Below are positions 1-64,000 of a stretch of DNA of 64,000 bases, in pieces. The notes under the pieces were generated by a model. It ran no database searches, was not told the origin of the DNA, and saw only the letters and a program-made list of their open reading frames with translations. A program made the position numbers and the translations under genes. Every line of letters starts with the position of its first letter. The stretch's first letter is position 1. Source of the DNA: Tubulanus polymorphus (lineage: Eukaryota; Animalia; Nemertea); the NCBI RefSeq assembly GCF_964204645.1, contig NC_134033.1, forward strand, positions 7,200,655 through 7,264,654, in the 5' to 3' direction.

Positions 1-198
1 TGAACGTTAAGATCAAAATCTAGGGCCTTAATTTGAGATGGCCCAAATAATTGCTGAATAACAGAACAGATAACAGAATAGATGACAAAATTCAATCTGT
101 CTGAAGGGAATTTATTTTTGTGAAACTGAGTCCTGGGTAGTTGATCTGGAAAAGTGATCTGAAGTGGCAGATAGAGGGAACCCATCAAATAAACTTAC

Positions 199-271
199 TC
201 GCTTTCCAGTTCGGCAACAGTGCACTTGTATTGAGCAGTAGAAAACAAACAAATATCGGCGAATTGTCGAA
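199..271 (-). CDS. ARRB: beta-arrestin exon 10b (canonical copy), (V)RQFADICLFSTAQYKCTVAELES(E/D)
   Basis: TTTCACAG acceptor, GTAAGT donor, 73 nt, phase 1 to 2. Matches the canonical VRQ(Y/F)ADICLF..AQYKC motif. Confidence 0.96.
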
Positions 272-1775
272 CTGTGAAATAATGAAGGATGAACGAAAAC
301 TAAACATAAAAAGCTTTTTGATGGGAAAAAAACATCAACATTGATTAAACAATTGTCTAACATACTCAATCTGCTGTACCTGCCAGTGGCATTTTTCGAT
401 ACATGAGGTGAAATTGTGCGAAAACCAGTATATATGGTATAACGAAACTCCCTAGAGCTATGTCTATTGAGTTGGATCAGGTTTTGAGTAGGTGACGAGT
501 TAAAATCAGTATATGTTTGATTATCTAAATCTAGAGTCAAATCCACAGACACAAAAGTGAAACAAGGAACTGGACAAGCCAGTCAATGTTGGGGGTTTAA
601 GATTTCAAAATGCTCTCTAAATTGGGGCATTTAACGCTTTAGTTGTGTGATCAGCTTGGACTGGCTTTAAAGGCCTTAAATTAGAATCGCTATAGGCTAA
701 TCTGGTCTAAACAACTTGACAGAAAGCTATGACAAAATAATGTCCTACAGCACACTAATGGCATCTGGTGGACGACTTGCTAGTAATATCACCAAACCAA
801 AGGTAGATCATTGAACCTTACAACATCCCCCTTATAGACACAGCCCAGCATAACACCAAATTTTTTAACTAAAATTCAAAATTGAATTTCCAAAGTGTTG
901 ACCATTTTATTACAAAGTTTTCATAATCCCATTAAAACCTTTTTGTCGTTCAATTTCACTTTCAAGGCAAAGCAGATTTTTTTCATAGCTAAAAAAGAGA
1001 TTTGAAAAACAGAGCTAAAAGAGAGTTGACAGGCGAAAAACATACATATTTCTAAACAACAGCAGTGAGAAAAATCAATGAATGAATACATAATTGACAT
1101 TGAGATAATAAAAATCATCAAACTCTGTGAAGCGTGATGTACCAGATGTGTGATGTCAGCCCTGGCAGGATAGTTAAAATATCTGTTGAAAGGATCTGTG
1201 ATGCGCAAGTAAAAAGTAAGACATTTTTCATTGAATTTTGATTGAAGCAACTATACCAAAGGCTGCAAATATTGATGTCAGAACATTTTTAAAAAATGCA
1301 TCCAAGAAGATGCAATCTTTAAGAGGATGATATTTAAATCTTCCCCTGCCATGGTCGAACTAAAAGTGGAATGAATGTGAAGAAACTATCATATCTAAAA
1401 TTACAGAAATCATCACAGCTGCCAAGGCATAACAAGCAACAACCAGAACCCTGTTACACAGATGTGAGTTAAAACTTGACCCTCTAGGTAAGGTTATCGA
1501 AAATAAAATAATTTCAACTTTCTAAACTCAAAACCATAGCATACTCGTCACACAAGTTATAAAGAATTCTTTGGAATTAAAACAATTGGAAATGAATTAA
1601 ATTTGCGTCAAACTTAACTCACATGTAATGCTAGGGCCAGAACAACAGTTTACACGTCTGGTACATCAATACTACGTAAAATTAAATACTGAAAATAAAA
1701 ACCAATAAAAATAATATTGACAAAAACGCAACATATACAAATAATGGGATAATCCTGGTAGGTGGCACCACTTAC

Positions 1776-1848
1776 TCCGTCTCCAGTTCGGCAACTGTAC
1801 ATTTATAGTTAGCTTTACTGAACAGCATAATGTCAGCGATTTGAACAA
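1776..1848 (-). CDS. ARRB: beta-arrestin exon 10a (variant copy), (V)VQIADIMLFSKANYKCTVAELET(E/D)
   Basis: Long pyrimidine tract plus GCAG acceptor, GTAAGT donor, 73 nt, phase 1 to 2. No stops or indels. 17 of 23 full codons encode the same residue as exon 10b. Confidence 0.9.
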
Positions 1849-4001
1849 CTGCAGCGATGAGGAAGGAAAAAGAGAAGCAAGTATTAATGAATGTTTATTA
1901 TCATTGAGCATAAATATAATGCATGAGCTCAGTGTATAAAGCACACATGAGCAAGCAATGTTCAAGTTCATACCCAAATTAACCTATTCACATAACCCCT
2001 CATCTTGTGTATGCGGTTGGTTTGACGTTGGACTTATCAGATGTGGCCCAATGGGATGTGGAATGAATTGTGGGGCTAATGAGTTATGGGCCTATTGAGA
2101 GGATATAGGAACAGTGTAAATAAGTAGTTGCTTACATATGTTGGCAATATAGCAGTAAAATGATTTGCCACATGCACCAGAGTTTGCTATGCTCGGTTCA
2201 CGCACACAACTTTTTGAAGTGAAGTTGATGAGTTGACTCAACTTCCTGATTACTGTACTATTGACCCAAGTAGAAAATAAACATAGTTGTATCAAAATGC
2301 ACGCTCATGCACACAGCAATAAACCAGGTGAGTGAAGAAACAGATCAAGTATCTGCAATAAGTACAGAAGATTTTGTATCAATAAAAAGTTCAAAACATG
2401 CCATTTTTACCAGAACAATACAGTTCCTTTTCATATTATCATACACATATCATAAAAATTTCATGAATTTATCGCAACGGTTTGGCGAGTCATCGTATAT
2501 ACGGGAAGTTCCTGCGTCAAAGGTAGATGGTGTCGGCCATCTTGAATTGGAGAAGTCCCCAAAACAATAAGGTTTCACATCATACTATCATACATATCTC
2601 ATATAAATTTCATGAAATGTTCTCAAACGATTTTTGGCACGTACATTGGTAGTTCACATATCAAAAATAGGTCATAATTCGGCCATCTTGAATCATAGAT
2701 TCCCCAAAAGGGTTCCCCACCATACAATTATGCACAAACCATAAAAATTTCACGAAATTGTCTCAAACGATTTTTGAGTTATCGTGTACACAGGAGGCTC
2801 CCGTGTCAAAAGTAGGACAGTGACAGACTTGAGCGCTCACTTCAAATCCAAGTAAGTTTGTATCCAAGTAATTTTATATCAAATGTATTGTTTCATTTTG
2901 AACACAGGGATGACGCTCCATATGAAGTTAAAACAGTAAAATTATTCTTAAATGAGACAAATTTCCTGTGCACCACGCAGATTGGTCATATTGTTTTCAA
3001 TGTAGAAAAAAGTGATAAAATATTTTTGCCCTAAAATTCTGCTTAAAAATGTCTACCTACCTATCGACTCACCGTGAGTCAGCATTTCAGCAAACAGACA
3101 ATTAATTTGGGGTAGCCTAATATTTGATAGAAGTTTGCTTGAATAATGATATACCCTGTATAATTGTTTAATAAATTGCCCATGGGCAAAAGTGTGGTTT
3201 ACCTTGAAAGCTAGAGGTCATTTGGAATAAGGGCATTGCTTGAAAAATCTTTTTAATTCGTGACTTCAAAGTTCCATAAGTTTATATTGTATTTTATCTT
3301 TCTTGAAGAATTATTTTGTAGTCAAATAAGACCAAAGATATACATTTGTTTCAGGTCCACGTCCAAAATTTTGTAGGGTACAGGTAGGCACGGCAGGGAA
3401 ACTATATTTTATTTTCAAAAAAATATGTTTCACAATATGAGAAAATATTCAAATAAGGCCATCCCAAAATAATTGTCTGTTTGCCGTAACACCGACTCAA
3501 CTTTGCAGGATGAGTCGGTAGGTAGGTAGAAATTTTTTTTTTGCAAAATTTTTGGGCAAAAAAAACAAATTTTTCACCTTTGGGCTTTTTTACATGGAAA
3601 CAATATCGCAAAAAAATCATATCCATTGTGCACGGGAAATTTGTCTACTAGCATAGATTTCAAGAATTATTCTAAAATTATAACTTCGTCTAGAACGTCA
3701 TCTCTGTGTTAAAAATGAAACAGTACATTGAATATATGCGCGCTTTTACGTTACCAGCTTTAATATAGTCGCTATTAAAATGAGTGGCAGCTTATTGGAA
3801 CACTGCCAGTTTCCCGGAAAACTTAAACTAGGCCACATGTTAAGGCATGTTTTCACATGATCCACACTTGAATTCAAACATACGTAGCTCGTACGTCGGC
3901 AGTGGGTCGGTCGGCCGTTTTTATCAAAAATTCAAAGTTTTCACTCAGTACCTTTGAAGTCAGGTCGGTTGGGTTACGGCAAACAGACCATTGGCGGATG
4001 T

Positions 4002-4424
4002 GTGAAATAATTACATCCTCACCAGCAATGAGCATTTGAAATACGCATGTATACGGCACCTAATCCAATGAAACGTACGCCGTTCTATGGCTTTCCCATA
4101 ATTATTTTAGTAGCGCCGGAATTTCCCATATATCCCAAAAACAGCCAATCCAATTCGCTTGTAGAGACGACGCTCCCCAATCGAGGTCATTGCAATTTTA
4201 TACGCGAGAGCCGAGAATTTTCCACGCCAAAACAGTTTTCGTAGAATTTTAACTCAGTTGACCATGTCATCGACGGAGGTTCGCCATGTCTTCAATCGCA
4301 TCGATTATACATCGTTTAAGCCGAGAACCAATGAAACAAATGCTCACATAAAAAAACGTACTGCGATTTTACATGAATTAGCTCAATGCCAACATCAGAT
4401 CGCTGACAAAGGTAAACCAAAAAA
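4002..4424. repeat. dispersed repeat; other copies at about 13708-14042 plus 15749-15840 (split by an insertion) and 43600-43750
   Basis: Long shared blocks, e.g. CACCAGCAATGAGCATTT...CATGTCTTCAATCGCATCGATTATAC...GGTAAACCAAAAAAG. Confidence 0.75.
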
Positions 4425-5218
4425 GGAATGACGTAGAAATATCTTCTCTCCATTGTGTAATTGTAACAAAACGTGACTATTATCATAGATGCTTGAACGA
4501 TGGTAGAAGTTGGAGCTGATTTACTTGTATTTTCACATATTTCATAGGTGTTGGCACGTCCATATTTTTTAAGGTCAAACTTTTAATAATTCATTTTACT
4601 CGTAGGAATAACTCATATAACTTGTATATGACCAACTTTCACTAGGATTCAAACATATGTGACTGGTGCTGGCAAAATCAGTCGGAAGTCGCATTCATTC
4701 ACTAAGCGTTATAGGCTATTTACTGCAGTCAGTGTTGAAAATATCGAATTTCAGTTTTCACTATTAGGCTATACTTTAAAAAGTTTAACTTTAAATGCTT
4801 CAAACATCGTTTTTAATTGGGGGTATTGAATCAATCATAATCAACATAGTCTCTAAAACAATCGAAATTAGCGGTCTATTTCACCTAAAATATTTTTACA
4901 ATCAGTAGTCTGAATGGCACAAACCGGCTATTGATCGACAGCTCAGAAGTAGTGCTAAATGAAAATCAGCGTAAGAATATCGAAATACGTCATTAAAAGC
5001 CAATGAGAGGGCTTGAAAGATCTGTAAACAATTCCCTTTGTTGAACGCAAGCCGAGCGTGTGATGTAAGCTGATCGCTGGTTGGCTTATCAACGCATCGC
5101 GCATTGCACACTGGGCAAAAAAACATGGCTGCCGTCGTAAACAAACGCAACAGTTAATTTCATTCTACTTGTTTTGAAAAGATTTCTCCTTTATTCTTGT
5201 TTAAATTCGTTGATAATA

Positions 5219-8200
5219 ATGTCACTATCGAAGGAAAAACGTGTCGCGGATTCGTTGAACAGTCTGAGATCGTGCAATTTGGAGTCACCGGCAATCGAAA
5301 GGCAGTGGTTGACACTTTTGGAGGATTATTTTGTTAATGATGTCGATGATGAGTGTGTTTCCTCTTCGTCAGAAGGATCTTCAGATGAAGAAAGTGACAC
5401 TGAAAACGATGTAAATAGATCTGTTTATAACTCCGTACCTGTTAATAACACTATTGTTTCACCGAATTCTAATGTCCTGTCAAAATCGTCATGTTCTGCG
5501 GCTACGCCAGGTCCAACATTGACGGCTCGACGAGTAAATAATGATACTGTTGGTGACCACTATCCAGCTACAAATCAGAGGATAGTTAGTGACAACGAAG
5601 ACTCTTCTGCTGAAGATGATACTGCGGACGTCGTGGATGGTGTTCCTGAGATTCTCCGTGATGTGCCGGCTACTGCGAATAATCCTCGAGAAGAACTAAC
5701 CAGAATTGAAAATTTCTCGTGTGTGTCCAGCTCATCGAAAAATAGCTGTAAACTAAATGATGGAAAGCCTTGTTTTTCATCCTTCGATAAAGATGAAATC
5801 TTTGATCTCAGAATGTCAATGAGTGCGTTAACTGCATTTGAGAAGGACTTAATGATTCTGGGCAAGTTGGGATCATTTATGCGTAATGACTCGTTGACTG
5901 CATGTTCAAAACGAAAGACGCAGAAAGAATGAAAACAGCAGAGAACATGGTATTTCGTCCTCGGTCATCGATGTTGTCGTGAAACCTTCAAATTTGTTCA
6001 CTGGTAAGTAGGCCTAATTTTTTAATTCTTTTTAATAAGAATAAAACCACTTATTTTTACAACATGTACAACAAACCATGTCAATGATGGATGTAGGCCC
6101 TATATGCACGCGCTGTTTCCTTGACGTCTGAACTCGATAACAGTAGGTAGCTTTGAATGAAGAACGTGAGATAGGCCCAATGACAATATTCAAATGTACG
6201 GCTTTTGTTTTCAGGGACTTAAGTTTTTGGTTAAATATTTACTGGTTATTAATTATAACCCCTTTCTTTTCAGCATGAGCCAAGACAAACTTACAGCCTT
6301 GATCAAGCATTATAAAGAGCATGGTATGACGCCACGTTACAAAAAGTCTGGTGGGCGCCGGGAGAACAACAAGCACATTATCACATACGATGATACGTCT
6401 CGCGTTGTGACATTTTTGATGAACTTCGCAGAAATGCATTCGATGGTCCTGCCTGGTAGAGTGCCTGGTTATAAGCGTTTCAACATTAAGTTGCTACCCT
6501 CCAGCATGACAAAAGCAAGCATTTGGAGGAACTATAAACAAGCTATGATTTCGACAGGTAAGCTTTCATAGATTATCACAGGCATCCAATTAATTTTTAA
6601 TCTTTTTCAAAAAACTACACGTCAAGCGAAATTCTGTACTTAAGTCGGGTTTCAATGCCAACACAAACTAATTTAATGTACCCGACGTGCTATGGAAGTT
6701 GGATCAAATTGCCAACTGTTATAGGCGTTGTGTAAAATGAAGCAATCAAATTCATAACGTTTATCCCATTTCAGACTTTAGGCATCAAGATTTAGTTATG
6801 TGACGGACTAACTGCACTGAGTTCTGTATCAGGAAATTGATAGGTTTCAATGTTTATTTTTCAGAGAATCGAGCAGTCAGCCTTCATTCCTTCAGAAGAT
6901 TGTGGCGTACATTAGTTCCGTTTATTGTTATGAACCGCCCAATGACAGACTTATGCTGGGTGTGCCAACAGAATAACTCCACTATATACCGTAGTGTGAA
7001 CATCCCAGAGGAATTAAAATCTGAAAATCTGAAAAAACAGGAGGCGCATTTAGTAAAAGTTACGCTCGAGCGTAGTCTGTACCAGAAAATGGTTTCAAAC
7101 TGTAAGACGGTTGTCAAAGGCCTTGGCCTTAAGAATTTGGAGAACAGTCCTCCAGCATCACGCGATGTTAAAATGCATTATAGTTTTGACTTCGCGCAAC
7201 AGGTTCATTACCCGAATGACCCTTACCTACCCGGACCCATGTATTTTGTTAGAGGTACGAATAGCTCATAGAGAGCCTCATCAGGAGTTACGTGTAACAA
7301 CCAAATCTAGGATGAGAACTTTAGTAGATACAACGAGCGACACGTCGATTCTTTTTAGAGATTAGATTTCATGCTATTAAACGAGTATTTAGGAGAATAT
7401 ATTGGTCAAAAACATGTAAGTTTAACCAGTTAATTTGTATTCTATTGTATTTGATAATGAATGTTTTAAATAGGAAATTAATCAAAGATCAGTGTGCAAA
7501 TTTATTTAAGATCAGAGTTTAAATTCTATATGTTATTAATTTCAGATCAGCATTTCATCATTTCATGTTCGTTATGTCTCGATATTAAAATCCAATATAA
7601 ATATAAATCCTAAAGAAAGGTCTTCTTCACATTAATGGAGCCAACTACATATTTCCTGACACCACGTAAGTGTGGGCTATTTGGAATTGTGTGAAGGGTT
7701 ACCACAGTAGGTGAATTATTTGATTGACGAGATTGTTTGCGTATCTAAGGGATCAAACAGCGTCATAAGCTACTTGGACCATTTTTTCGATAACCACGGT
7801 TTAGGGGAAATGGATGTCGAACTGCACTGTGACGACTGTAGTGGCCAGAATAAGAACAATTTCAAGAAATATCACCATTTTAGGTAGGTATCTGTACACG
7901 AAGTCCTAATGAAAAATCAAATTTGACACAGGGTTGCGGGTTCAAATTCTAATAGCAAGAGAGTATCATATCGGTATCTGCTTTGGATGGCAATCGGTGG
8001 TTAAATAATAATAATAATTATGATTATTATAGATGACAGAATTTTGAGAAAAATAGATCACTGCCCTATACCTGTTTTGTATAGTGATAATGTTTTTGCA
8101 GCCTAGAAGAATACAACTTTTGATTAACGGACTATTATTCAAAATATTTACTTTCTTATATTTTCAGATTTGACAGTAATCATCCAGGAAAGGTGTTTAG

Positions 8201-8555
8201 AAAGTTGTATGCGGATTCAGCGGAAGAAGTATTCACCCTTGCTATCGATCCGAATGTGATACCGCACAACACAAAACCGGACATTATTCCTCCACCTGGA
8301 TTATCGGCAGAAAGACAGTTGTACCTGTACCAAAAAATCCGGGAATTCTGCAGTGTTGAAACTAGAGACATAGCTTGTCCGTTACCGCAGGCTTTACCAG
8401 CTGCACCACAAGACTTACCTGTACCTGTAGTTGTTCCTTCCACTAGTGACTTGCCGGTACCATCAGATTCTGACAGTGATGCTGACTTTGCTCCTCCACC
8501 AGCGAAACGCGGGCGTGGTCGAGGTCGTGGACGAGGTCGTGGTAATAATCAGTAG
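5219..8555 (+). pseudogene. spliced DDD/E transposase pseudogene; exons about 5219-6003, 6274-6557, 6865-7883 (minus the LTR insert), 8168-8555
   Basis: Motifs TDLCWVCQ, HYSFDFAQQVHYP, YFLTPRKCGLFG, NYLIDE and LHCDDCSGQNKNN. GT-AG introns keep the frame. Lesions: in-frame TGA at 5930, frameshift and TAG near 7690-7710, apparent deletion after QNKNNF. Confidence 0.85.
7247..7649. mobile_element. solo LTR inserted in the transposase ORF
   Basis: 403 bp, starts TGTTAG, ends ACTACA, perfect 5-bp TSD TATTT (7242-7246 and 7650-7654). Removing it restores GPMYFLTPRKC. Confidence 0.85.
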
Positions 8556-10627
8556 ATCAATACTAAATACCTTTTGATTGTGAATCAAATAGGATTATCT
8601 TGCAGCAATCGGGGGCAGAAATCTATATAGTCCATTTTCTGGATTTGTGAAATCAGTGTTTCGAAGTGAATTAAACTTGATAGTAATCAGCCGTTTTCAC
8701 TGTCAAGTTCCATATGTAGCTCCAGAGATACACTTTATACAGGCATATGTGATAATTGTATTCTAATTGGTTGATCTGTGCAGTTTCGCTGTTGTTAGTG
8801 ATGAAATAATAATTGAGTTGAATATTATGAAGATAAAAATTTTCATTTATTGCCGATTTTATCTAGTTCCTGGATGGACTGCTGCTCTCATTTTAAATTC
8901 AAAATACTTTCTTATAATAAGTGTTATATGCTCTAGAATCATAAACAATGACTTATTTATTTGGTATAGTGCAATAATAAGTCACATTACTCAGAAAAAT
9001 TCAATTAACTGTGAAATCTAATTTTTCCGAAAATATTTTTTTCTTCAAATTTAGTCATTTTCTATCATCCTAAAAAAAGTACCAATCCAGGAACTATATT
9101 TTTGCTTGAAAAACAAAGGGGATGATGTCTCGTACCCCTGGTAAAAATTTGGGGTCGATATCTCTATTCTAAGATACTGGTTGCTATGGTGGATTGATAT
9201 TTCTAAGTACCGAGACTTTAACCCTCGATTTCTCAGAATCCTTTTCCGCTGACTTAGTCTTCAAAATTTAATAACTCAGTGAGTTTTCGAGATATCAACA
9301 TAATTTTTTTTGCATTGAATTCCACACAATTGTGGCTTTCAGAATATGTATAGTACTCAATTTTGATAAGGTGACACAAGTGACTGATTTTGCCAGCACC
9401 GGTCACATATGACAATGGATTGATATAAGACCAGTACATAGGACAAGTACATGAAAAATAACTCTGATATCTAACTGAATATTTATCAACTACATATTTT
9501 TGAACTATAAAAATTAATCAATCTAATTCTCATTAATTCTAGTTCTTATCACCCTTCATAGGTACGTACTATTTGCATTATATCCTCGGCTTATTTGACA
9601 TTATATCAAATGGATTTATACATACATGTTTAATCAACCCGCATGATGGTAATTTTCCTCCCAATGAATCTAATCACCAATGATGATGCTTGGACCACAC
9701 CCTGATAAATAGCTAATGAACATCTAAAACCCTCAACAAGCCTGATTGATTGAAAATGGTCGGTTCTAAGGAAATAGATTGAGCCACTTTCCTAGGAATA
9801 GATATATTATGTGGATAAATGAGTTCAGTCAGATTTTCATGATAGATAAGATGACTTGACACCAATGTCGATCTAAAATAACGAACAATTTCAGCATGTC
9901 TTCCAAAATCGATACAGTTAACCAGTTTTCATTAATCAGAAATTACCCTGTGAGGAATTGATAAAAAACAAATCACTAAGATATCAGTCCCCACTTTGTT
10001 GTGATGGTCACACCCTTTATGGATACTATTGTTATGTCTTTACAATAACTTAAAGGTCAGGGATGTACACCGCACCCAGATGTACTGAGCCATGTATAGT
10101 CACGTCTGACCCACCATCACCTAGTTGAAAACAAACATAATTGTCACTCATTCTTATTGTTATATTTCAATCATTCCTAAATGCATTAAGAAATATTTCT
10201 AGAATGAACTTTTAAGACGAATATAGTTTCCCGTTGTCAAATATTGGCAACGTAAGCTTAGAATATTGCAAGAGATATAGGCACCCTGACAAGCTACATA
10301 CCCTTAAATCTCAAACTGAAACTAAAGATCCCTGTGTTGTAGAGGAAACAATAAACAATAATCAATTTGTGATGGGCCTTTAATAGTGGTACATTAAGGG
10401 GTGATATATCTGTAAGTGATTGTGAAAGTGGAACTCATAGATGATTTAATTATCAAGAACAATTCTTCAATGAATGTAACTGAATCGATGTCGTAATTGA
10501 TTGAAGACCGATCGAGGCAACGTTGGTAGTCAGTGCATCATTACACTCTTAAGTTTCACTAATGAATTCCCAAGTCAAGTAAAAATAAAGCAATATCTGT
10601 TTCATCAGTGGTATTTGATAACAGGAA

Positions 10628-11656
10628 AGAAATTCTAAAAATGGGCTTGCTGACATGGTTGTACTGAAAGCTTGCTTGGTGGTTTTGTATTTCTGTAGCA
10701 GAATTAAGCGAAATTTGAACTGATTACTTGTTAAAGAGCTAAGATATCGGTGTTGTCTTACATTGTTACATAAAATGTTACACACGGGGACTGGGAATTG
10801 GAATGGTTTTATTGTAGACCCGGACCGAATTAGTGCAAGCGTTTAGATAGTTGTTATTTGAATATTTTATTGCAGTATCTTAACGGAATCTATCATCTGT
10901 TGATAATTGCTAGATTATCAGATTGTGTGGAAATGATTTTGCATAGAAAAATTTACAGCTGAAAGAAAAAACGTGACTTCAGGCGAACACGAAAACAAAT
11001 AAGAGCCACAATTTTTCTTTTTAAAATAATAAAGACATTAAGCAAGATTAAGTTACATTTCCTTCAAATGACAATCCACTACGATCATCCGATGAAGTTT
11101 ATTGCCACCATAGGCTACCGCCCCCTGGCTCTTTGAAGTGACAGGGAACAAGTCTTCAATTCAATTCAGAATTTATTTTAAGGAAAAGCGGTTTTTAAGT
11201 TTGAGATATTTAAACTGAAAAATATAAATGTTCATACAGAGATTTTACCAATTGCTAACGCAAGCACCCAATGAAAGTAAAAGAAAATTAAAAGAAATTT
11301 TTAAAAACGTGAAAGTAAATGTTTCATTATGAAATTTTATGTCAATAAAGAATGAACTGAATTGTCGGCAGCACTTTGCCGCGTATGGATACCAATTTCA
11401 AGCCTGATCACGCACGCTCAACCAAGGTTGGTATGCGCTGCTGAAATAACAAAAACGATTAAACAAAATCATAAAACAATGAAAACAACAACCGTTATAG
11501 CCAATATACGAAAGGAACCTAGATTTTGTTACTGCATTAAATGTGTGTAAATATCAGAGCCCAAGAAAGGTTCTAACGAAAGTAATCGACTCCCCAAGCA
11601 AGTTATCAATCTGTGTGATAGCAATATGGGCTTGCAAGCATGCAAGCCCATGAAAA
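10628..11656 (-). mobile_element. HINE family 3, copy lacking one end
   Basis: Colinear and highly similar to 46158-47207. Ends in hairpin ATGGGCTTGC-AAGCAT-GCAAGCCCAT. Confidence 0.75.
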
Positions 11657-14040
11657 CAAACAAGAGGACCATAAGGACCATATGGTCAATGACAGTGTTT
11701 CAAATTGACTCGGGTGAGTGGATGAATGAGATGACAGTTGTATCAGTGAAAACAGATGTAAATTTCTCGTTATATCTTTTTAATACTACGCGGCAAACAG
11801 GGTATTTTTCAACTGTCATTTTGAGTCAGTCCATATTTACTAGAGGCAGGATGCCATCGCTTATCTCACCGTGTGTACACAGGACTACTGTATCTAGCAT
11901 GTACTAACTAACTAAGAGAGTACAGCGTCTTCGAATGGCCCAGTTTGCGTAATGTGATGCAGGCATTACTGGTTATTTTCATGAAGAAAATCCATCACTC
12001 GCAATGTGCAACTCGCAAAGGCATCTGGGGGCACTCCCCCGGAAAAATTTTATATTCATAGGTGCTAAGATACGTTTTCCAAGCAATTGGGGGCCATAAT
12101 GAACTAGTTTAAATTCGGTAATTTTCATCTAGCAGAGATCGTCGATAGTTTGTTCGAGGCACTTTTCTGTTGTATATTGGTAGGCTTATGTGCATAATAT
12201 AGTTCCATGTTCTCAAATCTGTTAATATAATTCAATTTTATCATCAACAGCTTAGAGGAAGCGTTTAATAATTTCGATTTGCAAAATATTTTGGTGACTT
12301 TGATGGAGGCGCTTTACTAAAAAACTATGAGAATGTGTTTATACAATTATTGATGCATCAGTAATAAAATTGAGCGTGTGACCAGACCGTCTTAGAAAGC
12401 CAGATAAGTAAATAAACTCCTGATCATTTTCTTAAGCATGACAGAATTTCTTTAAGCATGGTGTATCTATTATTTGCATGGCGGTAAAGTGCCGTAGCAT
12501 GGCGGGCCGCCATGCTAAAACCCCTCAGCAAGAACACAGTAAATCTTAGCGTCAAGAATTAGTGCAAACAAGACGCCGAGGTCCGCATAAGCAGGATCGT
12601 AGCAAGTTAGCTGCAGTTAAACCGCACGTTAAAATTCAACTATATACTACACAATATTGATCGACATGTATGGTGTTTTTAATACGAATTAAATTAGAAT
12701 TGCTTAAAATTAATCTGCATACTGATACCTACGTTTTTTTCGTCAAGATAATCCCAAGGGTATGCATAATTAATTTTTATTCATGTATTTCTAACAAATC
12801 TTTTTTATTAACAGCATAACCTTGATCTAAAGATTAACGGCTTCGTTGAATTTAGTGAGCTTCACACTAAAACGAGGGCGCTATCATCACAGCTCTGCAG
12901 TAAATACCGCAAACGACGCCGCACATCGACATGCAATTTTCAGCAGAGCAAATGAAAAATCATCGTCAATCTTATTTCTTCTTTTGTAGATTTCTCATTG
13001 GAGAATTTTATATGTTGTATCAGTAATATATAATAAATTGCCCATGGGCAAAGTGTGGTTTACCTTGAAGTTATATACCTGAAGCTGGAGGTTGTTTGGA
13101 GTAAGGGCATTCATTGCTTGAAAAATCTTCGTGAAAATTCGTGACTTCAAAGTTCTAGAAGTTTATATTGTTTTTTTTCATTCTTTAAGAATTATTTTGT
13201 AGTCAAATGAGACCAAAGATAAACATTTGTTTATGGTCTACGTCCAAGGAAACTAATTCATATTTTCATTAAAATATCTTTCACAATATGAAAAAATATT
13301 CAAATAGCGGAAGCTAAAACACCGGAGCATAGTATTAGATCGTTTTAAATCCTGGAATTTACCACTACAATATTCAGACCTCGACCTATACCTATGGTTT
13401 GCCTGCTTAGTATTTTCAAGTCAAAAGAAATTACAATTTATCACGAATTCTATCAAACAGAAAACACAGCGCTCATCTTCTGCTACCACGATTATTCAGC
13501 CTGTTATCATATCAAACATGCACGCGCCAAGCAGCGTTACAACACCACCATATAGCAGTCTGTATGAGCGTGTGTTTGTGTGTGCAACAGTCTAAATGTT
13601 TAACAATCCCGCGCACGTGGAGGCCTTGTGTAGTGAACGTCCGCTTCACTTCAATCTCAATCAACACAATCACCGGGTATTAAAATGAAACAATACCTAT
13701 GGCAATATGTGAAATAATTATATTCTCACCAGCAATGAGCATTTAAAATTCGCACATATACGACACCTAGTCCAATGAAACGTTCGCCATTAATGGCTTT
13801 CCCATTATTATTTTAGTAGCGCCGGAATTCCCCATATATCCCAAAAACAACCAATCACATTTGCTCGTAGAGACGACGCCCCCAATCAAGGTCATTGCAA
13901 TTTTATAAGCAAGAGCTAAAAATTTTCCCGCCAAAAACAGTTTTTTGTCGAAATTAAACAAATTTGACCATGTCATCGACGGAGGTTCGTCATGTCTTCA
14001 ATTGCATCGATTATACGTCGTTTAACCCGAGAACCAATGA

Positions 14041-15750
14041 AACTAGAAAGAAACTTTTTAATAGGTCGACGACAGAGAATAGAAATTAAAAGTGGAACTC
14101 AGGATGAATAGACTGGTTGCTAAGGCTTACACACTGTAGTGCTTTTCGCAAGTAAGGTCCAAACGAAGTTCCACTGTTAGACAAAGAGTTGAACATTTAA
14201 TGCAAGTTTAAGGTATTACAGAGATTAAAGGCAAAACGGAGCAGTTAGCATCCCTGTAAGTTTGAAAACCAGAGGGAAAAAGGTCCCGAGGCTCGAAATA
14301 TTGTAAGCTCGATCAATAAAATTGTTGTCGGTATGGATTGATATTGCCTTACATACAATTAGAGGGGTTGAGAAACGAAGGTATCATTTTAGCCATCGGT
14401 GCATGTTTAATCAAAGTTATACTTACCATGACCACAGGATACAGTCTGCTCTTGGCACAATCGCCAAGAACCCATGACATAGGCCAATGACCATGCAGTC
14501 CATGGGGTACAAGCTTCACATCCATCTGTTAACACAGTTATTTGAAGCTGTTCACAGACTGAACCAAAGGCAACTGCTAACTGAACCCTTACGCCCTGGA
14601 GCTAATCAAACGATCTACCAAGTGGAACAGAATGAATATCTACCAGCGGTCTCATTAGAATTCTAACAAGATATCTTAAAGATTGATTATGGGAATCTTT
14701 GACCTGAAAAATGTTTGATAGATCAAGGAGAATGATACAAAACTACAATGAGGGTGTAGGCCGGTTACTGACGAGAAGTTACCTAATCGTTGGTGGTTAA
14801 AGCTTTTAAAATCAGATGGGATATTTGTGAAAATATCCGAACGTGAAACTAATGTGAAACTAATATGGCTACAGTCAAAATTAAAAAAGTTACTGACGAA
14901 ATTAAGATACTGACTTAAAGGTTTTAATGGTTTCACAAAAGGAATTTTTTCTAGTAAAAGTTATCGTGAATAATATTTCTTCTGCTAATTCAAAACCTTT
15001 TTGATATAACGAGCGTGTGGATTGTAGCCTACGCGCTCCGTAACGCGCATTATCTATTACTGATACATACCACGTATATAAGGCGATATTGCCTACGGGA
15101 CTGTAACTAATGATATCGACGCGCGATCTCATCACTGTGCCGCAAACTAGATACACATAATCGGGCTCTAAAAACGGATCGCTGACGCGAAATTCCAAAA
15201 GAATGAATGACGATAAATCATTTTACTAGTAATAGTAAGATAGTTTTCAGCGTTGCTCGACGTACGAGTATCGATTCAACAGCAGCTAATGTTGAATCGA
15301 TGTAGCACGTGTACTCGCCGAGTCCATATCAACAATGCGTAAACATTCAATTAATCCGCTGACACACACCAAGAAAATACGGAAATTTCAGGCAATAAAC
15401 GACAAAATAAATCTCCCGATATCTATACACGGAAATAAAGAACTAAATCATGAAATAGGCCTATGTAAAGTGCTTATTCAAAAATGTATGCGTGGCACCA
15501 TTTTAAGCGCGGACTAATACAGTTTTACTTCTAGACAGGGTTCAGAATTTCAATTTTTTCATTTCGGCAATATTTAATTAACCAAGCAACAAAAATTCAC
15601 CATATACGCCCTCAACCTTCCTTTTTTCATATTTAAGCTACTGTGAAAGTTTCAGACGCGTACGTGGCGTTAAACAGACGTAATCGTTTGACGTGACGGA
15701 TTTCACGATAACAATAGGACGACGTGTACTACGTACCGTCGTCCTAAAAA
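14041..15750 (-). mobile_element. HINE-like insertion splitting an older repeat
   Basis: Starts AACTAG, ends in hairpin TAGGACGACG...CGTCGTCCTA plus an A-run. The flanks rejoin to match the uninterrupted copy near 4325-4350. No TSD. Confidence 0.65.
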
Positions 15751-18700
15751 TTGCTCACTTAAAAAAACGTACCCCGATTTTACATGAATTGGTTCAATGC
15801 CAACCTCATACTGCTGACAACAGGTAAACCAAAAAGCCTACTTCGACAGCAAATGTTGCACAATTCTGCTCTTGTTGTTTACGTTAGTAGATCAAGACGA
15901 CGTCACACTACATCGCTAAAATCCCCAAAAACGACATAAAATTGCAAATTTACCCAATTTAGGTTTCATCAATAGCCTTCAAAAGCAGTTGCCATTTAGC
16001 TGCCGTTATAACAGCCAACTAAATGCAGACCTTAGCCCGTGAATCATTTCACACTCGGAGGAGATAGCAGTCAACACGAATTCAGCACTCCGTTTTATAA
16101 TAATAGATTCAGCTGCGCTGAATCCAATAAAATCCGGGCTATAGTGTAGAACCCTGCAGAGACAATAATCTACCGATCCTCTCCCAGTCAGTCTAAACCA
16201 CTAACTGCGTAGCTTCATTGCCAGGTAAAACCGATATAGACAATTCACTGACAGGTAAGCCCTTCATGCGCCTAAAAACTATCCACATAGTTCATTGAAT
16301 ATAATTTTCTGGCAACTACAGCTTAGCGCTTTGCAAAAAAGTTTAGGGTAGAACAAAGTACAGGCCGCCCTGGCAAGCACGGTTTCTTGAATCTGAAGCC
16401 AAAGATCTTTTCATGTGTTTTTATCTCATACTGTCTTGCATATTTTCTACCTATTCGAAAAAATTCTGAGCTGAAAAATGTTGCCCATTTCCTATTTAAA
16501 TGTATATCAAAATTTAGGAAGAATGCATCTAAGAGAACTCTATTTCCATAGAATTGTCCCCCAATAGGGTTTCAAAACTTCGATCCTCACTCTTCACATG
16601 TAAACAAATAGTTCAGGTGTTAGAGAAGATCAGCCAAAAAATAAGGTCTATCAGTCTTCTTGTTCAGTGCCTTATAATTTCTTTTTTCAAGTAAAGTAAA
16701 CTCATTTATTTTGATACCTCGTCAACACTACAGCTTTTCTCCACTGCATCTTTTCAGCATGTTTAGTTTAGGCCTACAACTCGCCAGTACTTAAATGGTA
16801 CTTAAATGATATATTCTACTAAATATCCGGTAAATTCTGTAAAGGAAAATAGACTATTGTTAAACAAACTGTTTGAACTGTCGGCCAAATCACTGGGAGT
16901 AATAAATTTATTTGTACTTGATTTGATTCTCATGGCGAGGAATACTTGCGGCGGATCCGCGGAACGACGATGTAAAGACACACGTTGGTTCATCGATCTT
17001 TACAGCTCAAAAGTGCTTATAATATTTAGAGCAGTAAATATCCTGTGGATCGGTTGAGTGTACTGATGAAGAAAATGGGTAATTGTTAAAAACTGTTTGA
17101 AGACTGCAGCTGTATGTGAAGTCTTGAGGCAGATTTATACTTGAATTGATAATCGAAGTGACCAGCAGCCTGTGGTGGATTTCAGGATGACGACTCAGAA
17201 AAACATGTCGCCTGATTGAATGGGGCTCAAATTTCGATGTTTACGGCCCCACAGAGTTTTTTTAACATTGATTAATCAAAATTCGCCAGGAGTATCTGTA
17301 GATCGAGGTGAGCACAAAAATTAAACGGATTGTATCAGAAACAGCGATAAGGTAAAAAAGCCTATGTACTTTCGACGAAAATAGTGTAGAAAAGGGAATA
17401 AAAAATCACGTGAATATCAATAGGGTTTTTTGCTGTGGAGAAACAGAAAACCCTAATGAATCTATCATTGCAATTGATTGAAGGATCAAAATTAGATTCA
17501 ACAAGTAATGGATCCTGATTATCTTTTGACTATAAAAACTAATATTTCTAATGTTGTCTATAACAGCCAAAAGTTGTTCACAGGGGACAAAAACCTGCCA
17601 CATGATATCAGTAATATCCAGCTTTCAAATACCTGTACATGTAATACAATTTTACCCACTTATCATATTAGCTCTGGCATCACCATCACTGTGTGAGACT
17701 GCCTCCAGGGGCGCTATTTATGGAAACTCATTACACTGATAGCGGTGACTTAAAAGTGAGCAACACACTGAATAATATCTGAATTCCTCTTTCCCGTTCT
17801 TCCTTTCCTCGAGCTCTTTAAAAAGGCCTTGCCTATTCTGTCTTCTGTCCAGGATTAGGCTTTCCACAATTTTATCAGTAAGGGCATCAAATGCTTACTG
17901 TGGGAATCCAAGAATCATACACCCTCATCTTTATATTACAGATTTTTTGCACAGTAATGCTTCAAAGTGAACTACGTATAGTTTTAGCAACAACTTCAAC
18001 GACGCTGTACAGAAAAGTCATGGCAAATAGAAAAGATATGGCAAATAGAAGCAGATTTGAACATCAAACAGGGAACATGAAGTATCATCCAAAAAGGCGA
18101 AATCCGATGGAAATATCAAACAAGAAACAAGATTCTTAATTTGACTTTCTTGAACTTACATGATGGTGCAAGTTTAATCCCTAAACTTCGGAGATTCAGA
18201 ATTTACCCACTTGCCTTCAGTGTTTACTTCAGCGGCATGCAGTTGCTAAAATCATTTGCAGTGTCTTGGAAAACTTTAACTAGGCCACACGCGAAGTGCT
18301 CGTTTCCTATACATGCACTTAGCAAACAAATGTGAAAAGATCAATACAAAAGCAGGTAGTCTGTGTGACGCAATGATTATAGTTCACTAATAGCGATTAT
18401 CTAGGCCCATTCATACCTAAGCACTGTTTTTCTGCAGTACTGCTTGGAATAACATAACATCCTTAACTTTTTTCCATCTCATTTATGTTTTTAACGGATA
18501 TTAATTGGCGTTTTGGAAAGAAATGAAATATGATTAAAACTTGAACCGTACATCATTCCATCGGCATCCAAACGTATTCCTAACACGTGTACGCTACCTT
18601 TCAATTGGTGCCACACATTTAACGTGCAAACGAAGCGCTATTTACCAAGGTAAATTCTAAGCTGCACTGTACCACACAATATTTGACAGATGCCATAGTT

Positions 18701-18987
18701 CAGTGCCTCATTGTTCTGCAATGTAATATACATGTGCCTATAACGAAGAATAGCAGGTAAATTCATTTGAATGCAATTTGAAACAAAACATTCATACAAG
18801 TGCTAGAGCGAACCTAAGGCGTGTACTACATTTCGTATCAAAAATTAAAAGCCTCCACTGACCTTTTCTCATAATCGTGCAAATAAAATTGTTGATTATA
18901 CATGTGTAGCTGCAAAGCAATGATTATGTATTTTCTGCTTAGCAGCATCATTAATACGCAACCTTACGAAATCATAAATAGAAATGG

Positions 18988-20010
18988 AACTAGGGGTCCA
19001 GGGACACCATGCCCACTTGGAGAGTGGTTTCAAATGCTCAACAATCTAACAATTTCAATATTCAAAGCCCCCTGGCGACCATATACAAAACCAATGAACT
19101 TGAAACTCACCATGATCATAGAACATGTCAACGGCTATTATTTTGTAATTGATTGTGATAAGAAAATATGCTTCGTTACCAATTGAATATGGAAATACTA
19201 ACTTATTCTATTATTCAATGCCCCCTGCTGACCATATGCAAAACCTAATGACCTTGAAGCTCACTACAATCATAGAACATGTCATGAGCTACAACTTCGC
19301 AATTGATCATGGTAACAAAATATGCCTAGTTACTAATACAATAAGGAAATACTAAGTTATTCTTCTATTATGATATAGAAATACTAAGTTTGTGTATTAT
19401 TCAACGCCTTCTAGTGGCCATATACAAAAAGGAGTGACCTTGAAACTCAACAAAATCATAGAACACGCAATGAGCTACCGCTCTCCATTTGATAGTGGTA
19501 ACAGAATATGCTTAGGTATCAATATAATGTGGAAAAACACAAATGTGTCAATCCCACCTATGAATGAGTACAGATGACACCAAGCTAGCCGCCAATTGCA
19601 TCATTATTGGCTGATCAAAAATACCTGTGTCAGGTATAAAAGATCCCTTTCCGAAGAGTGACCATCACAAATTGCAATGAGAAATGGTAAACCAGTAGGA
19701 AGTTACAGACTCAGAATTCGGGCCAAAATTGACATTTTTTGGGCACCAAAAAGTACATGGGACAGCCATCTTGAGTCCTATCAACCAAACTTTTTTTACG
19801 CTGATGGGCCTTTAGGGGTAAACAATGGATGCCAGTCGGCCATCTTGATTCTGATATGGCCAGTTTTTGGGCTGAAGTTGTGTCTAGGGTAGATACATGT
19901 GTACAAATATTATGACTTCCAAAAATAAAGGGATTCCGTCTACGAACGGACAACTGACGAAAAGTGAATGCAATAGCCCGCAGGGACTAAAGTCCCAAGT
20001 GGGTTAAAAA
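18988..20010 (-). mobile_element. HINE family 1, copy 1
   Basis: AACTAGGGGTCCAGGGACACC end, internal tandem units of about 150-155 bp, GGAC-like microsatellite, terminal hairpin GCCC..GGGACTAAAGTCCC..GGG. Confidence 0.8.
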
Positions 20011-20467
20011 TTGTTTATTGTCGGGGATTCAAACCTGATATGACAGTAACAATTACGTCAATGTATTATACATGTATCAGTGTAAGACCCTACAAATTAC
20101 TTTTGATATGACGAGAGTTCAAACAAGCACAAGATACTATTCAATAAAAGTTCACTTAAATTGATGGGAATTGGATTTATCCCAAAACTGCTGGTTCGAG
20201 TTAAAACCAAGTCGACTTTTAATGGAATTCAAACCTAACAAACTGTCGCACTTAAAAATTTGAAATTGGATGAATTTCGGGGGGGGGGCAAAAGGACACA
20301 ATTTTGGTGGCCCACCTTATCAAATCTTACATCATATGAACCTTGACTATTTACTAGAAAATAACCAAAACTTGTAATGCATGGAAATAAACAGCAAATG
20401 AGCTATTCGGTATCGTGATAAACTTGGATTTTACCTTGCATTTTCTATCAGTGTAGGATAATATAAA

Positions 20468-21200
20468 AACAAGAGATCCAAGGATCTTAATATCTCGGGT
20501 GCAGAATGTTATCTTTGTAATGTATAGGCGCCATCTGATTGATGCATCTTAATGGTTTTCCTTGAACACTTCATGGATGTGTAAAATCAGCTGATTTCAG
20601 TGAACAACATCATCGAAATCCAATCAGCAATCATCGCGGCAATACACGAGGTTTCGGCCTATTCGATTGTGCGCGCATAATCTTCCGTGAAGTAGCGTAT
20701 CGATTGAATCTTCGGTAATTTGCATAATGAAATAGATATGGGGAGACGGATTCGATACTACGGCTATCAAATTAAAAATAAACATATAAGACTCTCCCAT
20801 GACTGGGAAATGAGAAACTAGAACCGAGCAGATTAATAGATGAGAAGATTAAAAGACCGGTTTGTCTGCGTCAATCGAATATGCCCTTACATTGATTGAC
20901 AGCGGGAGCAGTTATTTTACTTCAATGTAATGTTGTACATCGGTCTTCTAGCCGTTTTATGAAACAAAATGCTCCTTGAAATTTCTAAAATAAAAAATCG
21001 CCACAATTTCGTCGATTTCTCTTAAATGAACGCGATATTTAAAATTCCATTTCCAACAGATTTTAGCCGCATGATGAAGCTACATTTTGCACATAAACAT
21101 AGTAGATTGCATGACTTCGTGTCAAAGTTATAACCTCATTTGTTAAAAAAAATCGATTTTTGGACCCATTACAACATCTCGGGCTTCGCCCGAGATAAAA
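20468..21200 (-). mobile_element. HINE family 4
   Basis: AACAAGAGATCC-AA-GGATCT palindrome plus subterminal ATCTCGGG at one end. ATCTCGGGC-TTC-GCCCGAGAT hairpin plus A-run at the other. Confidence 0.7.
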
Positions 21201-22801
21201 AATAGTATTTAAGAGTTTTCACCAGTCATGGCAAATACAAACTTCTCCCTTGACCTGACAAATGAGCCAGAGAAGGATTAATCAATTTCAAATAGACTGA
21301 ATACAATTCGCGCAAATATCGGCTTTAAACGGCACAAGAACTACGGAAATACACCCAGCGAGGATTCGAATGCGACAAAAAGATCTTATTGACACCACAT
21401 AGTGAAATTCCTGAGTGCTAATGACAGCTACCAAAATTTCATACTTCAGAATTTTCATTAGTCAAAATCACTGTGATTTCCAAATGCAATTGAATACTTG
21501 TCCTGGTACACCACTGAATAAGATTGACTTGAGTCGGTGTCCTGTTTCCCCACTGAATAGCCATTATCTTTTATCAAATTGAATTAAATTAGTGTAAAGC
21601 TCCAATAGATTTGATTGAATTGCAGATAATTTTGTGAAATTGTGAACAATCCTAAGTTCATCATTGATGCCAGGTGGCTATGATTATGATATATTCAATG
21701 ATAACTTTTCGTTTATGTGACATAAGTGTTCAGATTATAGGGAATTCATCATCAAAAGCCAATGAGAACAATGTTCTTTTCCAGATGAAACAATATTCGC
21801 GGAAAAAAAAAACTAAACTTTAAATGTTCATTACTTTGTAACAGAAATGGTATTTGTAGGCATTACCTTAGCATCAATGCCATTGTCTGATCAAGACAAA
21901 ATTCCAAAATAAACTGTTATTAGCATTTCAAGCACGTACGTAATGATTTTTCCAACTCAACAGAATTCGAAAATATTGATTTCCACGTATCAATTGGGTG
22001 AAACAACCCAGAAAAACTAATAGAAAGAAAACAATTCACCTACATTAGCTACTGAATTATTCAAATCCCAATTCGATAATTTCTAACTGTCTCCAACAGC
22101 AGAGTACACAACGCAGCTTGTTTCAGAATAACAAAATGGCCATGTACCATTTCAAAATTCAACCCAGGACCCCAATATAAAGACCAGTGCTAACCCCAGT
22201 AACTGACTGTTACTATCTGTGATGGCTATGTGACAAACCTAAAAGAAATATCATAGAAAATGTCTTATTAATTAACATTGAAAAATCATTTCAATATCAT
22301 AAGTAATTTTACTTGTTTCTGAAAACATTTAAAAATGATGATATACAAAGATGGGAAATCAATCCTGAGCCATTTTGAAATTGTCAACACACTCCTAGAA
22401 AGAAAATGTCACCACACAAAAACAGAGTATACGACCCGGTGAAAAAATTATCATCGCAATTAGAAATGATCAAAATTATATTTCATTAGCATATTTTCAG
22501 AGTGATCGTCCCGCCCTTCACATAATGAATGGCAAATAATATGCTGAGAGGCTATACAGTTGTTAAGATAAGGTAATAAAAATCAAATAATCCTGAAGTC
22601 ATATTGAACTCTGTGAGACTGAGTCCTGGTAAACGAATGTAGGTAAAAATCCCCTGGTAAATTTCCTCCCGGTAAATATCCAAACTATTTAAGTTTTTCA
22701 AGATAAGAATATTCAAGTACTTTATCATAGTTTGCTGAGAAATCAAATTTGGGGGATTTTTACCTGTTACCCTGGTAAACACATGTTGTTAGGAGACATA
22801 C

Positions 22802-22886
22802 CTGATATCTTGATCTTTTTGACACTTTTACTTGTGTTATTATCAACTAAAACGTTTACAGCAATTGATTCACCATGGTAATATTT
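22802..22886 (-). CDS. ARRB: beta-arrestin exon 9-equivalent, [28 protein letters not shown](V)
   Basis: TTTTTCAG acceptor, GTATGT donor, 85 nt, YYHGE and VKKIKIS motifs, ends in phase 1. Confidence 0.96.
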
Positions 22887-25800
22887 CTGAAAAATGCATT
22901 AAATATCAAAACATTAATGAAAATAAAGGACCAACGGTCCTGTGGCCAATGTCTTAAGTTCAATTTATTCATATCATTAACATATATCCAATCTTTTCAT
23001 ATGACCATAAGAAACACCATAAGGATATCATGAGCATACAAACTATAGTATATACTATTCTAATTAAAACATACTACAAATTAATAGTTCATTAATAATA
23101 GAGTTTTATTAAAGTGATCAATCACACATCTCAATGAAAGGGTTCATCGCACATTTCAAATATACTGCACTAGCTTGAATCTAAAATATTTCAAATTAAA
23201 TGTTCATTATTTCCAATAAATTATGGCATGCACAGCTCAAAATCTACCACAAGTTAACAAGAGTTCACAGTTCAAAAATATTTCAGTTCGAATTTTAAGA
23301 TATTACGAATAAAAAGTTCATTTTTCTTATTAATTCTAACAATTTATTTTATTCAAAGCGTTAATTTAGGAATTTATCACTACGAAAGATTTCATTTCAC
23401 AGATCAAACATATTTCAGTCTCATTGCAAATGAATAAGATTGTAGAAACATCTTGCTTTGAAATGTTCTTGGAAATCACCAAGTGGGGATTTTTACCTAC
23501 TTTGGATATTTGGGGATTTTTACCCAGGGGAGTTTTACCTACAACCATTAAGGTACGGGATACGCCCATAATACCTCCGCCCAAAATAGTAAATATAAGT
23601 ACAAGCTAGGGTACAACATACAACATAAAATCAGCCACAAACTATTTTTAAGATTTTAAAGTGGGGAAACTTAGGGGTACTGAAAAACAGCCAAATACAA
23701 TAGTTAGTTGGAAATAATCAATAGAAAACAGATCACTGATGAAATGATTGATAATTAATGCAGTCAACCAAAATCTCGGTATGTAAACAGTGTTTTCATT
23801 AATCATTTTAGCCGTCATGTCATTTAGTAAAACAGCAGGGTCTCGAACAACTTTGACTGAAGGCCAAAAACAGGGTTCGTAGTTATAATGCTATAGGAAA
23901 AATATAAGCACTTAAACGCACTTTTTTCTAACCTAAGTAAATCAGCCTAGAAAAGTGAATTTCACTGCCATTGAATGCCTATCTTATGTAAATTTCACTG
24001 CCAACTGCAGCAACTGTTTAAGAAATTTGCAATTTTTCGAGCCAGTGACCAAATGCCTATCCTAAGGCCCTTTATCAAATTGGTTGGAGTAGGCCTACTA
24101 ATTTTAACAGCATAAATGAAAGGTTGAAGGGGAAAATAAAATTTACAATCTATGAAATATATTAATTTTCAAGATCACGGATCTATCAAAATGGAAGGGA
24201 TCATAGCTTCCTTCTTTGAGTATTTTCCATGTAAAATCTTGGAAGGACTGCAGAAAAATAAAGAATGAAAACTGGATTTGATTGGATTCCAAAGATGAGA
24301 AATCTTACTTCCTTCAAGACGGAAATGTCAGGAAAAAGTTTGTTTTAAAGTAATATACAATAAATTCAAAGGGGATCTGTGCTCCACTTTATTAAAAAAG
24401 CCTATCATGTGTCCCCTTGAGCCAAGAAATTTGTATGAAAATCCGTCAATGGACATGATCTCCGTAAAATCTTACACAACTGTATGATGATTAATCATGG
24501 ATATTTGTGGTAGTGGGTTTCCCCAATGACTCAAAATAGACACCTTCCGTACAACATTGAAAAGAAATCAATACAATTTATATATCTTGCACCAAACATC
24601 GTCACACTGTTGCCAAGATTTCCATTATTACAAAAATAATCATTATTCTATAGATTTGCAACATTTTTTAAATTGGAGGCCCCTAAATCGATTTTGAAGA
24701 CCCTTGCTGAATTCAAGGCCTTGAATTTCCCCTTTGATAATTCAATGATTGTAAGGCCCGCTACGAACGGAATCCTGTAGCAACAGCCAACATGCGTGGC
24801 ACTTCTAGCTTCGCTGACAGCTGATTGGAACATTGCCAATTTCTTGGAAAACTTTAACTGTTCTCATAGCTAGCAATAGTGAGTAGAGTCAAACCAATCG
24901 GCAGTAGTCGAGTGATGCGTGTGTGAAGCATATATTCACAAATACTTCTGACCAGAAAATACACAGTCGTGCTGATAGCCGCCGGGAACAATGTCGGGTT
25001 GAAAAAATCAGCCGGGTCTAAAAGGACTGACAGACGGGTCCGGGACCCGACACCTGGCTATCTATGAAAACACTGGTAAATAACTACTAATAATTATTTT
25101 ATCGTGGTTGCATTCATTCCTACTATACAAATGTGACATTTTTGCCGGTGGCATTTGTTCTCATGTTGCAAAATTTGGTGGCATTTTTTTTGGTGGCATT
25201 TCTTCTTTAGTCAAAATTTCACACTGACAATATCTAGGGTGAGATCAAAACGCTGTCTTTTAATCTATTTTTGATCAAATAAGATCATTGGTTTTTAATT
25301 CTATTATAATCTGTAAATAATGGGTTTCTATTATAAAGGTACAAACTTGCTGAGAGAGCCTGGTCTCATTGGAGCTTTTTTAATGATAACAAAACTCATT
25401 TCAATGATAAAACCTATCAGCACGGAAGTTCCACGTTCTTCAGATTTTAGGGCAGTGCCGGTTACTGATGGATTCAAGTTTATCGACTGACATGGTTTAC
25501 AATAGTTTCAAGATAGGATTGCTTTTAGTAGGCAGGCATGAAAAGGCTAAGCTTAAAACAATGTGACTCAAGCTTACACCTTCACTGAAAAGTCCTAGTT
25601 ACGCCAGACCTACACCAGGGCTCATGTTATCTACTGGATTACTGATACACTATGGAAACCACGGGTGATTTTTAAACGTAGAACTCCTGACTTATTAGTT
25701 CATTGCACGTGAAAAGGAGCATTTTTAAAGTGGCCTATTATGTGGTGTGATCACCAGTGCCTTAGAGACCATATGGGATCTCGGGACCGACATGACCTGT

Positions 25801-27652
25801 GCCCGAAATACTGGGGCCCTTAATCACTTACTCAAAATTTCTTCTCCCCATGGAGGCCCAAGGTAATAGAACTAAAGATAGAAACAAATATAGATCTTAG
25901 GTAGAGAGTCTAGATAATTGAAAATCCATAGAAGCAAAAACAGTACAAATCTCATTTCCTAATGAGAATCTCATTGCACGTGAAAACTGGAGATTTGAAC
26001 CCCCGGATGCAGCAGGTAACAGGTAAATAAAGGACCAATGGTCCAGTGGCTCACCAAACTGGTGAAGTAAAAAATCTGTCACGTAGGCTACCGGTATGCA
26101 AAAATTCATTTCATTGAAAATTAAAGAAGAAAAAAAAAAATATAAAAAAGGACTCAATTTTGGTCAGTGTGAACTTTTAATGATAACTGACTTTTAACAC
26201 AAATGAAATCTTCGAAAAATTGATTATGGGCCTTTTGTCTGAACAAATGTTCATAATTGTAATACGTCCCTTGAACGATGTAAAACAACTAAAACTATGA
26301 GTGACCCGATAAGATACGGTACAAACTTGGTGAGAGCCTGGGTTTCATCGGAGGTTTTTTCATTTTTATCATACGGACCAATCAGGACAGAAGCTCCCAA
26401 GTTCTTCAAATTTGAGGCCAGTCAGTGCCGGTTACTGACGAAACAAAGTTTATCGACTGACATGATTTTTAATAATTTCACGACATGATTGCTTTAAGTA
26501 GCTCACATCTTCACTCAGACAAATCGTTGTTACGCGCGACCTACACCATGGCGCGCGTACTCTATAACTGATACATACACGCAGTGAACACGAGAGTAAA
26601 AAGGCTATATTGCCCACACGACTGTACACGACTATTTTCAACGCAAACGCTCCAATATCTCGCAGTTAACAAACTTATACAAATAATCAGGCTCCAAAAT
26701 GGATTGCTAATGTGAACGTTAATAAAATGACTTCAATTAATAATGATACAAGTATTCCAGCCATGTAAATATCAGACTCATCACTAAAAATGCGATGACT
26801 ATCAGTAAATCAGCCGTGTTGCGAACACGGAAGTAAATTTCCGCATTTTGAAACCACATTTTCGTCAGATATCTTGATGCAACGTTACCTTATGCACGGG
26901 ATATCAAAACTAGATGAATCATTGGACACATCGCACACAATAAATCGTTATAACATATGCCTTGAATATCAGTATTCGCGCTAGAAATGGTGAATATCAA
27001 CCTATTCAATCGTGCAGCCATTTTGTTTGTGAAATAAAGCGCACCAGCTGATCCACCTCGTTCAATGTTATGACGTCATGATGGAAGTCAAAACCGGGTA
27101 AACACAAATTTTATAGAACCAAGATTTTGAGGGGTTGTGTCTTTGAAAGCTCATAATTACTGAACCAAGTGTCGGATCTTGGCAATATTAAGTTCTTCCG
27201 ACACAAATAGCATTCAATTTTCACATGTATTATCTTGGACAGTTAAAGATGCTGCATAAAAAAACATGCTCAAATAAATCAAATTTTTGAAACTTTTTGG
27301 TAAATTTCTCAAAAAATATAAAACCCACGGCTTTCAACTTTGCGCACCATAAAGAAAATTACAAATACAAAATATATTTTTGCTTAATCCGTTCAATTCA
27401 CCCATTAGTAATGAAATTACAGGCTATTGGAATAGCGTTTGAGTGTGCTAAAAATAGCTTCGAGCGTAGCGTATTAAGCATACAAATGATTATCGAATGA
27501 TATTATGAGTTTACACGCTTTATTGCAACAAGACATATATACATTGAAGCATAGAGGAAATTATGTCTGAAAATATTAATTTCTATTTCTGCACCTGCCT
27601 CGGAAAAAATTTTACGGTCCCCCGAGATCCGAGGTGAGCGAGTTCTACTGTA

Positions 27653-28440
27653 CAGTAGACTCCGCATACCTCGGATTCATACACCTCCGAATATTGCTTA
27701 CATCAGAACAAATCTAAAATATTTTTCTTAATGCAATTATTTCTCAAATGAAAATCTCCGAGTAGCTCGGAGTTGCATACATCTGAATATCGCATACCTC
27801 AGAATCATTTTTTTTATAAAATGAGTCCTAAAATCGTGTACCTCGGAAATTCTGAACATCGTCCCGACAATATTTTTTCAAAAATGCATCCCTAGCCTAC
27901 TGCATAACAATTTGAAACAGATTAATCAACACCTGTTCTTGGACGCGACGTGAATCAACATCTGTACTTTGTTACCACGTGTATTGCGACAGATATGCTG
28001 ATGATCGTAAGAAGTGGAAGCGTGCCAGTCGCGCTAGTTCTCGGCTGTCTTTAATACGAATAGTCAATTGAATGGATGTAGGCGGAGCTATATAGACTTG
28101 TCACTGCACATCAAACCCATGTGTTTTTAAATTCTCTCAACTTGGAAGGAGGCTTTACTTGGTGTACTACAGTACGATGTTTTGATATAAAAGATGACAA
28201 GTCAAATCTCCCCGGGGATATGAGGTTTTGATTGAAATAAATAACAATAAAAACCTGTCAGATATGGTACATATACAATGTTTATTCAACAAAGATTAGT
28301 ATAAGAAGGATAATTTGAGCCCACGTGTCAGCAACAATTTTTTTTATGACAAAATTTGCGGACCTTATGTACCTCGGAAATAGCATACCACAGAAAAAAT
28401 TTTCCAGTCCCAAGAATTCCGAGGTAAGCGGAGTCTACTG
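27653..28440. mobile_element. Tc1/mariner (pogo/Tigger-like) MITE
   Basis: TIRs CAGTAGACTCCGC(A/T)TACCTCGGA, TA on both flanks, subterminal repeats of TACCTCGGA. Confidence 0.85.
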
Positions 28441-29338
28441 TATATATACTATTGATCTCCACAGTGGTTCTAGACAAAAGCGGTGTTTCGCAATGATGTT
28501 GTTAAAAAGATTTCAGAGATCGTAGCACCGGTTTTATGAGACACTTTTACGGTCTGTTCTTTAAGTACGTTTACGATCTTACATCAACTTCTCCCCAAGA
28601 CCCAAACCCCCCTATCATTTTCTCAACGGAACTACATCGATTTCAAGAATGATAAAAATGGACCTCCAACCACGGAAATCCGCGAAAGATTTTCATCCCT
28701 GAATCTAATGGCATAGCAGTTGGCTCCAGTTGAAAAATCATTCGACAAAGGCCATCTTTTAGTTAAAAAAATCAAAAAAGTTTTGGCGCCAAAAAATCTA
28801 ATTTGTTGTCAGGTATGTTTACACATGTGAGCAATGCACATGGTTATATTATTACATCTATATACGAACGTCCTATAAACTCATTAATTGAGTTTATCGT
28901 CTTAAGGCAAAACTTTTGTCAGAAGCTAAGCTGCCACTTAAAAAAACTATCATATCCTTTATGAAAAACTCTGTATATATGCCAAGTTTCATGAGTAATT
29001 AATAAATAGACTTCTCAAACTGGGAATGAACAAGAGGCCCACGGGCCTTGTACCTTTATGACGCAGTAGAAGAAGATTGATTCAGTATTCAAAGTTTTAC
29101 AGAATGATTTACATTGTAACGAAGTAACAAGTTTTAAAATAGTTAAGAGGTATAGGCTATATGGCGATAATGTTCATTTTCTGTTAATATATCCTTACAT
29201 GAAAAGACAAGCCCATTTTAGCTGCCCCAAAGATGACACTACATGAAAAAATGCATCAAGAATTGGTGTAGGCATCGTGCTGAAAAAAAAATCCAAGATG
29301 GATGGCAACCCTGGTGGCCATACTTGAACTCAATTTTC

Positions 29339-30462
29339 AACAAGGCAATTTGATACTATGTATCTATGTCCCCCGCGATAGCCAGTAGGGAATGAATGAC
29401 CCCTGAAGACACTGATCTTTGGTATAGAAAAATTATGAGTGTATCCAGGGAAAACCATACATTGAAATATCATTTTCCTGCTATGAATGGTTATTTAAGA
29501 ATTGAGTTTACAGGGTTTTAGACAAAAGACTTCTACCAACCTTGACCTTTGACCCTAGAACTCCAAAATCACTAATGCACATCCTCTCCCCAGGGGTAAT
29601 CATACTATGAAATAGCATTGTTCTGTTATGAATGTTTCTTCTTGAAACGTGTTTACAAGGTTTCATATGAATGACCTGTAGTGACCTTGACCTTTGGTCC
29701 TTGGACCCCAAAATCAATAGGACACATCCTCTCCCTAGGAGTAATCATACTACGTAATATCATGGTCCTGCTATCGACGGTTCGTGAATCACGTTCACAA
29801 AGTTTCACATGAATGACCTGTAGTGACCTTGACCTTTGATCCTTGGACCCCAAAATCAATAGGGCATATCCTCTCCCTAGGGGTAATCATACTACGTAAT
29901 ATCATGGTCCTGCTATCAACGGTTCATCTTGAATGACGTTCACAAGCTTTCACATGAATGACCTGTAGTGACCTTGACCTTTGATCCTTGGACCCCAGAA
30001 TCAATAGGGCACATCCTCTCCCTAGGGGTAATCACACTACGTAATATCATGGTCTTGCTATCCACAGTTCTTCTTGAATGACGTTCACAAGGTTTCACAT
30101 GAATGACCTGTAGTGACCTTGACCTTTGGTCCTTGGACCCCAGATTCAATAGGGCACATCCTCTCCCTAGGAGTAATCATACTACGTAATATCATGGTCC
30201 TGCTATCGACGGTTCGTGAATCACGTTCACAAAGTTTCACATGAATGACCTGTAGTGACCTTGACCTTCGATCCTTGGACCCCAGAATCAATAGGGCACA
30301 TCCTCTCCCTAGGGGTAATCATACTGTGTAATATCATAGTCATGCGATCAACAGTTCTTCTTGAATCACGTTCACAAGCTCATGCGGACGGATGGACAGA
30401 CGAACGGACATAGGCGGATACCAAGTCCCCCGCTCGCGGCCTACGCTGCGCGGAGGACAATA
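29339..30462 (-). mobile_element. HINE with internal 142-145 bp tandem array, nested in an older HINE that starts at about 29029
   Basis: GATAC-TAT-GTATC palindrome, subTIR GTCCCCCGC at both ends, (GGAC)-like microsatellite at about 30385-30410, about 6 tandem units. Confidence 0.8.
29500..30380. repeat. tandem array, 142/145 bp units
   Basis: GTGACCTTGACC recurs at 29681, 29823, 29968, 30113 and 30255. Confidence 0.95.
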
Positions 30463-31554
30463 AGGTGTAGACATTTCACCTACCAAAATTCTTACAACTA
30501 GTATCCTGAAAATGCATTAAGAATTGCAGGCCGTTTCGTGCTAGAAATTCAAGATGGCTGACCTGACGGCCATATTTGAAGGCCGATGACCTCCATATAC
30601 AAAAGGCATGGACAGCTTGACCCTGATCCTTACACCAAATTTTGTGGAAATCCATCAAGAATGCGGGCTGCATTGTGCAAACAAGAAACTCAAGATGGCT
30701 ACCCCAATGGCAGCCATACTTGATCACCAATGACATTTTTTTAGAATAGGGGTGGATATCTCGCCAGACCCAATCTTCATGCTAATTTTGAAAAAGATTC
30801 ATCACAAATTACAGGCGAATTACTGTGTCGAATTCAATTCCAGAGGTCCTGGCTTAGGCCTATGTAAAAGGAGTCAATTAAGATTAGACTTTTTGAAAAA
30901 CCAGCACAGATGCCTATTCAAATCACATGTAATTAAAAAATTCAGTGCTTTTTAGTTTGATGTCCCGGTTTTCATCGCGCACGTGGTTAAAATTATTGTT
31001 TACATTGAACGTCTTCAACAGCTGATACGACCGCACCCGCGTCTGTCAATCATCTTAATTGATTCAAATACTAAAATACTCACCATGAAAAAACTATGCG
31101 GTGGATCAATCCAGAATTTTTCAGTAGAATATCAGACAATAGGTACCTTTCTTAAAGGTTTATTTGTTGTATGTCATTAACAATCAGTTATATAATACTT
31201 TATTCATAACTTTGAAGCGGCGTGCCGGCAGCGAACGCTCAAGCAAGGTCAGTCATGTAGGCCAACGATACACGAAACAGACCACGGTTTTGCCGGTTAA
31301 GAGCGTCTCTCCACATAAATTAGATGGACTGTAATGGACCATTTGTTGACACTAACCTTAAATAAACTTTGTATGGATACAATTAAGATAATTCCACCCT
31401 ATAATTCCACTATTCAACGATCGACGCGCAACTTAAACATGGCGCCGCCATTCAATACGCTAGTCACAATGTATCTCTACACACATCAAAATCACACTTG
31501 AATTACAAGTGTCGACTTATGAGAAACGATCGAAATCTAGCAAGTTGATTGGGA

Positions 31555-33694
31555 CACTAGGGGTCCAGGGACACCATGCCCGCGTGGGAAGTGGTTTCAA
31601 ACACTCAACAATCTAACAATTTCAATACATAACGCCCCCTAGTGACCATATACAAAAACCAATGACTTTGAAACCCACCAAAATCATCGAACATGTCAGC
31701 AGCTATGATTTTGTAATTGATTGTGATAACAAAACATGCCTCGTTACCAATTTAATATGGAAAAACTAAGTTATTCTACTATTCAATGCCCCTGTTGGCC
31801 ATATGCCCCGAAAATAGCCGCCCTTGTGCCCTTCAGATGTGTCCCATGCTCGCCCTTGTGCCTTTATCACTTGCCGTAGGTCCGCCCACCTGCCCTTGTC
31901 AGTCACGAGTAATGAGTCAGGGCTTACAAAACAAGCCGTTGCATCCGACTGTTAGTAAGTATTCTGCGATGACTATGAAATATCTCGTATGATATCAACG
32001 ATAGTAGCTCATGTGATCAGTGGTTATATTTAAATGTACTGCAGTCAGTGTGCATCCTGTGAAAATGTGCCTCAGACGCGTGGCCTAATTAAGTTTCCAG
32101 GAAATTGGCTGACTTCCAAACTACTGCCAATCATTCTAGCGATTGCCGTTGTAAAGCTGGTAGTGAATATTCGATGGATTGGTTCGTTTTGAACACATCG
32201 TGATGCTCTGGATCTTTTTATCTAGACTATTAGACAAATTTTATATATACAAGGTGAAAAACTTTGTTCGGTGAACTCACAGAGAGACTCGCAGAGACAA
32301 TTAGTTTGAGCAGCCTAATAGCAATAATGTGTTCTTAAGCTGGCTGCTTACCAATTATCAACAGTTAACTGCCAATCACTAACACTATCAATTTAAATCA
32401 ATTAATTTGATATTTCTAAGATTAAAAATATGCAATTTCATGTAGGCCTATACACTATTGATGGCTCTTTTTCGCTGTATCATTTGCTTTTTGAGATTGC
32501 TTGTTTCTGCTATTTTTTTGTCTGCAACTGGTTTTCCAAATCATTTTGAAAGCCCTATAGATTAACTTTTGTTCATTGACAGGCATAGGTGTAAGGATGT
32601 ACTGTGGTCAAGTGTGTCACTCATGGCAAAATCAGAGTTAAACATAGTTTCTAGTCATCAATCGTAGCAGGGGGTACTACTAAATGCCCTTATTAGAAAT
32701 CAGCACCCTACCCTTTTCTAATGCTAGATGAAGCACTGTCATGGTAACAAAATATGCCTAGGTACCAATCTAATAACGAAATACTAAGTTATTCTACTAT
32801 TCAATGCCCCTGGTGACCATATAGAATAACTAATTTCCTTAAAACTCACCAAAATCATGGAAGATGTCATGAGCTTCAACTTTGCAATTGATTGTGGTAA
32901 CAAAATATGCATAGGTACAAATATAATATAGAAATACTAAGTTATTGTATTACTCAACACCCCCTGGTGGCCATATACAAAAACCAATGACCTTGAAACT
33001 CACCCAAAACATAGAACATATTATGGGCTACAACTTTCTAATTGAATATAGTAACACAATATGCTTAGGTATCAATTTAATGTGGAAAAACTTTTTCCCA
33101 CCTACGAATGAGTACTGATGACACCAAGATGGCCGCCAATTGAGTCATTATTGGCTGATCAAAAATACCTGTCTCAGGTATAAAACATCCCTTTCCAAAG
33201 AATACCCATCACAAATTGCAATGAGAAATGGCAAAGCAGTATGAAGCTACAGGACCTAGAATTCTGGCCAAAATTGACATTTTTCGGCACCAAAAAGGTC
33301 ATAGGACGGCCATCTTGAGTCAGATCGACCCAATTGTTCTCATGCTGATGGGCCCTAGGTAGATTCAAATATAAACTAAAGATCAAGGTCATTGATCAAA
33401 GCGTCTTCAAAATTTCCTTCGAAAACTTCGAAAATGTGTAAGAAGTGCTGATTTTGGCGAACAACAATGGCTGCCAGTCGGCCATCGTGACTCTGAAAGG
33501 GCCAGTTTTTGGGATGAAGATGTGTCTAGGGTAGATACACGTATAAACCAAATATGAAGACATTACCTTGAAGGGTCTTCAAAATTTCTCAAAATGATTG
33601 GATTCCGTCTACGGATGGACGCTACGACGGACGGACGATGGACGAAAAGTGAATGCAATAGCCCGCTGGGACTAAAGTCCCAAGTGGGCTAAAA
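31555..33694 (-). mobile_element. HINE family 1, copy 2, with an unrelated insert at about 31805-32738
   Basis: Same ends and tandem units as 18988-20010. Confidence 0.8.
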
Positions 33695-34250
33695 TGGAGC
33701 ACTATAGTTGAAAAAAGTTGATAAACCACCTCTGACTGTCGAATCATTTAAAAGCTTCGCCTTCACATGGAACTATTTCCGCCTTATAACAGGTGCACTC
33801 TACCGCCGTGATTCGCCCATTCAACGATAAAAACTTTCCCACAGTCTTACTATCGGCATTTTCTAATAATTTAGGGAAATATTTTTAAAAAGCAAAATTT
33901 CACACTCTGCATTAATAAGATTGAAGTATTTATTCGTTTGACAAATCTTCCTCTGAACTCCCACCAACAAGTTATAAGTGGCGACACGAAATTGACGTCA
34001 TCGACTCACTACTATCTTATAACCTTCATGACTACGTCATGAAGGTAAAAATGAGTTTCCACTTCATAGTTTAGAAGAAGTGCATTCAGTCCAAGCATTT
34101 AGAGCAATTTTGAACATCCAGCATTTGATATATTTTGAATGGTAAGATTTAGGATATAACTAACTCAATCGACAAACAGTATCTCAAGCAGTGCAGGTTG
34201 AGCCCCTGAATAAGCCCCTTGAAACAAATCAAATTCATATTCCTTAACCC

Positions 34251-34791
34251 AAACAAGAGCCCCAAGGGGCACTATGGCCAGCCTGTCAGCTTTTCATAAA
34301 ATGGCAAATGATGATGCATTATCTGGGTTAAATTTATCTGAGGTATCAAATATTGAGGTTTATTTGAGGTATCAAATACCTCAGATAAATCTTTTCCCTT
34401 GGTCTTATTGATTTTAATGCAGAATAGAATTGAGTTTTCTGAAATTTGCTCAATAAAACAAAATTGAATTGGTTTTTGATTGAATTTTTAGTTTGAGCAC
34501 ATGGCTAATTAGCATATCAAGGTCATCTATCCGATTTAAGAAAAAGCTATTTTTCCCAGACTTTGCACAATAGTGCTAATAAAAATATTCCTCCCAAAAA
34601 CCAAATCAACTAAAGCTTTCACAGAAATCGATCTTGAAATACAATTTTAGATCTTAAAATAAAACCCTGAAGTAAATGAAGTATGAATATATGCTCAGTT
34701 GCACAGTAAAAGAGCCTTTGCTCTGGAAACCATGTCATTTAAATTCGCTCCATTTGTATAGTAATTAGGCTCAGCCTACGGCTGGCCTAAA
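34251..34791 (-). mobile_element. HINE family 2, internally deleted copy
   Basis: AACAAGAGCCCC-AA-GGGGC end and AGGCTCAGCCTACGGCTGGCCTAAAAA end. Confidence 0.8.
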
Positions 34792-35635
34792 AATTGAAAA
34801 ACCACCGAATCACTAATATTTAAGTTTTTGCGTTTGACATAGTGGGCACCTATCCAGAGGTTACGTGATCTAATAATAAGCTCATTTTAAGCGCATTATA
34901 ATTAACCATATGATTTATATTTCGGACAGTAGACATGAACTATTCCATTTCAGCTGTTAGCCGAGGCTACAAACCAGATTTGTTCATTTTCATACCTGAA
35001 ATTTAGGGGGTTATCAAATAAATAGGCAACCAACTATAATTTCTGCAAATTAGCCCATTTCCATAAGGCGTCACTTTCAGTCGGAAAAGTTATCACCAAA
35101 ATATTCCAAGGATCATACCCTATCAACTTTTCAATTACCATAAAGCTCTTACAGTTTTCACTCTATGGATCTCCAAAGTTACTACTGATTTTCCTACTTT
35201 TTAGTTAACAATGATGGGCACTCTGAGGGTTTTTCTCAAACCACACATGGGCACTGAAAGAGTTAATAGGAAAACATTGCAAGCAGGTGCAAGTTGACAC
35301 TTTAGATGGTAGATAACGAGAAATGTAACAGAAGAGATGAGTAAACCTGCTATGAACACCTTCACAACGAATCGCACCAGACCGACCCAATAACCAGTCA
35401 CACCAGACCAGGAGGTTGGCAACACCCTAAACCCCCTATCAATACATCATGTTTCTGAGATTTCTTGCGGATCTGCAGAGAATTTGTATCTGTAACCTTT
35501 CATAAAAACACTCCACGTTGTAATGATGATATCAAATCTAAAGATTCGGAAATGCTTCTTGAGCTAAAAGATGTTTCCACAAAAATAGAAACGCCCAAAA
35601 ATGAAAGAGCAATTATATGATATATGATAACATAC

Positions 35636-35771
35636 CTCTTTATCAAGACTAGCTTCTAAACGTAAATGCCCCGAACTGCCAAAAAAATCTTTTGTGGCTT
35701 CCGCACTCGGCTGTGGTGCTGGTTCCTCAGGGGCGTATGTTAATTTTCTAATTGCCAAACGGACGGAGTTC
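35636..35771 (-). CDS. ARRB: beta-arrestin exon 8-equivalent, [45 protein letters not shown]
   Basis: TAG/GTATGT borders, 136 nt, polar-core Arg (IRK) and EASLDKE motif. Confidence 0.96.
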
Positions 35772-36078
35772 CTAAAAATGGCAAAATCATAGCATTAAAT
35801 AAATCAAATATATAAATAACAGTTTTTTAAATGATTAAGTATTTTATTCACAAATTACATCATGAGATACAATCAAACTTGCCACACGTAAAACATTATG
35901 GGCATGTGTGGATAATAGTATAGATATTACATAGTAGAAGTCAAGATTGGATAGTAGAAAAAGAGCCAAAATATGAGAAAAAATTTGAAAATTTGAAAGG
36001 AAAAGAAAAGAAGAAAGATTACAAAAACATATACATGAATACATACATCATTCATACATGAATACATTCATCAATAAA

Positions 36079-36081
<3 letters not shown>

Positions 36082-36111
<30 letters not shown>
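36082..36111. repeat. (TA)n microsatellite
   Basis: Read directly from the sequence. Confidence 0.95.
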
Positions 36112-36116
<5 letters not shown>

Positions 36117-36239
36117 TAAACATCACATAGTCAAATACTGTTGCATCGTTCATAACCTTCACAAATAAATAAAGCCGGTTTTGATAAAAGTTTGATTGAT
36201 AACTGAAGTGAAGTGATGATATCAACATCACCATACAGT

Positions 36240-37120
36240 AACTAGAGCCCCAAGGGGCACTATGGCCAGCCTGTCAGCTTTTCATAAAATGGCAAATGAT
36301 GATGCATCTGTGGGTTAAATTTGTCGAAATACACTCCCAGCTCAGAGTCAATATCTAATAATTTACACAATACAATCGTAGAATACAAAAGTAGCACAGA
36401 CTGCGACTGGATCTGGCAGGAACAAATACCTCAGATAAATCTTTTCCCTTGGTCTTATTGATTTTAATGCGGAATAGAATTAAATTTTTTGAAATTTGCT
36501 CAATAAAACAAAATTGAATTGGATTTGATGTTTTTATATGTTCAATAAAGTAAAATTGGATTTGATATTTATTGCGGAACAAAATTTGATTGAATTTGTA
36601 GTTTGAGCACATGGCTAATTAGCATATCAAGGTCATCTATCCGATTTAAGAAAGAGCTATTTTTCCCGGACTTTGCACAATGGTCAATAATATTTTCCGT
36701 AGCGCCAATAAAAATTTTCTTCCCAAAAACCAAATCAACCAAAGCTTTCACAGAAATTGATCTTGAAATACAATTTTAGATCTTAAAATATAACCCGGAA
36801 GTAAAACGGTAGACGATACTGTGGGTTCACCTGAACACAACGGCTAAGTCAATCATAGAGGAGTCTTTGCTTTCTGATTGGCTTTTCAAAACCAATATCT
36901 TTGCAATCAGATATTCGTGAAAAAGCTCATATAAATCTTAACGAGGGCCTCTTTCAAAATTCAGCTACATAGAGTTTGGAGAATGGATAATGCTTTAATG
37001 AATGATTTGTATGAATATATGCTCAGTTGCACAGTAAAAGAGCTTTTGCTCTGGAAACCATGTCATTTAAATTCCCTCCATTTGTATAGTAATGGGCTCA
37101 GCCTACGGCTGGCCTAAAAA
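36240..37120 (-). mobile_element. HINE family 2 copy
   Basis: Colinear with 44582-45480. Confidence 0.8.
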
Positions 37121-37569
37121 TTTACACTATTTTCTATTGTTAGTGGGGCAAAATAAGTAAGTATACTAACGTTTTCCAAATCGCTGCAGGGTTATATTTA
37201 AGGAAAAAATTTCATTCATTATTGGTCCACAGATCATTTTACCGGCCCATAGTTTTTATACTGCTGTCTTTTATCTAATTCAAGTGGCTGTAGATACAGA
37301 GACAGGCGATTGAGGGAAAACTACAGATTGATAAAAAGATCGAGTTCAATCCGATATACATGTATGCCAAGATTGCTTTGATAACTACCCGTTCCAGGGG
37401 AACTCCCGTTTTCATAATGTGCATTTCTCTACTTAATTGGGATCTAAAAACTCAAATTGACAACATCTCAAATTTTGTCCATTAGTGGCTAACGCTTTCA
37501 GTTGCTCATCACCATACTCTGCCTTCTATTCTGATCAGCTAGGGATGCCCTGGACCCTACACGCAGTAA

Positions 37570-38070
37570 TGATATTTATAGTGTGGTTATCATTAGTAGT
37601 ATTATTTGTTATTAGAATTATCATCAGTGTCTTTATTAGTGTAATTATTAGTCTCCTTATCTGCTATTAGTGTTATCACCAGTGTTATTATTAGCCTTAA
37701 CATTAATTTTATTATTGTTATTATCAGCATTACTATTAGTGTTATTATGTGCACGATTATCAGTTTTTTTTCTTTTTTTTTTATTTTGCGTGCTGTGCAT
37801 TTTTTTTCTTCTTTTCTATTATTATCATTTTTCTTTAAATTCTATTATTATCATTTTTTTTTCTTTTTTTAGTGTTATTATGTGCACGATTATCATTTTT
37901 TTAGTTTTTTTTTATTTTGCGTGCTGTGTATTTTTTTTCTTCTTTTCTATTATCATTTTTTTTAAAATTTTATTATTATCATTTTTTTTTCTCCTTATTA
38001 TTATCATTTATTATCATTTTCATCATTAACTTTATAAGTATTCTTATCATTATCATTACCATCAATATTG
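37570..38070. repeat. low-complexity (TTA)n and T-rich tract
   Basis: Degenerate TTA/TCA triplets and T runs, with an internal duplication of about 130 bp. Confidence 0.85.
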
Positions 38071-38794
38071 TAAGGATCTGATTTAACAGAACTATCATAT
38101 GTATATATCATAATCTATTGTCATATTCATTAGTTTTCAGTGTTCATCCCCTCTCTGAGTACAGACTTGTTTGGCTTGGAATGAATCCTTGACACATTAC
38201 TGAACATTATTAATGATTTATATTTGCATATATTTGTATTCTCTTGACCTCTGTACTGGTCTTTTGTGTCTAAATAAACTTCGTTCATTCAATGAAGCAA
38301 ACACAAAGCTATAATCGGACTGTATACTGAGAGCGGACTGGGGGAATGCACAATGGAAAACACACAAGACACGGATAAACACATGTTTGCACAAAGATGA
38401 AATTACACATACAGTTGTAGCTGAAATATCCACTGGCCTGACGGACTTCTAGCAATAAAGAATCTACTGGCCTGATAGGAAATTCACTGGCCTCGCCAGG
38501 GCTTAAATCGAACCCTGTCGTTGAGAAGATTACTGATACACAGAGGTTCTGTGAGGTTGTGAGGTTTTTATGGAAGAAGTAACAACATCTTGGAAATAAT
38601 GAGAATATAGACAAAACATAACTAACACCTCCGTGCAACCAAAGAATCAATTAACTATTCGAGCATAAGCCCATCCAAAACACTACTATAAGGTCAGCTT
38701 CTTTTATTCACCTAGTCATCTCCATATGGTTGAGTATCAGATAGTGAGTGGGAGTGGGAAGAAAATAATGTTCTTTGCTGCTTTTGAGAAGTAG

Positions 38795-38953
38795 GGGGTC
38801 GTTCCTTTATTATGTACGCATTAGAGGAGTGGGAGGGGTCAGTGCAATTGCGTATGTTTAATGTACATGAAAAAATGGCAGATTTTGCGTACAGAGGGGG
38901 AGGGGGGGTTGAAAAATTCAAATTTTATGCGTACGTAACAAATGAATGACCCC
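38795..38953. mobile_element. short MITE (PIF/Harbinger-like termini); second copy at about 51714-51870
   Basis: Imperfect TIRs GGGGTC(A/G)TTC.TTTATTA.GTACGCA and TGCGTACGTAA.AAATGAATGACCCC. Two similar copies. Confidence 0.7.
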
Positions 38954-39002
38954 AGGTACAAACCTCTGTATGTTATGACTGGCGTATCTGAGTCTGATTT
39001 AC

Positions 39003-39070
39003 CTTTTATGTGGCTTTTCATCAATGCTTTCTCCGACAAAGGTTTTCAACTCATAATCAACTCCGCATGG
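39003..39070 (-). CDS. ARRB: beta-arrestin exon 7-equivalent, PCGVDYELKTFVGESIDEKPHK(R)
   Basis: TTTTTTCAG acceptor, GTAAA donor, 68 nt, CGVDYE motif. Confidence 0.96.
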
Positions 39071-39316
39071 CTGAAAAAAATGGATGAAAAAATCCTTCTG
39101 AGTACTATCAGCTTACCTTTTATTTTAAAAAATGCAGTGTTCATAGTCTTTTTCATGTTTTAAAGATTACAAAACTTCGAGCCCATAAATGATAAGATAC
39201 TTCCAGTTGTAGTCAATTGACAGACAGAGTTTTGCACCTGTTACTTGGAATGTTTATGCCTCCTATGAGCAGGGTTTGGTTAGAATCTTTATTCAACAAT
39301 GAAGGTCTTACTATAC

Positions 39317-39376
39317 CTTGCCAGTATCACCAGGTGCAGGCTGTAATGTCACAGATGCTGGCGCATTTGGAGGTAA
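39317..39376 (-). CDS. ARRB: beta-arrestin exon 6-equivalent, LPPNAPASVTLQPAPGDTGK
   Basis: CAG/GT borders, 60 nt, SVTLQP motif. Confidence 0.96.
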
Positions 39377-39926
39377 CTGAAAGAATATTAAGATTGTATT
39401 CATTTCTTTCATAATTATCATATCGACCAATAGGGAAATGAGATGAAAAGCTCTTAAGTGGAGGATACCATCATAGTGGCCTCTGGAAAAGCACTTGCAC
39501 TACGATATCTCATAGTTTCAGCACTGGAATTCTGGAAAATCTCAGTGGGAGCTAGCATAGCACTGCATCTATGAAATGTCTCATAGGCCTAATAACAACT
39601 GGAAAAATGAGTTATTTCAGTTGTAAGTAATAAAGCACTAGAACTTTTAAGTGGTAACTCGCACTCGACTGATATCTCTAGCAACTGAAACTGAAACAAC
39701 AGAAATACTGATTAAGCACTGGAACAATATCTCATAGGGGGAACCATTACAGCACTGAAACTATATGATATTTCTGAACTTGAAATTTCATAAACTAAGA
39801 ATGCCATAATGGCAACTACGATTGCGCAGGAATAATGACATGTCTCATAGTGCTACTGGCAACTGCAAGAGCATCATAACTATTAGATATATTGCAAAAA
39901 ATCAACTGAATTAAAATCACACTTAC

Positions 39927-40168
39927 ATCAAAGAAAAATGGGTATGCATTTGGTCCTAACTTTTTAATAAGTCGTTCCTGCAGACGGGTCAGCGGTTTTT
40001 GTTGTTCTTTGATTGGAGGATAAACCTGCACCGATGCTAGAAACAGATCCTTACGGAACGTTAATCCAAGTACGTCAAGATCCTCGCGACCGTACCGAAA
40101 TGCGGCCAGTATATGTGCAAAGACTTTACGATCTTTCAAATACTCCGGATCGACTAACACTACGCCAT
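39927..40168 (-). CDS. ARRB: beta-arrestin exon 4+5-equivalent, (D)[41 protein letters not shown]...[13 protein letters not shown]
   Basis: Lies mostly within ORF 39816..40160. Finger loop [12 protein letters not shown] is typical of beta-arrestins. TAG acceptor, GTAAGT donor, 242 nt. Confidence 0.98.
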
Positions 40169-40282
40169 CTATTGGTGGAAAATTATGAAAAACATGACAT
40201 AGTTACATAATGTATAGAATTACATAATGTATAGGAAGCCGATTAAGGGACTTCAGAAATAAAGAGCGAGTGAAAAGTTTTA

Positions 40283-40735
40283 AAGTTCAAGTTTCAAGTT
40301 TATCTTATAGCTCTAAAAAGATATACAATTTTTCCGAGCATAACAAAATAGTATCAATATGAATATTGAAGCTGGCAAATGTGTACAATTAATAGCCCTA
40401 GCTATAACAACCATGTAACAGTCGTTCGTAATGTATTTAGATAGACTGTAATACGAGTTTTCATTATTGAGCAAGTGGATGAATGTATAATGATTTGCGC
40501 CAATTCTATATCTGTTAGGTATATACAAAATTCTAATTCTAAATAAAAATTCGCACTTCAGTATAAAATGATATTCGTCCCCAATAGTATTCACATTACA
40601 TTTATTACAAACTCGTTCGTTCCGTGGTTTGTTTCCATATCTACCAGTCTCTATTGGTAATTTATGGTTGGAACATCTAAATCTACTTCAACTCTGTGGT
40701 AGTGATGAAATATATTTTTCTTTTCTTTTTGAAAG
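40283..40735 (-). mobile_element. 3' end of an RTEX-like LINE
   Basis: Translates KFRCSNHKLPIETGRYG..RNERVCNKCNVNTIGDEYHFILKC (C-terminal zinc knuckle), followed by an (ACTTGA)-type tandem tail. Confidence 0.75.
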
Positions 40736-40780
40736 ACACCTACTATTACCTAATTCTAAAGGTAGCACCGGCAATATTAA

Positions 40781-41663
40781 TCCTTTCGCCGCGCATGGCA
40801 AGCTGGGCTCCGCATAAAATTGACATTTGATGTACGTATGACAAACTCAGCTCGACGATAAGTATTGTCTAGCACCCCTTAGTCATCGAACATCGTTACA
40901 ACTCAATACATTGAGTTGTACATACTCATACTTGTATGCACACCACACAACTTAGTTCTTAATTTTTCAATAAGATGGCAAAACTTTCGCCAGATGGTTC
41001 AGATGATTGGCCAGCTGGTGGCGCCAGGTCATGGCTCAATTAATGTACTATGCTCTCAAATTCTTGTGGTGGTCGGATTTTTTAAATCATATTTTTAGCT
41101 ACTTTTACCAAGGAAACATCACAAATAAGTAAGGCCCAATCAATATAAATTGTTTTCTTTAAATTGCTTTAATTTTTTTTACCTTGGGACCTAGGGGCGG
41201 ATACAAGGGGAGCAGGGGGAGCGCTCCCCCCTCAAAATTTCAAGGTGCCCTCAAAATTTTTTTTCAATTTTTTTATTTAGGTAAAATACTTTATAGAACC
41301 TAACCATCCGTAATTGGGTGTTTCAAAAATAATATAATTGATGTTTTCCGGTGACTTTCATGGGGGGCCGGGGGATGGACCACTCTTCCTTTTCGACTCT
41401 TATCTTTGGCAATTCAATACGTATACATGTCTAGGATACAGGATTCGCAAAGGCTCCCAGGTGCCACCAGAAAAGCCCAGATACCTCTTAAATTGCATCA
41501 AATTAAGAAAATTTTCTGGAAGCTCGAGCGAAGTATACTCTTAGAGTGCCCGCATTCATCAAAATGTGCCCTAACTTTACCTGCTGCCCCTCCTTAATTA
41601 AACCCTAGATCCACCCCTGGGACCAAAGTACACCACAATTAAACCATGTTTGCAGCGAAAGGG
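40781..41663. mobile_element. piggyBac-like MITE containing a nested MITE of about 425 bp (about 41192-41619, AGGGGCGGAT...ATCCACCCCT)
   Basis: TTAA|TCCTTTCGCCGC ... GCAGCGAAAGGG|TTAA. Confidence 0.7.
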
Positions 41664-44044
41664 TTAAAAAAGAGAGGCAGTAGGTACAAAATCAAGTAAA
41701 ACAAGTATTACTTACTGCTTTTTCAGCATGAAAACATACGATTTTAGAATTTAAACTTTCAACAACCGTCTAATTTCCACAGATTTGAATTGGTTTTTTT
41801 AATCTTTTCACGAGGAAGACTTGCAATTCATCTCCATGTGAAATGATCTGCTTTGTCAAGTAGCTATGGTGAAAATGGCATCATTCTATACAGTTCACCT
41901 TGAAATTCTATGACCCACATGAATCAACTCTAGGGGACCAACGGTCCTGTGCTCTCAAGGTCCTGTTTTCATAATCTTTGTTAAAATATTTGTTCTCTCA
42001 ATTAGTCTCTTAATCATACAAATTGGATCATTTTAACAAGTGTCTCATAGGGCCTACTGCAAGGCTGTAGCTTTATCTATTATCCTCATAAAAATTATGT
42101 CAATTTGCTTAATGACAAATACTTAAAATCAATTTTTTTTTCCAACGATGGATTATATTTTATTAAATTGAGTTGAATTTGGTTTTTTGCTTAATACGAA
42201 TGAAATTATTGGCAGATTAAAATAGAATTAGCTGATGATCTGCTGCTTCAAAATTTGATTTAATTACAATGACTATGACTACTGTTAAGTTTCTGGTACT
42301 CAAGATGTACAGATGAGTACATGTAACTCAACTTAAACTAAAATTTCAGAGTATGATATGTAGCTTAATCGAGTTACAATGAAGGTTAAGAATGAGCAAC
42401 AGGCTCAAAGATTACAAGATGGCTGTTCACACCAAGCAATGTAGTCATTCACTTGGTAAAGGCGCCAACACATGCATTTCGCGTACGCATTTTGTCGAGG
42501 GCAAAGTTCGTATGCATTTGGTGCAGAATATAGGCCTCCGCACACAAGCCAAAAAATATGCTCAACAAAGGGAGCCGTGACAAGTGTGTAGGCATTATAC
42601 AACCATATTTACTTCATAGCCTATCTGCACCATTTACAAGTGACTATTCATTGTCCTTGTGAAATCTACTTGAATAAAAAGGAATTTTCTGTTCCTATTA
42701 AATCTACATCGAGATTCGTGGGTCATGAAAGGGGAAAATTATGATTTTGATAATTCAAGTAACCCCATTACAGGTAGTCATATTCGAATGTAAAATTTGG
42801 CTTTCTTTCATTAGAAAATCTTATTCAAATTATTGTGATCAACTTTTATCACCATGCAACTAAATATAATGTAAAACAATACTAGTCAACCAAATATAGG
42901 CCTTCTGTAAAACAATACAAAGTAGCCAGAACTATCTATTGTAGCAAATTTATCTGAACTTTCGCTTACTCAATGACTGTAAAAACTGTGTACTGTGTTT
43001 TTAATTAAAAAATATCAGTCCTAAACTGAAGTGGGAACAAGGTATAAAATGCCTATTTCACATGACCACCCTAATCATCTCATCATAAGTCAAAAACAAT
43101 TGGTTTCATCCTCCACCACTCAGAATTCAAATACAATGTTATAAATGAATCAGTCAACAAATTGTAGATTGAAGAGCAGTGCAAAAATCTCTAAAACAGA
43201 CTGCCCACCAACGGATGAGCTAAGGCAACAAAAATACCACCCACAGCTAAATGCGGGGCCAGTCATTAGAAACCCAGGTCAGGCAAAAATAAGGGTTAAG
43301 GTCATGAAGGATAGGTAAATTTTTTCAAGAGCTTCAGATGCCATACAACCAACCTGTTGTATTTGCTTTTCATGAAAATGCCCTTTATTGGTAATATTTG
43401 ACAAAATAAACATTGGTTTAGTAACACAGTCAGGCAGTTGACCGGAACAAATAATGTAGATCAATCTACTTGTTCATACGTCTCAATGATTTTTCTTAAT
43501 AATGCAAAATAAAAATGAGGGTGATTGAGTGTATTTTGGATGAATAGTATCGAATTGAATTGGTTTTTGATACTTTACTACTGAATAAAATCTAACAAAG
43601 CTGACCATATCATCAACGGTTGTTTAACATGTCTTCAATCGCATCAATTATAATAGAACAAATGGTCACATAAAAAAATGTACAACGATTATACATCATT
43701 GGCTCAATGCCAACTCTACTATCACTAAAAAAGGTAAACCAAAAAAGCCTAACAGGTGTCCCCGTGAGCTAAAATGTTTTTATGAAAATCTATCAATTGA
43801 CACAATCGCCAGAAGCACTTTACATATATCACACACTACTACATGATCCATCGTGAATATGCATGATAATTTCTAGAAGTGTTCTGCATCCATTGACCTG
43901 TTGAAGTCCATAAAAATCAACTGTGCGCAATTCAGTGTTTCACATTGTACAATGGTAAGAGTTGAAGTCAGCATTTTGTAGTACATGCGTACATAAGAGA
44001 TGGTGCAGCTGGTTTATTGTTAAATGTACTTGAAACAGACTTAC

Positions 44045-44105
44045 CTATAGGGTCTATGTGAGTCAAATGGTCAATAAAATCCCTTTTCCCCAAATAAGCA
44101 GTGAT
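44045..44105 (-). CDS. ARRB: beta-arrestin exon 3-equivalent, ITAYLGKRDFIDHLTHIDPI(D)
   Basis: CAG acceptor and GTAAG donor, 61 nt, YLGKRDF arrestin signature, phase fits both neighbours. Confidence 0.96.
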
Positions 44106-44581
44106 CTGAAAAATAAACTTTCAGAGTGAAATTTCCAAATATGTGCAAGTCAGCAGTTGGGTGCATTAATACAGAATGTGTTAACCCCACTTAAATCTGA
44201 ACGGATACCTCTGGCTACCTTTAGGCATATGTCTTTTCGCGGTTATCTCAGGTTTAAATAGTCTTGGACTAGCTTTTTTGAATAAGCAAGTGTGAAGCCA
44301 AAAACAAACACATTGACAACCAATACGGGATATCGACAAATTCAAGTTCTTGAATTTTTCGTTTGATGGCGCTAGTCAGAACCGGAAATTGGAACCTAAA
44401 TCAGCCATGTTCTACTTCATTTGCAATGAAAATCTCTCACTTCAAGTTTTCAATGAGCGAAATTTTACTTAGTAAACAATGTCACGCGTAATCCTTTAAA
44501 TATGATATCCTACCGCTAAATTGGATATGATAAAACCTCACTGCAAAGGCTAGAAATCACTATAAATATCCTAAAATTATC

Positions 44582-45480
44582 AACAAGAGCCCCAAGGGGC
44601 ACTATGGCCAGCCTGTCAGCTTTTCATAAAATGGCACATGATGATGCATTCTATGGGTTAAATTTGTCAAAATACACCGCCAGCTCAGAGTCAATACCTA
44701 ATAATTTACACTATACAATTGAAGAATACGAAAGTAGCCCAGACAGCGACTGGATCTGGCAGGAACAAAATACCTCAGATAAATCTTTTCCCTTGATCAT
44801 ATTGATTTTATTGCGGAATAGAATTGAATTTTCCGAAATTTTTCTGAATAAAACAAAATAGAATTGGATTTGTTTTTATTTGTTCAATAAAGTAAAATTG
44901 AATTTGATTTGATATTTTTTTGCGGAATAAAATTTGATTGAATTTGTAGTTTGAGCACATGGCTAATTAGCATATCAAGGTCATCTATCCGATTTAAGAA
45001 AAAACTATTTTTCCCGGACTTTGCACAATGGTCAATGATACAGAAAATATCATTTTCTGTAGTGCTTATAAAAAAACCCCTCCCAAAAACCAAATCAACT
45101 AAAGATTTCACAGAAATCGATCTTGAAATGACAATTTTAGATCTTAAAATAAAACTCGGAAGTAAAACAGTAGACGATACCGCGGGTTCACCTGAACACC
45201 TGCTGATTTCTGCGGCTAAGCCAATCATAGACGAGTCTTTGCTTTCTGATTGGCTTTTCAAAACCAATATTTTTGCGATCAGATATTCGCAAAAAAGCTC
45301 TCGAGGCCCTCTTTCAAAATTCAGCTACATAGAGTTTGGAGAATGAATAATGCTTTAATGAATGATTTGTATGAATATATGATCAGTTGCACAGTAAAAG
45401 AGCCTTTGCACTGGAAACCATGTCATTTAAATTCGCTCCATTTGTATAGTAATAGGCTCAGCCTTCGGATGGCCAAAAAA
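44582..45480 (-). mobile_element. HINE family 2 copy (nested)
   Basis: Both characteristic ends are present. Confidence 0.8.
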
Positions 45481-45901
45481 CAATTTTGCAACAGCTGACA
45501 ATGTAAAGACTGGTTGCCAGGTATCACATGGTGGCAGCACTTGATGGCCCGATTTCGATTATTGGTTCGAGTTCTGGTACTTTTCATATTTTTATCATGA
45601 ATCTACGAGTGTAGTCCTTCTAAAATCAATTTCATTTCATATTATTATTTCATATTTATCAGTGTAGCCTGCAATAAATTCCCCTTAAGAGTCTTACGAA
45701 ATGATGTCACCCGGCACCAGTCTTTACTTCCATTAGCTGCTTCAAGCGTCATCGCTAAATTTGTGATTTTTGGTAAATTTCTGACGTTTCTAGTGATATC
45801 TAGCGCTCGAAGTGAGGTTTTATCGAATTCAACACATTGTCAGGATATCATACTTAAAGGATTATGCGTGACGATGTATAGTAAGTAAAATATCGCTAAC
45901 T

Positions 45902-47207
45902 AACAAGAGGCCCACGGGCCTAGTACCTTCATGACGCAGTAGAAGAAGATTGATTAAGTATTCAAAGTTTTACAGAATGATTTACATTGTAACGATATAA
46001 CAAGTTTTAAAATGGTTAAGAGGGATAGGCTATGTGGCGATAATGTTCATTTTCTGTTAATATATCCTTACATGAAAAGAAAAGCCCATTTTAGCTGGCC
46101 CAAAGATCACACTACATGAAAAAATGCATCAAGAATTGGTGTAGGCATCGTGCTAAAAAGAAATTCTAAAATTGGGCTTGCTGACATGGTTGTACTGAAA
46201 GCTGGCTTGGTGGTTTTGTATTTCTGTAGTAGAATTAATCGAACTTTGAACCGATTACTTTTTAAAGAGCTAAGAGATCGGTGTTGTCTTACATCACTAC
46301 ATGAAATGTTACACACGGGGACTGGGAATCAGAATGGGTTTATTGTAGACGAGGACCAAGTTAGTGCAAGCTTTTGGATAGTTGTTATTTGAATATTGTA
46401 GTGTCTTAACGGAATCTATCATCATGTTGATAATTGCTAGATTACTTATCGGATTGTGTTGAAATGATTTTGCATAGAAACATTTACGACTGAAAGAATA
46501 AGTGACTAACTCGAGTGACTTCAGGTGAAGAGAAGCGAACACGAAAATAAATGGAGCCATGATTTTTCTTTTTAAAATAATAAAGACATTAAGCAAGAAT
46601 AAGTTGCATTTCCTTCAAATGACAATCCACTATGATCATCCGATCAAGTTTATTGCCACCAGAGACTACCGCCCCCTGGCTCTTTGGAGACTGGGAACCA
46701 GTCTTCAATTCAATTCAGAATTTATTTTAGAAAAAAGCGGTTTTTAAGTTTTAGATATTTAAACTGAAAAATATAAATGTTCATACAGAGATTTTTCAAA
46801 TAGCCGCTTACGCAAGCACCCAATGAAAGTAAAAGAAAATTAAAAGAATTTCTTAAAAACGTGAAAGTAAATATTTTATTGTGAAATTTTTATTGTGTCA
46901 ATAAAGAATGAATTGAATTGTCGGCAGCACTAAGCCGTGCATGAATACCAATTTCAAGACTGATCATGCACGCTCAACCAAGGTTGGTATGCGCTGCTAA
47001 AATAACAAAAACGATTAAACAAAATCATAAAACAATGAAAATAACAAATGTTATAGCCAATATACGAAAGGAACCTAGATTTTATTACTGCATTAAATGT
47101 GTGTTAATATCAGAGCCCAAGAAAGTTTCTAACGAAAGACTCCCCAAGCAAGTTATCAATCCGTGTGATAGCAATATGGACTTGCAAGCATGCAAGCCCA
47201 TGAAAAC
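45902..47207 (-). mobile_element. HINE family 3, complete copy (nested)
   Basis: AACAAGAGGCCC-AC-GGGCCT end (also seen at 29029) and terminal hairpin. The host arm rejoins across it. Confidence 0.8.
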
Positions 47208-47269
47208 TTGAAGCGAGAGATTTTTATTGCAAATGAACTAAAACATGGTGGATTTAGGTTCCAATTTCC

Positions 47270-47703
47270 TTCTTCTTCGTCCGTTTACTATCAGCAACAA
47301 CTTGTTGATGAATATTACAGTTTTGGGTATGCGCAGAGGAATAAATATAAGTATCGGGGAGAAATTTAAAGGATATTTTTTTTGTTTTCATTAAAATAGC
47401 CATGAATACTAATGACTAGGGAGAGCAGCCTTGAAGCTTGCAAGGCTGCCGACTGACACCAGGTCTGAAGGGTGTTTAAGGGTATGTTGTTGCTCGTCCT
47501 TTTTTATGCTGAGGACATGGCATTTTTCAGGGTGAAATGCCATGAGCCACCGGTCTTCCCATTCCACTACTGGGTTTAAATCTTGTTATAGTATCTCTGC
47601 CTCTTGCTGGGATGAGACAGTGAGATAGACCAATGTATCATCCGCGAATAGCCTAGCTGTTGAGTGGATATTGTCTGGGATGTCGTTAATGTAATATAGG
47701 AAT
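47270..47703 (-). mobile_element. 5'-truncated, internally deleted CR1-group LINE
   Basis: Translates FLYYINDIPDNIHSTARLFADDTLVY...*QDLNPVVEWEDRWLMAFHPEKCHVL (RT FADD motif). Ends in a (GAA)n tail. Confidence 0.85.
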
Positions 47704-48231
47704 TCCGGTTCTGACTGGCGCCATCAAACCAGAAATTCCAGAACTTGAATCTGTCGATATCCCGTATTGCATCCATGATGAAAGCAGTATGAACTAGATG
47801 AGGTGGTACGACACTGAATTGAAATAAACCCTTTAACCCTCAAACATCACGCAGTTTAGTAGAACATCTAAATAAGAACATCTAAATAAGAAAGTGGCAA
47901 TGTTTCCCCAGGGAAAGTTCAAGTTAGTTCAATTCAAGTTAGCCACCCAGCGGCGAGATTTAATGGCGAGAAACCTCAATTTTGTATAGGGCCTATGGAT
48001 GGAATTCTCACCTGCTCAAACCCTCACACTTAGTTTCATGAAAGTCTATCAAGAATTCCACCTATGTATCATGCTAAGATGAAATTCAATATAGTGGCCA
48101 TATTGAGCAAAACTAAATGACATTAATTGTTTGTTTTTCTCAGTGAGTTGACAAACCAATAATTCGTCAGGTTGTTGTCATTTATAAGTCAGTAAGTGTA
48201 TAATTGTATTTTCAGAAAAATCTTTGACTAA

Positions 48232-48940
48232 AAAGTGAAATAATTAAGATTTTTAACATAAAATGATGAAAAATAGTTAAATTTCTAATCAAAAAAGGGA
48301 AATAATCTAGAAAATTCAATTTAATATAGGCCTATACAAGATTTGATTATAAAATGGCGAGAGAAATCCCACAATAACAAAGCCAAGATTGAAAAATTCT
48401 ATATCAGAATGATTATATTTGAGGAGCGACGTTTCAGCTGACAACTGTTAGCCATCATCAGGCGTACTGAGAACAAAATCAAATAACAGTATATTCATAC
48501 AAGAATATGACAAATGATAAAGATTAAAGGATTAAGATTAAAGTAATTAAATAACAAAAACCGGAACACTAAGGAAGAAAACAAAGAAGGCAAATGACAA
48601 ACTAAGGGGATGTAGTGCGAGATTAAAGTAATCTAAAAACAAAGTCCAGAGGGTTCAAAGGCAGACAAACTAAGGGGTAATCAGACAAAAACAAAAGGCA
48701 AGTACATCAAAGGGATAATCAAACCCTCAGGTTTGAAATTTTTGACGTCATTTTTATGTTCTCTGAGGTGCTTGTTCAAATCACACCCATTTCTTTAATT
48801 TCAAATTTGAATTCGGTTTCTTCGTTCATTTATATAACAAATGTTTTATTAAATTGAATTTTCTAGATTTTTTTCAATTTTTTAATTAGAAATTTAACTA
48901 TTTTTCATTATTTTATGTCAAAAATCTAAATTATTTCACA
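48232..48940 (-). mobile_element. Penelope-like element fragment with flanking inverted repeat
   Basis: DLNKHLREHKNDVK..KPEGL (GIY-YIG-like remnant, about 48720-48790), a hammerhead-type motif, and inverted arms of about 95 bp at 48235-48326 and 48848-48939. Confidence 0.65.
48426..48465 (-). ncRNA. minimal type I hammerhead ribozyme motif
   Basis: Minus strand ACGC-CTGATGA-T-GGCTAACA-GT-TGTCAGCT-GAAAC-GTC-GC: both core boxes, a stem II and a GUC triplet. Stems I and III are very short. Confidence 0.55.
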
Positions 48941-49205
48941 ATATTCAGCGAGTCAAAATAAATACGTTATTCTCATGAACGAAAGCTTGACGAGTTGCTA
49001 CTTGGAGTTCTGATCAGAGTATTCTACGGTAAACACTGAAGTGAGTTTACTGTAATTAAGTTCTTACTAAAAGGATATTCTACCAACCGGGCAATATTCA
49101 GCGAGTCGAAATAAATACATAAATCTCATGAATGAAAGCTTGATGAGTTGCTACATTGAGTTCTGATCGGAGTATTCTATGGTAAACACTGAAGTGAGTT
49201 TACTG
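48940..49205. repeat. direct duplication, period about 153 bp
   Basis: AATATTCAGCGAGTC...GTGAGTTTACTG occurs twice. Confidence 0.85.
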
Positions 49206-49291
49206 TTATTAAACATATTTAAAGGCTGATCACATTTATTTTCAATAGGAGTGGACATTTCATCTGCCCCAAATCCTCACATTAATATTTC

Positions 49292-50849
49292 AAACAAGAG
49301 CCCCGATGAGCGCAATGACCAGCTTGTCAGATTTTCATAAAATGGCAAATGATGCATTCTGAGCATTCACTATATTTGCCAAAATACACTCCCAGCTCAG
49401 AGTCGATACCTATAATTTACACAGTACAATCGTGTTTTATAAGTGGCACAGACAGGGCAATGGCAGGAACAAATACCTCAGATCAATTTTTTCCCTTGGT
49501 CTTATTGATTAGAATACGGAATAGAATTTTCTGAAATTTGCTCAATAAAACAAAGTTGAATTGTATTTGATATTTTATTGGTTCAATAAAGTAAAATTGA
49601 ATTGGATTGATATATGGCTAATTAGCATATCAAGGTCATCCATGCGATTGGAAGAAAAAGGCAAAAACCGTAAAGTTTCTGTTTATAACGCATGCGCATT
49701 AGTAAGTGTTGGGGAAATCCTCCAAGTCCAGAAATTGGTCGCGTGCGCATGCGTCACTACATGTGTATTTTTTCGGGTCATGTCAGAACGCTGAAACATA
49801 GAACTATAACGCCGGAATGAACCTGTTTTAACTTTTTGCCCAGCGGGGAGGCGCAGTTTGTTTGGTCGCTTAAGAGGATCATTTGTATTTTTGGGGATGA
49901 CAGGTGTTCAAGTGATCTTGCTGTAAGCTGAAAGGATGAATGAATTTTTCTGTTACACATTCGGGATTCGAACTTAAAAGCACATAGGCTAAAAGTATAT
50001 CCTGGGGCTATCAAAGTTCATTATTTCATATTCGGGAAGATGTAACTTTTTTATTCAGCAAACAATAACCAAGCGAAAATTAGATCATCAAAGTTCATGT
50101 CGTAACGCTTGAAATACGACCAGTAATTTTCGGGTTTCGAACCTGATAGCGCCCCTTATAAGATGAACAAGCAATATTTTTACGGGATTCGAACCTAATG
50201 GAAACTACAGCGACTGTTAAGTCATTAAAGTTCACATGCAGTTCACATGTAGTGCCGCATGCGCATTGTGCTGATTTCTCAACTTGGAGCAATTCCCAGC
50301 ACTGACTAATGCCCATGCATTAGCTAGAAACAGAGACTTGGCAAACTTTACGGTTTTTGCAAGAAAAAGGTATTTTCCCGGACTTTACATTGTCAATGAT
50401 ATTTTCTGTGGTGCAAATAAAAATATACCTTCCAAAAACCAAATCAACTACAGATTTCAAAGAAATCGATCTTGAAACATATATCTTGAAATTTTAGATC
50501 TTAAAATAAAACACGGAAGATAAACAGCATAAAATGCCGCAGGTTCACATGAACACCTGCTGATTTCAGCGGCTAAGCCAATCATAGAGGAGTCTTTGCT
50601 TTCTGATTGGCTTTTTAAACCGATATTTTTTGGGTTTAGATTTTTGCGAAAAAGCTCATATAAATTCTAACAAGGCCCTTTTTTCAAAATTCAGCTCGCT
50701 AGGATTTGGAGAATGGATAATGCTTTAATGAATAATTTGTATGAATATAAGCTCAGTTGCACAGTCAAAGGGCCTTAGCTCTGGAAACCATGTCATTTAA
50801 ATTTGCTCCATTTGCACAGTATCAGGCTCAGCCTATGGCTGGCCTAAAA
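49292..50849 (-). mobile_element. HINE family 2, diverged copy with nested MITE
   Basis: Colinear with the other family 2 copies outside 49661-50360. Confidence 0.75.
49661..50360. mobile_element. Mutator-like MITE
   Basis: TIR GCAAAAACCGTAAAGTTT with an imperfect extension of about 100 bp. Perfect 9-bp TSD AAGAAAAAG. Confidence 0.85.
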
Positions 50850-50980
50850 ATCTAAAAAGGTGGTGTCCTGTTAATAAGGTCTCAAGGGTACGGCAGACAT
50901 CCCACAGCACACATAAAAACAAGGAGTATTTCATGGTCATTGATGTTGTTAACCTCAGACTTATGGAAACAAAAACTTAC

Positions 50981-51011
50981 CTTTCCATTGGGGCTGCTTT
51001 TCTTGAATACT
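50981..51011 (-). CDS. ARRB: beta-arrestin coding exon 2-equivalent, (R)VFKKSSPNGK
   Basis: Minus strand TTTACAG|A GTA TTC AAG AAA AGC AGC CCC AAT GGA AAG|GTAAG. 31 nt, contains the arrestin N-terminal KK phosphate-sensor motif. Confidence 0.93.
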
Positions 51012-52326
51012 CTGTAAAGAGAACATCATGACATAATACAATATTAATCACAGGCTATATCATATTACAATCTAGGGAGTACAGTGGTTTCGCTAATATA
51101 GGCCTAACCGAAATTCGAACCTCACAGTCAACCCAGACCGAAGTATGCGAACACAAAATTATCGCACGTGTTACAAACAGCCCTGCTCCAGATGTTCGGC
51201 CGGGGCCGTGTTTTAGTGGCTGTGCCTCAGCTGTGTTTGAGACAACACTCAATGTTTATGTAAATGAATTACACAAACACTGTATACCGGTATTCAATAT
51301 GGTGGATTCAAGAGTCGTTGTTAGGAAATTAATTTCTTCGACGAAATTGGGAGTTCATGGTTTAAAGAAGCGTAAAAATCAATGAAATGTTATTTTCACT
51401 TTATCCAATTGAACGGATTACCGTTTAGGCACAGATGTAATGTAGGCTAAGTGATGGTCAAGTGTACCAGAGCCTTGAAAATTGTCAAATAGATGATCGA
51501 ATGAATATCTCGACAAAAACTAAAGGGAAACAGAATGGCAGTCAGTGGACTACCCACCTAAATTGAAATGAAATTGAGTGGACAAGCTAGGGGGCTAATC
51601 CAATTCATTGACAGCTGCACTATCAGTCATGGATTACTAGTTACTACTCGTTACTATTTACTATTCTAGATTTTGGATGAAGTTATCAAAAACAATGGAT
51701 CAGACATGGAAGTGGTCATTCATTTATTACGTATGCATTAGGGGAGGGGGAGGGGTCAGTGCAATTGCGTATGCTTAATGTATATGAAAAAATTACCAAT
51801 TTTGCGTGCAGAGGGGAGGGGCGGATGAAATATTCAAATTTTATGCGTACGTAATAAATGAATGATCCCAAAGGGGAAAAAAGCCAACTCTAGTCAATCA
51901 ATCTCACTATGGTGTAATGTGCCCCTTGCATCATTACCTAAGTTTGATTAAGACAATATATATTGACGAGCATTTAATTTCATAACTGGATAAAAATCCC
52001 AAATCTTCGAAGAAGACAAAAATCCCCAAGACTTTTCAACAACATTGAATGCAAAATATCTAGGGTTTTCTGCAGATCGCAGAAAACCTTATTGGAATTA
52101 TGATGTTTATTCTTTGGCAAATTTTCCACATTTTTACATAAAATCTATAAGATTTGACATTTCTAAAAGCTTTTAAATGAAATGTTGAATTCTGATGAAA
52201 ATATCACGGTCGATTCTGAACAGGCAGATTCTATGTACTGTAGGCTATATCCTATTTCAAACTTTAAAATATAGCTGCAAAGCAGCGATAACAGGTTTTC
52301 TGCACAGTTTTAGAATCCTGTTCAAC

Positions 52327-52800
52327 GGTCAACACAGCTTTATAAAAGGAAGGTCGACAAACAGTCAATTAGACCTACTTGAAACCATGGACAACTGGAC
52401 CAGATGGCTTTACTTGACACTGAAGGCTGTAGACTGTAAGTCATAATTAGTCTTTATGGATTTTGACAAAGCCTTTGATAAGGTACAATATCAGCCATTG
52501 CTAAACAAGCCACTAGGAAACATTATCAATGATAGGTCGCTCAAATGGCTCAGCAGTTATATCTGAATGAAAACAGGTGGCCGAAATCAACGGAACGCCT
52601 CATCTTGGAATAAGTCCGTCTAACTAGTGGAGTCACGCATGGTAGTATCCTAAGTCATCTTCTCTTTACTGTCCTGATAAATGACAAACTCAGTAAACCA
52701 AAATGTACCGGACCAAGTAAATTTCAAAACCAACCTAAACAAGCTGTGTGCCGTACATGGCCGGAAACATGGATGATGGGCTTCAACCTAAAAGTCATGA
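52327..52800 (+). mobile_element. degenerate CR1-group LINE reverse transcriptase fragment
   Basis: QHSFIKGRST...FMDFDKAFDKV...GVTHGSILSHLLFTVLIND, with frameshifts. Confidence 0.75.
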
Positions 52801-55800
52801 TATGGATATTGGATACAAAGAAAACCCAGATTCAGATTATTCTTTATGTTCGAATGAGAAGATTATTCTGTTTGAATAAAGATTACTCATTATTTAAATG
52901 AAAAGACTATTTAGTTTCACCAAAATTTTGCTTTTTGGGACGAAAAATGCTTCGATGAAACAATGTATCTGCTCGAACAAATAAAAACTCAATGCTCTGA
53001 AATCTTGTTCAAATGAAAACAATTCTGTTTGATCAAACAATACGCTTTTTGTTCGAAGGAAAACTTTTCTTCGCTCTGACAAGAAAATCGAATAAAAAGC
53101 TGTTATTGTTGAAATGAAAAACTTTTTGTCCTGACAAAAAATTTTGTTGAGTGAAAACAATTTCGTTCGAACGAATGTTTGAATGAAATTTTGAATGAAA
53201 ACAATTCTGTTCGATTGAACGAAATACTATATACTTTTGGTTGAACCAAAAACTTTTTACAATATACTTGTTTCGACCAAACAACGTAATGTTCTGACAA
53301 GAAAATTTTGTTCAAATTAAAACGACTCTTAATCGATTACACAATTGTTCTAACGAAAAATCTTTCGTTGGACAAAAAAGTTTGTTCGAACTGACACAAC
53401 TTTGTTCTAACGATTTTTTCAAATTGGTTCAATCGAATGAAATATTATTGCTTCGAACAAAAAATCTTTTGTCCTGACGCAAAAAAAGATCTTTCTAGGG
53501 CACCGCAGTAACTTAAAGCTGAATGTAGGTCAGCCTTGCGACGCGCTCCTCGCGTTGCGTCGCAAGTGTGGGCGCAAGTTGGTTGCAACACGATTTTCAG
53601 TGACTGTGTGCGACTAGTTTCTGCCATCGCAAGAGCGCGTAGGTCACTTGCCACGGTCGTGTTGCGTCGCGTCACAGAGAGTAGAACATGTGCGACTCCT
53701 TGTGACTGGATCGCTGACAGTCACAACCCGTCGCAAGGGAGCATAGGTCGATGAGTCATTGCGACGCAATCGTCACTTGCGGTCGCAGTGACATGAAATA
53801 CCAGTTTCATCAATGATGAAAAAATTCAAAGGAAAAGTCTGGCTTAATAAAGCTGTCTGCTCAAACGATATTTTTTTTAAATCTTCATTTTTGCCAATAA
53901 AATTGATAATTGTGATTGATCATTAAGAAGTCAGAACCAGTTAATCACTTATTAACATGCATTTTAATAAATCTGATTCCTCCTTTACAGTGAACTTAGT
54001 TTTAACCTCATAGAGGCTACGCTACTAGTCTATGTTGGTCTATGTAAGCGTAGGCCTAAAATCCGGAGAGATTGGTTGTAGGCCTATTGAATTTCTTGCC
54101 TGAATTTTATTTCAAATTTTGTTTTGAAATTCAATCCAATGAGTACATTAATAAACGCAACAATTATACTGGGTTTGTTTGATACAGTAAAGCTCAGTAC
54201 CTATAGGCCTAAAGCCTAAAGGTCGCGTACAATGATATTGTATTTACATTTACATTTGTATTTATTTTAGTAAATACCTTGTGCATTTGACAAAGTTCGG
54301 TATGTACTATAGGAGCGGCCGAATAAAGTAATATATTCTTTTATTTTGATACCTCGTCGACACAACAGCTTTTCTCCACTATATCTCTTCGGCGTGTTTA
54401 GTTTAGGCCTACGACTCCCCGGTACTCTAATGATTAATCTTAGTAAATACACGGTTAATTTAGTAAAGAAAAATAGCTCGACAGTGCTTTTAAAATCTAA
54501 AGTAGTAAATTTCCTGAGTATCGGTAATATGATTTGATGAGGAAAATGGGCTTTTGTTAAAACTAGTTTTTAAAAACCGCGGCTGAATGTGCAATCTTTC
54601 GGTAATAAATTTGTTAATTTATGCTTGAATTGATAATCGACGTGGCAAGAAACGTGCGGTAGGCGTTCGGTAATGTAAAAAAGCCTGTACTTTTGACAAA
54701 AAAGTATGGAAAAAAATAACAATAATAATAAATATAGCTGCATAGCAGCGATAACGGGTTTCTGCCTAATTGGTTCATAGGTCGAACTGGGAAGCGTACG
54801 AAGATTTCATCGAAATAATTCTAGCCCATAACATATGACCATTTGTCAAAGCATCGAAGCAATACAGTCCAACTTGTTTATGTCTCAGATGGAGCCAGGG
54901 CCGTCATTATATTGCTGACTTATCCAAATTACACTTACACAGCGCAACGTTTTTCAGTGTGTAAACTCCGTCGTACTCGGCATTATAGGACAGTGAGGAA
55001 TTGAATTTTAGCCACCTGAGCCCTTGGCTTGATTCGAGCAAAAGACCTTAAATGACTTCACAGAATTTGATTATGAGTCTAGGAATTTCTGAATTTTTGA
55101 AGAATGCTTTCTCTGGTTTTGAGATCAATTAAAAATCCCTACCATTCACTCCTGAATACATTAGTAAATAATTAGTCAAATAGATTCTTATTTTATTGAA
55201 AGAAATTCTACTGAACATAGATTTTGAAATGAATTATGTGTCGATTGATCCAGACGAAATAATTACAGCTAAATCAACTGACGATCAACAAGGTGAAGTT
55301 TTCATTTATCATCGGATAATTTGTCTACCCATGATGATACAAGCATTTTGGCGACATCTTTTGAAACCTCAACGCTTTAGTCAGTCACAGTCGATTTTCA
55401 TGCCATCTGACCTCTTTCCACCTGTAAATAAGCAATCTAATGTAAGAATTACTCAGCTATGTAATATAATAGAGGAGCGAAAGAAAGTATAATATTTAAA
55501 TCGTGCGTTTGCCGTGAAACATCTATTACAACTGTCTCGCAGAGCATAGACACCGACCATTAAGCCATGTGGATTCGGTATTTTAAGGGCTATACGGTTT
55601 ACTCCAAAACAAGTCTCTGATAAATTTTTAAAAGCTTCATATCAAGGGTATATCGTAGGACTCTTGATGCTCGTAAATTATCATCCCATAATAACAATGA
55701 ATCCAATTCTGCATGTACACTAGCAGGACTGATTACTGATCCAAATATTTTAAACATGACATTAGAAAAAAACAATTACACAAAACGTCAAGTACTAACA

Positions 55801-55974
55801 GCATCTGAGACGCTTAATTTGAAACGTACACTTGCACACTGTGGTTTAAATATATTCCCACCAGCTGCAAGAATCGGCAAAGGAATTGAAGACCGTAGTG
55901 ACCAGTTCATTCCATGAATAATAATAGCTGGAAAGAAAGAATCGAAATACATAGTCGTACACACGAGTGTAAGC

Positions 55975-56312
55975 CAGCCCCTTACCAACTACTTAGGCTT
56001 TCCACTGGCTTTACGCGCTACATTTAGGGCCTAAATCTATTCTAGGCGTATCCCCCAAAAAGCTAGGTGTTAAGTTGCTAGCCAACGATGATCATTGCTT
56101 CATCGAGTATATGTTGCCGGATCTGGTTACGGTCCAAATAGATAGTCGTATAGGCCTACATAAATGTAAACCAGTCCCTTACTAACTACTAAGGCTTTCC
56201 AATGGCTCTACACACTACATTAAAGGCCTAATCTATTCTAGGCGAATCCCCCAAAAAAGCTAGGCATTAGGCAAGTAGTAGGTAGCCAACAATGATCATT
56301 GCTTTGCCGAGT
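55975..56312. repeat. local direct duplication, period about 200 bp
   Basis: CCCTTAC.AACTACT.AGGCTTTCCA...ATGATCATTGCTT occurs twice. Confidence 0.75.
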
Positions 56313-59028
56313 ACTCATTTGCTATCATATGTACTCATATCACAGCACCACCCAGTGGAAAGGTAACCTCAACTGCAGTTAGACCAAGAAATCATGTCTA
56401 ACATTCCCTGGTTAGTGGATTCTCACCTTAAATTGCATAAACTCAGCTGTCGTCATCGACCCGAGTAGTCAAGTGAACGCAGAAGTAAAATTCCATAGGA
56501 AAATCCCTACCATTTCTGTCCATATTACGTTGATTTGAGCCAGAAATCTTCAGGAAATGTAGCCAACGTAAATTGATTTACTAATAGAATTAATCAATTG
56601 ACTCATTCTAGGGATCATAGTTCATCAAAGTCCTAAAACTCGACATAAATTTGCGATTCAATTAAGCTAATAATGATTTCAACCATCCACCATGTTGGCT
56701 GCATATTGTCCGCAGTAATTTGTAGGCTTTGCGGGATGTACTTTATCAATGGATGATAATGCTTTGCGTTATTCTTGTCGCTGTTTAGACCCGGTAATTA
56801 CACGGAATAAATTCATAATAAATTACTATACGCAAATTCGAAATGGTCAGGCACTGAGTTATATTTCTGACAGAAATGAAAATTACGTTTATAAGCTGTT
56901 AGTGGTCGAATCTGAGAGGAGTTACATTTTATGAAAAAATTTTGGCTGGAAAGTGGAAAATTTATTATAATAATAATAATAGGCTAATCAACAGAATTAC
57001 AAGAGGGTTTCTGCGAAAGCAGCAAGAACCCTAATAATCATGCGAATATCAATAGGGTTTTCTGTGAAGAAACAGAAAACCCTAATTACTTATATCAGAC
57101 AACACCAGTGGGAATATACTACTAGTGATTGGCAATCGCTATGTCGCTTCAGGTATTCCTTACTCCCACCCCCCTGGGGAAAAAATATCTGGACTCGGCA
57201 TTTAATCACGAAATAACATGTTCAAACTAAAATACAGAATGCCAGTCATTTTGACTTGTACACACGGATACAACAGTAAAAAATGCAATATGTGTGCATT
57301 TCAAATAATTTCACTTTGTTGTCTTGTCTGTGGAAATGAATTCTCTTTGGATATTCAAAAGGTTTATTTTGTTGTACGCATTCTCTTGTATTGAATTGAA
57401 TTGGTCAGGTCCATTCAATGTGTGCCGCATTGGCAGTCATATTAATTAGCATCCGCAAATTTCAGCGTTTCTCCTTGTCGCCGATACTAGAAAGGTATCA
57501 AGTCAATTCAAAATACTTTAGTCTACCACAAAGCATCAATTGCTAGATATGAAGACTAACTGCAGCAGCCTATACTTAGTGATGTTACCGTTCGTGATCA
57601 TTGTTTTCAGAATACTTATAGGACGTCAATTTCATTAGTGAATTGAAGTTCCCTCTTCTCCTATGACTCTCCTACCCTCTTGCAGTTAACACTATTACAA
57701 GTTCTAATTGGCTATTTCACGGGATGTGATCTTGAATATGTCAATTACCACCTATGCCTTGACTGCTATTGCAGGCCTATCCCATCCAGAATTGTGTTTT
57801 CACTCAAATAAGACAAATTAGACAACATAAATTTAGATTCAAAACGATAGCTAAAATATACCATTATTGTTACATTACTTCAATAACTTGAGTAGCCTAA
57901 AAGTATCCTCGCTTGCTAGGGTTTGATTACCTTATTGGTCTATTACACTGCCCATGATTTATTGGGCGGAGAGGTTGCCTCTTAGCGGCCGCTATAGATC
58001 TAACCAGTGTGGTATTGATAGAGTGAACCTACCGGAGAAAAATAAAACATCCGAAGAATTGGCTAGACTTGAGGACGCGGAGCGGCAAACTGTTCATCAA
58101 AGAAATCTTGGGCGGTATAATAATTGATGGGTTGAAGGGTTTGCGTCTATGGTTGGTTTAGGCATGAGCTTCTCCAGGCAATCAAAACTCTGGCAAGCGA
58201 GGATGGGCTAACAAAATTCAATTACAATCTAAAATAGCTTTATTGTTGTTTTTGATTGTTGCTTTTGTACAGTAAACAAGCAGCGATTTTACAAGGAACA
58301 TTTGCACAGCACGCCCTAGTGATCAAATTCGGAAAACGGCTCTAACTTTTTAGCCCTTTGCCCATAGTATCTGCATGATACCAAGTTTCGTCATGATCAG
58401 ATGATTGTAGGACTAGTAGCATTTTAAAAGCACCACTTGTAAACCGCACCCTTAAGGTCAAATTTAGAAAATGGCTCTATAAATTTTAATAGTATTAATA
58501 TGGCAGGAGATTGTACACATTCGATTCATGTATTTTCAGCTTTTTACTCAACTCAGCTGCTTACAGTTATGACCGATTGTAGGTAAAAATGTCACCAAAT
58601 CTTGCTACATAGGAAAAAATGCCACCGTTAGAAATGCCACTTTTTGTATAGAAGGAAAAAATGCCACCGGGAAAAAATTATTTACATACATAGATTTAAG
58701 TTGACTGTAATTATCAGTCATTTTGTCAATGATGTTTCTATTGAATTTCCAACTTACTATTGTATTTGGCTATATTTTAGTATCCCTAAGTTTCCCCACT
58801 TTAAATTTCTTTAGTTTGTGGCTGGTTTTATGTTGTATATTTCCCATTATAGAACTATTATGTTGTATATTTCCATTATCAATCAGTTCAAGTTTCGATG
58901 CAAATTTGACCTTAACTCTAATCCTAACTCCGTAACAAATTATTAGTCTGTGTGAAAATAAACTGTGGAATTATTATCATTTTGTTTGTTTAGACATTAA
59001 AAAAATCATTGTATGTTACTTGTTAATC

Positions 59029-61045
59029 AAACTAGGTCCAGGGACCCCATGCCCACTTGGGAAGTGGTTTCAAATGCTCAACAATCTAACAATTTCAATA
59101 TTCAATGCCCCCTGGTGACCATATACAAAAACCAATGACCTTGAAACTCACCACAATCATAGAACATGTCAGCAGCCATGATTTTGTAATTTATTGTGAT
59201 AACAAAATATACCTCGTTACCAATTTAATATGGAAATACTAAGTTATTCTACTATTCAACGCCCACTGGTGACCATATTCAAAACCCAATAACCCTGTAA
59301 CTCACTACAATCATAGAACATGTCATGAACTACAACTTTGCAATTGATCATGGTAACAAAATATGCCTAGGTACCAATATTATATGGAAATACTAGGTTA
59401 TTCTACTATTCAATGCCCCTGGTGACCATAGAATAACTAATTTCCTTTAAACTCACCACAATCATGGACGATGTCATGAGCTACAACTTTGCAATTGATT
59501 GTGGTAAAAAAATATGTATTGGTACAAATATTAAAAAGTAATACAAAGATATTGTATTATTCAACACCCCTGGTGGCCATATACAAAAACCAATGAACTT
59601 GAAACTCACCACAATCATAGAACACGTTATAAGCTACAACTTTCTCATTCATTGTCGTATAAAAATATGCTTAGGTATCAACATTGTGTCGAAAAACGTT
59701 TTCCCACCTACGAATGAGTACTGATGACACCAAGATGGCCACCAACTGCGTCATAATTGGCTGATCAAAAATACCTGTCTCAGGTATAAAACATCCCTTT
59801 CCGAAGAATACCCATCAGCAATTGCAATGAGAAATGGCAAACCAGTAGGAAGCTTCAGGACTCAGAATTCGGCCCAAAATTGATATTTTTGGGCACTTAA
59901 AAGGTCCTACGATGACCATCTTGAGTCCGATCGACCCAAGTTATGCTGATGGCCCTGGGGGGATGGGGGTTCAAATATATACGAAAGATCAAGGTAATTG
60001 ATCAAGGGGTCTTCAAAATTTCCCTCAAAAAGTTCAAAAACGCATAAAAAGTGCTGATTATGGTGAACAATGGCTGCCAGTCGGCCATCTTGATTCTGAC
60101 AGGGCCAGTTTTTGAGCTGAAGATGTGTCTAGGGTAGATACTTGTATAGACTAAATACAGGGTTCATTGTGTCACTGCTGACAAAAATTCACTGCTATTC
60201 ACTGCCAATGATGCCAAGTCAAATTCACTGCCATTTGGCTACCTAGTAAAGACATGTTACCAAAAGACTACGGATAGAGCCAAAACAAGACTACGGATAG
60301 AGCCAAAACAATCAAACACCCGCTGAAGAACCAAAAAGCACTTACTAATTATATTCGCATAATACTTCCACCGGCTCCAAGTTCGTTCGATTTCATGCAA
60401 ATTCTACATCTAAACTTATGAATACAATTCGGAACACGTTCAATCCAGTTACGGTACTCCGGATGATGAAGCCATGAATCTTGAAATGTACATTTTCCCA
60501 CAGTGTAACGGGCCAGAGATTTTTAAAAAATCCGAACGCAAACCACCGCCATTTGCAATTTTGTGAAACAGGTGCCTGGACCTGGTAGCAATGGCAACCA
60601 TAAAAATGAACTCGTGAATAAAATTGAATTGAATTGGTTGGCACATCGATAGTCACAACACCAATGAATAAAATGAAATTGAATTGCCGTCGGCATGACA
60701 TCGTCTGTATATTTTTTTGTTCGAAACTCAACGAAATTTCTCGTGACATTTTAAAATTGCCAATCTCAGACAAAATTGAACACATTTAAAAATTCACTGC
60801 CCCCTTTCCCATTTCCACTGCCTTTCTAAAAAATTCACTGCTATTAACAGCTGTGAATAGATTTTTTTCAATTCGCTGCTATTCACTGCTTTCACTGCCC
60901 GCGACGAACCCTGTAAATATCAAGACATTACCTTGAAGCGTCTTCAAAACTTCCAAAAATAACTGGATTCAGTCTACGGACGGACAAACAGACGAAAAGT
61001 GAACGCAATAGCTCACTGGGATTTAAGTCACAAGTGGGCTAAAAA
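59029..61045 (-). mobile_element. HINE family 1, copy 3, with nested TIR element
   Basis: Same ends and four tandem units of about 150-155 bp. Confidence 0.8.
60158..60913. mobile_element. non-autonomous TIR element CAGGGTTC...GAACCCTG
   Basis: Short TIR, many subterminal TTCACTGC motifs, TAAATA duplicated on both flanks. The host HINE rejoins across it. Confidence 0.75.
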
Positions 61046-61399
61046 TGTACATTACTTGTTAATCTTACAAATTATTAGTCTGTCTCAAAAAAAAACTGTG
61101 GAATTATTATCATTATTTGTTCATTTTAAACTGTTGAAAAAAAAAATCGTTGGTGGCACTTTTACCGGTGGCATTTTTTCCAACAGCTGAGTATAAGATC
61201 TTCTAGAAACTCAATAATTGAATATCTTCATAAAGGTTGAACAAAGCCATTCAATGTTGAATGATTATATTATGTTGTAGACATAATGTATACTTGAAAT
61301 CAAAGATGCCCATGAGTCAACAATGCTTGAATAGCAGTGAATCTATACCATGCTGATAAATCTAATTGCAATCATTAGGATCTTTTGACAGTAATTTCT

Positions 61400-61870
61400 G
61401 ATCTAACCTCACGATCAAAATTCAAATTTACATTACATATAATTGGTGCATTGCTATTGCAATGCCTCATAGTTTCCAAAGCGGTTGATTGAATCTGATG
61501 AATAATTGTTAAAATCAATTTGACTGAGATGTCCCATTGTAACATTTTGCACTAGGGTCTTATTGTTTCGTGTACTTCTGAACATTTAACAATCCGGAAA
61601 ACTTGTCATCAGTGCAAATTCACAATATCTCATGATAGGATGAAGGTGTATTTTCCATTAACTGCCCTATTTCCCATTGGCATTATTCCTCAACAAAGTC
61701 TCCTGCTGGGATTCCGAGACATCTGAAACGAATAGACGATCCTTTATTCTCCTCCGATACCACAATCAGCAGAAAGTTGCATTTTCATGCTGGTCGACAA
61801 GTTGATACTGTGCATAATTTGAAGAGAGTATAGAAAGCTGTGGGGCAATCCTTGTCGAACGTCTCTTTAA
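61400..61870 (-). mobile_element. highly degenerate LINE RT remnant
   Basis: Frameshifted GIPQ.TLL and FA.DD-like segments in RT order. Confidence 0.4.
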
Positions 61871-62639
61871 ATCTGAATCCTGATTATTAGTTATTCAATG
61901 TATGACCAAGCATGCGACTCGCAGGTCGGCCTTTTTGCTAAAGTATCTGGAGCATACGACTCGTAGGTTGGCCCTTTTCAGTTTCAGAACTTATTCGGTA
62001 TATCTCTAACTTCAACTCTAACCCTATTCCGCTCGGTTTTGTCTTATCTGTCTCAAAAATGTTCATTAGATATTCATAAATGATGACTAGAGTTGACATA
62101 AGCAAAATTTGACATAAACAAACTGATATGTGAGAGGGTGTCAAACTTACAATTTATTATTCAGAACTATGACGATATTAATTATCTTTCGCTAAAGTTG
62201 GAAATGATACCTTGTTTCTCATTTATTATGGAAAACTGTATGCCAAAAGTGAACCAGGCGGCATTTTATTTTTATTTATTCCATAAAAAAGTATGAAGTA
62301 TGATATATTTCCATCAGGCATATATTTCCATTTTTATGTTTTTATTCAAAAACAATTTTCCACTGAAAATTATAGGATATGGTACGAAGTTCTTACTGTT
62401 TGTCAAATACTATTCAAGTACGCCTGTAGGTCTAGTTTGATTGCCAGATGTTACATCATTCCCACCTTCCTGTTTTTCCCAATTTTCATGGGTACATCAA
62501 CTATTCAACTATTTAAAAAAGGCTCCAAGGCACTTACAAAGAAATACATTAAAAAGATTAAAGCCATACATAAAATCGTGCGAGAACCCAATTAAAGTAC
62601 GAATCAACGACATTGTAAAATTAACAACTAAAAGTCTGC

Positions 62640-63265
62640 TTAAAAAAGTGTGTTTTCAATGATCTTTTAAAACATTTAACCTTTTCAATCGATCTAAGAG
62701 AACTTGGTAAAATATTCCACACATCAGGAGCATTAACTCCTAAAACTTAGTAAAAGATCTATCACCAAATCTGTTAAAAGTACGTGGCACTACAAGTAAA
62801 TTGTGACTTATAGATGATCTTCAGGACTGGTAGGTTGGTATATCTGAAGCATGTTTACGAGATAGTTTGGAGCCTGGTTATGTAAAGCACGGAAAACGAA
62901 TAAAGCTATTCTGTACACTATACAGTATCTAATTGGTAACCAATGCAAATCTTTAACACAGGAGTAATGTGTTACCTATGTTTCCTCCTAGTAATGATTC
63001 TAGCTGCTGAATTTTGAACTCTTTGTAAACGTAATTGATGATCTGGAATTCCAAACAGTAACGCATTACAGTAGTCTAACCTTGAGGTAACTAGAGAATG
63101 AACAATTAACCGAGCAGCATCTTTAGACAGGTAACTCCTAATGCGACAAATATTCCGCAAGTGATAATTACATAATTTAGTGACAACTGTAACATGCGAA
63201 GCCATAGCTAGTGACTTGACTTGTCGAAAAACACGCCTAGATTGCGAACAACATGTTCAGGATAA
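62640..63265 (-). mobile_element. 3' part of an L2-clade LINE ORF2
   Basis: HLRNICRIRSYL..LVTSRLDYCNALL..LQRVQNSAARII, then HITPVLKDLHWLP and GDRSF. Confidence 0.85.
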
Positions 63266-63637
63266 TTCCTAACTAGCGTGGCTTAAAATAAGCTTCAGTA
63301 AATATCAAAGAAACGCCATTAGAATGGGAAGTAATGATTCAATCACGTGAAAATACTAATTAAGTGCTTTGAATTAAAAATCTTAAATAAATGAAAATAT
63401 ATTCTCTAAATCCAAGACAAAATTAATATCATCTGCATGAACAAAATCTAAATTACCATATATCTACAGACTAATTCTGATTCAATTTCAAAAATAAAGG
63501 ACCAATGGTCCAGTGGCTCATTAAACTTGTGTGAAGCAAAAAATCTGTCACGTAGGCTACCGGTATGCAAAAATTCATTTCATTGAAAATTAAACAAGAA
63601 AAAAAATATAAATAAAGGTCCAATGGCCCTGTGGTTC

Positions 63638-63766
63638 ACTATTAAATCATTGAGTGCATATATTGTCAAAAATATTATACTAAATATAGATTAATTTGGG
63701 CTCACCATTAAATCATTGAGTGCATATATTGTCAAAAATATTATACTAAATATAGATTAATTTGGA
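63638..63766. repeat. tandem duplication, period about 67 bp
   Basis: ATTAAATCATTGAGTGCATAT...GATTAATTTGG occurs twice. Confidence 0.9.
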
Positions 63767-64000
63767 TTGAAGATGTATGAGGCTGACAATTATGCACCTG
63801 CGATTGTGTGAGAGTGCTGTGTATACTATCATTGCCGAGTCACTGTGCTATACATAGTCTCGCTCAGGTGATTGCTAACAAGCGCAGCCATATACTGTAA
63901 CCTATATTCGAAACACACACGGCTGACTGCTTACGAGCGTATATACAAATGTACTAGCGACGCAGTATTAGATTGACCGAAATTTCACAAGTCAGAATCC

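What the first reader, a model, noticed from the sequence alone, without database searches (positions are those of the whole stretch)
1776..1848. The variant exon rewrites the lipid-binding and receptor-selectivity surface of the C-domain
Seen: changes from 10b to 10a are R>V, F>I, C>M, T>K, Q>N and S>T. By alignment from memory these are beta-arrestin-1 positions 236, 238, 242, 246, 248 and 258. Established: K232/R236/K250 form the C-domain phosphoinositide/IP6 site. This beta-strand pair and the C-loop form one of the two receptor-discriminating elements mapped with arrestin chimeras, and Y238/Y239 is a known selectivity residue. Exon 10a loses the Arg, keeps the K250 equivalent and gains a Lys in the C-loop. 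Visual arrestins, as I recall them, also lack Arg here (VEQV, VQQG). Inference: splicing could switch between an endocytic, PIP2-binding arrestin and one with altered GPCR or opsin preference. That would achieve by exon choice what vertebrates and insects achieve with paralogues.
Basis: partly seen in the sequence, partly recalled or inferred. Interest (0 to 1): 0.8.

Follow-up and report, generated by a model that had tools for sequence, protein, structure and literature searches.

The report
Swappable exon pair in ribbon-worm arrestin
The only beta-arrestin gene of the ribbon worm Tubulanus polymorphus carries two interchangeable copies of one 73-base exon, also found in other invertebrate genomes, so splicing can probably make two proteins that differ only on the surface that meets receptors and membrane lipids; no RNA evidence could be obtained here.

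Summary
Window 1776-1848 (minus strand) is an intact 73-nt exon ('10a') with AG/GTAAGT borders. It is a diverged copy of the exon at 199-271 ('10b').

The gene is the single beta/visual-type arrestin of a nemertean genome (Tubulanus polymorphus). It has a clathrin box and an AP2 motif in downstream exons.

Only transcripts with exactly one copy stay in frame. Synonymous sites between the copies are saturated while dN/dS is about 0.15.

Tandem pairs with the variant copy upstream occur in three other genomes. A variant-type exon alone occurs in three more. The variant copies never carry a basic residue at 236 and usually carry one at 246.

The literature confirms that the exon lies inside the C-domain receptor-preference element (arrestin-2 residues 233-262) and holds R236 and K250 of the phosphoinositide site.

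Not shown: transcripts (the one possible RNA run laid nothing) and any functional difference. An 'endocytic versus non-endocytic' switch is not supported. K232, K250 and the clathrin and AP2 motifs lie outside the changes, so both isoforms would keep them.

The scan noted this pair before on the same DNA (s1-503425/6).

The parts
1776..1848 (-). Exon 10a, the variant copy. It is 73 nt, starts with 2 bases of a codon and ends with 2 bases. It encodes the equivalents of beta-arrestin-1 residues 235-259 with V236, I238, M242, K246, N248 and T258.
199..271 (-). Exon 10b, the canonical copy. It has the same length and phase and carries R236, F238, C242, T246, Q248 and S258. Its 25 residues are identical in three other genomes.
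272..1775 (-). Intron of 1504 nt between the two copies. It cannot be aligned with the other flanking introns. It holds a 17-nt inverted repeat (1135-1151 / 1652-1668).
1849..22801 (-). Intron of about 21 kb between exon 9 and exon 10a. It holds no further exon-10 copy.
22802..22886 (-). Constitutive exon 9 (85 nt, ends with 1 base of a codon). It carries the K232 equivalent.
35624..35773 (-). Upstream arrestin exon (start of the C-domain). Borders are approximate (tblastn span).
39002..39073 (-). Upstream arrestin exon. Borders are approximate.
39317..39400 (-). Upstream arrestin exon. Borders are approximate.
39924..40175 (-). Large N-domain exon (about 84 codons). Borders are approximate.
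44046..44108 (-). N-terminal arrestin exon. Borders are approximate.
50981..51013 (-). N-terminal arrestin exon (the homologous part only). Borders are approximate.

Best explanation
Exons 10a and 10b are a tandem duplicated, mutually exclusive exon pair in the single non-visual (beta-)arrestin gene of the nemertean Tubulanus polymorphus. Each encodes the beta-hairpin plus C-loop (residues 235-259) on the concave face of the C-domain. Exon 10b gives the canonical, almost invariant hairpin with Arg236. Exon 10a gives a variant with no basic residue at 236, a new Lys at 246 in the C-loop, and changes at 238, 242 and 248. Shown: both exons are intact, only single inclusion keeps the reading frame, both are under purifying selection, and the arrangement recurs in other genomes. 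Inferred: splicing yields two arrestins with different dependence on membrane phosphoinositides and/or different receptor preference. Both would keep K232, K250 and the clathrin and AP2 motifs. The expected effect is therefore a tuning of receptor/membrane engagement, not an on/off endocytic switch.
For: Structure of the pair: both exons are 73 nt, in the same phase, with strong splice sites.
Reading frame: 9-10a-11 and 9-10b-11 stay open. Including both gives a stop at codon 91 and skipping both gives a stop at codon 47.
Selection between the copies: 49/73 nt are identical, pS is 0.68 (saturated), pN is 0.22 and dN/dS is about 0.15. The flanking introns cannot be aligned.
Other genomes: tandem pairs with the variant copy upstream occur in L027, L034 and L029. 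A variant-type exon follows exon 9 in L030. A variant-type exon occurs alone in L035/36 and in the flatworm Cichlidogyrus.
Selection across genomes: synonymous sites are saturated in all pairs. pN is 0.13-0.16 between the window's 10a and three other a-type exons, against 0.00-0.07 for b-type.
Variant signature: position 236 is non-basic in 7 of 7 variant exons. Position 246 is K/R in 5 of 7 and His in one more.
Gene identity: this is the only arrestin gene of this type in the genome, with a clathrin box and an AP2 motif in downstream exons.
Functional map: PMC10030194, PMC5681653 and PMC11173308.
Against: There is no transcript evidence. The only possible RNA run (X4) laid no contig on either exon, so neither use nor exclusivity is shown. 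One related genome (L028) and another (L031-33) have only the canonical copy, so the variant is dispensable in some lineages. In L027 and L034 the variant copy is highly diverged (pN 0.31-0.46), which shows weaker constraint. The loss of R236 alone may not abolish PIP binding (PMC10030194). The relatives' organisms are unidentified, so the depth of conservation is uncertain.
Confidence: 0.7

Rival explanations
1. Exon 10a is an unused relic of an old duplication (a pseudo-exon). Only 10b enters mRNA.
For: No RNA evidence was obtained for 10a. 10a evolves much faster than 10b. It is absent from L028 and L031-33.
Against: Synonymous sites between the copies and between species are saturated. Even so, 10a keeps its exact 73-nt length, an open frame, AG/GT borders and pN of 0.13-0.22 in several genomes. 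Neutral DNA would have decayed, as the unalignable introns show. Two lineages carry only the variant type as their coding exon.
Confidence: 0.08
2. Exon 10a works mainly as a regulatory 'poison' exon. Including it together with 10b shifts the frame and sends the mRNA to decay, which tunes the arrestin level.
For: Double inclusion gives a premature stop in exon 11. The 1.5-kb intron between the copies imposes no steric block on double inclusion.
Against: A poison exon needs no conserved protein sequence. Here amino-acid sequence is conserved (dN/dS about 0.15) and specific residues recur across genomes: non-basic 236 and basic 246.
Confidence: 0.07
3. The 10a isoform is a visual-type arrestin made for opsins in photoreceptor cells, replacing a missing visual-arrestin gene.
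For: No second arrestin gene exists. Like vertebrate visual arrestins, 10a lacks Arg at 236 and has an aliphatic residue at 238.
Against: The clathrin box and AP2 motif, hallmarks of non-visual arrestins, lie in downstream exons outside the pair. Elsewhere 10a is no closer to visual arrestins than 10b is (squid visual arrestin E = 0.031 for 10a against 0.005 for 10b). No expression data exist.
Confidence: 0.12

Closest known systems
Tandem duplicated exon substitution (mutually exclusive exons), e.g. insect myosin heavy chain and the human events reviewed in PMC9741552 and PMC2257972
   Same: Adjacent homologous exons of equal length and phase. Exactly one is needed to keep the frame. The duplication is ancient, and the isoforms are identical apart from one homologous segment. 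In insect Mhc, one gene with exon choice does what paralogues do in other animals.
   Different: No such event has been described for an arrestin gene in the library searched. Exclusive use is not yet shown by RNA here.
Vertebrate beta-arrestin-1 / beta-arrestin-2 paralogues and the PIP-binding-deficient 3Q mutant (K232Q/R236Q/K250Q)
   Same: The exon encodes R236 and K250 of that site and most of the C-domain receptor-preference element, 233-262 (PMC10030194, PMC11173308). Exon 10b is close to both vertebrate proteins: 21 of the 24 aligned residues match beta-arrestin-2 in the printed alignment.
   Different: Diversity comes from exon choice within one gene. Only R236 of the triad is lost, and a Lys appears at 246. 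The vertebrate paralogues both keep the triad.
Vertebrate visual arrestins (rod and cone)
   Same: No Arg at the 236 equivalent (Glu instead) and Val/Ile at the 238 equivalent.
   Different: As I recall, visual arrestins also lack K250 and the clathrin and AP2 motifs. This gene has both motifs, and 10a keeps K250.
Arthropod kurtz / beta-arrestin gene models with two tandem copies of the next exon
   Same: A tandem exon duplication in the arrestin C-domain of an invertebrate with a single non-visual arrestin.
   Different: A different exon is duplicated: the exon-11 equivalent, 49 codons. It is a multiple of three, so double inclusion stays in frame. This is an independent event.

Membership tests
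Non-visual (beta-)arrestin | Arrestin N- and C-domain homology along the whole gene | tested here: met
   Exon-by-exon tblastn with arrestin proteins covers the N-domain through the C-tail. Exon peptides hit beta-arrestin PDB chains.
Non-visual (beta-)arrestin | Clathrin box and AP2 beta2-adaptin motif in the C-tail | tested here: met
   An L-I-Q-L-E box lies about 20.9 kb, and an F-E-D-F-A-R-L-R motif about 26.3 kb, before the window start on the same strand.
Non-visual (beta-)arrestin | C-domain phosphoinositide triad K232 / R236 / K250 | tested here: met
   Met for the 10b form: K232 in exon 9, R236 and K250 in 10b. For the 10a form position 236 is Val, so the triad is incomplete.
Mutually exclusive exon cluster | Adjacent homologous exons of the same length and phase with functional splice sites | tested here: met
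Mutually exclusive exon cluster | Reading frame kept only when exactly one copy is included | tested here: met
Mutually exclusive exon cluster | Transcripts contain one copy or the other, never both or neither | tested here: inconclusive
   One possible RNA run was found. It laid no contig on either exon.
Mutually exclusive exon cluster | Both copies conserved as coding sequence in other species | tested here: met
   Pairs occur in L027, L034 and L029, and an a-type exon in L030. pN is far below the saturated pS.
Visual arrestin | Absence of clathrin/AP2 endocytic motifs (from general knowledge) | tested here: not met
   Both motifs are present in downstream exons outside the pair.

The most novel reading that the evidence does not exclude
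The pair is an ancient spiralian device that encodes two arrestin 'subtypes' in one gene. The b-type hairpin has the canonical PIP2 triad. The a-type hairpin has its basic residue moved from strand position 236 to C-loop position 246, which changes which receptors are engaged and how long complexes last at the membrane. Lineages then kept both (nemertean-like genomes), only the a-type (the monogenean flatworm seen here, L035/36) or only the b-type.
Probability: 0.3. Interest if true: 0.75.

Novelty: new member of a known kind. Interest (0 to 1): 0.6.

Why it matters
Reviews of the field state that invertebrates manage with a single non-visual arrestin and that it is unclear why vertebrates keep two (PMC11173308). 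This exon pair suggests that some invertebrates diversify their one arrestin by splicing. The diversified part is the roughly 30-residue C-domain element that chimera work identified as setting receptor preference, and it includes one residue of the phosphoinositide site. That gives natural, evolution-tested variants of the element for studying PIP dependence and receptor selectivity. It also makes directly testable whether one gene supplies two arrestin functions.

Tried and rejected
RNA evidence. The look-up of sequencing runs returned three DNA-like runs and one doubtful RNA run. Read laying placed none of that run's contigs, so expression remains open.

Protein word search. A search with the a-type region of the flatworm protein found only that protein. 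A search with a mite-like arrestin returned only arthropods.

The search for related loci. A two-sequence a-type alignment gave one locus, L030.

Pfam scans of the genome missed the short exons of this gene except exon 9.

Paper searches found no report of duplicated or mutually exclusive exons in an arrestin gene. They found nothing for the accession numbers of the related contigs either. The original receptor-discriminator papers are not held.

Paralogue test. I checked whether the a-type-only and b-type-only loci come from one sample and so might be paralogues. No shared sample was seen, so this is inconclusive.

Structure. An AlphaFold model of the natural a-type flatworm protein was poor in this region (pLDDT 46-76). 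It shows only strand-loop-strand. No fold search was run on it.

Exons were concatenated only inside a local script to count reading frames.

Rejected readings. A chance ORF is ruled out. A third exon copy is ruled out. A second arrestin paralogue is ruled out because C17 is a 99.4%-identical haplotig.

Full report
OBSERVATION. On the minus strand, window 1776-1848 is a 73-nt open segment. It is preceded by a pyrimidine-rich tract ending in cag and followed by GTAAGT. Window 199-271 has the same length, phase and kind of borders. Read in frame (window:1775-1849:- and window:198-272:-), the two give 25-residue peptides that agree at 19 positions. They differ by R>V, F>I, C>M, T>K, Q>N and S>T. 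phmmer against the Protein Data Bank aligns residue 1 of both peptides with residue 235 of full-length bovine beta-arrestin-1 (1JSY, 1G4M). The match is not chance. Of 23 open AG|73|GT frames in 34 kb of the locus, these two score 123 and 128 and the next best scores -1.

GENE AND ORGANISM. An intronless arrestin-domain ORF elsewhere in the same assembly is 100% identical to an NCBI protein of the nemertean Tubulanus polymorphus. The window is contig C9:7200655-7264654 of a 268-Mb assembly. The arrestin gene runs on the minus strand for at least 77 kb.
- N-domain exons lie at about 51.0, 44.1, 40.0, 39.35 and 39.0 kb, and a further exon (start of the C-domain) at 35.7 kb.
- Exon 9 lies at 22802-22886.
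- A 21-kb intron follows, then 10a, a 1504-nt intron, and 10b.
- Exon 11 lies 7.7 kb beyond the window start (L012 2272-2418), with further exons about 19, 21 and 26 kb beyond it.
The last two exons carry a clathrin box (L-I-Q-L-E) and the AP2-binding F-E-D-F-A-R-L-R motif, so this is a non-visual arrestin. Searches of the whole genome with exon 11 and with a 333-residue arrestin find only this locus and a copy on the 181-kb contig C17. That copy is 99.4% identical over 6 kb and has the same spacing, so it is a haplotig. The animal thus has one beta/visual-type arrestin gene.

MUTUAL EXCLUSIVITY BY FRAME. Exon 9 ends with one base of a codon. Each exon-10 copy supplies two bases, 23 codons and two bases. 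Exon 11 starts with one base. A local frame count shows that 9-10a-11 and 9-10b-11 stay open. Including both copies gives a stop at codon 91, and skipping both gives a stop at codon 47. Exons were concatenated only for this count.

SELECTION. Between the copies 49 of 73 bases agree. The proportion of synonymous differences is 0.68, close to saturation. The non-synonymous proportion is 0.22, and dN/dS is about 0.15. The flanking introns cannot be aligned. The duplication is therefore old, and both copies have been kept as coding sequence.

OTHER GENOMES. A profile-free search with exon 11 returned arrestin fragments from many assemblies, and I fetched their loci.
- L027 (a 5.9-Mb ENA contig) has exon 9, a diverged 73-nt copy with intact AG/GTAAGT, then a copy identical in protein to 10b, then exon 11.
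- L034 shows the same arrangement.
- L029, a GC-rich genome with roughly 90-110-nt introns, has two 73-nt copies: the upstream one with Val236 and the downstream one with Lys236.
- L030 has exon 9 followed by an a-type exon 80% identical to 10a, and the contig ends 580 nt later.
- L028 and L031-33 have only the canonical copy.
- L035/36 and the monogenean flatworm Cichlidogyrus casuarinus have only an a-type exon. The flatworm exon shares V236, I238, M242, a basic 246 and T258 with 10a.
Synonymous sites are saturated in every comparison. The non-synonymous proportion is 0.00-0.07 for b-type exons. It is 0.13-0.16 between 10a and the exons of L030, L035 and the flatworm, and 0.31-0.46 for L027 and L034. 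The variant exon is thus constrained, but much less than the canonical one. Across seven variant exons, position 236 is never Arg or Lys (V, S, V, V, F, H, V). Position 246 is K, K, K, R, K, H, S. The recurrent theme is loss of the basic residue at 236 and gain of one at 246. The organisms behind L027-L036 are not identified, so the age of the pair, and whether all a-type exons descend from one event, stay open.

WHAT THE SEGMENT DOES IN ARRESTINS.
- K232/R236/K250 of beta-arrestin-1 (K233/R237/K251 of beta-arrestin-2) form the phosphoinositide site. The triple Gln mutant is impaired in internalisation and in recruitment to receptors that depend on PIP binding. The authors suggest that a PIP chelates K232 and either R236 or K250 (PMC10030194).
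- The same residues belong to the C-domain IP6 site of arrestin-3. Y239, D241, C252, P253, D260 and Q262 of arrestin-3 are six of its ten key receptor-binding residues (PMC5681653).
- Chimeras place the C-domain receptor-preference element at arrestin-2 residues 233-262 (PMC11173308, Fig. 3 legend). That range encloses the exon (235-259).
- The C-loop contacts or flanks receptor loop 2 in complexes (PMC7913897).
- Rod and cone arrestins in the PDB have Glu at the 236 equivalent and Val or Ile at the 238 equivalent.
Two of the six changes therefore hit named functional residues (236 and 238), and three more lie next to or in the C-loop (242, 246, 248). All six fall at even positions, in register with K232, R236, Y238, D240 and K250. 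The chance of that is about 0.005 if changes were placed at random, which fits change on one exposed face. I could not verify exposure. An AlphaFold model of the natural a-type flatworm protein shows strand (234-242 equivalent), loop, strand (248-257 equivalent). Its pLDDT there is only 46-76.

WHAT IS NOT SHOWN. The run search returned three DNA-like runs and one run guessed to be RNA. That run laid no contig on either exon, so it says nothing about use. No binding or localisation property was tested.

MECHANISM AND RIVALS. The most likely reading (0.7) is a conserved mutually exclusive pair that yields two non-visual arrestins differing only in this hairpin. Both predicted isoforms keep K232, K250 and the clathrin and AP2 motifs. 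I therefore expect a shift in phosphoinositide dependence and/or receptor preference, not a change from endocytic to non-endocytic. A dead pseudo-exon (0.08) is hard to reconcile with the intact frame, borders and low pN against saturated pS. A pure poison exon (0.07) does not explain conserved residues. A dedicated opsin arrestin (0.12) is possible, but nothing beyond residues 236 and 238 supports it.

NOVELTY. Tandem duplicated exon substitution is a well-known device (PMC9741552, PMC2257972). The searches of the held library found no report of it for an arrestin gene. Automated gene models may already list isoforms, and I could not look these up. I file it as a new member of a known kind. 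The scan's first readers noted the same pair on this DNA (s1-503425, s1-503426).

Noticed in passing
G000 contig C17 (181 kb), e.g. L023 = C17:62000-68000: An uncollapsed haplotig of the arrestin locus. It is 99.4% identical over 6 kb and has the same 10a/10b pair and exon spacing.
   Followed up: yes
window 1135-1151 and 1652-1668: A 17-nt inverted repeat, 16/17 complementary, inside the intron between 10a and 10b. The rough chance expectation is 0.01-0.05. It could be an RNA stem that affects exon choice, or a transposon end.
   Followed up: no
P0186, P0189, P0251 versus P0247, P0001, P0002: Arthropod kurtz/beta-arrestin gene models (leafhopper, termite, fig wasp, ostracod) contain two tandem copies of the next exon (exon-11 equivalent, 49 codons). 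Other isoforms contain one copy. This is a separate tandem exon duplication in the arrestin C-domain.
   Followed up: partly
L028 7908-7991 and 8094-8177: A recent tandem duplicate of exon 9 in a related genome (79/84 nt identical). The second copy lacks an acceptor in the matching phase, so it is probably a pseudo-exon.
   Followed up: partly
P0121, P0147, P0116, P0126, P0035 cluster: Annotated or predicted arrestins of monogenean flatworms and Trichinella, and of several unidentified organisms, have no Arg or Lys at the 236 equivalent. Some also lack K250. The phosphoinositide triad is therefore not universal among invertebrate arrestins.
   Followed up: partly
L031-33 versus L035/36: Contigs from related metagenome series carry an arrestin gene with only a b-type exon, or one with only an a-type exon. 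They might be paralogues in one host, which would mean the pair was resolved into two genes. No shared sample was seen.
   Followed up: partly
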